From an uncultured Mycoplasma sp. (GTDB taxonomy: Bacteria; Bacillota_I; Bacilli_A; RF39; UBA660): a stretch of 64,000 nt of DNA. The notes under the pieces are model-generated. The model saw only the letters and a program-made list of their open reading frames with translations, searched no databases and was not told the origin of the DNA. Below are positions 1 through 64,000 of this stretch, piece after piece. Each line of letters starts with the position of its first letter. The stretch's first letter is position 1. The stretch is from assembly GCA_947646115.1 (NCBI GenBank), contig CANSFH010000002.1, positions 27,806 to 91,805 on the forward strand, in the 5' to 3' direction. The translations under genes were made by a program, and so were the position numbers.

Positions 1-19
1 TTAATAAAAGGAGCTAAAT

Positions 20-286
20 ATGAAATATCATTATAAAACAACAAATACTTGTGCTAAAGAAATTGAATTCGACCTAAATGGCAATACCATAACAAATGTA
101 AAATTTTTAGGTGGAGGTTGTCCAGGAAATCTTCAAGCATTACCCAAGCTAGTTGAAGGCCTTACAGTTGAAGAAATAACATCTAAATTAAATGGCATAA
201 ACTGTGGAATTAGAGGAACTTCCTGTGCAGATCAACTATCAAAAGCAGTTAAAGAAGCTTATGAAAATTCTAAACAAAATATATAA
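20..286 (+). CDS. Small 4-Cys TSCPD-domain protein
   Basis: 88 aa with a GTSCADQ motif (TSCPD-like, as in NrdJ C-terminal domains) plus a GGGCPGN motif. A terminator hairpin follows. Confidence 0.5.
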   Translation: MKYHYKTTNTCAKEIEFDLNGNTITNVKFLGGGCPGNLQALPKLVEGLTVEEITSKLNGINCGIRGTSCADQLSKAVKEAYENSKQNI

Positions 287-292
287 CAAAAA

Positions 293-330
293 AATCAGTA
301 TTGGATATTAATCTAATACTGATTTTTAAA
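293..330. terminator. Rho-independent terminator hairpin, possibly bidirectional
   Basis: Perfect 9-bp stem atcagtatt/aatactgat with a T-run after it on + and an A-run before it (T-run on -). Confidence 0.6.
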
Positions 331-333
331 TAA

Positions 334-501
334 TTATTTTTCTAAATTTTTTAAGGCAAACAGACAAGCATCTATTACAAACTTTGAAAACGTAATCTTA
401 TTATTTGTTACTTTATTTATTTCTTTAATTAATTCTTTAGGAAACCTAATGCACTTATTATTAGTTTCCTCTTTTGTTTTTTCTTCTATTTTAAACTTCA
501 T
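334..501 (-). CDS. Unannotated 55-aa ORF (MKFKIEEKTKEETNNKCIRFPKELIKEINKV...), possibly ribbon-helix-helix-like
   Basis: ATG at 501..499 lies 5 nt after an AGGAG that overlaps the stop codon of the 510..1832 gene, so the two look translationally coupled. Stop is TAA at 336..334. It falls below the 60-aa ORF-track cutoff. Confidence 0.35.
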   Translation of the reverse strand: MKFKIEEKTKEETNNKCIRFPKELIKEINKVTNNKITFSKFVIDACLFALKNLEK

Positions 502-509
502 TAGAACTC

Positions 510-1832
510 CTACTGTACAACATAAGGATCACTTGCTGTTCCTTTTCCTGTTAATGTTATATCTGAACGAAGATTTATTACTGGACGAACACCATGCATT
601 ACGTGTACAGTCCAAAAGGCGAGGTCACCATCCTGATTCACAAAGAACACGCTGGAACCATAATGAGATGGAGACATAGTCCAGTAAACTTGCCCTGTAT
701 ATAAGTAATAGTTTTTATTTGTTGTTCCATATATACTACCTGCCATTGCTACTTCATCTGCTGTTATTAGTCCTATTGGATATATTAAACTTTTATTTCC
801 TTTACTTGCTCCACTTACTGTATATAAGTCTTCTGTGGGGCATGTTAGTACGGGTGCTCTATTTGTTTTTAACCTTACATATGCTCCATAATATGTTGTA
901 GTTATTCCTGTTCCTCCTTTATTGTCTATTAATTTATCACTTGTACTTGGTGTTCTATCACCACAGAAGCCAGCATTTGTATCTATTTTACTTGCATAAC
1001 TAGATAGATTGCTTGTATACCAAGTCTCTAATGACTCTAAAATTGTTGATTTTGTTCCTGTTCCATGTACCTCTCCTGATGTATATTTGAAGCCTACGTA
1101 CATATTATTGTTATACGATGAATTGAATGCTTTACTTGCAACTGCTATACTATCGCTAGTTGATATTCCATTATTATGTATGCTTGTTCCATCATAAATC
1201 AAACGGACACTTCCATCACCATTTATTCTAATGATTCGCCAATATTTATTTGCAAATTTAACATAGTTATTTGTTACTGCACCTCTCCAGTAATATGTAT
1301 CTCCATCATCATCTTTAGCTTTAAATACTCCTTCATCTGTTGTTGCAATTTTACTAAAATCTGGGGTTTCATTCTTTGGGATTATGCTTGCTAAAATTTT
1401 ATCTTTTGCAGAATTCTTTTCAAAATATAAATAGCACTTTGCTTTCTTTTTACTTGCGCTAATAATTACTTGTCCGTTTTGATAGCTTAAATTGATATTA
1501 TTATCCTTGATATATAGCCCTAAATCATTTTTAGTTTCACAATAACTAGTATTTACTAGTTTATATCCATTACTTGGAATATATTTTATCATATCCTTAC
1601 ATTCATTTATAGTTGGATCGCAAGTATAAACATCTCCCGCAATATTTATATACCTTATTCTATAATCATAGGGTGTATATGTTATAGTACCTTCTAATAT
1701 TGTAAATTTTTTTACTGTCCTATATTTGGCAAAACTTTGATGCACTATTAAAACAATAGCTATTATTACAAATACTATTACTCCGATTATTATTTCTTTT
1801 TTATGACTTTTTCTTATTACTTCAAATTGCAT
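510..1832 (-). CDS. Membrane-anchored/secreted hypothetical protein
   Basis: 440 aa with an N-terminal hydrophobic anchor (IIIGVIVFVIIAIVLIV) and a large G/T/S/N/Y-rich ectodomain. I recognise no family. Confidence 0.55.
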   Translation of the reverse strand: MQFEVIRKSHKKEIIIGVIVFVIIAIVLIVHQSFAKYRTVKKFTILEGTITYTPYDYRIRYINIAGDVYTCDPTINECKDMIKYIPSNGYKLVNTSYCETKNDLGLYIKDNNINLSYQNGQVIISASKKKAKCYLYFEKNSAKDKILASIIPKNETPDFSKIATTDEGVFKAKDDDGDTYYWRGAVTNNYVKFANKYWRIIRINGDGSVRLIYDGTSIHNNGISTSDSIAVASKAFNSSYNNNMYVGFKYTSGEVHGTGTKSTILESLETWYTSNLSSYASKIDTNAGFCGDRTPSTSDKLIDNKGGTGITTTYYGAYVRLKTNRAPVLTCPTEDLYTVSGASKGNKSLIYPIGLITADEVAMAGSIYGTTNKNYYLYTGQVYWTMSPSHYGSSVFFVNQDGDLAFWTVHVMHGVRPVINLRSDITLTGKGTASDPYVVQ

Positions 1833-2010
1833 TATTTATCCCTTCCTTACAAAGTTCTAAATAATGAGGCCTCAATTATATTAGAAATTTATCATTTATA
1901 TTAATATTATATATCCTGGGTATACTAAAGTCAAGAAAAATAACACAATATATTACACCAGAATGCATACTGGCTTTATATTTGAGAAAATTAAAAAAGG
2001 TGAAGTATAT

Positions 2011-2466
2011 ATGGACATTAGTAACAAGTTAAGAGAGCTACGAGAACAATACAACTATAGTCAAGATGAAATTGCAAAAAAAATTGAGATCAGCCGTGTA
2101 CAATACAATCAATACGAAAATAATTATTTTACTATACCAATAAAACATTTACTTAACTTGTGCAATTTTTATAACATTTCTATTGATTATATTTTTGATA
2201 TGACAGAACTTCAAAATTATAAAAATATAAAAAAAGATGTAAATAAAATAGAAGCTGGTAATCGTCTTAAAGAATTTCGCAAAGAAAACAAGCTTACCCA
2301 AACTAAACTTGCAAGTATTCTTAATACTACGTTTTCCAGTATTGCTTTTAACGAGAAAGGCAGAAACTTAATTGCCACTCCATTTCTTTATACAATATGC
2401 AAAAAATACAACATATCTGCAGACTATCTTTTAGGTCGCATTGATAATCCCAAATATATAAAATAA
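2011..2466 (+). CDS. XRE-family transcriptional regulator with two HTH domains
   Basis: Two Cro/C1-type HTH segments (LRELREQYNYSQDEIAKKIEISRVQYNQYE and LKEFRKENKLTQTKLASIL). I placed the start at the internal ATG 2011, which follows GGTGA. Confidence 0.7.
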   Translation: MDISNKLRELREQYNYSQDEIAKKIEISRVQYNQYENNYFTIPIKHLLNLCNFYNISIDYIFDMTELQNYKNIKKDVNKIEAGNRLKEFRKENKLTQTKLASILNTTFSSIAFNEKGRNLIATPFLYTICKKYNISADYLLGRIDNPKYIK

Positions 2467-2557
2467 TATTAATTATATCCATCTAAATTTGCTTTTAAAG
2501 TAAGTATAAAAAAACAATAACCGCTAATATTAATATTAGAAATGGAGTTGTAATTAC

Positions 2558-3073
2558 TTGAAATCCACAGGTGTAGTAAGAAGAATAGATGAATTAGGAA
2601 GAATTGTAATTCCTAAAGAAATAAGAAGAAATCTAGGAATTCGTGATGGAGAAAACGTCGAAATATTTACAGAATATGATAGTATAATATTAAAAAAATA
2701 TAATCGTATGGAAAAAACTAGCTATTTAGCTAATATGTTATGTGAAATAGTATATAATGAATTTAATTATAAAATAATGATTACCGATCGAGAAAAAATT
2801 ATAGCCTCATCTGGAGTAGACCAAAACGTAAACAATAAAAACCTTTTAAAAGAAGAACTAAATTTAATTGAAAATCGAGAAACAATAACTAAAAATGATT
2901 ATATATTAAATTTAGAAGACATTCAAATAAAAGGCAGTTTTGTCTTTATTCCAATTATATCTTTAAATGATAGCATAGGCCTCGTAATAATGTATAGTCC
3001 CACTAGACTATCAAATGAATCAGCAATCGGTAAATTCATTTCTAGTATTTTTTCTCGTAAGTTAGATATTTAA
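2558..3073 (+). CDS. spoVT: Stage V sporulation protein T (AbrB-type N-domain plus GAF-like domain)
   Basis: The N-terminus (M)KSTGVVRRIDELGRIVIPKEIRRNLGIRDGENVEIF closely parallels B. subtilis SpoVT (MKATGIVRRIDDLGRVVIPKEIRR...). It starts with TTG and is about 171 aa. Confidence 0.8.
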   Translation: MKSTGVVRRIDELGRIVIPKEIRRNLGIRDGENVEIFTEYDSIILKKYNRMEKTSYLANMLCEIVYNEFNYKIMITDREKIIASSGVDQNVNNKNLLKEELNLIENRETITKNDYILNLEDIQIKGSFVFIPIISLNDSIGLVIMYSPTRLSNESAIGKFISSIFSRKLDI

Positions 3074-3194
3074 AAATATAATATGTACATTAATACATAT
3101 TTTTTTAATGATAAATTTATAAGAAATCTTAAAAATTAAGTTCTTGACTAGATAATGAACATATAATATAATAAAAATATCTTAAATGTTGAAG

Positions 3195-3385
3195 GAATGA
3201 GTACATATAATTTATTTTAAAGAAAGTTCGTGGTAGATGCAAACGAATAATAAATAATATGGAAGATGACTCTGGAGTTTAAACGGCAACTCTCCGTTAT
3301 CGAGTTTGAGAGCATGAAAAAAATCATGAATTAAGGTGGTACCGCGGAATATAATTCGTCCTTAATTTATGGTTTTTATTTGTTT
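3195..3385 (+). promoter_or_regulatory. T-box riboswitch leader, probably Met-specific, with promoter TTGACT-N17-TATAAT at 3144..3172
   Basis: Conserved T-box sequence AATTAAGGTGGTACCGCGG at 3334..3352. A competing terminator (aattaagg...ccttaatt plus T-run) lies just before the RBS of the HAD-metG operon. Confidence 0.75.
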
Positions 3386-3400
3386 TAAAGGAGAATATTT

Positions 3401-4021
3401 ATGAAAAAAATAAAAAGAATAATCTTCGATTTAGATGATACCCTAATTCCATGGAAAAAAGAATATAGTGCAGGCTTTAAAAAAGCACTTAAAGATTTTA
3501 ATTTAGATTATGATAATACTGATGCCGATTTAGTTGCGTACTATGAATCGATTTACCCTAATTATAATTATGAAGCTTTATTAAAAACTTTTAATGAATT
3601 TACTGGTCTAAATGCCTCTATAGATTTTATCCAAACTTGGCAAAATTATTTAGGTGAAATGGCTGAACCAGATAATGAAATAATTGAAGTTTTAGAATAT
3701 TTAAGCAAGAAATATGATTTAGTAGTATTAACTAACTGGTTTAGAGATTCCCAAGCGAAAAGATTAGCTAAAGCGCGAATGCGTGACTATTTTAGTGCCG
3801 TGTATGGCGCTGATAATTATAAAAAGCCATCAATAGAAAGTTTTAAAGAGGCAATTGGCGATTTAGAACCTAGCGAATGTATAATGATAGGTGACAATTA
3901 TAAAGAAGATATAGAAGGCGCATTAAATTGTGGACTTAAAGCTATTTATTTAACTAATAGGGAAGGAGAATTTGCAGCTCCAACTATTAAAAGCTTAAAA
4001 GAATTAAAAGAAATTTTATAA
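3401..4021 (+). CDS. HAD-superfamily hydrolase
   Basis: Motif I IIFDLDDTL (DxDxT). It is the first gene of the T-box-controlled operon. Confidence 0.75.
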   Translation: MKKIKRIIFDLDDTLIPWKKEYSAGFKKALKDFNLDYDNTDADLVAYYESIYPNYNYEALLKTFNEFTGLNASIDFIQTWQNYLGEMAEPDNEIIEVLEYLSKKYDLVVLTNWFRDSQAKRLAKARMRDYFSAVYGADNYKKPSIESFKEAIGDLEPSECIMIGDNYKEDIEGALNCGLKAIYLTNREGEFAAPTIKSLKELKEIL

Positions 4022-4042
4022 AAAAAGAAAGAGGAATTTATT

Positions 4043-5572
4043 ATGAATAAAAAATATTATGTATCTACTCCAATATATTATCCAAGTGCAGAATTTCATA
4101 TTGGTCATTGCTATACAACAATTATAGCTGATGCTCTAGCGAGATATAAAAGATTAACTGGTTATGATGTATACTATCAAACAGGAACAGATGAACATGG
4201 AGAGAAAATTGAAAAGAAAGCTGCATCCGCAGGTGTAACTCCAAAAGAATACGTTGATAAAATAATAGAAGACGCTAAAGATTTATGGCAATCTTTAAAT
4301 ATATCATATGATTTCTTTATGCGTACAACAGACGATTACCATGAAGCTTCTGTTCAAAAAATATTTAAAAAATTATATGAACAAGGAGATATTTATAAAG
4401 GCTCATATGAAGGACTATATTGTATCCCATGTGAATCCTTTTGGACAGAAACTCAAGCCGTGGACGGAAAATGTCCAGATTGTGGGCGAGAAGTTAAAAC
4501 AGTAAGTGAAGAAGCCTATTTCTTCAAACTATCTAAATATCAAGATCGTTTAGTTAAATTTTATAATGAACACCCAGATTTTATATTACCACTATCACGT
4601 AAAAATGAAATGCTAAATAACTTCATTAATCCAGGGCTAGAAGATTTATGTGTATCTCGTACTAGTTTTAAATGGGGAATACCAGTTGATTTTGACCCAG
4701 ACCACGTCGTTTATGTTTGGGTAGATGCTTTATCAAACTATATAACTACTTTAGGTTATCCCGATGAAAATAACGAACTATTTACAAAATACTGGCCAGC
4801 AGACCTTCACATTGTAGGTAAAGAAATTGTTAGATTCCATACTATTATTTGGCCTTGTTTATTAATGGCTCTTGATTTACCATTGCCACACCAAGTGTTT
4901 GGACATGGATGGTTAAAAATAGATGGTGGTAAAATCTCTAAAAGTTTAGGAAACTATAAAGACCCACGTGTATATATTAATGCTTATGGCGTTGATGCAG
5001 TAAGATATTATGCTCTTCGCGAAGTTCCCTTTGGACATGATGGTAATTTTTCTGAAGAAGCTCTAATATCTCGTACTAATGCTGATTTAGTAAATACTTT
5101 AGGCAATCTTGTTAACAGAACTATTAGTATGTCCCATAAATATTTTGATGGCATAGTTACTAATCCAAAAGTTGAAGAAGAGCTTGATAAAGATTTAATA
5201 ACTAATATTTTAGCTTTAAAAGATATCGTTGAAGAAAAAATGAACGAATTAAAAGTTAATGAAGCAATTGAAGAAATCATGGATGTATTAAGAAAGTGTA
5301 ATAAATACATTGATGACACAACACCATGGACTTTAGCTAAAGATGAAACAAAAAAAGAGCGCTTACAAACAATTCTATATAATCTTTTAGAAAGTATCCG
5401 TATTTGTACAATTCTTTTAACTCCATTTATTCCTGGAACTTGTGACAAAATATTAGCTAATTTAAATACTAAAGAAACATCTTATGATTCTATAAAAACA
5501 TTTGGTTTATTAGAAGAAGGTCTTAAACTAAATAATCCAGAAATCATATATAGTCGTATTGAAACTAAATAA
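4043..5572 (+). CDS. metG: Methionine--tRNA ligase, short form
   Basis: HIGH (HIGHCYT) and KMSKS (KISKS) motifs plus a CPDCG zinc knuckle. 509 aa, with no C-terminal tRNA-binding extension. Confidence 0.95.
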   Translation: MNKKYYVSTPIYYPSAEFHIGHCYTTIIADALARYKRLTGYDVYYQTGTDEHGEKIEKKAASAGVTPKEYVDKIIEDAKDLWQSLNISYDFFMRTTDDYHEASVQKIFKKLYEQGDIYKGSYEGLYCIPCESFWTETQAVDGKCPDCGREVKTVSEEAYFFKLSKYQDRLVKFYNEHPDFILPLSRKNEMLNNFINPGLEDLCVSRTSFKWGIPVDFDPDHVVYVWVDALSNYITTLGYPDENNELFTKYWPADLHIVGKEIVRFHTIIWPCLLMALDLPLPHQVFGHGWLKIDGGKISKSLGNYKDPRVYINAYGVDAVRYYALREVPFGHDGNFSEEALISRTNADLVNTLGNLVNRTISMSHKYFDGIVTNPKVEEELDKDLITNILALKDIVEEKMNELKVNEAIEEIMDVLRKCNKYIDDTTPWTLAKDETKKERLQTILYNLLESIRICTILLTPFIPGTCDKILANLNTKETSYDSIKTFGLLEEGLKLNNPEIIYSRIETK

Positions 5573-5606
5573 AAACAATATACTGCGTAACACAGTTAAA
5601 AAACAA

Positions 5607-5640
5607 GAATGAACTTTTTATCATTCTTGTTTTATTTTAT
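5607..5640. terminator. Bidirectional terminator between convergent genes
   Basis: 11-bp stem aacaagaatga/tcattcttgtt with flanking T-runs. Confidence 0.6.
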
Positions 5641-5645
5641 ATAGA

Positions 5646-6290
5646 TTACTTTCTACCTTCATCAGATTGTAGTATATTTTCCAGATATTGTATTTCTATT
5701 TTTTTCGAATCAATCATTGTACTATAATTCGAATTTGTTTGAAAATATTGAAGTGCATCTTTCGCTTCTAGTAGTTGTGCTCGAATAGTGTCCATATAAG
5801 TTAATTTTTTATCTTTTAATGCCCAATAATCTTGCATAATAGCCATTTTAACCTCATTACTAACATCTTGTGCACTTAAAGTTTCTTCAAAACTCCAATT
5901 CAAAAGAGCATAAACATTTCGCAATTTCGGGAAAAAACCTACCTCTTGTAGTACATCTTCAGCTATATTAAAACCAAAACTAACATCTACATAAATTGCT
6001 GAAGCTACATAATTTAAATTAGTTGGACATAATAAATATCCCATAAATTGCTCTAATATTTCTTTTTGTTTATCTTTAGAGCTCGCTTTAAAATGAATAC
6101 GATTTATAATAATATAAGCTTTGTCTAGTGGAGAGTAAATTTCAGCATCTAATAGCATATTCCCTTCATTATCATAAGCGTTAACAATTTCAAAACTATC
6201 AGGTTCAAAATCTCCATATCTAATTTTCATACTTTTTTTATTAAGACTATTAAATTTTCGTTCTCTATTTTCCTTAAAAGTAACAATCAT
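5646..6290 (-). CDS. Hypothetical protein
   Basis: 214-aa ORF with an RBS. I recognise no motif. Confidence 0.45.
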   Translation of the reverse strand: MIVTFKENRERKFNSLNKKSMKIRYGDFEPDSFEIVNAYDNEGNMLLDAEIYSPLDKAYIIINRIHFKASSKDKQKEILEQFMGYLLCPTNLNYVASAIYVDVSFGFNIAEDVLQEVGFFPKLRNVYALLNWSFEETLSAQDVSNEVKMAIMQDYWALKDKKLTYMDTIRAQLLEAKDALQYFQTNSNYSTMIDSKKIEIQYLENILQSDEGRK

Positions 6291-6434
6291 AAATCTTCCC
6301 TCTTAAATTAATTTAATTATTATACACAAATAAATTTAAATGTCAAATTTCTGAAATTATTAGTTTACTTTTTCTGTTCTTAAAAAGTCAGTTTTTTTAT
6401 ACTTTTTTTCATTATAATGATAATGGTGATATGT

Positions 6435-8150
6435 ATGAAAAATATAAATTATTTAAAATGGTTATTAAGTTATTCTAAAAAATCAAAAAAAGATTTATTT
6501 TTATATTTTTTAATGGGACTATTAATGGTAGTAGTCTGGATTTTTCTTCCCATTTACATGGCTAAATTAACATTAAGTTTAACAAATGGATCTTGGAGTG
6601 ATTTATATCATATCGCATTCTTTATTTTTGGCTTACATTTCTTTTATAACATATTTAAAGTATTAATAAGTAATTTTGCTCTTAAATTTATAACTGAAAC
6701 TTATCGCAACTTACATTTAGATATATCCGAAAAATTTATGAATACCAGTATCCAAGATATAAATAAAAAAAGTAGTGGTTACTACATAAATAGACTTACG
6801 GACGATACTTTAGATGTATCAGATTTCTTTATTAATATAACGGACGATATTATCGATATTTTAATAAACATTGGTTCATTAATTACTATATTTGTCCTAA
6901 ATAAATATATTTTTACTTATTATTTATATTTCCTTATCTTATTATATTTAATAAAGGCTACTAAAACAAATCATCGTATAAAATACGAAAAAAAGAAAAA
7001 AGAAACAGTTGAAAGCTTAATGACTAGCAATATTGAAATGATCAGAGGAATTGAAGAAATAAAGGTTTTAAATATTAAGAAAAAATTTTTAAATATTATA
7101 AACCAAAAGATAAAAAGATTTAGCTCATCCCTTATAAAATTAGATAATGTTGAGCGTTTCTACGATTTTATATACAATAGTAGTATTAATCTATTTCGCC
7201 TACTTTTGGTAGCGCTTTGCATATATTTAATATCTGAAAATAAACTAACTATTTCTATTGCACTAATTGCTATAAACTATGAATCTAATGTTTTTGACTT
7301 GTTAAAATTTACTGAATCTATCATTCATAATATCAAAAAATTTAAGTTATGTGCTAATAGAATCATGGAAATAACTAACTACCAAGATAAATCACCAGAA
7401 ATTTTTGGTACTAAAAACATTGATACACGTGATATAGTTTGTAAGTTAAATAATGTAACTTTTAGTTATAACAATTCTAAAAATATTTTAGAAGATATTA
7501 ATATCACAGTTGAACCTAAAAAGTTTATTGCTCTAGTAGGTAAAAGTGGCACTGGCAAAACAAGTATTTTAAATCTTCTAAATAAGCTTCATTTACCAAC
7601 TAAAGGATGTATTACTTTAAATGATATAGATATTAATGAATTAACAGAAGAATCATTAAGGAACAATATTTCAATAGTATGTCAAAATCCATATATTTTT
7701 AATATGACCATTAAAGAAAACTTAAAATTAGTAAAAGAAGACGCTACAGACGAGGAAATAGAAAAAGCTTGTATTATTGCTCAAATAGATAATGATATCA
7801 AAAAAATGCCTAAAGGTTACAATACTTTAATTGAAGAAAATGGTAAAAACTTAAGTGGTGGTCAAAAACAAAGGTTAGCTATCGCCCGAGTTATTCTAAA
7901 AAACACCCCTATTATTTTATTTGATGAAGCTACCAGTGCCCTTGATAATGAAACAGAAAAAAAATTAACTTTAGCTTTAAAAAAAATTTCTGGAAAATAT
8001 AGTATCATAATGGTCGCTCATAGACTATCAACGATTGAAAATAGCAATAAAATCTATTTCTTAAAAAATAAAAAAATTCTTGCCTATGGCACCCATCAAG
8101 AATTATTGAAATCATGTAAGCCATATCAAGAATTATATAAAAATAAATAA
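6435..8150 (+). CDS. ABC exporter with fused permease and ATPase
   Basis: N-terminal 6-TM domain, then Walker A GKSGTGKTS, signature LSGGQKQR and Walker B ILFDEATSALD. I preferred the start at ATG 6435, which follows GGTGA. Confidence 0.85.
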   Translation: MKNINYLKWLLSYSKKSKKDLFLYFLMGLLMVVVWIFLPIYMAKLTLSLTNGSWSDLYHIAFFIFGLHFFYNIFKVLISNFALKFITETYRNLHLDISEKFMNTSIQDINKKSSGYYINRLTDDTLDVSDFFINITDDIIDILINIGSLITIFVLNKYIFTYYLYFLILLYLIKATKTNHRIKYEKKKKETVESLMTSNIEMIRGIEEIKVLNIKKKFLNIINQKIKRFSSSLIKLDNVERFYDFIYNSSINLFRLLLVALCIYLISENKLTISIALIAINYESNVFDLLKFTESIIHNIKKFKLCANRIMEITNYQDKSPEIFGTKNIDTRDIVCKLNNVTFSYNNSKNILEDINITVEPKKFIALVGKSGTGKTSILNLLNKLHLPTKGCITLNDIDINELTEESLRNNISIVCQNPYIFNMTIKENLKLVKEDATDEEIEKACIIAQIDNDIKKMPKGYNTLIEENGKNLSGGQKQRLAIARVILKNTPIILFDEATSALDNETEKKLTLALKKISGKYSIIMVAHRLSTIENSNKIYFLKNKKILAYGTHQELLKSCKPYQELYKNK

Positions 8151-8684
8151 TTATAATAAATGCGCTAAACCCAAAATAAATAAAATAATTACTCCAATAA
8201 TATTAGCATACATTCCTAGTATTTTATTAGCTTGTTTACCAACTATTATCCCTCCATAAGTAAAAAGAAAACTGCAAACGGAAAAAATACTCATTGCTAA
8301 ATATATATTACTCGTAATAGCCTTTATTCCTAGTCCTACAGAAAAACTATCAATACTTACTCCAAAAGCAAATAAAAGCATACCTAAAAAAGATAAATTA
8401 AACTCTTCTTCTTCATGTTTTATAATATCAATAATCATTTGAATAGCTATAAAAATTAAAATAATTCCTAATAAAATATCGCATTTTAATTCAAAAGTTT
8501 TAATTAACTGTTCACCAAGCATCATTCCTAGCATTGGCTGTAAAAAATGCATTACTCCAACTATTGAAGATAAAATCAAGGCTTTTTTTCGAGATACATT
8601 AAACATGCCAACCCCTAAAGATAAAGAAAAAGTATCCATACTTAAAGCAATTCCTATTAAAATAATACTAAATATTTCTTTCAT
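8151..8684 (-). CDS. MntP/YtaF-family (DUF204) membrane protein
   Basis: Two DUF204-like repeats (LSMDTFSLSLGVG and SIDSFSVGLG) and about 6 TM segments. Confidence 0.6.
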   Translation of the reverse strand: MKEIFSIILIGIALSMDTFSLSLGVGMFNVSRKKALILSSIVGVMHFLQPMLGMMLGEQLIKTFELKCDILLGIILIFIAIQMIIDIIKHEEEEFNLSFLGMLLFAFGVSIDSFSVGLGIKAITSNIYLAMSIFSVCSFLFTYGGIIVGKQANKILGMYANIIGVIILFILGLAHLL

Positions 8685-8685
8685 T

Positions 8686-8722
8686 TAAAAAGCCTCCAAT
8701 ATAGTTTATTTTTGAAGGCTTT
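8686..8722 (-). terminator. Terminator hairpin downstream of spoIIR
   Basis: aaagcctcca...tgaaggcttt stem with flanking T-runs. Confidence 0.5.
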
Positions 8723-8725
8723 TTA

Positions 8726-9229
8726 TTAGAACTTTTTTAAAATATTTTTCACGTAAGACTGATACTTAATATCACTAATATCTTCTTCGTTATTATCTAA
8801 AAGACACAGCGGAGGAAAAAGAACACACCAAAAATTATTTCCCATTCCTTCACCCAAAGTAATTACTAATGATTCATAATCTCCAGCTTTATACATAACT
8901 CCTTTATAATTTTTGGTTGGAAAATAGTTTAAACCGTAATTTATATTATAAGGAACATTATATTCTTTAACCAATTTATCTATTGCATCCATATTAGAAC
9001 TAATTACATCTCTAACATCATTAGTACTATTAGCATCTTTAATCAAATTATATATTTCTTTTTCAATTTTATCTTTAATTAATAACTTATTTTGTTGATC
9101 TTGCACAGTATTACTATTAGCTATAACCCTAAATCTTATTGCATTACTAGGAATAATTATATCTTCCTCTTTTTTATTAAAAATAACTACTAAACTTACT
9201 ATAAATAATATAATAATAACTTTTTTCAA
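8726..9229 (-). CDS. spoIIR: Stage II sporulation protein R
   Basis: Signal peptide, IRFRVIANSN, and the signature GEGMGNNFWCVLFPPLC (the G.G.NWWCV.FPPLC motif of SpoIIR). Confidence 0.7.
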   Translation of the reverse strand: MKKVIIILFIVSLVVIFNKKEEDIIIPSNAIRFRVIANSNTVQDQQNKLLIKDKIEKEIYNLIKDANSTNDVRDVISSNMDAIDKLVKEYNVPYNINYGLNYFPTKNYKGVMYKAGDYESLVITLGEGMGNNFWCVLFPPLCLLDNNEEDISDIKYQSYVKNILKKF

Positions 9230-9454
9230 TGTATATCACCTAAAATAATATAGAGTTTAAAACAATTTTTTTATTCAAGAATTTTAATTAAACTAATATT
9301 TATTATAAAAACATTGACAATAACTAAGCTTTTAAGATATAGTATATTTGGTAAATTATTAAATTAATAGCACCAAAAAAAATATAAATCATAAAAAATA
9401 GTATAAGTGCCTAACTTATACTAAAATTTTTCTTAGGAGTAAGGGTGTGTTAAA

Positions 9455-10708
9455 ATGAAACAAATGATAATTGAAGGAAATAATATTCTTTCTGGAGATA
9501 TTCATATTGGCGGAGCTAAAAATAGTGCGGTAGCACTTATACCAGCTTCTATTATGGCTTATGGGGCCTCAACGATTAAAAATGTTCCAAATATTTCTGA
9601 TCGTGATGCCTTAATTGATATTTTAAAATTATTAAATTGTGATATAAAATTAACTAAAGATGAACTAATTATAGATACAACAGATTTAAAAAATGTAAAC
9701 ATTGATTGTAGCTATTCTAGCAAACTTAGAGCATCTTATTATTTTATGGGAGCTCTTTTAGGCCGTGATAAATATGTTGAAATATGTTTGCCTGGCGGCT
9801 GTAACATTGGTACAAGACCTATAGATATTCATATTGATGGTTTTAAGGCATTAGGAGCCAAAGTAACAATAAAAGATAATAAATATATTTTAGAAGCAGA
9901 CAAATTAATTGGTACTGATATTAATCTTCGCTTTAAAAGTGTTGGAGCAACTATTAATATAATGCTTGCAAGTGTTCTAGCAGAAGGAGTAACTACCATT
10001 CACAATGCCGCAGAAGAAATAGAAATAATTAATATTGCAGAATTTTTAAATGCTATGGGAGCTAAAATAACAGGAGCGGGAACAGCAACTATTACGATAA
10101 CAGGAGTGGAATCTTTATATGGCGCTGAAATTTCGGTATTACCAGACCGTATAGAAGCAGGAACGTATATTATTCTTGGAGCTCTTTGTGGTCAAGAGTT
10201 GTGTATAAAAGATATTAATCCTCATCATTTAGAATCTTTAATTAACACTTTAAAAAACATAGGTGTTGATATCAAAGTTAATTCTAATAATATTCTAATA
10301 AATAAAACAGAAAATCTCCGACCAGTTAATATAAAAACTGAAGTATATCCTGGTTTTCCGACCGATATAGGCCAACCTATGAGCGTATTATTAACTCAAA
10401 TATCAGGATCTTCAGAATTTGAAGAAACTATATGGGAAAATAGAATGGGGCATATTCCATCTTTAACGAAAATGGGCGCAAATATCAAAGTAAATAAAAA
10501 TAAAGCAACCATTATTGGTCCTACCGCATTAAAAGGAGCAGAAGTTCTAGCTACAGATTTAAGAGGGGGAGCATCCCTAGTTTTAGCAGGATTAATTGCG
10601 GATGGAACAACCATTATAACTGATGTTGAACATATTTTAAGAGGATACGAAAATATTGTTTTAAAGCTTAAAAATGTAGGTGCTAAAATAGAAATAAGAG
10701 AAATATAG
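9455..10708 (+). CDS. murA: UDP-N-acetylglucosamine 1-carboxyvinyltransferase
   Basis: 417 aa with the typical MurA N-terminus (GGAKNSAVALIPA) and a CNIG active-site cysteine region. Lying next to rpmE resembles B. subtilis murAB. Confidence 0.95.
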   Translation: MKQMIIEGNNILSGDIHIGGAKNSAVALIPASIMAYGASTIKNVPNISDRDALIDILKLLNCDIKLTKDELIIDTTDLKNVNIDCSYSSKLRASYYFMGALLGRDKYVEICLPGGCNIGTRPIDIHIDGFKALGAKVTIKDNKYILEADKLIGTDINLRFKSVGATINIMLASVLAEGVTTIHNAAEEIEIINIAEFLNAMGAKITGAGTATITITGVESLYGAEISVLPDRIEAGTYIILGALCGQELCIKDINPHHLESLINTLKNIGVDIKVNSNNILINKTENLRPVNIKTEVYPGFPTDIGQPMSVLLTQISGSSEFEETIWENRMGHIPSLTKMGANIKVNKNKATIIGPTALKGAEVLATDLRGGASLVLAGLIADGTTIITDVEHILRGYENIVLKLKNVGAKIEIREI

Positions 10709-10743
10709 TTTAATAAAGCTATATTTTTTTTGAGGTGAAATTT

Positions 10744-11412
10744 ATGAAGAAAAAACTGATAATTATTGTCTTGTTAGGTGGTATTTTATCAGTTATTATT
10801 TATTTTTATGCTAAAAATGATGAAATAAATATAACCGCTATCGGTGATGGTTTATCTAATGGAATGACACCTTATAATATAGAAGGATATAGTTTTAATG
10901 ATTATTTAAAGGAAGATTATACAACTTCTCATAAGTTAAAAAATTATATTTATGAATTTGCCAGCGCTGGTATTACAACTAAAGAATTAATTTATGATAT
11001 TAAAGAAAATAAAGAATTAACTATAAAAAATGAACTAATGGAAATTCAAAGAGCAATTAATGAAGCCGATATTCTAACTATTGCTATAGGCATGGATGAA
11101 ATAATGAATACTAAATTAACTAGAGAAGCAATAAATGAATTTAAAAACAATTTAAAAGAGTTATTTGGTATGATTAAAATGTTAAATCAAAACAAAATTT
11201 TTATTATTGGCCTATACGAAAATAAATTTAAAGATGCTTTAACAATTAATAAAATAAATGCTATTATTAGAGATACAGCTTTAACTAATGGCTTTATATT
11301 TGTAGATATAACTAAAATAGCTAAACCTGAATATTTCTTAACAAATGATAGTTATTACTTAAATTATAATGGCCATAAAGCTATTTATAAAGAAATAAAA
11401 AAGATAATTTAA
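10744..11412 (+). CDS. SGNH/GDSL-family hydrolase with N-terminal membrane anchor
   Basis: GDSL-like block ITAIGDGLSNG after a TM helix. Confidence 0.55.
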   Translation: MKKKLIIIVLLGGILSVIIYFYAKNDEINITAIGDGLSNGMTPYNIEGYSFNDYLKEDYTTSHKLKNYIYEFASAGITTKELIYDIKENKELTIKNELMEIQRAINEADILTIAIGMDEIMNTKLTREAINEFKNNLKELFGMIKMLNQNKIFIIGLYENKFKDALTINKINAIIRDTALTNGFIFVDITKIAKPEYFLTNDSYYLNYNGHKAIYKEIKKII

Positions 11413-11505
11413 TAATTTTACTTGTAAACTTCATAAAATATGATATAATACTTGTGACTATTAATTTACTATGTCAAAAAATTTGATATGGCGGGAGGGA
11501 ATAAG

Positions 11506-11718
11506 ATGAAAAAAGGTATTCATCCAGAAACAAAAGAAATAACAATTACTTGTGCATGTGGAGCATCATTCAAAGCTCACTCAACAAAAGAAAATATCCA
11601 AGTTGAAATTTGTAGTGAATGTCATCCATTCTATACAGGAGCTCAAGGTAAAGTTAAGAAAACTGGTAATATTGAGAAATTTAACCGTAAATATGGTTTA
11701 AATAACGAAACAAAATAG
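11506..11718 (+). CDS. rpmE: 50S ribosomal protein L31
   Basis: MKKGIHPE... with CxxC...CxxC zinc ribbon (CAC...CSEC). Promoter TTGTAA...TATAAT upstream. Confidence 0.9.
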
Positions 11719-11763
11719 TAATTACGAAAGTGATTACTTTTTAATTGTTCTTACTTTATCTTA

Positions 11764-12414
11764 CTAAAAATAAATTTTATAAAAAAGAAAAGCTAATATT
11801 CCAATTATTATAAAAATACATATTTTAACAAAATGTTCTTTAAAATTATAATACCACAAAACTATTCTCGTCAAAAATTTAATAGACCAATTTAAATCAT
11901 TAATTTTTATTTTTATAATATCTAGTTCATCTACTTTTTCCCCAGTGAAATCACACTTCACACGATTTATAATTCTAGAAATTAAAATAAACATACAACT
12001 TGTATTTAGCTTTTTCTTTAGCTTAAACTTATCAGTTTTATTTTTTCCTTGTGATTTATAAGTATATTGCATATAATCTTTAATAGCCTTAACAGTTTTA
12101 GATGAACAATACATATAATTATCTTCTAGAACTCGCGTTAAAGCATTAATATCACTTATTGATATATCATCATTTATTTCATAAGCTTTTTTATAAGAAT
12201 TAACTATATTAAAACCATTCATAAATAAATCTACCCAAAAACGTAAAATTTTCTCCTGTAAATCAACACCCTTATCTTTAAAATATTGAGTTGTTAAACT
12301 CTTTTTAGTATTTTTAGAAGTAAATTTAGCAGTAATATAAGCAACAATTATTGTAACTATAAACCCCATTATTTTCATTCCATTTTCTGATAAAATAAAA
12401 TCTTTATAACTCAT
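11764..12414 (-). CDS. Hypothetical membrane protein
   Basis: 216 aa with N- and C-terminal hydrophobic helices. No motif recognised. Confidence 0.4.
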   Translation of the reverse strand: MSYKDFILSENGMKIMGFIVTIIVAYITAKFTSKNTKKSLTTQYFKDKGVDLQEKILRFWVDLFMNGFNIVNSYKKAYEINDDISISDINALTRVLEDNYMYCSSKTVKAIKDYMQYTYKSQGKNKTDKFKLKKKLNTSCMFILISRIINRVKCDFTGEKVDELDIIKIKINDLNWSIKFLTRIVLWYYNFKEHFVKICIFIIIGILAFLFYKIYF

Positions 12415-12527
12415 AATAAAATCACCAAACCTATTATAACTTACTATTTAAAATATATATAGTAAATTATTAATTTTTTCTTTAAAAATAACTAATAATT
12501 TGGTATTATAAAGCAGTGGTGAAACAT

Positions 12528-13130
12528 ATGGAAGAACTATTTCGTATCAATGGTAAGACAATTTATAATATAAACACTACCATTTTATATACTAGTGATT
12601 TTAATTTTAATGCTGATGCTATTATATATTTAAATAACGGCTGTCTTTTATTTGAAAAAAATGGTCGCTATAATATAAATGACATTTCTGATGAACTATT
12701 AGACATATTTGAATGTTTACCATTAAAAAATAAACAAAATTTAACTAAAATAGATGAAATTAAAATAAATATTCTTGGAAACTTATTAAGTCCCAAAAAA
12801 GTCTTTGTTTTCTTAAATATTTTCACATATTTAGATAATAAATTTAAAAATAAATTAATTAGTTTTCTTGCTAGGGCCAATAAAATAGTTATAAACTATA
12901 CCACTGATATTGAAGAAGTTTTATTATTTCCCTATTTAATAATCAGTCAAAAAAAACAAATAATTATTGAAGGAAATACAGAGGAAGTTTTAAAAGAAGA
13001 AAGAATAATTAAAAAATTAGGTTTTAATCTTCCATTTATTGTGGAATTATCAAGTGGATTAAAATACTATGGATTAGTTGATAAAGTTTATTTTAATAAT
13101 GAAAGCTTGGTGGAAGATTTATGGAAGTAG
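12528..13130 (+). CDS. Degenerate EcfA-like ABC ATPase (predicted inactive)
   Basis: ABC-ATPase-like layout, but Walker A is absent (ADAIIYLNNGCLLF), the signature is LSPKK instead of LSGGQ, and Walker B is YLD instead of DE. It occupies the ecfA1 position upstream of truA. Confidence 0.45.
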   Translation: MEELFRINGKTIYNINTTILYTSDFNFNADAIIYLNNGCLLFEKNGRYNINDISDELLDIFECLPLKNKQNLTKIDEIKINILGNLLSPKKVFVFLNIFTYLDNKFKNKLISFLARANKIVINYTTDIEEVLLFPYLIISQKKQIIIEGNTEEVLKEERIIKKLGFNLPFIVELSSGLKYYGLVDKVYFNNESLVEDLWK

Positions 13131-13738
13131 CAAGAATCCTCGAAAATAAAGCGCCCAATAAAATTTATGGAATAATGGGAAATATAGATATTACTGCTAA
13201 TAATGTAAATTATTCTCTTGTAACAGAGTTTAAATTTAGTGGTTCTGTTATGAATTATTTAAATAGTCCCAAAGCTAAAAATGCTCTTAAAATGGTAATG
13301 CTAACTGAAAATTATTTAGAAAAAAAAGTTGAAGATTTAAGCGAAACTGAAATAAAAAAAATAATTCTTGCGAATGCCTTAATTAAAAACAAAGAATATA
13401 TTGTATTAGATTACTTTGAAAAAGGAATAACTTACAAAGAACGAGAAAGTTTTAAAAGATTATTTCGCAAATTATCAAATGAATATCAAAAAAGCATTAT
13501 ACTATTTACCAATGATATAACTTTCCTTTGGGATATAGCTGATGAAATAATATATGTGGATAACAAAGAAGTTATTAACACTTTTACTAAAGATAAATAT
13601 TTTGAATTAGCTAAATTAGTAGATCAACCAGAAATAGTAAAATTTATCGAATTAATGCGCTCTAAAAATATTAATGTTGAAAACTATAAAAATGTTTTAG
13701 ATTTACTTAAAGCAATTTATAGAATTAAAGGTGAGTAA
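13121..13738 (+). CDS. Degenerate EcfA-like ABC ATPase (predicted inactive)
   Basis: Aligns by eye to the ABC signature/Walker B/H-loop block, but with LSETE for LSGGQ, LDYFE for ILDEPT, FTND for the H-loop and GIMGNIDIT for Walker A. It overlaps the previous gene by 10 nt. Confidence 0.5.
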   Translation: MEVARILENKAPNKIYGIMGNIDITANNVNYSLVTEFKFSGSVMNYLNSPKAKNALKMVMLTENYLEKKVEDLSETEIKKIILANALIKNKEYIVLDYFEKGITYKERESFKRLFRKLSNEYQKSIILFTNDITFLWDIADEIIYVDNKEVINTFTKDKYFELAKLVDQPEIVKFIELMRSKNINVENYKNVLDLLKAIYRIKGE

Positions 13739-13740
13739 CA

Positions 13741-14475
13741 ATGCATTATTTAATAAGTATAAAGTATGATGGTTCTAAATTTTATGGTTTTCAACGTTTA
13801 AAAGAAAAAGAATCAGTTCAAAAAAAATTAGAGGAAGCCTTAACTATCATTAATAAAAAAGAAGTTACTATAAAAGGTGCTGGAAGAACTGACCGTGGAG
13901 TTCATGCATTAGATCAAAAAGCAACTTTTGATTTAGATATAAATATTGCTCCTGTAAGATTAAAAAATGCGCTAAATAGTTTAGTTAAGCCTTATATTTA
14001 TATTACTGATGTTAAAGTGGTACATGATACATTTCATGCTAGATTTGATACATTAAAAAAAGAATATATTTATAAAATAAATTTAGGTGAATATGATCCT
14101 TTAAAAAAAGATTACTATTATGAGCCAGAATTCAAACTAAATATTAAAGAAATGAAAAAATGTGCTAAACTATTTATTGGCATTCATAACTTTAAAAATT
14201 TTGTATCAGGTACAAGAACAAATTATGATTGCATTATTTATAACATTAAGTTTAAGAAGAAAAAAAATATTCTTGAAATAAAATTTATTGGCAAAAGTTT
14301 TTATCGATATATGGTAAGAAATTTAGTAGGAGCCATGCTAGATGTTAGTATCAAAAGAATAAGTTTAGATGATATTAAAAATGCTTTAAATAGTCCTGAA
14401 AAGGAAAAAGCATTTAGTACTGCGGAAGCTCAAGGCTTATACTTAAACAAAATCTATTATAAAGGAGAAAAATAA
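13741..14475 (+). CDS. truA: tRNA pseudouridine(38-40) synthase
   Basis: Catalytic motif GAGRTDRGVHA. 244 aa, in the conserved position upstream of rplM-rpsI. Confidence 0.9.
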   Translation: MHYLISIKYDGSKFYGFQRLKEKESVQKKLEEALTIINKKEVTIKGAGRTDRGVHALDQKATFDLDINIAPVRLKNALNSLVKPYIYITDVKVVHDTFHARFDTLKKEYIYKINLGEYDPLKKDYYYEPEFKLNIKEMKKCAKLFIGIHNFKNFVSGTRTNYDCIIYNIKFKKKKNILEIKFIGKSFYRYMVRNLVGAMLDVSIKRISLDDIKNALNSPEKEKAFSTAEAQGLYLNKIYYKGEK

Positions 14476-14477
14476 AT

Positions 14478-14792
14478 ATGGATAACAACAATATACTAGT
14501 AGCGATGTTTGTCCAAAATTATGATAAAATGACTCAAGCTGTAGCAGGAAATATTAATTGGTTATATCAAATAGCATGCATAAATTGTACTTTAAGTTCC
14601 TTAATAGATGCCAAAGATCATTTAGATGAAATAAGTAAGTTTTATATATATAATACTCTTACTATTGCCATGTCTTTCGAAAGAAAATATGCTGGTTCTA
14701 GAATAGCTGAAGTAGAATCATTAAAAGCATATTTGGAAACATTAAAAAAATTATCAATTAAACGTGAAGACTTTAAAAGGTCATCAAGATAG
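14478..14792 (+). CDS. Hypothetical protein
   Basis: 104 aa. An AGGAG RBS lies 10 nt upstream and overlaps the end of truA. Confidence 0.45.
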   Translation: MDNNNILVAMFVQNYDKMTQAVAGNINWLYQIACINCTLSSLIDAKDHLDEISKFYIYNTLTIAMSFERKYAGSRIAEVESLKAYLETLKKLSIKREDFKRSSR

Positions 14793-14815
14793 CTATTATT
14801 TGCAAAATTTCTAAA
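14788..14815 (+). promoter_or_regulatory. Near-consensus sigma-A promoter with extended -10 (TTGCAA-N16-TGaTATAAT)
   Basis: TTGCAA at 14788..14793 and TATAAT at 14810..14815 preceded by TG. It points into the ORF-free GC-rich segment. Confidence 0.6.
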
Positions 14816-14822
14816 ATATGAT

Positions 14823-15405
14823 ATAATTATATTTCGAAATGGCACATTATTCTAGTCAATACATATTACGAAGACGAATGTAAAAGATCGTTACAGAGCA
14901 CATCTATGAAACTTCTGGTGCTTGCTTCTTGCGCCCAGCTTGGGGTGAGTGCTGGAAATGAAGATTTCTTGGGCGACCATAATGGCATATGGCAAACGCC
15001 CCAGGTTATCGCGGAGACCTAACTTTGTGGAATAAATAATTCTACGAACTAGGCTTGAACCTACTTGTGGCGAAAGTTATGAGTAGTGTAGCTTGGCTTG
15101 AGTGGGAAACGGGGATAAATGACAGCTAAATCTGGCGTGTACATGTTACAGATTTAGTATTGCTTTTTGAAACGTTTACTGCAAAAGAGCATAAGTAATG
15201 GGGGTATTGTCGAGGAAAACTCCTAGAGTGCATATTAGAGTAAGATTGCAGTGTGTACTAAGTGGCAATCAGGTAATAAGATAGGTAACTACTTATTTAT
15301 TCCTTTAAATGGGAACGGCCTACGTGGTAACATTTAGGTAGGGATAAGGGAAATCCAACCTGACCTTAAGTCGCAAAGTTTATTATTTTAATAGCCATTT
15401 CAAAA
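14823..15405 (+). ncRNA. Large structured non-coding RNA, candidate OLE-like
   Basis: About 580 nt with no ORF in any frame and roughly 45% GC against a roughly 27% background. Perfect local stems are visible (cttgggg/ccccagg near 14935..14995 and agctaaatctg/cagatttagt near 15120..15160). It has its own promoter and is followed by a 4-TM membrane protein gene. Confidence 0.5.
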
Positions 15406-15421
15406 TTAAATAGGTAATAAT

Positions 15422-16012
15422 ATGAAAGATAAAAAGAATAAAGAAAAATATAATAAAAAAGCAAGCAAACAAAATAAGAATGTAAATATGAAAGCAGATT
15501 ATAAATGGATAGTGACAATAACACTGACAGCTTTTATAATCACTTTTGTTATGAGTTCATTTTCTGAAATTGCTCTAAAAGATATAAGTTTAATTTTTGG
15601 TATCTTAATAGTAGTAATTTTTATAGCTTTAGGAATAATTTTTGATATGATTGGTGTTTCTGTAACTGTCGCTGATAAAAAAGTATTTCACTCTATGGCT
15701 GCCAAAAAAGTAAGTGGCGCACGAGTAGCTTTAAAACTTATTGAAAACAATTCTAAAGTTTCCAGTTTTTGTAATGATGTTATTGGCGATATATGTGGTA
15801 TTCTATCTGGTACTGCCGCATCTACCATTGCTATATTATTAGCTAACGAATTAAAAATAAACTTATTTTTAGTCACATTAATTATTACTAGTTTAATCGC
15901 TGCCTTTACAATTGGAGGTAAAGCTTTAGGTAAAAGCATAGCAATAAATCATTCTAATAATATTTTATATAAGTTTGCTAAAGTTTTAAAAATATTTAGT
16001 AAGGAAAAATAA
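15422..16012 (+). CDS. Small 4-TM membrane protein, possibly OapA-like
   Basis: 196 aa (about 21 kDa) with a lysine-rich N-terminus and four hydrophobic helices. It lies immediately after the ncRNA candidate with no intervening terminator. Confidence 0.5.
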   Translation: MKDKKNKEKYNKKASKQNKNVNMKADYKWIVTITLTAFIITFVMSSFSEIALKDISLIFGILIVVIFIALGIIFDMIGVSVTVADKKVFHSMAAKKVSGARVALKLIENNSKVSSFCNDVIGDICGILSGTAASTIAILLANELKINLFLVTLIITSLIAAFTIGGKALGKSIAINHSNNILYKFAKVLKIFSKEK

Positions 16013-16204
16013 TATAATTATATAAAAAACCAATAAATTGTCAAAAATGATAGAAAAAAATGCAAAAAATAAAAAATCTATCATTTTTCATTTGACAAAA
16101 CCATATAATTTACATATAATTTTAAATGGTACATTTTATTTGTTGGAGTTCCAATACCCTGGGAAAGTAGAAAGAACGAAAACTAATGAAAGGAAAAAAT
16201 AGTT

Positions 16205-16636
16205 ATGAAGACATTCATGCAAACAAAAGAAAACATTGAACGTAATTGGTATGTAATCGATGCTGAAGGAAAAAATTTAGGTCGTGTTGCTACTAAAGCT
16301 GCAACTATCCTTAGAGGAAAACATAAAGTTACATATACTCCTCACGTAGACTGTGGAGATTATGTAATTATTGTTAACGCAGCAAAAGTTAATTTAACTG
16401 GAAATAAGTTAAATGACAAAATGTATTATAATCACTCTGGATTTCCAGGAGGATTAAGAGAAAGAAACGCTAAAACTATGATTGAAAAGTATCCAGAAGA
16501 AATGCTTGAAAGAGCTGTAAAAGGTATGCTTCCTCATGGTGCCTTAGGCAGAAAAATGGGTAAGAAATTATTCGTTTATGCTGATGGAAACCATAAACAT
16601 GAAGCACAAAAACCTGTTTCTATGGATATTGATTAG
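16205..16636 (+). CDS. rplM: 50S ribosomal protein L13
   Basis: 143 aa with the typical L13 sequence ([14 protein letters not shown]...). Confidence 0.95.
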
Positions 16637-16648
16637 GAGGTATAATTA

Positions 16649-17065
16649 ATGGCTAAACAAGTTTGGACTGCAACAGGTCGTCGTAAAAGAAGTTCTGCTC
16701 AAGTAAGAATTACTGGTGGAACTGGAAATATTACAGTAAACGGAGTAGACGTTAATGAATATTTTCCAAACCAAATCTTAGTTATGGATTTAAAACAACC
16801 ATTAACTGTAACAAATAACGACAATCGTTTTGATATTGAAGTAACAGTTAAAGGTGGAGGATTCTCTGGTCAAGCTGGAGCTATTCGTTTAGGTATTGCA
16901 AGAGCATTACTTGAATTTGATGCTAACACTGATCAAACAAGAGAAGATTCTTATCGTAAAATTTTAAAAACAAACGGTTTCTTAACTCGTGATGCTAGAG
17001 TAAAAGAACGTAAAAAATACGGTCTTAAAAAAGCTCGTCGCGCACCACAATTCTCAAAGAGATAA
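16649..17065 (+). CDS. rpsI: 30S ribosomal protein S9
   Basis: C-terminal ...[19 protein letters not shown]...[25 protein letters not shown]. Confidence 0.95.
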
Positions 17066-17072
17066 TATATAT

Positions 17073-17108
17073 TCAATGTTTCAAAGTCCGATATATTCGG
17101 GCTTTTTT
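17073..17108 (+). terminator. Rho-independent terminator after rpsI
   Basis: Hairpin gtccga-tatat-tcgggc followed by TTTTTTT. Confidence 0.6.
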
Positions 17109-17304
17109 TGTGTAACAAAAATCACTATGGCGGAATCCCTAGTTGAGGTGAACTAGGATTATCGGGCAATATTAGTACTTTAAGCCTTATATCATCATTT
17201 ATCAGCTCTTTAATTATTGCTATTATCTTTAATATTTTTAATACTTAATAATTAAATTGCTTATATTTAAAGATTATGATAATATTTAAAATAGGAGTGT
17301 GCCT

Positions 17305-18171
17305 ATGAAAAAAGTTTTAGAATCTGTCGGGGTATTTTTGGTTGCCATCTTAATAACTGGGTGTATGAATGTCAAAATGGTTATGAAAGTTAATGACGAT
17401 AAAAGTGTTGATGTAAATATGACCATGGAATTAGATTTACTTGAATATGCTAAATTAACAAATTCATTTGGAGAAAATTTAACAGAAGAAGACCTAAAAA
17501 AACAGTTGAATGAAGCTATGAATTCTGAAGATTTCAATATGGATGAATTTATGGATGAAGAACAGAGAAAAGAAATGGAAAGTCAAGGATATAAAGTTGA
17601 TGTAATCCTTGATAAAGAAAAATATATTTATAGAATTGTCTTAACACAGCACTTTAATAATATTGATGATGCTTCAAAAACAGAAGAAGAAGCTACAAAG
17701 AAAGATGATAATGATAAAGTTATAAATAACTTCTTCATTAAAACATCAAATAACACTTATAAATTTGATATCGATAGCACTGACAATTCATCTACTGAAA
17801 CAGATTCAGATATAAATAATTCAATGAATGAAATGATCAATAATATGGCAAGTATTACATATAATTATGAAATTACACTGCCAACTAAACCTATATCCAA
17901 TAATGCTACTAAAGTATCTAATGATGGTAAAACTTTAACTTGGGATTTAAAGGCTAATGATAAAAATAAAGTTGAATTTGAATTTGCTTTTCCAGAACCT
18001 AAAGAAGAAACTAAAACACCAGTCGCTACAGCTTCTACTAACAATTTTACAAGCTTTTTTAAAGATATGAATAATGAAAAAATTCTGGCTCTTGGTCTTA
18101 TTGTTGGTGGTTCCTTAACATTGGTAGTTGCTACTATTGCTTACTTCACAAGTAATAGAAAAAATAAATAA
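17305..18171 (+). CDS. Lipoprotein with a low-complexity acidic ectodomain
   Basis: Signal peptide ending in the lipobox LITGC, with AGGAG 7 nt upstream of ATG 17305. The body is D/E/N/K-rich with a C-terminal hydrophobic segment. Confidence 0.6.
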   Translation: MKKVLESVGVFLVAILITGCMNVKMVMKVNDDKSVDVNMTMELDLLEYAKLTNSFGENLTEEDLKKQLNEAMNSEDFNMDEFMDEEQRKEMESQGYKVDVILDKEKYIYRIVLTQHFNNIDDASKTEEEATKKDDNDKVINNFFIKTSNNTYKFDIDSTDNSSTETDSDINNSMNEMINNMASITYNYEITLPTKPISNNATKVSNDGKTLTWDLKANDKNKVEFEFAFPEPKEETKTPVATASTNNFTSFFKDMNNEKILALGLIVGGSLTLVVATIAYFTSNRKNK

Positions 18172-18247
18172 AGTATAAATTAATAAAAATTGTAAAAAGT
18201 TTAAAAAAATGCTATAATAAAGTCGCTTTAAAAGGAAGTGACTTTTT

Positions 18248-19594
18248 ATGTTTGATACTATTTGCGCTATCTCGACTTCACTAGGTGTAGGAGCTATTTC
18301 TATAATCCGTGTAAGTGGAAGTGAGGCTATCTCTATTGTTGATAAACTTTTTAAAGGGAAATCTTTAAAAGAAGTGGAAAGTCACACTATAACATATGGC
18401 CATATCATTAATAATAATGAGGTAATTGATGAAGTTTTAGTAAGTGTATTTAAAGCGCCAAAAACTTATACAATGGAAGATACTGTTGAAATAAATACTC
18501 ATGGAGGAATTGCTACTACTAAAAAAGTTTTAGAATTATTACTAGAAAATGGCGCTCGACTTGCTAATCGTGGAGAATTCACTAAACGTGCCTTTTTAAA
18601 TGGACGTATTGATTTATCTGAAGCGGAAGGGGTAGAAAGTTTAATAAATGCAACTACTGATTTAGAACGTAAATTAGCTCTTAATACAATGAGTGGTAAA
18701 GTATCCAGAAAAATAAAAAAAGTTCGTAATATTATAGTCGAACTTATGGCCAATATTGAAGTAAATATTGATTTCCCTGAATATGAAGATGCTTTAGTCA
18801 TAACTTTAGATAATCTTCCGCCTAAATTAAATGAAATAAAAAGAGAATTAGAAAGCTTACTTGATGAAGCTAAAATTGGTCGTATAATTGAGGATGGAAT
18901 TAAAGTAGCTATCATTGGTCGCCCTAATGTCGGTAAAAGTAGCATATTAAATGCTCTGTTAGATGAAAACAAGGCTATTGTTACTGATATTGCGGGAACT
19001 ACTCGTGATATTGTAGAAGGTGCTATTGAACTTAAAGGGATAAAATTAAAATTTATTGATACTGCTGGTATTCGTGAAACTACAGATATTGTTGAACGAA
19101 TAGGCGTTGATAAATCATTAGAAATGTTAGATAGAGCTGACCTTGTCATTCACGTTTTAAATAACAATGAAGAATTAAATGAAACTGATAAAGAATTAAT
19201 AGCAAAACTCAAAGATAAAACTCATATTACTTTTATTAATAAATCAGATTTAGCATCAAAACTAACACTTGAAGATAATGCCATTGTTAGAGGAAATACT
19301 ACAAGTGATGACGGACTAAACTCTTTAAAAGATAAAATAATTGAACTATTTGATTTAGAAAGTATTAGTAACTCTTCTTTAGATGTTGTATCAAGTACAA
19401 GAGTAATTAATTTAATTAAAGAATCACTGAAACATATTAATAATGCTCTAGCAAATGTTAGTGCAAGTATTCCTGTTGATATGATAGCAATCGATATTAA
19501 GGCTGCCTGGGATGCTTTAGGTGAAATTACTGGTGAATCTTATCAAGATGAATTATTAGATACTTTATTTAGTAAATTTTGTTTAGGAAAGTAG
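18248..19594 (+). CDS. mnmE: tRNA modification GTPase MnmE
   Basis: G-domain motifs GRPNVGKSS and DTAG, with the C-terminal CxGK (CLGK). Confidence 0.95.
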   Translation: MFDTICAISTSLGVGAISIIRVSGSEAISIVDKLFKGKSLKEVESHTITYGHIINNNEVIDEVLVSVFKAPKTYTMEDTVEINTHGGIATTKKVLELLLENGARLANRGEFTKRAFLNGRIDLSEAEGVESLINATTDLERKLALNTMSGKVSRKIKKVRNIIVELMANIEVNIDFPEYEDALVITLDNLPPKLNEIKRELESLLDEAKIGRIIEDGIKVAIIGRPNVGKSSILNALLDENKAIVTDIAGTTRDIVEGAIELKGIKLKFIDTAGIRETTDIVERIGVDKSLEMLDRADLVIHVLNNNEELNETDKELIAKLKDKTHITFINKSDLASKLTLEDNAIVRGNTTSDDGLNSLKDKIIELFDLESISNSSLDVVSSTRVINLIKESLKHINNALANVSASIPVDMIAIDIKAAWDALGEITGESYQDELLDTLFSKFCLGK

Positions 19595-19601
19595 GCATAT
19601 T

Positions 19602-20102
19602 ATGATACGTAAAGCAAACTTAAATGATTTAAATAATATAATGGAAATTGTTCGTAGTATTCAAGTAGAAATGAAAGAAGAAAATAATCCTCAATGGAAC
19701 GAAGAGGATGATTATCCAAATAAAGAGAAATTTACTGAAGATATTAATAAAAATGCTTTATATGTTTACGAAATAGATAGTAATATTAAAGGTTTTATGT
19801 CCATTACTCTAGATAATAAAGAATATGCTGAATTGTTAAAAACATCTAACAAACCTGCCTATGTTCTTCATCGTTTAGCTATCAGAAAAGAAAATCGTAA
19901 AGAAGGATTAGCTTCTAAATTTTTCGAATATGCTGAATCTTTAGCTAAAGAAAACAATATAAAGATTTTAAAGGCTGATACTGAAGAACATAATCTTAAA
20001 ATGAATAATTTATTTTTAAAATTAGGTTTCAAGAAAAAAGGCGAATTTGAATATGATGATTATCCAGGGTCTTATATCTACTATGAAAAGGAAATAAAAT
20101 AA
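19602..20102 (+). CDS. GNAT-family N-acetyltransferase
   Basis: 166 aa with a GNAT-like core (HRLAIRKENRKEGLASKFFEY). Confidence 0.75.
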   Translation: MIRKANLNDLNNIMEIVRSIQVEMKEENNPQWNEEDDYPNKEKFTEDINKNALYVYEIDSNIKGFMSITLDNKEYAELLKTSNKPAYVLHRLAIRKENRKEGLASKFFEYAESLAKENNIKILKADTEEHNLKMNNLFLKLGFKKKGEFEYDDYPGSYIYYEKEIK

Positions 20103-20122
20103 AAAACGAAAGAAGTGATTTT

Positions 20123-21979
20123 ATGTATGATTTAATCGTTGTTGGTGGTGGTCATGCTGGTTGTGAAGCTGCTCATATAGGTGCAATATTAGGTTTAAAA
20201 ACTGCGCTAGTAACTGCCAATATTAAAAACATCGCTGATATGCCATGTAACCCATCCATCGGTGGAACTGCTAAAGGTATTATCGTTCGTGAAATTGATG
20301 CATTAGGTGGAATAATGGGCATTGTCGCTGACAAATCTCATTTTCAAATTAAAATGCTAAATAATGGCAAGGGCCCTGCTGTACGTAGTCTTCGCGCTCA
20401 AGCTGATAAAATTACTTACCCTCGTATAATGTTAGAAACTTTAAAAAGTACTGAAAATTTAACAATAGTTGAAGGTATGGCGGAAGAACTAATAGTTGAG
20501 AATAATAAAGTTAAAGGTGTAATACTTGCTGATGGTACTAAGATATCAAGTAATGCTGTAATTTTAACAACAGGAACTTATCTTAAAGGTAATATTTTAA
20601 TTGGCTCTGAAAATACTCCTGGTGGACCTCACGGTGAAGCAAGAAGCAATCATTTAAGTGATAATTTAAAGAATTTAGGCCTAACTATTCAACGACTTAA
20701 AACTGGAACACCACCAAGAATAAAAGAAAAATCTGTTGATTTTAGTAAAATGCAACCAGAATATGGAGATTATGAATATTTAACGTTTTCTCATGATCAA
20801 GAACCTTCTTACAAAATAAATGAACAACAAAGATGTTATCTTTTATATACAACATCTAAAACTCATGAAATAATAAAAGCTAATTTGGATAAATCAGCAA
20901 TGTATGGTGGATATGTTACAGGTATAGGGCCTAGATATTGTCCATCTATCGAAGATAAAATAGTAAGATTCGCTGATAAAGAACGTCATCAATTATTTAT
21001 GGAACCAGAAAGTGTTCATTACGATGAATGGTATTTACAAGGATTTTCTACATCTATGCCTCGTGATGTTCAAGAACTTATGGTTCATTCTTTACCAGGA
21101 TTAGAAAATGCCATTATAACTAAATATGCTTATGCAATTGAATATGATGCCATTGATCCGTTACAAATGAAGCCATCTCTTGAAAACAAATTAATTGAAA
21201 ATTTATTTACTGCAGGTCAAATAAATGGTACTTCAGGATATGAAGAAGCAGCAGCTCAAGGTTTAATTGCTGGTATTAATGCTCATCATAAATTAAAAAA
21301 TATTGAACCTTTAATATTAAAAAGAAATGAAGCTTATATAGGAGTATTAATAGATGATTTAGTAACCAAAGGAACAGCTGAACCATACCGCATGCTAACT
21401 AGCCGTGCTGAATTTAGACTTATTCTTCGTCACGATAATGCTGACTTAAGATTAAGAAGTATTGGTTATCAAAATGGTACAATTGATGAAGAGAGATACC
21501 AAAAACTAAATGAAAAAATAAATGCTATTAATGAGATTAAAAATATTTTACGAAATAGCAATTTACAATTAAATGAAGAAACAAAAGAAATATTTAAAAA
21601 ACATAATTTAGAAGTACCATCATTTAGTGTAAGTTTATATATATTACTAAAAAGACCAGAAATATCAATTAATTTCATAAAAGAACTAATTGATATTGAT
21701 TATACGAAAGAAATTTTAGAAGAAGTTGAAATTGAAGTTAAATACGAAGGCTATATTGCGAAAGCTTATAAAGAAGCTGAAAAAATGTTAAAATTAGAAG
21801 ATAAAATAATACCTGATGACATAGACTATAATGATATTTTGAATTTAGCTAGTGAGGCAAGACAAAAATTAGCTAAAGTAAGACCTAAAACTTTAGGGCA
21901 AGCAGCTAGAATATCAGGTGTCAATCCTGCAGATTTATCTATACTTTCTGTATATTTAAAAAAGAAATATAATAAATAG
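20123..21979 (+). CDS. mnmG: tRNA uridine 5-carboxymethylaminomethyl modification enzyme MnmG
   Basis: FAD-binding N-terminus VVGGGHAGCEAA. 618 aa. Confidence 0.95.
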   Translation: MYDLIVVGGGHAGCEAAHIGAILGLKTALVTANIKNIADMPCNPSIGGTAKGIIVREIDALGGIMGIVADKSHFQIKMLNNGKGPAVRSLRAQADKITYPRIMLETLKSTENLTIVEGMAEELIVENNKVKGVILADGTKISSNAVILTTGTYLKGNILIGSENTPGGPHGEARSNHLSDNLKNLGLTIQRLKTGTPPRIKEKSVDFSKMQPEYGDYEYLTFSHDQEPSYKINEQQRCYLLYTTSKTHEIIKANLDKSAMYGGYVTGIGPRYCPSIEDKIVRFADKERHQLFMEPESVHYDEWYLQGFSTSMPRDVQELMVHSLPGLENAIITKYAYAIEYDAIDPLQMKPSLENKLIENLFTAGQINGTSGYEEAAAQGLIAGINAHHKLKNIEPLILKRNEAYIGVLIDDLVTKGTAEPYRMLTSRAEFRLILRHDNADLRLRSIGYQNGTIDEERYQKLNEKINAINEIKNILRNSNLQLNEETKEIFKKHNLEVPSFSVSLYILLKRPEISINFIKELIDIDYTKEILEEVEIEVKYEGYIAKAYKEAEKMLKLEDKIIPDDIDYNDILNLASEARQKLAKVRPKTLGQAARISGVNPADLSILSVYLKKKYNK

Positions 21980-21980
21980 A

Positions 21981-22006
21981 GCATCAAGTAATTTGATGCT
22001 TTTTGC
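21981..22006 (+). terminator. Terminator after mnmG
   Basis: gcatcaa-gtaatt-tgatgc followed by TTTTTG. Confidence 0.6.
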
Positions 22007-22229
22007 TGCTGTTCATTAAGTTTAACTTTCATAGCAAATGCCAAATGTAGTTAGATTTAATATTAAAATACTCTTTCAAAGAGAGATGTATTCCAGATTA
22101 TTATCCCAAAATTTATTTTTTACACACTTCCTAAAAAATTAATAGTTACTATAATATAAGAGTAGGATAATTGCAAATAATCATTTTGTTCAATAGTATA
22201 ACTATGATATAATAAATGCGGTGATTAAG

Positions 22230-22937
22230 ATGAATATCGAAACATTTACTAGTGAATTAAAAAAACTAAATATAATTCCAACCCAAGAGCAACTAGAAGC
22301 TTTAGAGAAATACAAAAATATGCTTATTGAATATAATAAAAAATTTAATCTAACAGCTATAAAAACTGATGAAGAAATATATTTAAAACATTTTTATGAC
22401 TCATTAACTCTTATAAAAGCTATAGACTTAAACCAAGATCTAAAACTTCTTGATATTGGAACAGGCGCAGGATTTCCTGGTTTAGTTTTAAAAATAATGT
22501 TTCCTAGTTTAAATATTACATTACTTGATTCTAATAACAAAAAAATAACATTTTTAGAAACAGTAATTAAAGAATTAAACTTAAAAAAAATCAAATGTAT
22601 TTATGGTCGTGCTGAAGAATTAAATAATAGTTACCGTGAGTATTTTGATATAGTAACATCAAGAGCGGTTTCTCATTTGCGTATTTTATCAGAACTTTCT
22701 ATTCCCTACTTAAAAATCGAAGGTTTATTTCTACCTATGAAAGGTAATATCGCTGAAGAATTAAATGAGAGTGATAGTACATTAAAAGCTTTAAAATCTC
22801 ATATATTAGAAATAATAGAATTTAATCTTCCTATCGAAAATAGTAAAAGAGCAATTTTAAAAATAAAGAAGGAGGAGATTAGTCCGATTATATATCCTAG
22901 ACCATACGATAAAATCACTAAAAAACCATTAAAATAA
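22230..22937 (+). CDS. rsmG: 16S rRNA (guanine527-N7)-methyltransferase
   Basis: SAM motif LLDIGTGAGFPGLVL. It follows mnmE-mnmG. Start placed at ATG 22230. Confidence 0.9.
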   Translation: MNIETFTSELKKLNIIPTQEQLEALEKYKNMLIEYNKKFNLTAIKTDEEIYLKHFYDSLTLIKAIDLNQDLKLLDIGTGAGFPGLVLKIMFPSLNITLLDSNNKKITFLETVIKELNLKKIKCIYGRAEELNNSYREYFDIVTSRAVSHLRILSELSIPYLKIEGLFLPMKGNIAEELNESDSTLKALKSHILEIIEFNLPIENSKRAILKIKKEEISPIIYPRPYDKITKKPLK

Positions 22938-22986
22938 ACATAAAAAATTTAAAATGTCATTTATTTATAATAAAAGGAATGTTAAC

Positions 22987-24678
22987 ATGAAAAAAAATAT
23001 TGCTATTATTATAAGTATTATGACTCTTTTTTTTGCCATTTTTAAAATGCAAGTTTATTATGAAAAAGAACCCTTACTAACTTTTTCTGGAGAAAAAATA
23101 ACTAATTATTTTTATCACTATAATCTAAACAGCGGTTTAAACGAACTAACAAATATCACTATTTTAAATAACAAAATTTTTTACTTATCTAACAATACAT
23201 CTACTTATACATTATTTAGTCGAAATATTTATGAACCAAAAGAAAATAAAATAAAAGAGTTTAATGCTGATTGGTGTGAGTTTACAAATAAATATGTAAC
23301 TTGCAATAATAATGAATTTATTTATTTTTATAATTTAGAAAATAATCAAGAAATTAAAACAGCGTATGAAGATGAAATATCAATAATTCCATATAAAGAT
23401 ACATACTTAAAATTATCTAATAATAAATTAATATTACTTGAAAATAAAAACCAGTACCTGTTCCGTGATTTAAAAAATAAGTATTTAATTAAATACTTTT
23501 ATTATACAAAAGATAACACTTACATCATACTAGAAAAAGACAATATATTATACCTATATAATATTAAAGAAAACAGTTTTCAAACACTAGAAGATCCAAA
23601 TATTAAAAAATATGGCAATGGTTTTTATACCATTGCTGAAAACAAAATTTTAATATATGACTTATTAAATAATAATATTAAAGAATATTCTAATCGTAAT
23701 AACATTTTATTTGAAAATATTAATATACTTGCTGAAGATAACAAAACTTTATATTTAATAAACGCAGAAAATCTTGAAATAATAAATTTAGAACAAAATC
23801 TTAAAAAAATAATAAATTTAAAAAATTATAATCTAAAATCATTAACCAATATTTTTACTGTTAATAATTATATCTTTTTAGAAAGTCTATTAGATAACTA
23901 CTTAACATTATTAGATTTAAATGCTTATCCAGAAAAAAATATTCAAACTATTATTAATACTTCTGAATCTAAAGAAATTAATAAAGATTTATTTGCAAGC
24001 TATAATATAAATTTAAAAACCAAAGAAAATGCTATTATAGAATTTCCTGATTTTAAAGCTGAACTATTAACTGATGAAAATATTCTAAATAAAGCTATAA
24101 CTAAACTTGAAAAAATTTTTTCAAAGTTTAATAATGAGTTCTTTAATAATTTTTATGCTAATGATGCAAATGGGTTAAATATATATTTAACAGGTAATTT
24201 AACTCCAAGTGACTATTCTAGCCAAATAGCTAATCCTGCCGCTTACTCGCTATTTTATAATAATGAATATATGATTGTTATAGATATTAATGAAAATAAT
24301 TTAGAGGAATTATTATGCCATGAGCTAATGCACAACATTGAATTTAATTCCAAAAATAATAAACTTGATAATTTTTCTAAATGGGAAGACTTAAATCCTA
24401 AAGACTTTTATTATACTAATTCATATACTAAAGTAAGTGAATTTGACTATACAAAAAAAGAACAAAATATTAATAATGTTTATTTCATAGATAGTTACTC
24501 GCACACTTACAAAAGTGAAGATATGGCTCGCATATTTGAACAAATATGTTCTGTAGATACAAATAGTATAGTAAATGATTATCCAAATTTAAAAGAAAAA
24601 GGCAATTATTTAAAAGAAGTTATAATAAATAATTACCCAGAACTAAATGAATCGAATTTATTTAATAGTTTAAATTAA
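22987..24678 (+). CDS. Secreted N/K/Y-rich protein with a C-terminal HExxH motif (zinc-metalloprotease-like)
   Basis: N-terminal signal/TM (MKKNIAIIISIMTLFFAIF). CHELMHNIEF lies near the C-terminus. Confidence 0.45.
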   Translation: MKKNIAIIISIMTLFFAIFKMQVYYEKEPLLTFSGEKITNYFYHYNLNSGLNELTNITILNNKIFYLSNNTSTYTLFSRNIYEPKENKIKEFNADWCEFTNKYVTCNNNEFIYFYNLENNQEIKTAYEDEISIIPYKDTYLKLSNNKLILLENKNQYLFRDLKNKYLIKYFYYTKDNTYIILEKDNILYLYNIKENSFQTLEDPNIKKYGNGFYTIAENKILIYDLLNNNIKEYSNRNNILFENINILAEDNKTLYLINAENLEIINLEQNLKKIINLKNYNLKSLTNIFTVNNYIFLESLLDNYLTLLDLNAYPEKNIQTIINTSESKEINKDLFASYNINLKTKENAIIEFPDFKAELLTDENILNKAITKLEKIFSKFNNEFFNNFYANDANGLNIYLTGNLTPSDYSSQIANPAAYSLFYNNEYMIVIDINENNLEELLCHELMHNIEFNSKNNKLDNFSKWEDLNPKDFYYTNSYTKVSEFDYTKKEQNINNVYFIDSYSHTYKSEDMARIFEQICSVDTNSIVNDYPNLKEKGNYLKEVIINNYPELNESNLFNSLN

Positions 24679-24858
24679 AATATAATATTACTGCAAAAGT
24701 TATAATTATATAAAAAATTGATATAATAAATCTTTTTTGACTATATATATTTCGTTAATTGTGTTAAAATATTAACTAGAGGTACATTAGTTGAAGATAA
24801 TAGTAGAATTTTAAAAATAGCTAAAAGTTGCAGCTCTGATTGTCTAGTTTCTGTAACT

Positions 24859-25224
24859 ATGACTTGGAAGAGAAATCCATATGATGTTATGAGTGCTTAT
24901 TTAGAAAACACACGACTTGTAAATACTCCAAAAGCTGTAATTGGCCAAACTTCATACACGGATATTAAAAAGTTTAATAATGGGTTTGGAGTACATTATG
25001 GTGTAATAACTGGATATAAGTTTTCTATTTTAAATAGAGCTATAGCTTCAAGCAATGCTTTAACTGTTAGAGCATCATATCAGCACGCACAATCATCAGT
25101 AACTTTAAATGAATCAAAAAACTATGATTTTAGCACTAATGGCTATGGTGGAGTAATTAGATTTAGAAGCAGTACCGTCGCAGAAAAATATGATCAAATG
25201 GGAGGAGTATCAGTAACTTTATAA
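24859..25224 (+). CDS. Hypothetical protein
   Basis: 121-aa ORF. The start is uncertain. Confidence 0.3.
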   Translation: MTWKRNPYDVMSAYLENTRLVNTPKAVIGQTSYTDIKKFNNGFGVHYGVITGYKFSILNRAIASSNALTVRASYQHAQSSVTLNESKNYDFSTNGYGGVIRFRSSTVAEKYDQMGGVSVTL

Positions 25225-25556
25225 TGAAAAATTTTAAACTAAATGAAAACGAAGAATTTAAAGTGTCATTTGATAATGTAGTAGTTTTTGCAAACAATAA
25301 TAAATTTATTTTAACAGTATTTTTAACTAACAAAAGATTAGTTTTATTGCAAGATGTAAACAAAAAACTTGATTTTAATAGTTTTTTAAATGCTAAAGGA
25401 ATAAGTGTTCCCTCTGATTTAGAAATAATTTATGAAATAAAGTTGTCAGATATAGATGAAGTACAATTTTATGATGAGGAAAATCATATAATTTTAAAAA
25501 ATACTACAAATAAACTTAAAATACTATGTGAAGATTTAAATAAATATTTATATTAA
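25224..25556 (+). CDS. Hypothetical protein
   Basis: 110-aa ORF whose ATG overlaps the stop of the previous ORF. Confidence 0.3.
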   Translation: MKNFKLNENEEFKVSFDNVVVFANNNKFILTVFLTNKRLVLLQDVNKKLDFNSFLNAKGISVPSDLEIIYEIKLSDIDEVQFYDEENHIILKNTTNKLKILCEDLNKYLY

Positions 25557-25649
25557 AACAGAATAAACTTATTGATGCTTGTAACTTTGCTTTAGATAAT
25601 ATGGATAAATAAAAATATGTTATGTAATCTAATTACTTCATTCAAATTT

Positions 25650-25697
25650 GACATTAACTTATAATATTTTTAGTCAATAATAATATAAGTTAATGTC
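25650..25697 (+). terminator. Long-stem hairpin, either a terminator candidate or a protein-binding palindrome
   Basis: Perfect 14-bp inverted repeat gacattaacttata / tataagttaatgtc separated by 20 nt and followed by cttttattttgtctttt. Confidence 0.4.
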
Positions 25698-25897
25698 CTT
25701 TTATTTTGTCTTTTAGCTAAATATAATAAAACATAATTAGCCTTTATAAATAATAAATTATTATAAAATTATAACTTTTTAATAAGAAAGAATTCGACAT
25801 ATTTTGCACTTTCTCAAATTTAACTATATTTATAATTGAAAAAAGTATTTAATAATGATAAAATAAGATATAAGATAAAAATTGGGGCTGATTTTCT

Positions 25898-27046
25898 ATG
25901 AATTTAGAACAAAATATTTTACAAATTCCAATTGAGGAAATAATACCTAACAGGTTTCAACCGCGATTAACTTTTGACGAACGTGGATTAGAAGAACTAG
26001 CGAATTCTATTAAAGAACATGGGATAATTCAACCTTTAGTATTAAGACGTGTAGGCGATAAATATGAAATTATAGCAGGTGAAAGAAGATACAAGGCAGC
26101 AACTATGGCTGGACTTACTACTGTACCAGCTGTTGTAGCTAACGTAGATGATAATAAAAGTGCCGAAGTAGCAATTGTTGAAAATGTGCAACGCCGAGAT
26201 TTAACACCTATTGAAGAAGCCAGAAGTTATAAAAACTTGCTTGATAAAGGATATTTGACTCAAGTTGAACTAGCTAAAAAAATGGGCGTATCCCAAAGTG
26301 CTATAGCAAATAAATTACGCTTATTAAATTTAGACTCTTCAGTTCAAGATGCTTTATTAAATAACAAAATTAGTGAACGTCATGCAAGATCCCTATTAGT
26401 ATTGCCAAATGGAGAAATGCAAAAAGAATGGTTAAACAGAATTATCAATGAAAGAATGACTGTTCGTGAATTAGATGAGGCATTAAAAGAATTAAATAAT
26501 AAAAAAGAACCAGTTGAAGAAGAAATAGACATTCCACTTGTTAAGCCATTAGATATCGATGCTATAAAAAAGGAAGCCACAGAACTACCAAGTTTGGATA
26601 GTGATAGTGAAATTGCTAGAAAATTGCGTGAAATTGAGGAAGAGAAAAAATTCAATCCTGATATTATTCCCGCTGATCAAGCTACAAACAATTCTAAAAC
26701 TAATTTCTTTAACTTCCTTGAAAGTGAAACTGTTAATATGAATACTGAAGAAGCAACAATACCGAGCATAAATACTAATATTGAAATGCCAACTCCCCCA
26801 ACTTCTGTAACACCACAGCCTAAATATAATGAAAAAGAAGACTTTGATCCTGTATCATTAATAGATACTCTTGATCCAAATTATGAAAAACAGGTTGAAG
26901 AGAAAATGGGTATAGATTTAAAAAGTGCTATTACAAGTATTCGCGATACTAAAGATGCTTTAAGCATGAAAGGCTTTAAAGTAAGTATGGAAGAAACAGA
27001 TTTAGCAGACACTTATCAATTTGTTATAAAAATTAAAAAAGATTAA
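25898..27046 (+). CDS. ParB/Noc-like chromosome partitioning or nucleoid occlusion protein
   Basis: ParB box LVLRRVGDKYEIIAGERRYKAA, then an HTH (LTQVELAKKMGVSQSAIANKLRLL). 382 aa with a long acidic C-terminal extension. No parA follows it. Confidence 0.8.
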   Translation: MNLEQNILQIPIEEIIPNRFQPRLTFDERGLEELANSIKEHGIIQPLVLRRVGDKYEIIAGERRYKAATMAGLTTVPAVVANVDDNKSAEVAIVENVQRRDLTPIEEARSYKNLLDKGYLTQVELAKKMGVSQSAIANKLRLLNLDSSVQDALLNNKISERHARSLLVLPNGEMQKEWLNRIINERMTVRELDEALKELNNKKEPVEEEIDIPLVKPLDIDAIKKEATELPSLDSDSEIARKLREIEEEKKFNPDIIPADQATNNSKTNFFNFLESETVNMNTEEATIPSINTNIEMPTPPTSVTPQPKYNEKEDFDPVSLIDTLDPNYEKQVEEKMGIDLKSAITSIRDTKDALSMKGFKVSMEETDLADTYQFVIKIKKD

Positions 27047-27048
27047 TA

Positions 27049-27078
27049 AGCTATACATATAGCTTGTTTTTTTAATAT
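27049..27078 (+). terminator. Terminator after the parB-like gene
   Basis: Palindrome aagctata-cat-atagctt followed by GTTTTTTT. Confidence 0.6.
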
Positions 27079-27146
27079 AATTGACAAAAGTTTATAATAT
27101 GATATAATGATAACATAAGTTACCTATAAAGATAAGGAGAGTATTT

Positions 27147-27716
27147 ATGGCCGGTAGAAGTATTATAGATAAAGATACATTACTAAAAGTTGCTTTAAAA
27201 ATGGTTGAAGAACAAGGCATTGAAAGTATTAATGCTAGAGATCTTGCTAAAAATGCCAACATTTCTACCAAACCTATTTATCGCATCTATACTAGTCTTG
27301 ATGATCTTAAAAATGATGTTAATGAAATAATCAAAAAAGAATATGACACTTTTATTATGAAAAGGGTAGATAATAAAAATGCTCTTATTACAGTATGTGT
27401 AGCCTACATAGAATTTGCTCAAATGCATAAAAACTATTTTCGTTCCATGTTTTTATCAAATAATTTAAAATGGACTAGTGTAAATGATGTCTTAAATGAA
27501 AAATGGAATCAATCAACTATTATTAATCTTGTAAATAAACATGGGTTGACTTTTGAAGAAGCAAAAAATCTATTTATGCATGTCTGGCTTTACGCTAACG
27601 GACTTGCTACACTCATTGCCTCTAATGAACTAACTATTGATAATAAAGAAATATTAATTAGAGTTGTAAAAATATATAAAGAGTTATCTAGTAACTTAAA
27701 AGATTTAGTGAGATAG
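27147..27716 (+). CDS. TetR/AcrR-family transcriptional regulator
   Basis: N-terminal HTH (INARDLAKNANISTKPIYRIYTSLDDL). 189 aa. Confidence 0.8.
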   Translation: MAGRSIIDKDTLLKVALKMVEEQGIESINARDLAKNANISTKPIYRIYTSLDDLKNDVNEIIKKEYDTFIMKRVDNKNALITVCVAYIEFAQMHKNYFRSMFLSNNLKWTSVNDVLNEKWNQSTIINLVNKHGLTFEEAKNLFMHVWLYANGLATLIASNELTIDNKEILIRVVKIYKELSSNLKDLVR

Positions 27717-27796
27717 TGGATTTTTCCACTTTTTTTATGTAATTTTTTAAAATATTTTACATAGCATTTATTATAATTAATAATTATGTATTATTT

Positions 27797-27822
27797 AGTA
27801 CTTGACAAAACCAAGTACTAGA
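27797..27822 (+). promoter_or_regulatory. Promoter (TTGACA -35) overlapped by an 8-bp inverted repeat that is a likely PadR operator
   Basis: agtacttgacaaaaccaagtact holds agtacttg/caagtact arms around the -35, with TATTAT at -10. Confidence 0.4.
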
Positions 27823-27841
27823 GATATTATAAGAGCAAGAG

Positions 27842-28174
27842 GTGATAAATACGAATACGCAATATAAAAAAGGCGTCTTAGAATTGTTGATATTATTACT
27901 AGTTGAAAAAAAAGACATGTATGGTTATGAATTAGTAGAAGCAGTAAGTAAAATAGTTGATGTTAATGAAGGAACAATCTATCCTATATTAAAAAGACTA
28001 ACTAATGAAAACTATTTTGAAACATATACCAAAGTATCAACCGAAGGACCAATTAGAAAATATTATCATCTAACCGCCGCTGGTAAACTAACTAAAGATA
28101 AACAATTAACTGAGTGGAAAAAGTTTAGTAATTGTGTAAACGATTTTATTAAAAGGAGTGAGAAAAATGAATAA
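27842..28174 (+). CDS. PadR-family transcriptional regulator
   Basis: KGVLELLILLLVEKKDMYGYELVEAV...GTIYPILKRL. GTG start. Confidence 0.8.
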   Translation: MINTNTQYKKGVLELLILLLVEKKDMYGYELVEAVSKIVDVNEGTIYPILKRLTNENYFETYTKVSTEGPIRKYYHLTAAGKLTKDKQLTEWKKFSNCVNDFIKRSEKNE

Positions 28175-29810
28175 AGAAGCATTTTTAAAAAAATTAAGAA
28201 AAAGACTAAATGTTTTAGAAGATAGCGAAATTGAAGATATTGTCAGTGAATATGAAGGTTATATTGATGAAAAGGTGAGTCTTGGCTTAACAGAAGAAGA
28301 AGCTGTTAAAGAATTAGGTGATTTTGAAGAAATAGTAAATGATTTATTAAGTGCTTACAAATTAAAAGGAAATAATGAAGAAAATTATTTTAACAATATA
28401 TTTAATAAATTAGGAAACTTTATTGACAAATTTATGGATTCCCTAAACGATAAAAGTGGTCGCGATATAATTAGAATTTTAATTGAAATCATTTTAATTC
28501 TCTTCCTAATCTGTATTCTAAAAATTCCATTTGCCATGATTAGAGATTTAGGTGCAGACATATTTGAAGAATTAGTACGTCCTATAGGTTATGTGTTTGC
28601 AAGTATTTGGACTTTTATTATTGAAGTAAGTTATCTTGTGGTAGCGATTATTGTCTTCATTAAAATGGTACAAAAAAGATGTTTTAAAGAGTTAAGTGAA
28701 AACATAACGACCATTCGAGAAGACGAAGAAAATAAGGAAAAAGAGGCTAAAAAAAAGAAAAAGTCAGAAACTTCTAAAAATATTGAAAAGAAAAAAGAAG
28801 TAATTACAGAGACAAATAAAAATCATAGTATTGCAAATATTTTAACAGATATATGTATCTATACTTTAAAATTTATTGTACTTATGATTTTAATAGGAAT
28901 AGTATTTTATCTTATTGGAATGTCAGTAGCTATCGGATTTTCTATATACCTACTTATAAACGGCGTCCAATATTACGGAATATTCTTGCTTATGTTAGTA
29001 CTATTCTTTGGCGGTGCTTTATTTTTAGAATTATGCATTAACTTTATCTTTAATAAACATACTAAAGCCTTACCATTTTTTGTAAAATTAATCGTAATAA
29101 TTGTTCTTACTGGTATTAGTTTAACTATGAGCGCTGTTGAAATAGCTGAAACAGAAATCATATATGGCAGTACAAGTGAAAAAACTAATTCTATTACTAA
29201 AGATATCGAAATGACTAAAGACTTATCACTTTATAATTATAATAAAGTTGTAATAGACAATAATTTAAAAGACAAAGTTATAGTTGAATACATCTATCCT
29301 AATTTTAATGATGAAACTGAAATTGAAATAGTACTAAATAAATGTAGTGAAGGATATTGCCTTGGTACTAATGTTATTCATGCCAGCTGGAACAAAAAAT
29401 ATATTAAAAAACTCATTGAAAATCTAAAAGACAAAAAAGTATATGCCTATGATTTTTATTTAGAGAAAGTTATCCATATATCTGAAGAAAATTATAAGAT
29501 TATAGAAGATAATTATTATAAAGAAGAAAATGAAGATTACAATAATATGACTGAAACATTTTCTAGAACCTATAATATTTTAAATATTACTGATAGTAAT
29601 GATATTAATTATATGTATCTTACGCTTAGAGAATTCCAAGATGAAGATGTTAAAACTGTAAAAGTTCCTAAAAGTATTAGTAAAAGTATCAGTGAAAATG
29701 GTTTATATGATTTTACATTTGAATATACAAATATTTTTCAGGATAATATAGAATACATCTTTAAGAAATGTAAAATAGTTAATATTACTAAAGTATCAAA
29801 TGAAGAGTAA
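28167..29810 (+). CDS. DUF1700-type (HAAS) membrane protein partnered with PadR
   Basis: N-terminal MNKEAFLKKLRKRLNVLEDSEIEDIVSEYEGYIDEKVSLGLTEEEAVKELGDFEEI matches the DUF1700 pattern. Multiple TM helices and a long C-terminal domain follow. It overlaps the end of padR. Confidence 0.6.
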   Translation: MNKEAFLKKLRKRLNVLEDSEIEDIVSEYEGYIDEKVSLGLTEEEAVKELGDFEEIVNDLLSAYKLKGNNEENYFNNIFNKLGNFIDKFMDSLNDKSGRDIIRILIEIILILFLICILKIPFAMIRDLGADIFEELVRPIGYVFASIWTFIIEVSYLVVAIIVFIKMVQKRCFKELSENITTIREDEENKEKEAKKKKKSETSKNIEKKKEVITETNKNHSIANILTDICIYTLKFIVLMILIGIVFYLIGMSVAIGFSIYLLINGVQYYGIFLLMLVLFFGGALFLELCINFIFNKHTKALPFFVKLIVIIVLTGISLTMSAVEIAETEIIYGSTSEKTNSITKDIEMTKDLSLYNYNKVVIDNNLKDKVIVEYIYPNFNDETEIEIVLNKCSEGYCLGTNVIHASWNKKYIKKLIENLKDKKVYAYDFYLEKVIHISEENYKIIEDNYYKEENEDYNNMTETFSRTYNILNITDSNDINYMYLTLREFQDEDVKTVKVPKSISKSISENGLYDFTFEYTNIFQDNIEYIFKKCKIVNITKVSNEE

Positions 29811-29833
29811 ACCTAAAAAGTTTACTTTTTAAA
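29806..29833 (+). terminator. Terminator
   Basis: gtaaac-ctaaaaa-gtttac followed by TTTTT. Confidence 0.5.
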
Positions 29834-29900
29834 ATTACCTATTTACAATTGAAACAAAATAGTCCATAATTAAAAAGAAAGGAAATTTAAGGAGGATAAA

Positions 29901-30272
29901 ATGAAATTTTTAAAATGCTCATTATGTGGCGACACTGTTATAGCTCAAGAAAATAATTTATTTAGTTGTTGTAATGTAGAAATGCAAAAAGTAATGGCAA
30001 ACAAAACAGAAGCCGCTACAGAGAAACATATTCCTGTAGTTAACATTAAAGAAAATAATGCAACTATTGCAGTAGGAGAAATACCCCATCCTATGACTGA
30101 AGAACATTATATAGAATGGATTTATATTATAACTAATTTACGAGAAATAAGATATAATTTAAACCCAAATGCTAAACCAGAAGTAGAATTAACACCAGAG
30201 AAAAATGAAATTATAAAAGAAGTATATTCTTATTGTAATCTTCATAGTTTATGGTTAAATAAATTAAAGTAG
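29901..30272 (+). CDS. dfx: Desulfoferrodoxin (superoxide reductase)
   Basis: N-terminal CxxC...CC desulforedoxin-like site, EKHIPV, HPMTEEHYIEWI, and C-terminal YCNLHSLW. Confidence 0.8.
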   Translation: MKFLKCSLCGDTVIAQENNLFSCCNVEMQKVMANKTEAATEKHIPVVNIKENNATIAVGEIPHPMTEEHYIEWIYIITNLREIRYNLNPNAKPEVELTPEKNEIIKEVYSYCNLHSLWLNKLK

Positions 30273-30350
30273 ACTTTTGTTTACTTTTTTAAGTTTTAAT
30301 TAGTATTTAAATTTTAAATAAAGTGATATAATATATAAAAGGGTGGTAAA

Positions 30351-30938
30351 ATGAAAGTATCCTATAAAACTATAAAAGAAGATGAAAGCTATTTAAGACA
30401 AATATCCCAGCCTGTAGACTTTAATAATAATGCTTGGAAAGAATCAGTAGAGGCTTTAGATTATTTTTGTAAAAAGGAAAATAATTATATGGCCATGGCC
30501 TCAATTCAACTAGGCATCCCTTTAAGAATTGTTTATTTAAAAAAGACTGATTTAAATCGTTTAGAAGAAGATTATAATGAATCTAAAATATTAATTAATC
30601 CAATAATAAAGAAAAGTGTCGGTCTAACTAGATATTGGGAAGCTTGTGTTAGTTGCCTTGATAATACTGGATTAGTTGATAGACCATATGAAATAGAAGT
30701 AGAATATTATGATATTAATGAGGTTAAACATAAAGAAACATTTACAGGATTTAGTGCTACAGTTTTATCTCATGAGTTAGATCATTTAGATGGTATTCTT
30801 CACATTGATATTGCTAGTAAAATTTTACATATGAATATAGAAGAAAGAAAAGAATATCGTAAAACTCATCCTTACGAAATAATAAGCAAAACTGGAAAAC
30901 ATTCAAAACCAAGTAATAAAGAAAAAAGAGCAGAGTAA
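30351..30938 (+). CDS. Peptide deformylase-family protein (divergent)
   Basis: Motif II EACVSC and motif III HELDHLDG. Motif I is degenerate (MASIQLG). Confidence 0.6.
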   Translation: MKVSYKTIKEDESYLRQISQPVDFNNNAWKESVEALDYFCKKENNYMAMASIQLGIPLRIVYLKKTDLNRLEEDYNESKILINPIIKKSVGLTRYWEACVSCLDNTGLVDRPYEIEVEYYDINEVKHKETFTGFSATVLSHELDHLDGILHIDIASKILHMNIEERKEYRKTHPYEIISKTGKHSKPSNKEKRAE

Positions 30939-31014
30939 AGTGGACACTTACTTTGCTTGTTTTATTTTTATAAACCAATAAATACGTGATATAATAATAT
31001 TAGGAGGTTAAAAT

Positions 31015-31929
31015 ATGGAAAGTATAAGCATGTTAGAAAGATATGGCGAAGATTTAACCGCAAAAAATTATATTACTGACCCAGCAATAGGTCGTGATGA
31101 CGAAATAAAACAAATGATTTTAGCTCTTCTTACCCCTGAAAAAAGTGCATTATTAGTAGGCAAACCAGGTATTGGTAAAACTGCAATTGTAGAAGGACTT
31201 GCTTATCGTATTATCCAAGGTTATGTACCAGATGTATTATTAAATTATCAAATTATAAAAATAAATATAACTAGCCTTATTGGAAATACTATAATAAGTG
31301 GTGAAACAGAGAATAGAGTTGATTTATTAGTTCGTGAACTTAATACTAAAGATAATGTCATAGTATTTATTGATGAAACTCATCTTTTAATAAACAAAGA
31401 TGGTGGTATGGATTTTGCTAATATGCTAAAGGCAGGATTAGACCGTGGTACCATAAAAATGATAGGTGCAACTACTACTGATGAATATGAACAATATATT
31501 TTAAGAGATAGAGCATTTTTAAGACGTTTTCAAAAAATTGAAGTTGCTGAAAGTGATAAAGAAACAACTGTCGCAATCCTTATGGGAACTCTTCCCAAAA
31601 TAGAAGATAAAATTGGTGTAAAATGTGAGTATACAAATTTCATTAAAGAACGTATTATGCGATTTATTGTTGATATGACAGATGAATATAAAAGAGTATA
31701 CGAAATAGCCTCACGTTATCCCGATATATGTTTAACAATTGTATCTAATGCATATACTTTTGCATTATATGACAATAATCGTACTGTAACCATAAAACAT
31801 TTTTATAAAGCAATATGTAACGCTAAAAATATTTATGATGATGCTAGATTAAAAGAAATAGAAAGATTTAAAATAGAATTTGCTGATATTTTAAGAGAGG
31901 AAGGTGTTGATTTAGATGAACGGAACTAA
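31015..31929 (+). CDS. Clp/Hsp100-like AAA+ ATPase, single module
   Basis: Walker [22 protein letters not shown] typical of ClpA/B D1 domains. Only about 300 aa. Confidence 0.55.
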
Positions 31930-32971
31930 AGTTTTTCAAATTGGCTGTGGCCGAATGAGTAAGTATATTATGAAATATGTTTACGATTTAGGAGGAACCA
32001 TCGTAGGAGCAGTAGATGTGGATCCCGATAAATTAGGAGAGGATATTGGGACAATTATAGGAACTGAACCTAAAAATATTTTTATATTTGATACCTCAAA
32101 ATTGGAATATTTATTAAATGATACAAAGCCAGATATAGCAGTAATTACTACATTAAGTTATTTAAATGATGTAGAAGATACTATTAGAACTTGTGTTAGA
32201 TGTGGAGTAAATGTAATTACTACTAGTGAAGAATGCTTTTTTGCTTCAAATAGTAATCCCACTTTATTTCACGAATTAGACGTTTTAGCTGCAGCTAATA
32301 AAGTAACTATAACAGGCTGTGGATATCAAGATGTTTTTTGGGGAAATCTTATTACTGTATTAGCAGGATCTATTCATAATATTACCAAAATTAAGGGAAG
32401 TTCTTCTTATAATGTTGAAGATTATGGTATAGCTCTTGCAGAAGCTCATGGAGCAGGTTTAACATTTGATGAGTTTGAGAAAAAAATAGGAATTACCGAT
32501 AATATTAGTGATATAGTACGTGAAAAACTGATTATGGAAAGACAGTTTTCTCCTTCATATATGTGGAATGCCGTAGGGTGGATTGCTGATAAAATGAAGC
32601 TAACACCTATAAGATTAACTCAAAAATGTATTCCTGAAACGTCAGATATCGATTTACATAGTGAAACATTAAGTTTAGATATCGAAAAAGGAAATGCAAC
32701 TGGAATGAGTGCTATAGCAACTCTAGAAACAAAAGAAGGAATTATAATTGAAGCCGAATGTATTGGCAAAGTATATGGACCAGATGATTATGATAAAAAC
32801 GAATGGACCGTTTATGGTGAACCAGACACTACAATAACCGTGAATCGACCTGATACTGTAAGACTTACCTGTGCAAATATTGTAAACCGTATACCTGATG
32901 TTATAAAAGCTAAACCAGGATTTATTCCAACAAGCGAAATTGGAGAAAGCACTTATAAATTAAATTATTAA
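31916..32971 (+). CDS. NAD(P)-binding dehydrogenase (DapB-like or amine-dehydrogenase-like)
   Basis: N-terminal Rossmann fold [10 protein letters not shown]. 351 aa. Confidence 0.45.
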
Positions 32972-32974
32972 AAA

Positions 32975-33002
32975 CTCAAAAGAATTGAGTTTTTTATTTT
33001 AT
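32975..33002. terminator. Bidirectional terminator between convergent genes
   Basis: aactcaa-aaga-attgagtt followed by TTTTT. Confidence 0.6.
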
Positions 33003-33005
33003 GTT

Positions 33006-34865
33006 TTATATTTTAAGTTTAGTTTTTACAATTCTTTCTAAATGTTTTTGCAAAGCTTCATCACAAGCATATACATAACAACCCTTAATTCCTCTTGTAA
33101 GCAACACTCTATATGTATTTCTAATAATTTTATCAGCAAGCTTTTCATAATAAGACTTGTCTTTTTTCATTAAAACATATAATCCATACAATGACTTTTC
33201 TGTACTAGCTCGAGCTTTATAATCAGTTATTACTTTACCATTTCGATACTTTAAATCTGGTCCTATTATAACACCGATATAATCAAATTCTAACCCTTGA
33301 ACATTATGAACACATCCAACTTCATTTATAGCACTTATTCTTGTTGCAAACTGCTCCCCGTGTTTCAAATTCCAACTCATTTCAAAGTCATCAATTTTAA
33401 TATCTTTATATTGTTGATTATCAGCTTCTTTGGCATTTCTTGACCAACAAAAACCCGCTACTAACCTAGCATTATTAATAGTGTTTTTCTCTATTATTTC
33501 ATCTCTTAAATCTGTAGGAGTATCCATAACTTTAAAATCAAAATTAAAATTAACACTTCCTCTTTTATTATAAAGAATCTTATCTACGAAATCTAAATAA
33601 GAATCACTTCCATTACATCTAAATTGACTAGTAAGTTCTAGTTCCATAACATCAGCATTAAAGTATTTAGCAAAGTATTTGATATTTAAAATAGTTCCAA
33701 TATCTTTTAAAGTAATAATCTGTTTTTCATCAATAAAGAAAACCGATAATTTACTAGCATTCATAATTTCTTTAATCTGATTTTCGCCTATATTATTCCG
33801 CATGCCAGATTTTTCTGATAATCTATGAGATTCATCAACTAATAAAAAATCATATTTATTTGGATAATCCCTAAAGAAGTAACCCGAACTTTTAAATAAT
33901 TCATTTATACTGACTTCGTTCTTTCCATTTATTAATTTATTTTTATAAACTTTTCTGGGCGCCATATTTTTAGAAACATAAGCCCCCATTAAGCCTCTAG
34001 AAAGTAATTCGCCTAAAGCATTAATAGCTAAAATAGATTTACCACTCCCTGGCCCACCTTTAATTATCAAAACATTCTTTTTATTTTCAATATATGAAGC
34101 ATTTGCCTTGGATATAATTTCTTCCATAATTACTTTTTGTTCATCAAGCATAACAAACTCTTTACTTCCTTCTAGTATTCTATTAAGATGTTTAAGTAAT
34201 TTATTAGTCGGTTTAATATCGCTTTGATCAACTAGTTTTATAACTTCTAAATTATCACCATGTCTAATATTAGAATTAATTAAATCTTTTAAATAATCTT
34301 TATCATTCTTGCCAAACATTAAAACCTTTTTATAATAGGGACTATATTTTTTACTATATAAATCATCACTTAAGCTTAAATCATAATTGTGTAAATAAAC
34401 CAGAGGTACAACTTTTATCTTATAATCTTGAATGTTAATATTATAATTATTTAAAAGTTCAGCATAGCTTCCTACCTGATAAGCTGGGTGTAGCGAGTTT
34501 TTTTCTTTATCACCAATTAATGTTTTAATAACGCCATCTAAATTTTTTACTTCTTTAGCATATTCCCACTGTTTTAATTCGACTAATATAATCGTAGGTC
34601 TCATTTCCTCATTATAACCACTAATAATAAAATCTACTCTTTTACTTGTAAGTGGTATTCCATATTCAATTGTAATGCCAGCATTATCTGGTAATTCTTC
34701 TATAATGTCTTTCATAAAAGGTAAACTATTAGCCCAAGCTTTAATTTGATTTAGTTTGGTCTTTTTATTAAATTTTTCTTTATATGCGTCATATACTTTA
34801 TTACTTATAATATCTCTTTTGACATAATCTATAAACTCTTTTTTTAAACACGAAAAAACCATCAC
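33006..34865 (-). CDS. PD-(D/E)xK nuclease fused to a DUF2075-type SF1 helicase/ATPase (Schlafen-like or Nhi-like), a candidate defence protein
   Basis: N-terminal RVDFIISGY...ILVELKQW is a D...ELK restriction-endonuclease fold. Walker A GGPGSGKS. A long helicase-like C-terminal region follows. Confidence 0.65.
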   Translation of the reverse strand: MMVFSCLKKEFIDYVKRDIISNKVYDAYKEKFNKKTKLNQIKAWANSLPFMKDIIEELPDNAGITIEYGIPLTSKRVDFIISGYNEEMRPTIILVELKQWEYAKEVKNLDGVIKTLIGDKEKNSLHPAYQVGSYAELLNNYNINIQDYKIKVVPLVYLHNYDLSLSDDLYSKKYSPYYKKVLMFGKNDKDYLKDLINSNIRHGDNLEVIKLVDQSDIKPTNKLLKHLNRILEGSKEFVMLDEQKVIMEEIISKANASYIENKKNVLIIKGGPGSGKSILAINALGELLSRGLMGAYVSKNMAPRKVYKNKLINGKNEVSINELFKSSGYFFRDYPNKYDFLLVDESHRLSEKSGMRNNIGENQIKEIMNASKLSVFFIDEKQIITLKDIGTILNIKYFAKYFNADVMELELTSQFRCNGSDSYLDFVDKILYNKRGSVNFNFDFKVMDTPTDLRDEIIEKNTINNARLVAGFCWSRNAKEADNQQYKDIKIDDFEMSWNLKHGEQFATRISAINEVGCVHNVQGLEFDYIGVIIGPDLKYRNGKVITDYKARASTEKSLYGLYVLMKKDKSYYEKLADKIIRNTYRVLLTRGIKGCYVYACDEALQKHLERIVKTKLKI

Positions 34866-34941
34866 TTAAATCAACTCCTAAAAAAGCTAGCAAAAACATT
34901 AAGTCTTTACTAGCCCTTATATTATATATTATAACATATTT

Positions 34942-36393
34942 TTACTTAAAGCTGATATCAAAATTACTAGGTCCTTCAATACATTTACCATCTATATCAA
35001 ATCTTGAACCGTGGCATAAACAATCCCAAGTTTTTTCAATTTCATTGAACAATATGCCACACTTCATATGTGGACATTTATTATATACAATATGTTCTAA
35101 CCCATTTTCATCAGTATATATAGCAACACTCTTACCATGAATTTTTTTGTAGATAACTCTACAGTTATTAACATTATCTTTTGTGCTTTTTAGAATAGCT
35201 TTAACACTTGCTCCTATATCAATTGGCATTCTAATAACTTTACTTAAATTAATATTTCTATTTGGAGATAATAATTCTTCATAAGGATTATGTCTTTTCA
35301 TGATTATATCAGTAATAATCGTACCAGCTAAAGTTCCGTTAGTAATGCCCCAAGTATTAAAGCCTGTTGCCATAAGCATAGTATTTTCATCTTTATGGAT
35401 CCTTCCAATATAAGGCAAGTAATCATTAGTTATAATATCTTTATTACTCCAAATATACTCAAATTCCTTCTTTTTCTTTAAATCTAAAAAATTATTTTTA
35501 ATACTTTTAATATTAGCAGACACATAAGAATTAAATAAGTATATTAAATAATTGTTAGTTTTATTAGAATGATACCTAAAAGATATACAAGGCTTATCAA
35601 TGTTAATAGCACTAACTGAATAAAAATCTTTTTCCTCTTTTGCTCAAATATAAGAAGTTTCAATATGACTCTTTAGAGGCATCAAATAAGGAAACAAAAA
35701 GTAAGGATAATGGGTAGCAAAGACTACATATTTTGCTTTTATTTTATAGCCATTAACTAAAGCAATATAATTATCACTGGTTTTATCTATACTTTCTAAT
35801 TTAGAATTCTCATAAATGCTATCTTTAAATTTATTCTTTAAAAAATTAATATATTTAAGAGGATGAAACACATAAGTATCACTTACCTTTAAAGCCAGCT
35901 TTACATCGTTCATAAAAGGAATATTTTTCACTAGTTGGGAATTTACTTTACATTGGTTTAAAAATTTATATTCTTCCTCTATCTTATCACGACTATTATC
36001 ATCATTTGTAAATATATATGAATCTACTTTCTTTAAATCACAATCAATTTTTTCTTTTTCTATTCTATTTTTAAGAGTATTTACTGCTTCAACTTGACTT
36101 TTCAAATATAATTCTGCTTCTTTAAATCCTACGTATTTTCTAATATTCATATAAACTTTTTCCTGCAAAAAAGTAATTTTGGCAGTACTTCTGCACGTTA
36201 CACCATGTCCACATATATTTCTCTCAACTAAAGTAGCATTTATTCCGCTGTTTTTTAATTGATAAAGTGTTGATATCCCTGTTATACCTCCGCCAATAAT
36301 TAAAACATCAGTTTCCATATCTACAGTAACCGATTTACAGTTTTTAACATCTATATTATCTAACCAAATACTATAATTTTTCATACACATCAT
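34942..36393 (-). pseudogene. Disrupted FAD-dependent oxidoreductase with C-terminal Rieske [2Fe-2S] domain (YhfW-like), split into two ORFs
   Basis: ORF 35644..36393 holds the FAD-binding N-terminus (VLIIGGGITG). ORF 34942..35523 holds the rest of the DAO domain and the Rieske motifs CPHMKCG...CLCHGS. The two are separated by 120 nt containing stop codons. Confidence 0.5.
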
Positions 36394-36490
36394 TATTAAT
36401 ATGAGTAAAATAAATGTATTAATACATATAACTCTTGATTTTTTAGTAATTTTTTGATATCCTAATATTGCTTATTTATAAGCATTTTTG

Positions 36491-36567
36491 TGGCGGAATT
36501 GGTGAAGGGGTTAACACGGCAGATTGTGGCTCTGTTATGCATGGGTTCGAATCCCATATTTCGCCCC
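36491..36567 (+). tRNA. tRNA-His (anticodon GTG)
   Basis: G-1:C73 pair, acceptor GCGGAAT/ATTTCGC, anticodon loop TTGTGGC, T-arm GGGTTCGAATCCC, CCA encoded. It is near-identical in layout to B. subtilis tRNA-His. Confidence 0.85.
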
Positions 36568-36668
36568 ATATTGAATTTTACGCACAACTTTGTGCGAAAG
36601 TTAAAGTAAAAGTTCGTAATACTTGATATTATGGACTTTTTTCTTTGCAAAGGTGGTGAGTATATAAA

Positions 36669-36962
36669 ATGAATGTGTCCATAGAATTTTTAGAATTTCC
36701 TTTGTGTATAAAAAATAAAATACTTAGAATTAAAAATATTACCAAACTAAATATAGAATATATTGCAGGAAAGAATATTGTTTTTAATAACTCTAATTTA
36801 GGATTAAATGAACCACATAATATTATCATTAGTAATAATACTCACAGTCTAGTTTTACTTTGTTATGATAATGATTCAAATCTATATAATGAAGACTTAT
36901 TAGATACTATTACAATAACTGAATTAACCAATATAATTGAATATTTATTAAAAGAAAATTAA
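36669..36962 (+). CDS. Hypothetical small protein
   Basis: 97-aa ORF just downstream of tRNA-His. No motif recognised. Confidence 0.3.
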   Translation: MNVSIEFLEFPLCIKNKILRIKNITKLNIEYIAGKNIVFNNSNLGLNEPHNIIISNNTHSLVLLCYDNDSNLYNEDLLDTITITELTNIIEYLLKEN

Positions 36963-37290
36963 AAAATTTTTAAATTTGCTTTTTCCTTTATTTATAAGGG
37001 TTAAACAACTATTTTTTGGTGTACTTTTTAAGTTGTGTCAAAAGATGATATAGATAGTTATATAAAATCGTTAAGTGAATTTTATAAGATAAAACAAAAC
37101 AATTTAAATATAGATTCTATTAATTTAGAAGAACTAGGTCAAAAGAATAGTCTATTATAAATAATCCCTAACAAAAAAGAATCAAGAATCAAGATTTGAT
37201 AAAGAAAAATATACTTTATTGCAAATATGTAGTTAAGATTACTCGAAAATATGATAAAATATTATTTAGAAGATGTGTTGGGAGGTTTTT

Positions 37291-38079
37291 ATGAAGAACA
37301 TTAATCAACTTGAATTGAAGAAAAAGAAATATATAATTTTTGATATGGATGGTACATTAATTGATTCTATAGGTGTATGGAATAGAACAGATCAAAAACT
37401 AATAGAAGAATATGGGAATCAAACTATAGGATTAGATGAAATTCAAATTGAAAGAGATGAATTTCTTCATAGTAATCAAGATAGCGATATTTATTTAGCT
37501 TATTGTGAATATCTAATCTCAAAGTACAGTTTAAGTATTAGAAATGCCGAAGAATTATTAAGAATTAGATGGGATAAATCTGGAGAAGTATTAGAAAAAG
37601 AAATGGATTTCAAAGAAGATGTTGTACAATTAGTATTAAGATTAAAAAAACTTGGATTTATTCTTATTTTAGCAACTATGACAACTCAAGTTCAATTGGA
37701 TATTTATTCAAAAAGAAATAAGAAAATGCTAGAGCAAATGAATATTGCAGAAGTTTTTGATTTGATTACTAGAAAAGAAGATGTTATAAATAAGAAGCCT
37801 AATCCCGAAATATATATTAAAATTATGCAACATTATAATGCTAGTCCAGATGAATGTTTAGTGTTTGAAGATTCTTATACAGGAGTTTTAGCAAGTCAAA
37901 ATGCAGGAATAGAATGTATAAATATTTATGATAAATATGCTGATATAGATAGAGATAAAATAGATGGAATTACAGATTATAGTATTAAAAGTTATAGAGA
38001 GTTTTTAGGTTTAGTTGATACAATATATCCGATTGAACCAGAAAAAGAAATAAAAAGAGCTTTAAACCGAAATTGTTAA
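37291..38079 (+). CDS. HAD-superfamily hydrolase (beta-phosphoglucomutase-like subfamily)
   Basis: Motif I IIFDMDGTLIDS. GGGAGG RBS 6 nt upstream of ATG 37291. Confidence 0.75.
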   Translation: MKNINQLELKKKKYIIFDMDGTLIDSIGVWNRTDQKLIEEYGNQTIGLDEIQIERDEFLHSNQDSDIYLAYCEYLISKYSLSIRNAEELLRIRWDKSGEVLEKEMDFKEDVVQLVLRLKKLGFILILATMTTQVQLDIYSKRNKKMLEQMNIAEVFDLITRKEDVINKKPNPEIYIKIMQHYNASPDECLVFEDSYTGVLASQNAGIECINIYDKYADIDRDKIDGITDYSIKSYREFLGLVDTIYPIEPEKEIKRALNRNC

Positions 38080-38086
38080 TATAGGA

Positions 38087-38108
38087 GCGAGAAATTGCTC
38101 TTTTTTTG
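38087..38108 (+). terminator. Terminator
   Basis: gagcga-gaaa-ttgctc followed by TTTTTTT. Confidence 0.5.
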
Positions 38109-38306
38109 TTGTTTAAATTTAGAAAGGAGATGAGTTTTATTAATTATTTCTTTGAAATAGTCGTACCACAATTATTAGAATATTTAAAAAAATGCAAAGG
38201 ATGTTCCTTATTCTTTGTTATTTGAAGATTAATTAATAATAAGAACTATGAAAAAGAAGTAAAAGAAATTATTGAAAAATCTAATGGAATTAGTCAATAT
38301 TTCAAC

Positions 38307-39008
38307 TTGATAGATAATAAAATTATAGACCTAATTTCAAGTCAGTTTAATCATAATATAGATTATAAGGCCTATCAAATTATAGATAGACAAAAAATAT
38401 TAACTGATGACACAAAGAATACATATAACATATTAAAAGCAAGATTAATAAAAGAATTATTAAAACAGGTTGATGAAAAAGTATATTCTTGTAAATCTTG
38501 TAATAAATTAGTAGATAAATTCCCTAATGATGCAACAGTATTTCTTGGAAAAGATAATGATATCGTATTAGTTGGAGAAGCTCCTGCTAATAATGGTTTG
38601 AGAAAGAGTCATAAATTATGGTGTGATATAAATGATAAAGTATTACCTAGTGGAGTTGTATTACAAAAACTATTTGATATAATTGATAGAAATATCTTTG
38701 AAACAACATTTTTAGAATCAGTTAAATGTTATCCACTTGAAAGAAAAGATTTAAAAACTTGTTCTAATAATTGTAAGAACATAATGTTAGAACAATTAAG
38801 AATATTAAATCCTAAATTGATTATTACTTTAGGAGAATTTCCAACTAGAAATTTACTTGATTTTAAATTTAAAACATTTTCTGATGTCGTTGGTAACATA
38901 TATGAAGTAAATGGTTATAAAATATTACCTATTTATCATCCTAGCCCAATATCTCCGAAGAGTTATAAAGGTAATATTCCAATCATTAAAAAAATGAGAG
39001 AAATGTAG
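38307..39008 (+). CDS. Uracil-DNA glycosylase superfamily protein (family 4-like, Fe-S type)
   Basis: Motif A VLVGEAPANNG (GEAPG-like), motif B IYHPSPISP (HPSP), and four Cys (CKSC...C...C). TTG start. Confidence 0.5.
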   Translation: MIDNKIIDLISSQFNHNIDYKAYQIIDRQKILTDDTKNTYNILKARLIKELLKQVDEKVYSCKSCNKLVDKFPNDATVFLGKDNDIVLVGEAPANNGLRKSHKLWCDINDKVLPSGVVLQKLFDIIDRNIFETTFLESVKCYPLERKDLKTCSNNCKNIMLEQLRILNPKLIITLGEFPTRNLLDFKFKTFSDVVGNIYEVNGYKILPIYHPSPISPKSYKGNIPIIKKMREM

Positions 39009-39108
39009 CAATTTGTAGAATTATTTGATATAATGAATTTAGATTTAAAGGGCTAGTACAGACTTTGAATAAGTTTTGTATTGGTCTTTTTTAGATATGG
39101 GAGATAAA

Positions 39109-39627
39109 ATGAAAAAGATTATATTCTTAAGTGGTGTTCATGGCGTTGGTAAAGGATATATTGCCAAACAAATAGAAAAAGAAGTTAATATGCCAATATA
39201 TGAAGCAAGTAAGTTAATTCGATTAAATGGAGTATCAAGTGATAAAAATAAAAGAGTAGAGAATGTAGGAAACAACCAAGAGTTATTAATAAATTCGATA
39301 AATAATCTAATTAGTGATGAAATCTTTATTTTAGATGGTCATACCTGTTTGATAACTGCTGATAGAAACATTGAATCAATTGATATTAATTACTTTAGGG
39401 AAATTAACATTATAGGCATTATCTCTATTTATGATGATATTAATATTATAAAAGAAAGGATTTATAAAAGAGATAACATTAATTTTAGTAAATCATTATT
39501 AGATGATTTACAGCGAACTGAAATAGAAAATACCAAACGATTATCAAAACAATTATGTACCCCCCTATTGGTATTTAAAAATGGAGATAATATAAATAGG
39601 CTAATTGATTTTGTTAAAAGTTTGTAG
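39109..39627 (+). CDS. P-loop NTPase or kinase (AAA_33, adenylate/polynucleotide-kinase-like)
   Basis: Walker A FLSGVHGVGKGYIAKQI at the N-terminus. Small size (about 170 aa). Confidence 0.5.
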   Translation: MKKIIFLSGVHGVGKGYIAKQIEKEVNMPIYEASKLIRLNGVSSDKNKRVENVGNNQELLINSINNLISDEIFILDGHTCLITADRNIESIDINYFREINIIGIISIYDDINIIKERIYKRDNINFSKSLLDDLQRTEIENTKRLSKQLCTPLLVFKNGDNINRLIDFVKSL

Positions 39628-39637
39628 GAGGCTTTAA

Positions 39638-41128
39638 ATGATAAAAATATTATTAGACACTAATATAATCGTATATAGGGAAAGTGATAATGTTTATAAA
39701 GAAAAAATTGGAGAATTATTTAAAATAATAGATAATAATCCTAATATGTATAAGTACATACATCCAGTAATTAAACAAGAATTATTACAAAATGTTTACA
39801 ATGAAAAAAGAGATTTATTACTTGATAGGCTGACATCCTATAATGTTTTAGAAAATTGCAGAATGATTGATTCTAAATTAAAAGCAATAACAAATCCTTT
39901 AAATAAAACGGTCAATGACCAAATAGATGATATCATTTTAAATGAACTATATGTTGGTAAAGTAGATTTTTTAATCACTGAAGATAAAAAAATAAAGCAA
40001 AAATCAATCACTTTAGACATCGGCAATAAAGTAATGAATATTAATGAATTCATTTTTATAAATAGAAATGAGAAAAATATAAACCATAATATTTTAGATA
40101 TTTATAAAGTTAAGTTTGGAGATTTAGATATAAATGATTCTTTTTTTGATTCGCTAAAAAATGATTATCCTGGATTTTTAGATTGGTATGAAAGAAAGAA
40201 CAATGAAGATGTATATTGCTATAAAGAACAAGGTAAGATATTAGGATTATTATTTCTTAAAAATGAGGAACCTGAATCAGAAGATTACTCTGACATTAAG
40301 CCTATGATGAAACTAAATAGAAAATTAAAAATTTCCACTTTTAAAGTAGATATTGGTGGCAAAAAAATTGGAGAAAGATTTATGAAAATAGTATTTGATC
40401 AAGCACTATTTTCTATGGTAGATGAAATATATGTTACTATTTATGATAATGATGATAAAAAGATGAATCTGATAAGATATTTTGAAAAATTTGGATTTAA
40501 TTATTATGGAAAAAAGAATAATGAATTAGTATATGTTAGGAGCATGAAAAAGAATTTTGATGATAATAATCCTTTGAAAAATTATCCATACATAAAAAGA
40601 AATAATGATACATTTGTTATTCCAATCAAGCCTAAGTATCATACATATTTATTGCCTGATTCAATACTATATAGAGAATCATATAAGGATATTCATATGC
40701 CAGTTGAATATGCTATAAATAAATATTATATTACAAATAGTGGTTGGTTAGAGATTCCAAAAATTGGAGATAACATTGTTTTTTATCGTAGTCGACAAGA
40801 AGGTGCTATTGCTAAATATTCAAGTGTATTAACCACTATTGGTGTTGTTACTAATATTTTTATTCCAAAAAATGAACAAGAATTAGTTAATAAAGTTTCA
40901 GGAAGAACAGTATATAATGAAAGTGAATTAAGAAAAACATATAGTAAAAACACTTATGTAATTGAATTTGCATATATAACTACTTTAGATAAAAAATTAA
41001 ATTATGATTTTTGTAAAACAAATGGCATATTAGAAGAAGCCCCACGAGGAGTTTCTAAAATTGATAGTACAAAATTTCAAAAAATAATTGAGTTTGGTAA
41101 AATTGACACAACTTTAATTATTAAATAA
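39638..41128 (+). CDS. Three-domain protein: N-terminal PIN-like nuclease, central GNAT acetyltransferase, C-terminal ASCH/PUA-like domain
   Basis: MIKILLDTNIIVY...VDFLITEDKK supplies the PIN acidic residues. GNAT core ...IGERFMKIVFDQAL...IRYFEKFGFNYYGKK. The C-terminus FVIPIKPKYHTYLLP...GDNIVFYRS parallels the adjacent ASCH protein (ISIKPEYVNEIL...). Confidence 0.5.
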   Translation: MIKILLDTNIIVYRESDNVYKEKIGELFKIIDNNPNMYKYIHPVIKQELLQNVYNEKRDLLLDRLTSYNVLENCRMIDSKLKAITNPLNKTVNDQIDDIILNELYVGKVDFLITEDKKIKQKSITLDIGNKVMNINEFIFINRNEKNINHNILDIYKVKFGDLDINDSFFDSLKNDYPGFLDWYERKNNEDVYCYKEQGKILGLLFLKNEEPESEDYSDIKPMMKLNRKLKISTFKVDIGGKKIGERFMKIVFDQALFSMVDEIYVTIYDNDDKKMNLIRYFEKFGFNYYGKKNNELVYVRSMKKNFDDNNPLKNYPYIKRNNDTFVIPIKPKYHTYLLPDSILYRESYKDIHMPVEYAINKYYITNSGWLEIPKIGDNIVFYRSRQEGAIAKYSSVLTTIGVVTNIFIPKNEQELVNKVSGRTVYNESELRKTYSKNTYVIEFAYITTLDKKLNYDFCKTNGILEEAPRGVSKIDSTKFQKIIEFGKIDTTLIIK

Positions 41129-41182
41129 GATTTGAACTTAAAATTATGATATAATTAGAATAATAATAGGAGGAAATATTTT

Positions 41183-41557
41183 ATGTGTAAAATTTTGATT
41201 TCAATAAAGCCTGAATATGTAAATGAAATTTTATCTGGTAGAAAAAAATATGAATATAGAAAAGTCAAAGCAAAAAAAGATAATGTAGACAAAATGATCA
41301 TATATGCCACAGCTCCTATTATGAAAGTAGTAGCAGAAATAGAAATTTTAAAAATTCTAGAAGATACTCCAGATTTAATATGGGAAAATACAAAAGAGTA
41401 TTCAGGTATTAATAAATCTTTCTATGATAAATATTATGAAAATCGAAATATTGCGATTGCATATCAATTAGGAAAAATTGAAAAATATAATAAACCAAAG
41501 GAGTTAAGCGATTTGGGTATTTCATATAGTCCTCAATCATTCATTTATATTGATTAA
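41183..41557 (+). CDS. ASCH-domain (PUA-like) protein
   Basis: ILISIKPEYVNEILSGRKKYEYRK is a typical ASCH N-terminus. 124 aa. Confidence 0.6.
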   Translation: MCKILISIKPEYVNEILSGRKKYEYRKVKAKKDNVDKMIIYATAPIMKVVAEIEILKILEDTPDLIWENTKEYSGINKSFYDKYYENRNIAIAYQLGKIEKYNKPKELSDLGISYSPQSFIYID

Positions 41558-41719
41558 AGTTTAAAAATTTGATATAATTAATTTATCAAGTATTAATTAA
41601 ATACTTTTACGACTTGGGTGCAAAACTCATTTTGGTATTGCCCCATTATGATAATTACTCTCTATTTTAGGGAGTTTTTATTTGTTTTATTTTATGTTAT
41701 AATTATTAAGGTGGTTAAA

Positions 41720-42175
41720 TGACAATACGTGAATTTATTTAATCCTTAAATTTTGAAGAAAATTATTATTTTTATCATATAACAGGAAAAGGCAATGCAG
41801 AATTAATTTTAGAACAAGGACTATATGTAGAAGGGGACAATATTTTAAATACAAATAATATTCTTGAAACTACAACATTTCTAACGCCAGATATAGCTTC
41901 AGAAAGTTTAATATTTAGAAGTTTTTTAGAGGGGAGAACTAGGTAATATAGGAATTAGAGATACTTCTGAACTTGTTGTATTATGCGGTCCTAAAAGTTG
42001 TATGAAGCGAATAGTTTCAGATTTTGATGGTTATCAAGATGGAGTGTACTATGAAGGAATAATTCCTCGTGAATTTGTTATGGGTTATTTTGCGAATGAT
42101 ACATTAGAATTTACTGCAAATGAAAACTTTAGTTATGGAACAGATGCATTCTATGAATCAGTTACATATCGGTAA
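41720..42175 (+). pseudogene. Decayed gene with premature stop and frameshifts
   Basis: ATG at 41720 hits a stop after 7 codons. Two further reading-frame segments (YHITGKGNAELILEQGLYVEGDN... and GIRDTSELVVLCGPKSCMKRIVSDFDGYQDGVYYEG...) are coding-like but not contiguous. No ORF of 60 aa or more is present. Confidence 0.4.
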
Positions 42176-42248
42176 AAATAAAAATGAATAATTAATAAAA
42201 AATAAAATATAGATTATAAATATTTAATATAGAAAAGGAAGTATAAGT

Positions 42249-42797
42249 ATGAAAAAAGTATCTAATAGTATAGTAGGATTATTAAAAATAATTTTAAGTC
42301 TAATAAACTTAGTTTTAGCAATTGTAATTATTTTAAATATTTTATTATTAATGTCTTCTAGAGTTTTAAAGAACGCATATCCATCAATCCTCGATTATAC
42401 GTATTATGTTGTAGAAGAAAAAAATTCTTCTCTAAATTTAGATAAAGGAAATCTTTTAATAATTGATACAAGAACTACTGCTGACTCTGAAGATATTATT
42501 GTTTATCAAAATAATGATAAGCTAGACTATGCTATAGTAACTGAAAGTGATAATTATAGTGCGACTATTAATGAAAACGGCGAAGATATTAAAATTGATA
42601 ATGAATCTATATTAGGAATTGTTAAAATAAATATTCCTGAAGCAGGTACTATTGCAAATCAAATTTTAACAATTAAAGGATTAATCATTTCTGTCATGGC
42701 TATAACTATTACTGGTATAATTCAGGGATTACTAACTAAAAAGTCTAAAAAAGATAATCAAGTAAAACCAGATTTTGAAAATATGAAAAATATATAA
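42249..42797 (+). CDS. Membrane protein, possibly a type I signal-peptidase (S26/SipW)-like protein
   Basis: N-terminal TM, a central soluble domain and a C-terminal TM. This topology resembles SipW-type peptidases, but I could not place the catalytic Ser/His with confidence. Confidence 0.3.
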   Translation: MKKVSNSIVGLLKIILSLINLVLAIVIILNILLLMSSRVLKNAYPSILDYTYYVVEEKNSSLNLDKGNLLIIDTRTTADSEDIIVYQNNDKLDYAIVTESDNYSATINENGEDIKIDNESILGIVKINIPEAGTIANQILTIKGLIISVMAITITGIIQGLLTKKSKKDNQVKPDFENMKNI

Positions 42798-42862
42798 AGT
42801 ATTCAAATGAATATTTTATTTTTATAATTTTTTACTTATGTTATAATAAAATTGTGATTTAT

Positions 42863-43324
42863 ATGAACGAAAGATTTAAATTAAAAGTAGCAGTTATTCT
42901 AATACTTAGCAAAATAGAAAATAATGAAGAATATATATTACTTCAAAAAAGACAAAATACAGGTATATTAGATGGTTTTTACGATTGTTCATGTTGCGGT
43001 CATTTAGAAGAAGGCGAAACTCTAAAGGAAGGAATCATAAGAGAATCAAAAGAAGAACTAGGAATCGAAATAGAACCTCAGGACTTAGAGTTTAGTTCCC
43101 TTATGCACGCAACTTTTAAAGATGGTGGAGAATATTTACTTGTTACATTTAGTGCTAAAAAATTTATAGGAACAGCTAAGATTATGGAACCAAATAAATG
43201 TAGTGAATTAAAATGGTTTAACATCAATCAATTACCAGAAGAAGTCGCGGATACCAGAAGAATAGCTATTGAGTCCTATAAAAATAAAAATTATTATAAT
43301 GAATTTGGTTTTAAAAATAAGTAG
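42863..43324 (+). CDS. NUDIX hydrolase
   Basis: Nudix box GHLEEGETLKEGIIRESKEELGI. Confidence 0.8.
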   Translation: MNERFKLKVAVILILSKIENNEEYILLQKRQNTGILDGFYDCSCCGHLEEGETLKEGIIRESKEELGIEIEPQDLEFSSLMHATFKDGGEYLLVTFSAKKFIGTAKIMEPNKCSELKWFNINQLPEEVADTRRIAIESYKNKNYYNEFGFKNK

Positions 43325-43333
43325 GAGATAATT

Positions 43334-43987
43334 ATGCGAAAAATATATATACTAAGTGGTACTACAAAAGAAGATAATCTATTTACAAAAGAACAAGAAT
43401 CTTTAATAAAAGAAGATTTAAAAGGAAAAAGAAATTTGGTAGCTATTGGTGCCTGCGAAACAATTGAGGACAACGATCTATACTTTTATGGAAATGATAC
43501 AACTATTGGAACTATAAATTCGTTTCAGTTTAGTGATTTAAAGAAATTTGACTTACTTGATGAAAGAACATCAAAAGAGAGAGGAACAGAACTTTTAAAT
43601 AATGCTGATATAATTTATTTACAAGGTGGCAATCCTTTTGTACAGTTAGAATTTTTAAAGAGTAATAACTATGATGAAATACTAAAAAACTTTAATGGCA
43701 TTATTTTAGAGTTGAGTGCAGGATCTATGAATTTAAGTAAAACTTCTTTTTATTCAAAAGATGAAGACTACCCAGTATCAACATTAAATGAAGGATTAGG
43801 ACTGATAGATCTAACTATAGATCCACATTTTGATATTAATAATCCATTAAGAATTGATGAGGCTAAAAAATATTCTGTAAATCACTCAATAATTGGTTTG
43901 CCTGATTATTCGGCAATCATTATCAAAGGCAAAGAAATTATAAATATTGGGCCAAATTATAAATTTGAAAAAGGAAATATAGTATAG
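43334..43987 (+). CDS. Peptidase S51 (dipeptidase E)-like class I glutamine-amidotransferase-fold protein
   Basis: IIYLQGGNPF core typical of the S51 family. AGGAG RBS. Confidence 0.6.
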   Translation: MRKIYILSGTTKEDNLFTKEQESLIKEDLKGKRNLVAIGACETIEDNDLYFYGNDTTIGTINSFQFSDLKKFDLLDERTSKERGTELLNNADIIYLQGGNPFVQLEFLKSNNYDEILKNFNGIILELSAGSMNLSKTSFYSKDEDYPVSTLNEGLGLIDLTIDPHFDINNPLRIDEAKKYSVNHSIIGLPDYSAIIIKGKEIINIGPNYKFEKGNIV

Positions 43988-44043
43988 TTCTCTAGAGCTT
44001 TTATAAATAATAAGTGATAGGAAATAGGAAGAAGGAATAAAAT

Positions 44044-44478
44044 ATGAATACTATTATAGTAGGTGGTATAATCGAAAAAAAAGGAAAATACTTACTTGTC
44101 CAAGAAGCTCAAAAAAAGTGCTTTGGTAAATGGAATATTCCAGCTGGACATTTAGATCCTAATGAAACAATTTTTGAAGGAGCAAAAAGGGAAGTGTTTG
44201 AGGAAACAGGATGCAATGTAGAACTAGCAGGAATCCTTCAAATAGCAAATAAAGTATCTCCATCTGATACTTGGATAAGTGTAATTTTTGCTACTAAATT
44301 AATAGAAGAAAATATAGCTTTTGATAAAAAAGAAATACTAGATGTCAAATGGTTCACTTATGAAGAACTACTAAATATGAAAAATGAATTGCGTGCATAC
44401 GATTGGATTATAGATAGTATAAAAGCTTTAAGAGAAAATAAAATCCTAGATATAAATCGGGTTATAGTTATAAAATAA
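44044..44478 (+). CDS. NUDIX hydrolase
   Basis: Nudix box GHLDPNETIFEGAKREVFEETG. Confidence 0.8.
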   Translation: MNTIIVGGIIEKKGKYLLVQEAQKKCFGKWNIPAGHLDPNETIFEGAKREVFEETGCNVELAGILQIANKVSPSDTWISVIFATKLIEENIAFDKKEILDVKWFTYEELLNMKNELRAYDWIIDSIKALRENKILDINRVIVIK

Positions 44479-44498
44479 AAAAAGCTACATGGTAACTT

Positions 44499-45383
44499 TT
44501 ATATAAAAAAATCATTAATATTTTCACAACCTGCGATAACTTCTCTCCCTACTGAGATCAAGTTATCTTTTTTTAGTTTAAATGACCATTTTACTAATGC
44601 TATTTTTCCATTTTCAATCTCAATACAAGTTATACCATTAGGATGAATTGCTGAACCATCATTAAAATAATAGCTTTCGCCTATCAATGGATATATTGGC
44701 TTATGCGTATGTCCTGCAATAACAATTTTTTTGTTTTCTTTACTCCATTTTTCTAGCTTTTTATCAGTAGATTTTGTACCTTTATAATTTTTTGCCGCAC
44801 TTGTCGGATCTTTTAAGCCAAATCTTTCTAAAGGTCGCCAAACATTTCTTACCAAGAATCTTGCTAATCGCCAAAGAGTACTATTAAGTAAATCCACTTG
44901 ATGACCATGTAGTAAAAATATATCATTATCATTATAATTTAAAACAACACTTTCATATACTTGTAAATTATTTAATAAATCATTTTCCTTTTTAGTATAT
45001 ATATCCTTATAACTATAAAAAGTATTTTCTAAAATCGCTTTATTTTTTTTACACATATCATGATTACCATATATCATTATTAATCTTTTTTCTTCATTGA
45101 ATTTTCTCAATAATTTAAAAGTACTTAAATGTCCTGTAATAATCTCTCTATAATTTTTTACTTCCCACATATCATCGCCATCACCAAGTTCTATATATTT
45201 AAAACCTTGAGTATAATATGTTTTTAAAGCTGCTTCATATATATTCTCATTATGAACAAAATTGTCATAAGAATCTCCTGATCCTCTATGTATATCACTC
45301 ATTATAACTATCTTACTTTCGTCATTAATATTTATTTTATTAGCATTAAGAAAAACTTTATCTAATTTTTTATATCTTTTCAT
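44499..45383 (-). CDS. Calcineurin-like metallophosphoesterase
   Basis: Motifs IMSDIHRG, GDGDD (ELGDGDDMW), GNHD (IYGNHDM) and GHTH (IAGHTHKP). Confidence 0.75.
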   Translation of the reverse strand: MKRYKKLDKVFLNANKININDESKIVIMSDIHRGSGDSYDNFVHNENIYEAALKTYYTQGFKYIELGDGDDMWEVKNYREIITGHLSTFKLLRKFNEEKRLIMIYGNHDMCKKNKAILENTFYSYKDIYTKKENDLLNNLQVYESVVLNYNDNDIFLLHGHQVDLLNSTLWRLARFLVRNVWRPLERFGLKDPTSAAKNYKGTKSTDKKLEKWSKENKKIVIAGHTHKPIYPLIGESYYFNDGSAIHPNGITCIEIENGKIALVKWSFKLKKDNLISVGREVIAGCENINDFFI

Positions 45384-45502
45384 TTTATATACTCCTTTCC
45401 ATTAATAAATTATGCTTTACAAAAATAAATGAAAAGGCGTTTAATCTATAAAAAGCAATTTAAATATGATATAATATAATAAATAAAAAAAGGAGCAAAA
45501 GT

Positions 45503-46054
45503 ATGAATAATTATTTATTGTTACATGGAAGTTTTGGCAGTCCTTTTTCTAATTGGCTACCTTGGTTAAGAAGTGAACTTGAAAAACAAAACTTAATTGT
45601 ATATACACCAGACTTTCCAACTGGCGTAGGATTTCAAACATATGAAGACTGGTCTAAATTATTAAAATGTTATGTTTCTTCTAATATTATAAATGATAAT
45701 ACTATTATTTTCGCTCATTCTATAGCTCCAGTATTTATATGCAAATTCTTAATAGAAAACAAAATAAAAGTTAAAAAACTAATATTTGTATGTGGTTTTA
45801 ACAATTACTTTGGTATCAATGAAGAATATGATACAGTAAATAAATCAATGTATTTAGACAATTTAAGTGAAATAAAAAATTATTGTAATGATATCGTGTG
45901 CTTTTATACTAAAAACGATCCATATGTAAAATATGAAGCTGAAAAAGAGTTTGCTAGCGTAGTAGCTACCAATGAAATTGTTATACCTGATGGCGGTCAT
46001 TTAAACTCGGAGTCAGGATATACTAAATTTGTAAATTTATTAGAAGAAATATAG
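45503..46054 (+). CDS. Alpha/beta-fold serine hydrolase (YdeN/RBBP9-like)
   Basis: LLHGSFGSPFSNWLPWL N-terminus and a nucleophile elbow-like AHSIAP. About 180 aa, typical of the family. Confidence 0.5.
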   Translation: MNNYLLLHGSFGSPFSNWLPWLRSELEKQNLIVYTPDFPTGVGFQTYEDWSKLLKCYVSSNIINDNTIIFAHSIAPVFICKFLIENKIKVKKLIFVCGFNNYFGINEEYDTVNKSMYLDNLSEIKNYCNDIVCFYTKNDPYVKYEAEKEFASVVATNEIVIPDGGHLNSESGYTKFVNLLEEI

Positions 46055-46066
46055 AAGGAAAATCAT

Positions 46067-46693
46067 ATGAATGAAATGGTAATGGTCGTCGATTCTAAAT
46101 GGTTAAATAAAACTTTTGGTGAAAGTTCCAAAAATATTATTCGTATCGAAGAGAAAAAATTTATAAAATCAATCGCATCAAATTATAAGTTTATTGAACG
46201 TAGTATTGCCGAAACAAACTATAATTATAAGCAAATAATTTCTTATTGCCTAATAATATGGGATAATGAAATATTTATGACTAAACGAGCAGCTAATATA
46301 ACCGAGAAGAGACTTCAAAATTGTTATTCTATTGGCATAGGGGGACATATAAACAATAGTGATACTAAAAATAATAATATTGTTATAGAAGGAATGTTAA
46401 GAGAACTATTTGAAGAAGTAAATATTCCATGTTCATATTCATATGAATTTTATGGTATAATTAATGATAATTCAAGTGAAGTTGGTTTAGTTCATGCAGG
46501 AGTTTGTTTTATAATAAAATTAAAAGAAAAAGAATGCTCTATCAAAGAAAATGAAAAATTGCATGGCCTTTGGATTAATAAAAAAGAAATTAATCAGTAT
46601 ATGGATAATTTCGAAAATTGGTCACAAATATTAATAAATTCCTATATTAAGAATATTGAAAATAATATGGAGGCACAAAATGAAAATAACTAA
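46067..46693 (+). CDS. Hypothetical protein with a divergent Nudix-like box
   Basis: GIGGHINNSD...EGMLRELFEEVNI partially fits the GX5EX7REUXEEXGU Nudix box, but the spacing of the first Glu is off. Confidence 0.3.
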   Translation: MNEMVMVVDSKWLNKTFGESSKNIIRIEEKKFIKSIASNYKFIERSIAETNYNYKQIISYCLIIWDNEIFMTKRAANITEKRLQNCYSIGIGGHINNSDTKNNNIVIEGMLRELFEEVNIPCSYSYEFYGIINDNSSEVGLVHAGVCFIIKLKEKECSIKENEKLHGLWINKKEINQYMDNFENWSQILINSYIKNIENNMEAQNENN

Positions 46694-47327
46694 ATATCCA
46701 CAATCTTGTTTAATGATTGAAACAAATAATAAAAAGATTTTAATTGATCCTGGAAGTCTAAAATATGAAGATAGATTTCTAGATTCTTGGAAGAAAGCAA
46801 ATATAATTCTAATAACACATAAACATTTTGATCATATAAATGTAAATGTTTTAAAAGACCTAAATATTCCGATATATTCAACAAATGAAGTCCAAACTTC
46901 TTATCCTGAAATAAATATTAATATTGTCAAAACAAACGATGTTATTGAATTAGATAATATTAAAATTGAAGTTGTTAAAGCAGTTCATGGTTATAATCCT
47001 AAACTTAAAAATGGTTTAGAAGTATTAGAAAATGTTGGATATATTATAGATGATAATAAACAACGCTTATATATAACCAGTGATACAATCTGTTTTAATA
47101 ATGACTATAAAGCCGATATTGTTGCTCTTCCTGTAACTGGTTATGGACTTACAATGACATCTTATGAAGCATCATTATTCGCAATTGAACTTGGAGCTAA
47201 ATTAGTATTACCAACTCATATGGATAATGCTACATATCCAACTGATACTAAATATATGGAGAAAAATTTTAAAGAATTTAATATAAATTATAAAGTTTTA
47301 CAAATTAATCAAACTATTGAAATGTAA
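46680..47327 (+). CDS. Metallo-beta-lactamase-fold hydrolase
   Basis: HxHxDH motif ITHKHFDHIN. GGAGG RBS 6 nt before ATG 46680. It overlaps the end of the previous gene. Confidence 0.7.
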   Translation: MKITKYPQSCLMIETNNKKILIDPGSLKYEDRFLDSWKKANIILITHKHFDHINVNVLKDLNIPIYSTNEVQTSYPEININIVKTNDVIELDNIKIEVVKAVHGYNPKLKNGLEVLENVGYIIDDNKQRLYITSDTICFNNDYKADIVALPVTGYGLTMTSYEASLFAIELGAKLVLPTHMDNATYPTDTKYMEKNFKEFNINYKVLQINQTIEM

Positions 47328-47351
47328 ATATTTTGTTAAAGGAGAAAAATT

Positions 47352-48092
47352 ATGAATCAACTATTTTATCAAAAAGAACCAGAAAATCTAAGTCTGCAGC
47401 CTACATTACAGAGTAGCAATGCAAAAGATATAATAAGCTATGACGTATTTAAAGAAAATTTAGCAAGATATGGTAATATGACAAGTGAAGAATTTTTTGC
47501 AATTATAATTAATAATAGTCAAGGATATGAATTTTTTTCTAGAGAATTACTAATTAATTTTGCTATGATTAACTTAAATAATATAGAATCAATAAGAGCA
47601 CAACATCAAAGTGTAAGTGAGTTTGAAAATAATTTTGGTGTATCAGTAAAAAAGAAATTTTTGACGCTATTTCCTGATTTACATCAATATGAATTAATGA
47701 GTAAAGAAGATTTAAGTATTTTTGTAAGATCTGTTGGCCCTTTTCAAACTACAATATTGCTTGATCAATTATCTAATAGCAATAAAGGAGCATTGTATAA
47801 TACTATATGTGAATATGATGACTTTTGGTTTAATGCTTATCTACGAGGCTTTTCTTTTGCAGCTAAAATGGGATATAGCAGCTTAATCTGCTCTTTATTA
47901 ACACCTGATGATATAAAAACATTAAAAGATCAATTCAATGAATATAGAACAAATATTATAAATTACGTACCTAAAAATGAAGAAGAGAATAGAATTAAGG
48001 AGAAGGACTTGAAGGAATTAGATGATATTATCGCATTTTGTTCTAGATTGTTAGATGAATTGAATTTTAAAGATGAAACATCTAGAGCTTAA
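47352..48092 (+). CDS. Hypothetical protein
   Basis: 246-aa ORF with a good RBS (AAAGGAG). No motif recognised. Confidence 0.4.
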   Translation: MNQLFYQKEPENLSLQPTLQSSNAKDIISYDVFKENLARYGNMTSEEFFAIIINNSQGYEFFSRELLINFAMINLNNIESIRAQHQSVSEFENNFGVSVKKKFLTLFPDLHQYELMSKEDLSIFVRSVGPFQTTILLDQLSNSNKGALYNTICEYDDFWFNAYLRGFSFAAKMGYSSLICSLLTPDDIKTLKDQFNEYRTNIINYVPKNEEENRIKEKDLKELDDIIAFCSRLLDELNFKDETSRA

Positions 48093-48116
48093 ACTTAAAC
48101 TAAATTTTAATAGTTA

Positions 48117-48150
48117 TAAAAAGCAAATACTCGAAATTAAGTATTTGCTA
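48117..48150. terminator. Bidirectional terminator between convergent genes
   Basis: 9-bp stem agcaaatac/gtatttgct followed by AATTTTTT. Confidence 0.6.
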
Positions 48151-48155
48151 ATTTT

Positions 48156-51100
48156 TTATTTAAATAAATTTTTAATTTTAGTCCATAAACTTGTATCTTT
48201 AACTATCTCTTGTTGAATTTCTTCTTTCTCTTCATATTTAACTCCAGATATAGTTAAGACAAATTTAGTTTCTCCTTGATTAGCTTTATTATTCATTGTA
48301 AATGTTTGATAATTTTCACCTAATTTTACTAAAGCTTCAATTCTATTTTGGGCACTTTTGACATTAATATTAACTAAATTACTTATATTAGTAATTCCAT
48401 CTTTATTATATTTTGAAATGCCTTCATTTAAAGATTTACTTCCTAAATATAATTTATTTACACCATTTGCTAAAGCGGGAATATTCTTAACTAAGGCATC
48501 TACACCATTATATAAAGTAGTAGTACCATTAACTATTTGTGTACTTCCTGATTTTAATGATTTAACGCCTGTCTCAAGTTCCGTTAACATACTATTAAGA
48601 GTAGATGGTAATGTCGCACCAAGCAGTGTATTATATTGTTCTAATAAAGCTATAATGTTTTTATTTTGTTCTTTTAATTCTTCTGTACTAGATAATGTTT
48701 TAATCATTTCTTTATTTTTAGTAATTGTAGTTGTAAGTGTTGTCCAAGTATTTTTCATCATTGTTAAAGAATTAACGTTTTCATTTATTAAGTCACCAAT
48801 TGGAGTGCCTTGTGTTAAGGCTAAAGCTTGCATTGTTGCACTATTTAAAGCATTTGCAGCCTCACTACTATTTAATTTATTTAATTCTTTTTTAGCTTCT
48901 GTAATAGTTTTAAGTAAATAACTAATGCCATTATCAAGTTCTACAGAACCATTCTTTAAACTTTTAGCGCCATCATTTAATAATGTAATTTTACTAGCCA
49001 GTACTTTAGCATTTTCATTTAAATTATAAGCACCATCAAGTAAAGCTTTAGAACCAGCTTCAATTTCATCAATTGATTCTTTTAAAATATCAACGTTTTT
49101 ATATAAATCATCCATTTTATCAAATATTTTTAAATCATCTCTACTAATAACTTTAGGAGTTATTATGGAATAAATATTTGGTAACTCAAATTTACTTGTA
49201 GTATATTCAATAACTACTTTATCCATACCCTTAAGATCATTAAGTTTTAAGCTTTCATATAAACCAGGAGTGGAAATTCCTACAACCATATTATCTTTAC
49301 CATTGTTAATGACTTTACCATTACTAACAACTACATTTTGTGATTCACTTCCTTTTATAATTAAACCAGTAGTTACCATAAAAGGTGTATATAAAGTTTC
49401 ACTTTTACCATTTACTTTAACAACATGTTTATTACTATTTGTATATTTAATTTCAAGTTTAATTTTACCACTTTTACCAAGTAATTCATCTAAAGTTTTT
49501 TCTTCATCATCTAAATAGTATTTAACACTTAAGTTTACTGGAAGCTCTTTATTTGTTTTACCTTGATAATATATATCATTACCAGTAGTATACCAAGTAA
49601 TTTTATTACCATTTATTTTATACTCTTCTTTACCATTAATATTTATGATATCAAGTAAGTTAGATTCATCTTCTAAAATTTCTTTATTATTTAAATTATT
49701 TAAATGTTCATTAACAATTATATTTTTAACAGTTCCATCACTATTTAGTTTGGCATATACAGTTTCATCTTTTGTTAAAGCATAAACAGGATTAGCATAA
49801 AGAGCACCTAACAAAATAGCTCCAATCGCTGCTACTTTTTTAATATTATTTTTCATTTTCTTATCATCCTTTCTTTTAAAACCGCTTGTTGTTTTAATAA
49901 TTAATTTATCAAATATAAGTAATATTGCAGGAAGTATAAATATAACTACTACCATACTAATGATAGCTCCTCTAGAAATTAATGTACATAGTGAACTAAT
50001 CATCTCGAGATCCGAATAAATTCCAACACCAAACGTTGCCCCAAAGAAGCACATACCACTAACAATTATAGAACCTACAGAAGTATTTAAAGTTTCTTTT
50101 ATAGCTTCCTCTGGCAGTAAATTATTTTTTCTATGTTTTAGATAAGTCGTGGATACAAGTATAGCATAATCAATTGTTGCTCCAAGTTGGATTGTACCAA
50201 GAACTATTGGTGCCACAAATGGAAGCTCAATTCCACCGAAATAAGGAATACTCATATTTATAAATATTGCAAATTCAATTACTAAAATAAGTAGAATTGG
50301 TAAACTTACAGACCTTAATACAAAAAGCATTATCATTAAAATACAAACAATTGATGATACATTAACATTTTTAAAATCAGTATCACTTATTGTAACTAAA
50401 TCTTTCATAAGTGGTCCTTCACCAGCAAGTATTGCTTTATCATCATATTTATCAATTATATTATTGATAACATCAACTTGATTATTTAATTCATCACTAG
50501 CAATTTCAAAGCTAGAATTAATAAGAACCATCTGATAATTTTCACTTTCAAATATTTTTATAATATCTTCACTTAATAATTCTCTTGAAATTCCCATACT
50601 CTCTAATTTATTAAATGATAAAGCAAAATCTATACCTTCAACGTTCTCAATTTCATCAAGCATATTTCTTAATTCCGAAGTTTTAATATTTTTATCAACT
50701 AATATTATTTCTGGTGAAACAATATTAAATTTTTCTTTAAGTTCGTTATTTGCTACAATTGAGTCCAAATCTTTTGGTAAACTTTCATCTAATTTATAAT
50801 ATACCGAAACTTTATTATTAGCTAAATAAGCTGGTATTAATAAAATTAAGAAAATAGCAAATACTTTTTTATAGTGTCTTACAATAAAGTTATTTAGCTT
50901 TGTAAAATTAGGTAATATTGATTTATGTTTAAACTTATCAATTAATTTATCACTTACTAGTAATAAACTAGGAAATACTGTAAGTACACATACAACTCCT
51001 AAAAAAACACCTTTAGCCATTACAAGTCCTAAATCTGAACCTAAAGTTAATTTCATTGTAATAAGTACTAAAAAACCTGCAATAGTAGTAAGACTACTTC

Positions 51101-51929
51101 CCACAACTGACGTAAAAGTCTCATGAATAGCAATACTCATTGCTTTCTTTTTATCCTCTTCCTTCTTTTTAGCATTTTGATATGCATGATATAAGAAGAT
51201 CGAGAAGTCAGTTGTAACCCCCAATTGTAATACTGCGACTAGCGCTTTTGTTATATAAGATATTTCTCCAAATATAATATTTGTTCCTAAATTAAATAAT
51301 ATTGCAATTCCAATATTAATAAGTAATAGGAATGGTACAATATAAGAGTCCAGTGATAACTCTAAAACTAAAATACATAATATAACAGCAATCACAATAT
51401 ATATAAATATTTCTTTTTCAGATAGGTTCATCGTATCAAGTACCATTGAACTCATCCCACTTACTTTAGCATTATAACCTGCTATTTCTTTGATTTTCTG
51501 AACGGCATTTAAAGTTTCTATTGAACTAGTGCCATCTCTAAATGTGATAAGCATTAAATCAGTAACATCTTTATGAATTTTATCTTGTAAATCATTTGGC
51601 AGAACTTCAATTGGAATCATTGTTCCAATCGCATCATAAGTACTGACTACTTTTTCAACACCATCTATTTTTTTGATTTCACTTTCTAAATTTAAAATTT
51701 CATTGGGGCTCAAATCATTAAGCATTGATACAGCGAACGCTCCCATATTAAATTCATCTGTTAAAATACCTTGACCTTTAATTGTTTCAATATCTTCAGG
51801 TAAATAAACTAATATATCATAATTTATTTTCGTCGCCTGTATTCCAATAAAGGCTGGTATCATTAAAATTAATGTTAGTATTAGAATAGTAACTCTATTC
51901 TTTACTATAAAATCTTCAAATTTTTTCAC
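48156..51929 (-). CDS. MMPL/RND-superfamily membrane transporter continuous in-frame with a secreted coiled-coil (YhgE/Pip-like) C-terminal module
   Basis: Residues 1-690 form two 6-TM RND/MMPL-type halves with large loops. Residue 692 begins MKNNIKKVAAIGAILLGALYANPVYA, which reads as a signal peptide. It is followed by about 565 aa of repeats such as LNENAKVLASKITLLNDGAKSLKNGS that look like coiled coil. Confidence 0.7.
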   Translation of the reverse strand: MKKFEDFIVKNRVTILILTLILMIPAFIGIQATKINYDILVYLPEDIETIKGQGILTDEFNMGAFAVSMLNDLSPNEILNLESEIKKIDGVEKVVSTYDAIGTMIPIEVLPNDLQDKIHKDVTDLMLITFRDGTSSIETLNAVQKIKEIAGYNAKVSGMSSMVLDTMNLSEKEIFIYIVIAVILCILVLELSLDSYIVPFLLLINIGIAILFNLGTNIIFGEISYITKALVAVLQLGVTTDFSIFLYHAYQNAKKKEEDKKKAMSIAIHETFTSVVGSSLTTIAGFLVLITMKLTLGSDLGLVMAKGVFLGVVCVLTVFPSLLLVSDKLIDKFKHKSILPNFTKLNNFIVRHYKKVFAIFLILLIPAYLANNKVSVYYKLDESLPKDLDSIVANNELKEKFNIVSPEIILVDKNIKTSELRNMLDEIENVEGIDFALSFNKLESMGISRELLSEDIIKIFESENYQMVLINSSFEIASDELNNQVDVINNIIDKYDDKAILAGEGPLMKDLVTISDTDFKNVNVSSIVCILMIMLFVLRSVSLPILLILVIEFAIFINMSIPYFGGIELPFVAPIVLGTIQLGATIDYAILVSTTYLKHRKNNLLPEEAIKETLNTSVGSIIVSGMCFFGATFGVGIYSDLEMISSLCTLISRGAIISMVVVIFILPAILLIFDKLIIKTTSGFKRKDDKKMKNNIKKVAAIGAILLGALYANPVYALTKDETVYAKLNSDGTVKNIIVNEHLNNLNNKEILEDESNLLDIININGKEEYKINGNKITWYTTGNDIYYQGKTNKELPVNLSVKYYLDDEEKTLDELLGKSGKIKLEIKYTNSNKHVVKVNGKSETLYTPFMVTTGLIIKGSESQNVVVSNGKVINNGKDNMVVGISTPGLYESLKLNDLKGMDKVVIEYTTSKFELPNIYSIITPKVISRDDLKIFDKMDDLYKNVDILKESIDEIEAGSKALLDGAYNLNENAKVLASKITLLNDGAKSLKNGSVELDNGISYLLKTITEAKKELNKLNSSEAANALNSATMQALALTQGTPIGDLINENVNSLTMMKNTWTTLTTTITKNKEMIKTLSSTEELKEQNKNIIALLEQYNTLLGATLPSTLNSMLTELETGVKSLKSGSTQIVNGTTTLYNGVDALVKNIPALANGVNKLYLGSKSLNEGISKYNKDGITNISNLVNINVKSAQNRIEALVKLGENYQTFTMNNKANQGETKFVLTISGVKYEEKEEIQQEIVKDTSLWTKIKNLFK

Positions 51930-52107
51930 TTTTTAACCTCCGTCATCAACCATTTTATTCCTTTCCTAAAAAATATCCATCAACATATCTCAATATTTGT
52001 TTAATATCCAACACTTGTAGCAATATGTACTAATAAATATCCAACTTTATGTATGATATCTTTACAAAAAGTATAATATTAATTATAATGTAGGTAAGGT
52101 GAAGCAT

Positions 52108-52671
52108 ATGGAAAATAAAATAGATTTAAGAATAATAAAAACCAAAAAAAATATTTATGAAACATTTGAAAATCTTATGAAAAATCATTCTTTTGAAGAA
52201 ATAAAAGTATCTGATATATGTACTCTTGCGATGATTAATCGTTCTACTTTTTATGCTCATTACAATGATAAATATGAACTACTCGAAGAATATATAAATA
52301 ATATGAAAGATTTAATATCTAAAGAATTAGAAAAAAATACTAATATAACTAATTCTAAAGAATATTATTTAGAAATGATAAAACTATTACTTAACCATAT
52401 TGAATTAAAAAGAGATACTTTTGCTTCCATTATGATAAATAATAAAAATAGTATTACAATGGATATATTATATGATGTTATTGATAAAGACATTATTAAA
52501 CAAATAAAAATTAATAACGACCATCAAGCAACTTTAGTTCCTATAGATATAATCTCAAGATTTTATTTAGGTGCTGTAATAAGTATTTGTACTGAATGGA
52601 TAGTTAGTAAAAAATATACTAAAGAAGAAATTTTAAAATATTTTGAACTATTAATTAATGATAATATATAA
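52108..52671 (+). CDS. TetR/AcrR-family transcriptional regulator
   Basis: HTH ISDICTLAMINRSTFYAHYNDKYELLE. It is divergent from the MMPL gene, the classic regulator/transporter pairing. Confidence 0.75.
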   Translation: MENKIDLRIIKTKKNIYETFENLMKNHSFEEIKVSDICTLAMINRSTFYAHYNDKYELLEEYINNMKDLISKELEKNTNITNSKEYYLEMIKLLLNHIELKRDTFASIMINNKNSITMDILYDVIDKDIIKQIKINNDHQATLVPIDIISRFYLGAVISICTEWIVSKKYTKEEILKYFELLINDNI

Positions 52672-52685
52672 AATAGGAGAATTAT

Positions 52686-53540
52686 ATGAATAAGATTAAT
52701 AACAAAAATTTTGAGGATATTTCACCAACTGCAATTGTAACATCATATCCAAGAACTTTTACTGATATTCCATATGAAAAAGAAATATATAGTTGGCTAG
52801 AAAAAAATTGTAGCTCTAATGTAGCATTATATAAAGATTTAGCTCCAGAAATAGAAGCTAGATATAAACTCATTAACAAGCTTTTAGACAAATATAAAAT
52901 AAAACAAGTTTTAGAACTAGCCGCCGGTTATTCATCTCGTGGTTTGATTTATTCAAAAAATGGTTATAAATATATTGAATTAGATTTGAAAGAGGTTTCA
53001 AAAAATAAAGAAAGAATTATTAAAAACATTACTAATGAATTTCCTGCTAATTTAAAATTAATTTCTGGAAATGCTTTAAAAAGTAATGATTTTGATAAAT
53101 GTAGTTCTTATTTAGAAAAAAATCAACCAGTCGCAGTAATAAACGAGGGGTTATTAAGATATTTGACCTTTGCTGAAAAGAAAATCGTTGGAGAAAATAT
53201 TCATAAATTATTATCAGTTCATAATGGTATTTGGATAACTTCTGATTTAACGCCTAAAAAATTTATCAGTTCTCAAAATGAAGCATTAACGGATTTTAAT
53301 TCAAAAGTAGCTAATATAACATCACGTAATAACTTAAATGATAGATTTGAAAATCTGGAACATGTAAAAAAATTTTATGGAAATATCGGATTTGAAGTAA
53401 TTGAAGTTCACAAATTTAGTGAAGTAAAAGATGAATTATATTCAGTAAATACTTTAAATATTATAAATAATAAAATAGAAAAAACATTAGATGATGCGAT
53501 AGTGGTAGTAATGAAAGTGAATAAACATCAATATAACTAG
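52686..53540 (+). CDS. Class I SAM-dependent methyltransferase (LCM/TcmP-like O-methyltransferase family)
   Basis: Motif I VLELAAGYSSRG. AGGAG RBS. Confidence 0.55.
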   Translation: MNKINNKNFEDISPTAIVTSYPRTFTDIPYEKEIYSWLEKNCSSNVALYKDLAPEIEARYKLINKLLDKYKIKQVLELAAGYSSRGLIYSKNGYKYIELDLKEVSKNKERIIKNITNEFPANLKLISGNALKSNDFDKCSSYLEKNQPVAVINEGLLRYLTFAEKKIVGENIHKLLSVHNGIWITSDLTPKKFISSQNEALTDFNSKVANITSRNNLNDRFENLEHVKKFYGNIGFEVIEVHKFSEVKDELYSVNTLNIINNKIEKTLDDAIVVVMKVNKHQYN

Positions 53541-53632
53541 TAGTTACGAAAAATATAATTACTATAAATATATTTAATGAACTTTACTAAACTACTTATC
53601 TATGTTAAAATACGGCGCAAGGAGTGTTTATT

Positions 53633-54253
53633 ATGACTACTAAAAGTTTAATAGTTAAAAGACAAGAATTATATGATATTGTTGAAATAGTTTCTGATGC
53701 TTCTAATAGCTATCAATTTACTTCACTAAAAAAATTCCATACAGGTGGTTATAAAAAGATAGTTAATAGAACTTATTTTGCTGATAAATCTTCTATATTC
53801 ATTGCAATTACTTTGAGTAACGATAATATGCCAATAGAAGGAATTTTTGATATAAATACATATAAACAGAGTAGAAACAAGGTTAATGGTACTTATAGGA
53901 TAGAATATTTTGCTATTGGTTCATTAAATGGCGAGCCTTGTACTATGGTATTTTTATCCCTTATTAGTAGAAAGGGCGTAAGGACAGAAATTAATAATAT
54001 TAAATTAACTGGAGTAGACATACCTAAAACTCTAGAAGATTTAGAAAAGTTGTTAGCTAGATTTGAAGAAATAATATGTAGTTTATCTGATAGAAGTTAC
54101 ACTTCAGAGTTATTTAAAATAAGCACTATTTACTCCCAAATAGAATTGTTAGAAGAAGAAAAGAAAAGTTTAAATTATGATGAGCAAGCCATAATAGATG
54201 GAATTATTGCAAGTTTGGCAAGTTCTCCCCAAACAGCACTGGGTATTAAATAA
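53633..54253 (+). CDS. Hypothetical protein
   Basis: About 206-aa ORF. AAGGAG lies 8 nt before ATG 53633. Confidence 0.4.
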   Translation: MTTKSLIVKRQELYDIVEIVSDASNSYQFTSLKKFHTGGYKKIVNRTYFADKSSIFIAITLSNDNMPIEGIFDINTYKQSRNKVNGTYRIEYFAIGSLNGEPCTMVFLSLISRKGVRTEINNIKLTGVDIPKTLEDLEKLLARFEEIICSLSDRSYTSELFKISTIYSQIELLEEEKKSLNYDEQAIIDGIIASLASSPQTALGIK

Positions 54254-54305
54254 ATAATGTTGGAGAACAAAATATGTTAAAAAATATCTAAAAAATATTG
54301 AAATA

Positions 54306-54330
54306 AAAGAATTATTCTTTTTTTTTTGCT
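54306..54330 (+). terminator. Terminator
   Basis: Palindrome aagaat-t-attctt followed by TTTTTTTTT. Confidence 0.45.
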
Positions 54331-54364
54331 ATATATGGGGTAGAATATATTTGAGGATATAGTT

Positions 54365-56539
54365 ATGAAAGAGATATTTAATAAATTATACAAAATCTTA
54401 ATTATAGTCATGTTATTTATATGGGGAATTATAACTTTTTCTAGTTGTTTTCATGTTTATGAAAGATTTTATAATCCTATTGCTATTTTTTTTGGTGGGT
54501 TTATTATTTTGCTAATTATCTATAATGTTTATCAATTAATAAAGAAAATAAATCCCAAATATCATGACAAAATTGCATTAGGTATGTTTCTTACAAGTTT
54601 AGTTATCATGCTATTATGGGGTCTTAATAATGAAATAATTCCAGCGTATGATTTATCTCATATAATCGCAAAAAGTGATTTACTCCTAAAAAATAACCAT
54701 CATTTTGGTCAGGAAATATATTTCTCAATTTATCCTACACAAATTCCCATAACTATATTTATATATGGAATTAAAGCAGTAGGAACTTTCTTTAACATAA
54801 CTAATCTAAATGCCTTTGTAATCATTTATAATGCTATAATGACTTCTCTAATGTTCTTATTTATATATAAAATTGTTAAGAAATTATCTAATAGTAATTT
54901 AGCTCTAATTGTTATGTTTATTACAATGTTATACCCTGACTTTTACTTATATATTCCATATTATTATACGGATATCATGGCTTTACCTTTTGGAATAATT
55001 GGTTTTTATTTATTACTGGCAGGTGATACCAAAGAAAATAAAAAAAGTTATATTTACTATTTGCTTGCTGGTATCCTTTTTGGAATAGGCTTTAAACTCC
55101 GTGTAACAACTATTATTATTCTTATTGCTTATATTATTTGTTTATTAAGAAATACTAAATTAAAATTAATTTTAAAAAAGCTTTTATTTATTTTTATAGG
55201 AATTATTTTAATCTTATTTACTTATTCTAAAGTTATATATCCATTCTTTAATATTGAAATAGATGAATCAGTTAAAGTACCACCTCTACATTGGGTAATG
55301 ATGGGAACTAATCCGGAAACTAATGGAGGATATGATGACGCTGCTATTAATTATTCTATAAATAGTCAAGATAAAAATAATGACATAAAAAAAGTTATTA
55401 AAGAGCGCATACCTAAATTAAATCCCAAATTTTATTATAATAAGCTACGTAAAGTTTGGTCAGAAGGAGACCATGATATTCAAAGAAAATATGCTCTAAC
55501 AAAATCTATGTCTGAAGTAAGAAACTATATTAGTGGTCCAATGTGTGGTATTTTAAGATACTATACTCAAATGTTAAAATTTGCAATTTATACATTATTT
55601 TTGATAAGTATAGCTAATCAACTTAAAAAGAAAAATACTTTTCAAGATAGTAAAATAGCGCCTATTATTATAAGTGTATTTGGTGGTATTCTCTTCTATT
55701 TATTATGGGAAGCATTAAGTCGTTATAGTTTTTCTTTTCTACCTCTTATAATAATTGGTACATATGCAGGAATTGATATATTTGTAAATAACTTTAATCC
55801 CAATATTTTTACTTTAAAAAATAAAACCTATAATATTAAAAAAGGCAAAAAAATCATTGGCATAATAATGATTATTGCTCTAATAGCAGGTCTTATAATT
55901 GGCACTAAATATGTAGCTAACGATAAACAAGTATTTGAATTAGAACGTAATTTACAAAAATATTCTTCAAGAACTTTTGAGCCTCTATATCACAAAACTT
56001 TAAAAGAAGTATTTAGAGTATCAAAACCATTTAACCGAATTCAATTAAGAGTATTAACTGATAATATAACTGAAAGTATAGAATATACCTATGAAATATA
56101 TAAATCTAATAATGAACTTATTTATAAAAGTACTTATGGCTTTGACCCTCAAAATGAACATATTATGCGTAAAATAACTTTATATGTTCCGACTGTAAAT
56201 GTCACAAAAGAAGAAGAATTCTATGTATTATTTTATTCTAATGAAGCGACTAAAAATAACCATATTAAATTAAATACTTATAAGTTTCAAGATAAAGTAA
56301 AAAATGACCCTGAATTTAGTCCAGAAGTTTTAGGTCCCGATTTTGATTTAAATCCTAATAGTGAAACCTATTTTAATAACAAATTATATACTGGAAATTT
56401 ATTTATCCGTGTTTTTGAAAAAGTAAAAAGACCATTTATTAAAAAAGAAAATTATATAATTATATCTCTGATAGCTGTTTTCTTTATTGGTAGTAATATT
56501 TACTTTAGCTTGATAAAAAAGGAACAAAAAAATGAATGA
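54365..56539 (+). CDS. Polytopic membrane protein with C-terminal soluble domain, putative GT-C-fold glycosyltransferase (ArnT/PMT/YfhO-like)
   Basis: 724 aa with more than 10 TM helices in the first 500 residues and a roughly 200-aa extracytoplasmic tail. The family assignment rests on topology only. Confidence 0.4.
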   Translation: MKEIFNKLYKILIIVMLFIWGIITFSSCFHVYERFYNPIAIFFGGFIILLIIYNVYQLIKKINPKYHDKIALGMFLTSLVIMLLWGLNNEIIPAYDLSHIIAKSDLLLKNNHHFGQEIYFSIYPTQIPITIFIYGIKAVGTFFNITNLNAFVIIYNAIMTSLMFLFIYKIVKKLSNSNLALIVMFITMLYPDFYLYIPYYYTDIMALPFGIIGFYLLLAGDTKENKKSYIYYLLAGILFGIGFKLRVTTIIILIAYIICLLRNTKLKLILKKLLFIFIGIILILFTYSKVIYPFFNIEIDESVKVPPLHWVMMGTNPETNGGYDDAAINYSINSQDKNNDIKKVIKERIPKLNPKFYYNKLRKVWSEGDHDIQRKYALTKSMSEVRNYISGPMCGILRYYTQMLKFAIYTLFLISIANQLKKKNTFQDSKIAPIIISVFGGILFYLLWEALSRYSFSFLPLIIIGTYAGIDIFVNNFNPNIFTLKNKTYNIKKGKKIIGIIMIIALIAGLIIGTKYVANDKQVFELERNLQKYSSRTFEPLYHKTLKEVFRVSKPFNRIQLRVLTDNITESIEYTYEIYKSNNELIYKSTYGFDPQNEHIMRKITLYVPTVNVTKEEEFYVLFYSNEATKNNHIKLNTYKFQDKVKNDPEFSPEVLGPDFDLNPNSETYFNNKLYTGNLFIRVFEKVKRPFIKKENYIIISLIAVFFIGSNIYFSLIKKEQKNE

Positions 56540-57083
56540 AAGAATAACCATAATCTCATTATTTAATGTTAAAGATTTAAAAAAAATTAATAATGTTTTA
56601 AGTTCTATAAATATTTCTCTATGTAAAGTACCTTTTGGTAAAAATATAATTAATAGAAAAGATGTTGATACCTTACCTTGGCATTTTACTTTATCAGCTG
56701 GAGACATCACTAAAGAAAATCTTGCCAAGGAAAGTTTAAAAAATATCAAATTTAATGAATTTGTCATCAGCATTAATAAATTAGAAGTTTTGCCTGGTAA
56801 AGAAAATAGTTATGTTTTGGTTTTTAACATTATACCTAATAAAGAGCTAACATTGCTTCATAAAAAGATTTATGAAATACTACCCACAAATAAGTACAAT
56901 CCTGATAATTTTATATTTCATATTACTATTCATATAAGTAAAGATTATGAAGAAATAATGAATCTAAAAAAAGAAATAGAAAGAAATTTCCAGCCATTTA
57001 AACTAGTAATTGATAAAATTGGTCTATTTCGTATATATCCAGCATCATTAGTAAGTGAGTATTCAAGTATAAAAAAAGTTTAA
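56532..57083 (+). CDS. 2H phosphoesterase superfamily protein (LigT / 2'-5' RNA ligase-like)
   Basis: Two H-x-T-x motifs (WHFTLS and FHITIH). It overlaps the end of the upstream gene. Confidence 0.6.
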   Translation: MNERITIISLFNVKDLKKINNVLSSINISLCKVPFGKNIINRKDVDTLPWHFTLSAGDITKENLAKESLKNIKFNEFVISINKLEVLPGKENSYVLVFNIIPNKELTLLHKKIYEILPTNKYNPDNFIFHITIHISKDYEEIMNLKKEIERNFQPFKLVIDKIGLFRIYPASLVSEYSSIKKV

Positions 57084-57114
57084 AACCTCAAACTAAAAAT
57101 AAGAGGTTTTTTAT

Positions 57115-58506
57115 ATGGATAAATTAAGCAAATACAAATCAAAAAGAGACTTTACTAAAACTAGTGAACCTAAAGGCCAAGTTTCTAAAAATTCTAAAAA
57201 ATTACGTTTTTGTGTCCAACATCATGCTGCTCGTCGTGATCACTATGACTTTCGTTTAGAGTATAATGGAGTATTAGTTAGTTTTGCTATTCCCAAAGGA
57301 CCTAGCTATAACCCTAAAGATAAACGTTTAGCTGTTCATGTTGAAGACCATCCTTTAAGTTATCGTAATTTTGAAGGTACTATACCTAAAGGCGAATATG
57401 GTGGAGGTACAGTAATGTTATGGGATTATGGCTACTGGGAACCTCATAAAAATATGAAGGTTGATTTTAAAAAAGGACCTGTCAAATTTATTTTAAAAGG
57501 AAAAAGATTAATAGGAGAGTGGACACTAGCAAACCTATCTGATAATAATTGGCTATTAATAAAAGATCGAGATAATTTAAAAACTTTTGATAATATAAAT
57601 GATTTTGATACTAGTATTAAAACTGGAAGAACTATGACTGAAATATCCCGTAATATTAAAATTCTTAAAAAAGAAAATGATGAAATGATAATTGAAGGCA
57701 TAACCATAACTAATCCTAATAAAATTATTTACAAAAATCCTAAAGTAACAAAACTAGATATAGTTTTATATTATCAAGCTGTTGCAAAACACATGTTACC
57801 ATATTTAGAAAATAGACCAATCAGTGTAATTAGAGCGCCATCAGGAACTAGTGGAACCAAATTTTTTAAAAAACATTTAGAAAATAATAATGGCCTTGGT
57901 AAAGTTAAAATAAAAGACTTTGCTAACGAAAAAGATGATTACTACTACATTAAAAATATTGAAGGATTAATAAACGAAGTTCAAATGAATAGTTATGAAT
58001 TTCACATCTGGGGTAGCAAAGTGCCACGGCTAAAACATCCCGATATTTTAGTTTTTGATTTAGACCCCGACGAAAGTGTGAAATTAAAAAAAGTTCGTGA
58101 AGGTGTAAGAGATTTAAAAAGCATATTAGATGAATTAAACCTAGATTCTTATCTAAAAACAAGTGGTGGCAAAGGATATCATATAGTAGTTCCAATTGCT
58201 AACATCACTTTAAAAGAATATAAAGACATAGCTATGAATATTGCTAAATTAATGGAAGCTAAATGGCCTAATAAATATACAAGTAACATAAAAAAAGCAT
58301 CACGTAAAGGTAAAATATTCATTGACTATTTACGAAATTCGTTTGGTGCTACAAGTGTCGCTCCTTATTCATTACGTTTAAGAAAAAAAGCTACCATATC
58401 ACTTCCTATAGCTTGGAGTGATTTAGATAAAGTAAAACCCGATAGTTTTACCATTCGAGACTTAAATGATATATTAAAAAAGCCAAATCCCTGGCCAAAA
58501 TTTTAA
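57115..58506 (+). CDS. LigD-type 3'-phosphoesterase (PE) domain fused to an NHEJ primase-polymerase (Pol) domain, with no ligase domain
   Basis: PE motif LRFCVQHHAARRDHYDFRLE. Pol-domain motifs ILVFDLDPDE and KTSGGKGYHIVVPI. At 463 aa it is too short to carry a LIG domain. Confidence 0.7.
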   Translation: MDKLSKYKSKRDFTKTSEPKGQVSKNSKKLRFCVQHHAARRDHYDFRLEYNGVLVSFAIPKGPSYNPKDKRLAVHVEDHPLSYRNFEGTIPKGEYGGGTVMLWDYGYWEPHKNMKVDFKKGPVKFILKGKRLIGEWTLANLSDNNWLLIKDRDNLKTFDNINDFDTSIKTGRTMTEISRNIKILKKENDEMIIEGITITNPNKIIYKNPKVTKLDIVLYYQAVAKHMLPYLENRPISVIRAPSGTSGTKFFKKHLENNNGLGKVKIKDFANEKDDYYYIKNIEGLINEVQMNSYEFHIWGSKVPRLKHPDILVFDLDPDESVKLKKVREGVRDLKSILDELNLDSYLKTSGGKGYHIVVPIANITLKEYKDIAMNIAKLMEAKWPNKYTSNIKKASRKGKIFIDYLRNSFGATSVAPYSLRLRKKATISLPIAWSDLDKVKPDSFTIRDLNDILKKPNPWPKF

Positions 58507-58654
58507 ATAAACACATAAATTGATAAAGTTATATTAATACCAATTATTATATTTAGTTAAATAGTCATAACCACACCTACCAGTATTATCTTCAGCATCT
58601 AAACTAACACAATTTTCTCTTAACTTTTTATTTACGTCATTAATAACATAATAT

Positions 58655-59413
58655 CTAGCATAAATCTCTAAATATCTTAAAAATAGAATTTAAACCATTA
58701 AAACAAATATTTTTATAAAGGAAAGAGCATTCTCTCAAATAAATGTCTTGCACTAAATCATCCACATCATTTTTAACTTGATTGCGAATATCATTACTAA
58801 ATTTAGTAGTCTCGCGATAAATAATTTTTTTAATAGTTTTTAATCTTTTTTGAGGAATGTAATTTAATACTTCATTCACACCATTCCTATATAAAACAAA
58901 AAGATAAATAAAATCAGTATTTTCATCATAATTTTTATTTTGATATAAATTAATAAATTTTTTAACTTGATTATTACTAATTGCTAGTTTACCTTTTTTG
59001 TTTACTTTATCTTTTAAAAACCACACTATATTAAAAGCTTCTTTTTTTGAAAAACCTTTTTTGTATAATTTATTTAATGAAGCAAATTCTACATTTAAAA
59101 CTTCTGAAATTTCCGCAAATCTATATGTATTAGTTTTTTCCATCCATTTTATAAAATTAATAATTCTTTTTTTATTTTTAATATTTAAATGTTTTTTAAT
59201 AACTAAATTAATTATTTTGTTTAATTCCATATCTTCGTATTTTTTTCGATAATATCTTATTGAACTTAACACATTTTCATAATCTAACATTTCTTGTTTA
59301 CAATAACTATAAACTTTATAATTTTGATAAAAGTATTTTACCTCTCTATCAACTTTATTCTTTTCTTTTACTCCATTCATTTTTATCTCTCTTTTACTAC
59401 TTTTTTGTTTCAA
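58655..59413 (-). CDS. Hypothetical protein, possibly frameshifted at its 3' end
   Basis: 252-aa K/N-rich ORF. A further coding-like segment (...NDVNKKLRENCVSLDAEDNTGRCGYDYLTKYNNWY) continues in another frame over 58507..58650. Confidence 0.35.
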   Translation of the reverse strand: MKQKSSKREIKMNGVKEKNKVDREVKYFYQNYKVYSYCKQEMLDYENVLSSIRYYRKKYEDMELNKIINLVIKKHLNIKNKKRIINFIKWMEKTNTYRFAEISEVLNVEFASLNKLYKKGFSKKEAFNIVWFLKDKVNKKGKLAISNNQVKKFINLYQNKNYDENTDFIYLFVLYRNGVNEVLNYIPQKRLKTIKKIIYRETTKFSNDIRNQVKNDVDDLVQDIYLRECSFLYKNICFNGLNSIFKIFRDLC

Positions 59414-59594
59414 ATTTTTTAATAATTATTTCTTCCAAAATGAAAAAACAAACTATTTTATACCCAACTATAGCAATACTATATCATAACTACATAAAAA
59501 AATAAATATAATAAAATATAGTAAATAAAACATCTATTGTAGAAAAAGTATTTTTATGTTATAATACTTTTGCAAGAAAAAGGAATGATTAAAA

Positions 59595-59813
59595 ATGTTA
59601 GAAACAATTTTATTAATAGTATCTGTCTTAATAATCGCTGTTGTTTTACTTCAAGGAGCAAAAGCTAGCGATGGCAGTCAAATAATTTCAGGTGGTAATG
59701 AAACATTATTTCAAAATATGAAAGAAAGAGGATTTGAGTTATTTATTAGTAGATTTACTCTTGTTCTAGGAATTGCTTTCTTTATTATCTCTTTAGTACT
59801 ATTCTTAAAATAA
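59595..59813 (+). CDS. secG: Preprotein translocase subunit SecG
   Basis: 72 aa with two TM helices and the LLQGAKAS loop typical of SecG. Promoter TTGTAG-N16-TTATAAT upstream. Confidence 0.7.
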   Translation: MLETILLIVSVLIIAVVLLQGAKASDGSQIISGGNETLFQNMKERGFELFISRFTLVLGIAFFIISLVLFLK

Positions 59814-59816
59814 ACA

Positions 59817-59845
59817 GCTTGTAGCTGTTTTTTCTTTTATTTGTT
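59817..59845 (+). terminator. Terminator after secG
   Basis: aacagct-tgt-agctgtt followed by TTTTCTTTT. Confidence 0.6.
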
Positions 59846-59885
59846 TCATATTTATAATATAATAATAACAAGAAAGAGTGATTTT

Positions 59886-61271
59886 ATGAAATTATACAAT
59901 ACAGAGACAAGAACTATTGAAGAGTTTGTTCCATGGATACCAGGAGAAGTAAAAATGTATACATGTGGCCCGACTGTTTATAGTTATGCTCACATTGGTA
60001 ATTTAAGAACATATATAATGGAAGACATTCTTGAAAAAACTTTAAGAATATTAGGGTATAAAGTAACACGTGTTATGAATATCACAGATGTTGGCCATTT
60101 AAGTAGTGATGCTGATACTGGCGAAGATAAAATGGTTAAAAGTGCTAAAAAAGAACAAAAGACAGTATTAGATATTGCGCGTTTCTACACAGAAGCTTTC
60201 TTTAAAGATACTGAAAAGCTAAATATCAAAAAACCAGAGATAGTAAGTCCTGCTACTGAAAATATTGATGAATATATTAAAATAATTACAAAGTTATTAG
60301 AAACTGGTTATGCTTATAGCGCTGGCGGAAATATTTACTTTGATACCTCTAAATTAGATAATTATTATCGTTTGTCTAATCACATTGGTGAGGAACTTAT
60401 CAGTGGAGTACGTGATTCAGTTGAAGAAGACAATAACAAAAAAAATAAAACAGACTTTGTTTTATGGTTTACTAAATCTAAATTTGAAGATCAAGACCTT
60501 AAATGGGAAAGTCCCTTTGGTACAGGATATCCTGGTTGGCATATCGAATGTACTGGTATATCTTTAAAAAATCTTGGAGAGCATTTAGACATTCACTGTG
60601 GCGGTGTAGATAATATATTCCCTCATCACACTAATGAAATAGCTCAATCTGAAGCTTTTATTGGTCACAAATGGTGTAATTATTGGGTGCATGGAGAACA
60701 TTTAAATGATGCTACAGGAAAAATGAGTAAATCTAAAGGCCATGTTTTAACTGTGTCATTTCTAGAAGAAGAAGGATTTAATCCTTTAAGTTACCGTTTT
60801 ATGGTTTTACAAAGCCATTATCGCAAACAACTTACTTTTAGCTTGGAATCATTAAGTGGAGCTGAAAATGCTTATAAAAAACTTAAAAGACAAGTTTTAA
60901 ATCTACAAAATGATGGCGAAATAGATAATAATTTATTCGTCAAATATACAAATGAATTCAAAGAATATTTAAGCGACGACCTAAATACTGCTAATGCTCT
61001 AACTTTAATGTATGAAGTTTTAAAAAGTGAAACAAATGACTTTACTAAAAAAGCTATCATTGAATATTTTGACAAAGTATTATCTTTAGATTTAACTAAA
61101 ATAGAAGAAAAAAATATTGATAAAAATTATATAGAAGAAATGATTGCTAAAAGAAATGAAGCTAAAAAGAACAAAGATTTTACAACATCTGATGCCATAC
61201 GTGATGAATTATTAAGCCAAGGTATTATTCTAAAAGATACTCGTGAAGGCACAACTTATGAGGTAGAATAA
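59886..61271 (+). CDS. cysS: Cysteine--tRNA ligase
   Basis: HIGN (YAHIGNLRTY) and KMSKS motifs, plus the zinc-binding C...HxxC region. Start placed at MKLYNTE. Confidence 0.95.
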   Translation: MKLYNTETRTIEEFVPWIPGEVKMYTCGPTVYSYAHIGNLRTYIMEDILEKTLRILGYKVTRVMNITDVGHLSSDADTGEDKMVKSAKKEQKTVLDIARFYTEAFFKDTEKLNIKKPEIVSPATENIDEYIKIITKLLETGYAYSAGGNIYFDTSKLDNYYRLSNHIGEELISGVRDSVEEDNNKKNKTDFVLWFTKSKFEDQDLKWESPFGTGYPGWHIECTGISLKNLGEHLDIHCGGVDNIFPHHTNEIAQSEAFIGHKWCNYWVHGEHLNDATGKMSKSKGHVLTVSFLEEEGFNPLSYRFMVLQSHYRKQLTFSLESLSGAENAYKKLKRQVLNLQNDGEIDNNLFVKYTNEFKEYLSDDLNTANALTLMYEVLKSETNDFTKKAIIEYFDKVLSLDLTKIEEKNIDKNYIEEMIAKRNEAKKNKDFTTSDAIRDELLSQGIILKDTREGTTYEVE

Positions 61272-61906
61272 TGAATTTTCTAATTGAATTAGTCTTTTTA
61301 ATAGTTTTATTTATAATCTTAGTAGCTAATTTTGGTGTATACAAATTATACAAAAAATATAAAAATATACCTAATGAATCTTTAAAGTCTGGCTTTGAAA
61401 TAGCTCAAATAATATCCCAAGAATATTGCCATACAGAGCCCCATATTATTAAAAGAAAAGGTAAATTTTTAGATCACTATAAAGAAAATCGTAATGTTAT
61501 CAAACTTTCACCTGAAGTTTTTGATGGTACTGATTTATATTCAGCTTTTGTTAGTGCACATTTAGCATTAGAAACTGAAAATAAAGAGCAAAAAACTAAA
61601 GCTTTTAATAATTATGCTTCTTTTTGTGTATTGTTTTCTTATGTAATGCTAATAATTGGATCTTTTCTAAAAAATACTGGCATAATCCATTTTGGTTTAG
61701 TACTATTTATATTTTCATTTCTCTTAATTATTATTGCTAGTGAACTTTATGGCCGAAAAGAAGAAAATTTATCAGAAATATACAAATTTATTGAAGAAAA
61801 TGAACTTATCAAGCCTTCTGATGATGACATAAAAAATATTTTTATTATTTTAGCTATTATGCCACTAGCAAAACTTCCCTACGGTTTTATAAATTATTTT
61901 AAATAA
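61271..61906 (+). CDS. Small membrane protein, translationally coupled to cysS (TAATG overlap)
   Basis: 211 aa with an N-terminal TM helix and two central TM helices. The family is uncertain. A YugP-like Zn-peptidase was considered, but I see no HExxH. Confidence 0.4.
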   Translation: MNFLIELVFLIVLFIILVANFGVYKLYKKYKNIPNESLKSGFEIAQIISQEYCHTEPHIIKRKGKFLDHYKENRNVIKLSPEVFDGTDLYSAFVSAHLALETENKEQKTKAFNNYASFCVLFSYVMLIIGSFLKNTGIIHFGLVLFIFSFLLIIIASELYGRKEENLSEIYKFIEENELIKPSDDDIKNIFIILAIMPLAKLPYGFINYFK

Positions 61907-61909
61907 ATT

Positions 61910-61940
61910 AGACATTTTCCTAAATAAATGTCTTTTTATA
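61910..61940 (+). terminator. Terminator
   Basis: agacattt-tcctaaat-aaatgtct followed by TTTT. Confidence 0.55.
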
Positions 61941-62001
61941 TGCCAAAAAGACTTTAATTAACTCATATTTATTGATATAATTAAAAATAAGGTGATATTA
62001 T

Positions 62002-64000
62002 ATGAAACTAGAAGTAAATGGTTTTAATATCTGGAATATTATACTTGTAACTTTCGTAGCTAGTATGATTTTAGTTTTTTTAGTAAAGAAAGTTGCTGTT
62101 CAAATAAATGCCATGGATATACCAAATAAAAGAAAAGTTCATCAAAAACCTATTCCCCGTTTAGGTGGTTTAGCAATCTTTTTAGCATTTCTTATTGGAT
62201 ATATGTTTTATGGTACAATATCTACTCAAATGATTAGCGTATTAATAGGTGGGTTTATTATTATTTTAACTGGTATTGTAGATGACATTAATTCAGTACC
62301 AGCTAGATATAAGTTTTTTTGCCAAACAGTTGCTGCGACCATAGTAGTAGTTTATGGAAAATTATTTTTTACAAATATAACTATTTTAGGTTTCACTTTA
62401 GCATTTCCCAATTGGATTAATATGATATTATCAATTTTCTTTATAGTTGCAATAATAAATGCCATTAATTTAATAGATGGTTTAGACGGTTTAGCATCTG
62501 GAATTAGTTCAATTTACTTTTTAACTATTGCTATATTAGGTTTTGTTTTAAATGAATTAGGTGGTTTAGATATTATTTTATCTTTAATTATGCTAGGTAG
62601 TACTCTTGGATTTTTATTCCATAATTTCCCACCAGCAAAAATATTTATGGGTGACACTGGTAGTATGTTCCTAGGTTTTATGATATCAGTAATAGCTTTA
62701 CTTGGTTATAAAGTTGCTACTATAACATCAGTCATTATTCCAATAATTATTTTATTTATTCCTATATTTGATACTGTTCTAGCCATTATAAGAAGAGTTT
62801 TAAAAAAGGAATCAATTGGTACACCAGATAAGGAACATTTCCATCACCAACTACTTAAAATGACATCATCACCAACTAAAACAGTTTTAATCATTTATTT
62901 TATAAATGCAGTGTTTTCTGCAATATCTATTTTATTTGTTCTAGGTGACAATAAGCAAGCAATCGCAATATATATATTAGTAATGATATTCTTCTTATTT
63001 TTAGTACTAAAAACTAATATATTATTTGACCATAACAAAAGTAAAAATAGAAAAAACATCAAAAGTGAATTAAGCATAATAATTTTTATAATGAAAATAA
63101 AATTGCAAAGTTTAAGTTTTCGAAAAAAAATATATATCTTTGGAGCGCCAGAACACGGTAATTTAGGAGATCAAGCTATAATTTATGCTGAAAGACAATT
63201 TTTTAAAGATAATTTCAAAGCATATAAAATAATTGAAGTAGAATCATATAAGATCAGCAAATGTATAGATTTATTAAAGAAAATAGTAAAAACAAGTCCT
63301 ATATTTGTTCATGGTGGAGGGTTTTTAGGAACAATTTGGGAAGAAGAAGAAAAAATGTTTAGGATTACCATAAAATCTTTTCCTAATAACAAGATTATTG
63401 TAATGCCCCAAACTATCTTTTTCTCTAACGATGAAAAAGGGAGAAAGACCTTAGAAGAATCACAAAAAATATACTCTGCCCATAAAAATCTATTAATTTT
63501 ATGTAGAGAAAAATACTCCTACGATTTTATGAAAGAAAACTTTCCAGAATGTAATACAATATTAACACCTGATATGGTATTATATTTAAACTTTGACTTA
63601 AAAAAGGATACTGACAATAAAGTCCTATTTTGTATTAGAAAAGATAAAGAAAAAATAAATTATAATTTACAGGAAGCAGAAAACTACATAAAAGAAAAAA
63701 ATATGAATATTGTGTATACTGATACTGTCATTCCAAATCGTGTAAAACAACATAGCAGAAAGCAATTCTTATTAAAAAAATTAAATGAGATATCAAATAG
63801 TAAATTAGTAGTTACAGATCGTCTCCATGGTATGGTATTTTCGTTAATAGCCAAAACTCCATGTGTTGTTTTGGAAAATAATAGTTATAAAATAAAAGGC
63901 GTTTATAATTGGATAAAAAATATAAATTATATTAAACTTTCTCAAGAAAAAAACTTAATAAAAGATATAGAAGAATTATTAAATATTAATCCTATAGATA
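62002..64000 (+). CDS. TagO/WecA-family (MraY-like GT4) undecaprenyl-phosphate sugar-1-phosphate transferase fused in-frame to a polysaccharide pyruvyl-transferase-like domain (3' end beyond window)
   Basis: VHQKPIPRLGG, INLIDGLDGLA and DKEHFHH are the TagO/WecA motifs. From about residue 360 it reads IYIFGAPEHGNLGDQAIIYA...TDRLHG, which is CsaB/pyruvyl-transferase-like. I translated 62002 through 63999 by eye and found no stop. The ORF track omits it because it is incomplete. Confidence 0.65.
   Translation, partial: MKLEVNGFNIWNIILVTFVASMILVFLVKKVAVQINAMDIPNKRKVHQKPIPRLGGLAIFLAFLIGYMFYGTISTQMISVLIGGFIIILTGIVDDINSVPARYKFFCQTVAATIVVVYGKLFFTNITILGFTLAFPNWINMILSIFFIVAIINAINLIDGLDGLASGISSIYFLTIAILGFVLNELGGLDIILSLIMLGSTLGFLFHNFPPAKIFMGDTGSMFLGFMISVIALLGYKVATITSVIIPIIILFIPIFDTVLAIIRRVLKKESIGTPDKEHFHHQLLKMTSSPTKTVLIIYFINAVFSAISILFVLGDNKQAIAIYILVMIFFLFLVLKTNILFDHNKSKNRKNIKSELSIIIFIMKIKLQSLSFRKKIYIFGAPEHGNLGDQAIIYAERQFFKDNFKAYKIIEVESYKISKCIDLLKKIVKTSPIFVHGGGFLGTIWEEEEKMFRITIKSFPNNKIIVMPQTIFFSNDEKGRKTLEESQKIYSAHKNLLILCREKYSYDFMKENFPECNTILTPDMVLYLNFDLKKDTDNKVLFCIRKDKEKINYNLQEAENYIKEKNMNIVYTDTVIPNRVKQHSRKQFLLKKLNEISNSKLVVTDRLHGMVFSLIAKTPCVVLENNSYKIKGVYNWIKNINYIKLSQEKNLIKDIEELLNINPID

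Follow-up and report, generated by a model that had tools for sequence, protein, structure and literature searches.

A LigD-type PE-Pol fusion gene and its 2H phosphoesterase neighbour in a 64-kb window free of ku and ligase genes

Genes at the locus

The window, which is the whole 64-kb stretch of DNA analyzed here, carries three consecutive genes on the plus strand: a PMT_2-family membrane glycosyltransferase of 724 amino acids (54365..56539; Pfam PMT_2, 1.2e-10), a YjcG/LigT-like 2H phosphoesterase of 183 amino acids (56532..57083) and PE-Pol, a 463-residue fusion of a LigD-type 3'-phosphoesterase to a primase-polymerase (57115..58506). The sequence-only reading had placed a 2H ORF next to a 463-residue PE-Pol ORF on this strand, and both were found at these positions. 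Its assignment of the 2H, PE and Pol domains was borne out by Pfam for both proteins and by TIGR02777 and TIGR02778 for PE-Pol, all above their cutoffs.

PE-Pol contains the motifs HHAARRDHYDFRLE, VFDLDPDE and SGGKGYHIVVP in its translation, and Pfam places LigD_N at residues 35-138 (7.6e-42) and LigD_Prim-Pol at residues 212-456 (6.5e-81). The PE domain (residues 4-153; 57124..57573, plus strand) is defined by TIGR02777, which scores 211.1 bits against a cutoff of 144, and PF13298 reaches 142.3 bits (cutoff 31.1). The archaeo-eukaryotic Prim-Pol domain (POL; residues 196-456; 57700..58482, plus strand) combines a TIGR02778 match of 276 bits (cutoff 214.7) over residues 196-438 with a PF21686 match of 272 bits (cutoff 27.4) over residues 212-456. 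The best solved relatives among PDB sequence matches are the POL (2fao, 4.8e-47) and PE (2lj6, 6.3e-44) domains of Pseudomonas aeruginosa LigD.

PE enzymes bind Mn2+ and the scissile phosphate through six side chains of the active site (His, His, Asp, Arg, His, Tyr). All six positions (H37, H43, D45, R47, H79 and Y83) are invariant in our alignment of 19 family members, and their spacing is that of His36, His42, Asp44, Arg46, His78 and Tyr82 in MbaPE (PMC3082917). The POL residues D315-x-D317, SGGKGYH (350-356) and D404 are likewise invariant in this alignment. By analogy with LigD POL, we take D315, D317 and D404 to be metal ligands.

A ligase domain had been reported as missing from this protein, and indeed neither DNA_ligase_A_M nor DNA_ligase_A_C was matched in Pfam. 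The full-length LigD models fall far below their cutoffs because the LIG part is missing (TIGR02776, 290.6 against 373.2; NF004628, 540 against 895; NF007210, 339 against 989). A total of 7985 homologs were found at E<=1e-10, and the PE+POL architecture occurs in all of the best 120 of them; the family is very large and consists of two-domain proteins of 455-475 residues from uncultured gut Bacilli. The dN/dS of PE-Pol is 0.11-0.15, which resembles that of the neighbouring PMT_2 gene, while cysS shows 0.07-0.10. PE-Pol is thus under purifying selection with its catalytic residues all intact, and it is predicted to be still functional in the window's genus. Its enzymatic activities, as judged from homology, would include Mn-dependent 3'-ribonucleoside resection and 3'-phosphatase activity for the PE domain.

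The 2H protein has two HxT motifs, HFT(L) at H51 (51-53) and HIT(I) at H130 (130-132), both invariant in 33-38 homologs. Pfam matches were found to LigT_PEase (38.6 bits, cutoff 23.3) and 2_5_RNA_ligase2 (36.4 bits, cutoff 27). Its AlphaFold (AF2) model has a pLDDT of 92.4 and matches YjcG (2d4g; TM 0.69/0.74), the CPDase 1jh6 and LigT (5ldm) in Foldseek with a probability of 1.0; the profile match to 2d4g has E = 0.024. The two motifs, the Pfam matches and the two-lobed alpha/beta fold therefore place it in the 2H phosphoesterase superfamily. Although it shares this fold and both HxT motifs with Bacillus subtilis YjcG and Escherichia coli ThpR/LigT, the sequence identity is only 9-18%, and the ThpR/LigT equivalog model TIGR02258 gives 47.7 bits, below its cutoff of 65.7. 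Cyclic-nucleotide and cGAMP phosphodiesterases also have this fold.

The start of the 2H gene overlaps the PMT_2 stop by 8 nt (ATGAATGA), and 2H is thus start/stop-coupled to PMT_2, not to PE-Pol. A spacer of 31 nt (57084..57114, plus strand) separates 2H from PE-Pol and holds an AAGAGG Shine-Dalgarno sequence 7 nt before the PE-Pol ATG, overlapped by a weak 6-bp hairpin, AACCTC(N13)GAGGTT. No terminator was found in this spacer by a terminator scan. The two genes are probably co-transcribed, and so co-expressed, given the short gap, the shared strand and the missing terminator.

ku and ligase genes in related loci

Of 80 species loci, 17 carry a ku gene and a stand-alone ligase gene no more than about 5 kb from PE-Pol; ku-lig either lies upstream in the same orientation or is divergent, and PE-Pol directly follows lig in eleven of these seventeen. 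The Ku proteins match Pfam Ku (8.7e-42) and TIGR02772 (246.7 bits, cutoff 150). The ligases contain DNA_ligase_A_M and DNA_ligase_A_C, and their best NCBIfam model is that of the LigD LIG domain, TIGR02779. The Ku-bearing loci are dispersed through the PE-Pol tree and include the nearest tree neighbours of the window (L061 and L069), and the ku-lig-PE-Pol arrangement was also present in three independently fetched Ku loci. Since ku and the ligase lie this close to PE-Pol in 17 species, PE-Pol is best regarded as a module belonging to a split NHEJ system.

Many loci hold only one part of this system. In 63 of the 80 loci no ku-lig is present up to 10 kb from PE-Pol, and PE-Pol is missing from the 10 kb around ku-lig in 26 well-flanked loci (five lineages). 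When sampling was centred on Ku, 10 of the 15 Ku lineages had PE-Pol next to ku, whereas only 21% of the PE-Pol loci have an adjacent ku. Adjacency among Ku lineages is therefore above the expectation if all PE-Pol genomes had Ku, although the comparison is biased because the Ku search patterns were derived from PE-Pol-adjacent Ku genes and the Ku and PE-Pol collections differ.

The ancestral ku-lig slot in the window

Models built from the Ku and ligase proteins of the relatives matched none of the window's ORFs, nor anything in the six-frame translation of the 64 kb (best <10 bits, E >0.03), and Pfam found no ligase of any kind among about 47 larger ORFs. The original observation that the window encodes neither Ku nor a sealing enzyme thus holds. 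About 14 kb of additional flank (10 kb upstream in a sister strain and 4.5 kb downstream) is also free of both, which extends the stretch without a ku or lig gene or remnant to about 78 kb. In addition, no Ku match emerged from a metagenome scan of the JGI sample that contains the 82% sister species.

The position that ku-lig would have occupied can be recognized from its neighbours. A DAO/Rieske oxidoreductase gene on the minus strand (34942..36393) is split into two ORFs (35644-36393 and 34942-35523), one with the DAO domain and the other with the DAO C-terminus and the Rieske domain in Pfam. Intact orthologs of 478-484 residues are found in three relatives (L177, L087 and L027), and in the latter two ku begins at the DAO/Rieske stop. 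In Ku-bearing relatives ku-lig comes immediately after this gene, which therefore marks the ancestral slot, here empty. Upstream, the neighbourhood is anchored by an AAA-ATPase gene (31015..31929, plus strand) whose orthologs are 75-88% identical and occur at the same relative position both in L177 and in the Ku-bearing loci L027, L032, L035, L087, L150, L152 and L169. The order AAA, DAO/Rieske, PE-Pol and secG-cysS, with ku-lig between DAO/Rieske and PE-Pol where present, is common to the window, L177 and the Ku-bearing L087/L027 type. The ancestral ku-lig slot therefore lies inside the window and is empty.

Comparison with known systems

The PE and POL domains are homologous to those of bacterial DNA ligase D (PE-LIG-POL in P. 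aeruginosa, POL-PE-LIG in Mycobacterium tuberculosis) and have the same catalytic residues, with LigD structures as the best PDB matches (2lj6/3n9b for PE and 2fao for POL). PE-Pol differs from LigD in having no LIG domain, so that PE is fused directly to POL; like LigD, its relatives adjoin ku, whereas the window has neither ku nor the ligase close by. The combination of Ku with LigD domains distributed over separate proteins has been described as non-conventional NHEJ (Sharda et al. 2020, PMC7719229). The loci studied here resemble this split type, as the LigD activities are spread over several genes and relatives cluster ku, lig and PE-Pol. The PE and POL of Methanocella are separate proteins, whereas here they are fused into a module that appears detached from ku-lig in the window's genus. 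The archaeal system of Methanocella paludicola as a whole consists of separate Ku, Lig, Pol and PE proteins (PMC4797286).

LigD-type end processing outside Ku-dependent NHEJ also has precedents, as the hosts of archaeal stand-alone PEs lack Ku (PMC3082917) and mycobacterial LigC and Prim-PolC act in excision repair (PMC5663958). However, CkoPE, MbaPE and Prim-PolC/LigC are single-domain proteins and PE-Pol has two domains, and the absence of ku from the present genome is established for the roughly 78 kb covered.

Possible roles of PE-Pol

The account that we favour, at about even confidence, is that PE-Pol acts as the end-processing part of a split LigD and has become detached from ku-lig in the window's genus, with 2H as an incidental neighbour. 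NHEJ in the gut Bacilli clade that has this family would be encoded by three genes, namely ku, a stand-alone LigD-type ATP ligase and the PE-Pol fusion. By homology, PE would clear a broken DNA end of 3'-phosphates and 3'-ribonucleotides so that a 3'-OH remains, Prim-Pol would then fill or extend the end, and the separate ligase would seal it last. A rearrangement in the window's genus would have parted PE-Pol from ku-lig, and the 2H gene, a YjcG/LigT-like phosphodiesterase, may have come in together with the glycosyltransferase block. A ligase gene at another site is plausible, because relatives encode their ligase separately and some ku-lig operons have no PE-Pol. For ku-lig as a whole, the balance tips slightly towards a location elsewhere in the genome.

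A possible but less probable account is that PE-Pol is an orphan, ku and the ATP ligase having been lost in the window's lineage and perhaps in most PE-Pol-only lineages. PE-Pol would then clean 3'-blocked or ribonucleotide ends and fill short gaps independently of Ku, with sealing by the housekeeping NAD+ ligase, comparable to excision repair by Prim-PolC/LigC or to the role of stand-alone PEs in Ku-less archaea. The empty slot beside a split DAO/Rieske gene, the missing ku and lig across the 78 kb, the lack of a Ku match in the sample with the sister species and the continued purifying selection on PE-Pol are all consistent with such a loss, as is the contrast between the 10 of 15 Ku lineages and the 21% of PE-Pol loci. 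Against this, the absence covers about 78 kb of the genome, related gut bacteria do have ku-lig operons detached from PE-Pol, and the ratio carries the sampling bias described above. The more specific version, in which the whole genus lost ku and the dedicated ATP ligase and PE-Pol serves Ku-independent 3'-end repair sealed by NAD+ ligase, maybe with co-expressed 2H, is considered fairly unlikely.

Association of 2H with PE-Pol

The sequence-only reading had proposed 2H and PE-Pol as an end-healing and end-filling pair, possibly a stand-alone unit for processing RNA or DNA ends. Such a co-transcribed pair would act in steps, with 2H opening 2',3'-cyclic phosphate ends, PE removing the phosphate or ribonucleotide and POL filling in. 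Besides the 31-nt gap on one strand, with its good Shine-Dalgarno sequence and no terminator, and the invariance of both 2H catalytic motifs, this proposal can draw on the conservation of the 2H-PE-Pol arrangement in three species of the genus, with the order PMT_2-2H-PE-Pol retained in relatives at 78-82% identity. An independent juxtaposition of 2H to PE-Pol was found in L059, whose sister L055 has no 2H despite synteny on either side, and in L058 and L028 2H lies 2.3-2.7 kb from PE-Pol in unrelated contexts.

The wider comparison, however, argues against a dedicated partnership. Of 80 other species, only 3 have a 2H homolog no more than 10 kb from PE-Pol and only one has it directly upstream, so that adjacency is limited to the window's genus plus one other species; in the reverse direction, none of four sampled 2H loci elsewhere has PE-Pol, ku or lig within 5 kb. 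Conservation of the adjacency across the family was thus not found in either direction, and the recurrence of 2H near PE-Pol (two independent contexts, three with L028) is at the level of many unrelated families. The PMT_2-2H pairing is retained in L173 and L175 and missing from L177. A 70% relative retains PE-Pol and secG-cysS with different upstream genes, which makes the 2H/PE-Pol junction a rearrangement breakpoint. In addition to its coupling to PMT_2, 2H has an evolutionary rate two to four times that of PE-Pol (dN/dS 0.30-0.53). LigT/ThpR-type enzymes yield a 2'-phosphate, which is not known to be a PE substrate. The literature searched contained no link between 2H phosphoesterases and LigD. 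We therefore regard a functional pair as improbable; 2H appears to be a chance neighbour of PE-Pol.

Finally, the concern that PE-Pol might be truncated debris, a functionless remnant decaying at a former ligD/NHEJ locus, could appeal to the missing ku-lig and the disrupted DAO/Rieske gene but conservation and the signs of selection effectively refute it, as the ORF is full-length with the family's normal two domains, the catalytic residues are invariant, dN/dS is as low as in PMT_2 and an identical 463-residue protein occurs on contigs from five samples.

Significance

The split NHEJ category has already been described and PE-Pol is one more case of it, while 2H and PE-Pol together do not appear to be a system. 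In these uncultured, low-GC and apparently spore-forming gut Bacilli, NHEJ is split over ku, a LigD-type ligase that stands alone and a PE-POL fusion, and the fusion gene often has no partners nearby. Such PE-POL genes are now named 'non-homologous end-joining DNA ligase' despite having no ligase domain. These results also bear on surveys in which single genes are used to score the presence of NHEJ. If the genus did lose Ku and its ATP ligase, co-expression with 2H might allow breaks ending in 2',3'-cyclic phosphates or ribonucleotides to be healed, and if most of the 63 PE-Pol-only species are alike, the main role of the family would lie outside classical NHEJ. Should PE-Pol-only genomes lack Ku altogether, the LigD end-processing domains would have a Ku-independent role.

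PE-Pol as a module of a split LigD

The PE-Pol gene (57115-58506, +) encodes a protein of 463 aa that was found to match both LigD_N (7.6e-42) and LigD_Prim-Pol (6.5e-81) in Pfam and to pass TIGR02777 and TIGR02778, the corresponding domain models of NCBIfam, which upholds the assignment of LigD 3'-phosphoesterase (PE) and primase-polymerase (POL) domains made in the sequence-only reading. None of the full-length LigD models are passed because the ligase domain is absent, and by the membership criteria tested the protein belongs to the LigD PE and POL domain families and not to full-length LigD. For both PE and POL the nearest solved structures come from P. aeruginosa LigD. The best 120 of 7985 homologs consist of PE and POL only and measure 452-497 aa, nearly all of them 452-479 aa; the two-domain architecture is not a truncation.

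A total of 80 PE-Pol loci were found in a scan with one genome per species, all of them from uncultured gut MAGs classified as Bacilli, Tenericutes, Mycoplasma sp. CAG:776, Ca. Caccenecus or Ca. Onthocola. Unbiased clustering of the neighbouring ORFs gave two clusters just upstream of PE-Pol in 17 loci, 15 of them on the same strand. Profile searches identified one cluster as Ku (PF02735, 8.7e-42; TIGR02772, 246.7 bits against a cutoff of 150) and the other as a stand-alone ATP-dependent ligase of about 295 aa, for which the top NCBIfam model is the LigD LIG domain TIGR02779 with a score under that model's cutoff. The order ku-lig-PE-Pol, with PE-Pol immediately 3' of the ligase gene (lig), occurs in 11 loci and was repeated around three separately fetched Ku proteins. 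Loci with ku-lig beside PE-Pol are dispersed across the PE-Pol tree, the closest tree neighbours of the window being among them, and this scatter fits an ancestral operon that was broken up repeatedly. Since ku-lig clusters lie beside PE-Pol in relatives, the family is the PE+POL module of a split LigD.

Split LigD has already been classed as 'non-conventional NHEJ' by Sharda et al. (PMC7719229). Our literature search found no paper on NHEJ in RF39, nor did the papers searched describe a PE-POL fusion family that is widespread among gut Bacilli and clustered as ku-lig-PE-Pol; the family nevertheless fits a category already in use, and Pfam and NCBI models cover it.

Other genes were also observed around PE-Pol in relatives. 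An abundant lineage (L087-L089, 7641-8528) has lig separated from PE-Pol by an inserted DUF1848 gene and two small ORFs. In 23 of the 80 species, a 'putative DNA modification/repair radical SAM' pair, one member a DUF4130 protein and the other a radical-SAM/HhH protein, is encoded in variable orientation at most 10 kb from PE-Pol (loci L006-L085, e.g. L010:17356-18576 and L037:12263-13012). Like groEL and the AAA-ATPase, this pair appears to belong to the conserved ancestral neighbourhood.

The empty ku-lig slot in the window

Loci of the Ku-bearing type (L087 and L027) run from an AAA-ATPase gene to a DAO/Rieske oxidoreductase gene, ku and lig, and further on to PE-Pol. The window and the 70% relative L177 share the AAA, DAP_DH, SLFN-like helicase, DAO/Rieske, NUDIX and Ser-hydrolase genes, followed by PE-Pol and, farther along, secG-cysS, and ku-lig is missing from both at the syntenic locus. 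From this synteny the window spans the entire ancestral interval (31.0 to 58.5 kb), so that the ku-lig slot is empty. As the sequence-only reading had claimed, no ku or ATP ligase was found in the 64-kb window, either among the ORFs or as remnants in six frames, with HMMs from the relatives' genes, and no ligase of whatever type emerged when most of the larger ORFs were annotated with Pfam; ku and lig are likewise absent from the 10 kb before the window (on a sister-strain contig) and the 4.5 kb after it. Beyond the AAA and DAO/Rieske anchors, no ku-adjacent scar common to the window and any Ku-bearing locus was found.

The DAO/Rieske gene, which abuts ku in relatives, is split in the window into two ORFs about 120 nt apart (34942-35523 and 35644-36393, both -), with a tRNA-His (36493-36568) after it. 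In L177, L087 and L027 the ortholog is one undivided gene of 478-484 aa, and the split copy at the rearranged former ku-lig site may be a pseudogene. A Schlafen-group-3-type helicase of 619 aa (33006-34865, -; PF09848, 3.6e-89) lies directly after DAO/Rieske, the position of ku-lig in relatives, and is present in L177 too; the defence models PDC-S41 and Nhi match it as well, more weakly. Genes for a UDG-superfamily protein (38307-39008), an ASCH protein (41183-41557), two NUDIX hydrolases (42854-43324 and 44044-44478) and a calcineurin-like phosphoesterase (44499-45383) form a loose nucleotide/DNA housekeeping cluster between the AAA anchor and PE-Pol. Convergent with PE-Pol is a 252-aa ORF (58655-59413, -) with no match in Pfam, NCBIfam or PADLOC, which is kept at the same position in the sister species L173 (69% identity) and in L177 (33%).

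The genes mnmE-mnmG-rsmG-parB place the window in the origin-proximal core of the chromosome; it is not a mobile element. At 14823-15414 (+) lies a full-length OLE (ornate large extremophilic) RNA (Rfam RF01071, 381.9 bits, model positions 1-616), and the next gene (15422-16012, +), immediately after it, encodes a membrane protein of 196 aa with a CNNM/DUF21-type domain, probably the OLE-associated protein. The presence of this RNA is notable in a gut-associated genome of about 25% GC, apparently with sporulation genes. A T-box leader (3180-3366, +; RF00230, 111.9 bits) precedes genes for a HAD hydrolase (3401-4021) and methionyl-tRNA synthetase (4043-5572).

Whereabouts of ku-lig

Whether ku-lig is encoded elsewhere in the genome or has been lost is a nearly even question, leaning slightly to elsewhere. 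In a Ku-centred metagenome scan lig always follows ku, and PE-Pol is absent within 10 kb of 26 well-flanked ku-lig loci from 5 lineages; both results count for a separate location. One type with ku-lig only, L100, is syntenic with the PE-Pol-adjacent L039 on a single side, so a breakpoint falls between ku and PE-Pol. No other shared flank was found to tie ku-lig-only loci to either PE-Pol-only loci or the window. L100 (ku 10001-10738) is the most abundant ku-lig-only lineage in human-gut contigs. Some 3 kb from its ku-lig are two very large genes (1206 aa and >1036 aa, 82-88% identical to those of L039) that by size look like rpoB/rpoC.

Loss is favoured by the finding that ku-lig is near only 21% of PE-Pol loci, yet PE-Pol is near in 10 of 15 Ku lineages, and by a JGI sample with the 82% sister species that gave no Ku match. 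Both arguments are weakened because the sampling is biased: Ku was searched with patterns taken from genes beside PE-Pol, and the collections compared are not the same.

By analogy, PE-Pol could instead be an orphan, Ku-independent end-repair enzyme, which we consider possible but rather unlikely. Stand-alone archaeal PEs, which occur in Ku-less genomes (PMC3082917), and LigC/Prim-PolC, which act in excision repair (PMC5663958), are precedents for it.

The adjacent 2H phosphoesterase gene

The gene at 56532-57083 (+) encodes a 183-aa protein with HFTL and HITI motifs that passes both Pfam 2H models (LigT_PEase, 38.6 bits; 2_5_RNA_ligase2, 36.4 bits) and misses the ThpR equivalog cutoff (47.7 vs 65.7 bits). 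An AlphaFold model built from 38 homologs is confident (pLDDT 92.4) and matches B. subtilis YjcG (TM 0.69/0.74), Arabidopsis CPDase and E. coli LigT with a Foldseek probability of 1.0. A PDB search with the single sequence gave no match, and a profile search gave a weak YjcG match and a spurious one to the 'Tako8' designed repeat. Both Pfam models and the predicted structure uphold the 2H assignment. Going by the Foldseek matches, this fold is also that of cyclic-nucleotide phosphodiesterases.

The first 8 nt of the 2H gene are shared with the end of the PMT_2 glycosyltransferase gene (54365-56539) that precedes it. PE-Pol follows after 31 nt that contain a good SD but no terminator, which makes co-transcription of 2H and PE-Pol probable. 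A functional pair of 2H and PE-Pol, as first proposed, is nevertheless improbable. The PMT_2-2H-PE-Pol block is retained at 78-82% PE-Pol identity, and the 70% relative has other genes instead of PMT_2-2H with PE-Pol and secG-cysS unmoved. Only 3 of the 80 species have a 2H homolog near PE-Pol, immediately upstream in L059 and 2.3-2.7 kb off on the opposite strand in L058 and L028, and the neighbours of four 2H homologs sampled on long contigs are unrelated, with no PE-Pol inside 5 kb. These counts in both directions rule out a conserved operon. The four cases of proximity have no other flanking genes in common, which at first sight suggests independent recurrence. A seemingly significant enrichment of 2H near PE-Pol (naive Poisson) was dropped after a control over all neighbouring families, in which an SNF2 helicase, an SDR and about a dozen others equalled or exceeded 2H in their number of independent contexts; the recurrence of 2H is therefore not above background. 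The 2H gene also evolves faster than PE-Pol (dN/dS 0.30-0.53). LigT/ThpR-type enzymes yield 2'-phosphates, which are not known to be substrates of PE. No paper linking 2H phosphoesterases to LigD was found in our literature search, and a defence-system reading was rejected as PADLOC matched neither 2H nor Prim-Pol.

A SWIM/SNF2-type helicase of about 1040 aa, just downstream of PE-Pol in 9-11 loci and 3 independent contexts (L007:11676-14822, L009:11676-14822, L023:4760-7888 and about 8 more), shows stronger recurrence than 2H. The 2H homolog of L028 is a longer ORF of 378 aa (9352-10488, -), whose N-terminal half forms the 2H domain (residues 7-183) and is followed by an uncharacterised, aromatic-rich C-terminal extension of about 190 aa.

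Maintenance and proposed role of PE-Pol

The six PE active-site residues and the acidic and SGGKGYH motifs of POL are invariant, and the 463-aa protein recurs identical on contigs of five samples. Its dN/dS is 0.11-0.15 against the 82% and 78% sister species, compared with 0.16-0.21 for PMT_2 and 0.07-0.10 for cysS. PE-Pol is clearly maintained in this lineage; architecture, residue conservation and dN/dS rule out the truncated debris that the sequence-only reading had allowed for, and a decaying remnant is hardly credible.

SpoIIR, SpoVT_C and BofA domains, which are sporulation-associated, were observed in the window's lineage (L183, 10 kb beyond the window start), and CotJB and a CotJC-like Mn-catalase lie near three of the four sampled 2H homologs (L180-L182). 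The hosts are probably endospore formers; B. subtilis uses Ku and LigD in an endospore setting.

We give an even chance to the reading in which the window's PE-Pol is a detached, functional module of a three-gene NHEJ system. PE would trim 3'-ribonucleotides and 3'-phosphates, POL would fill or extend the trimmed end, and a separately encoded ligase would seal it with Ku, the 2H gene being an incidental, probably co-transcribed neighbour.
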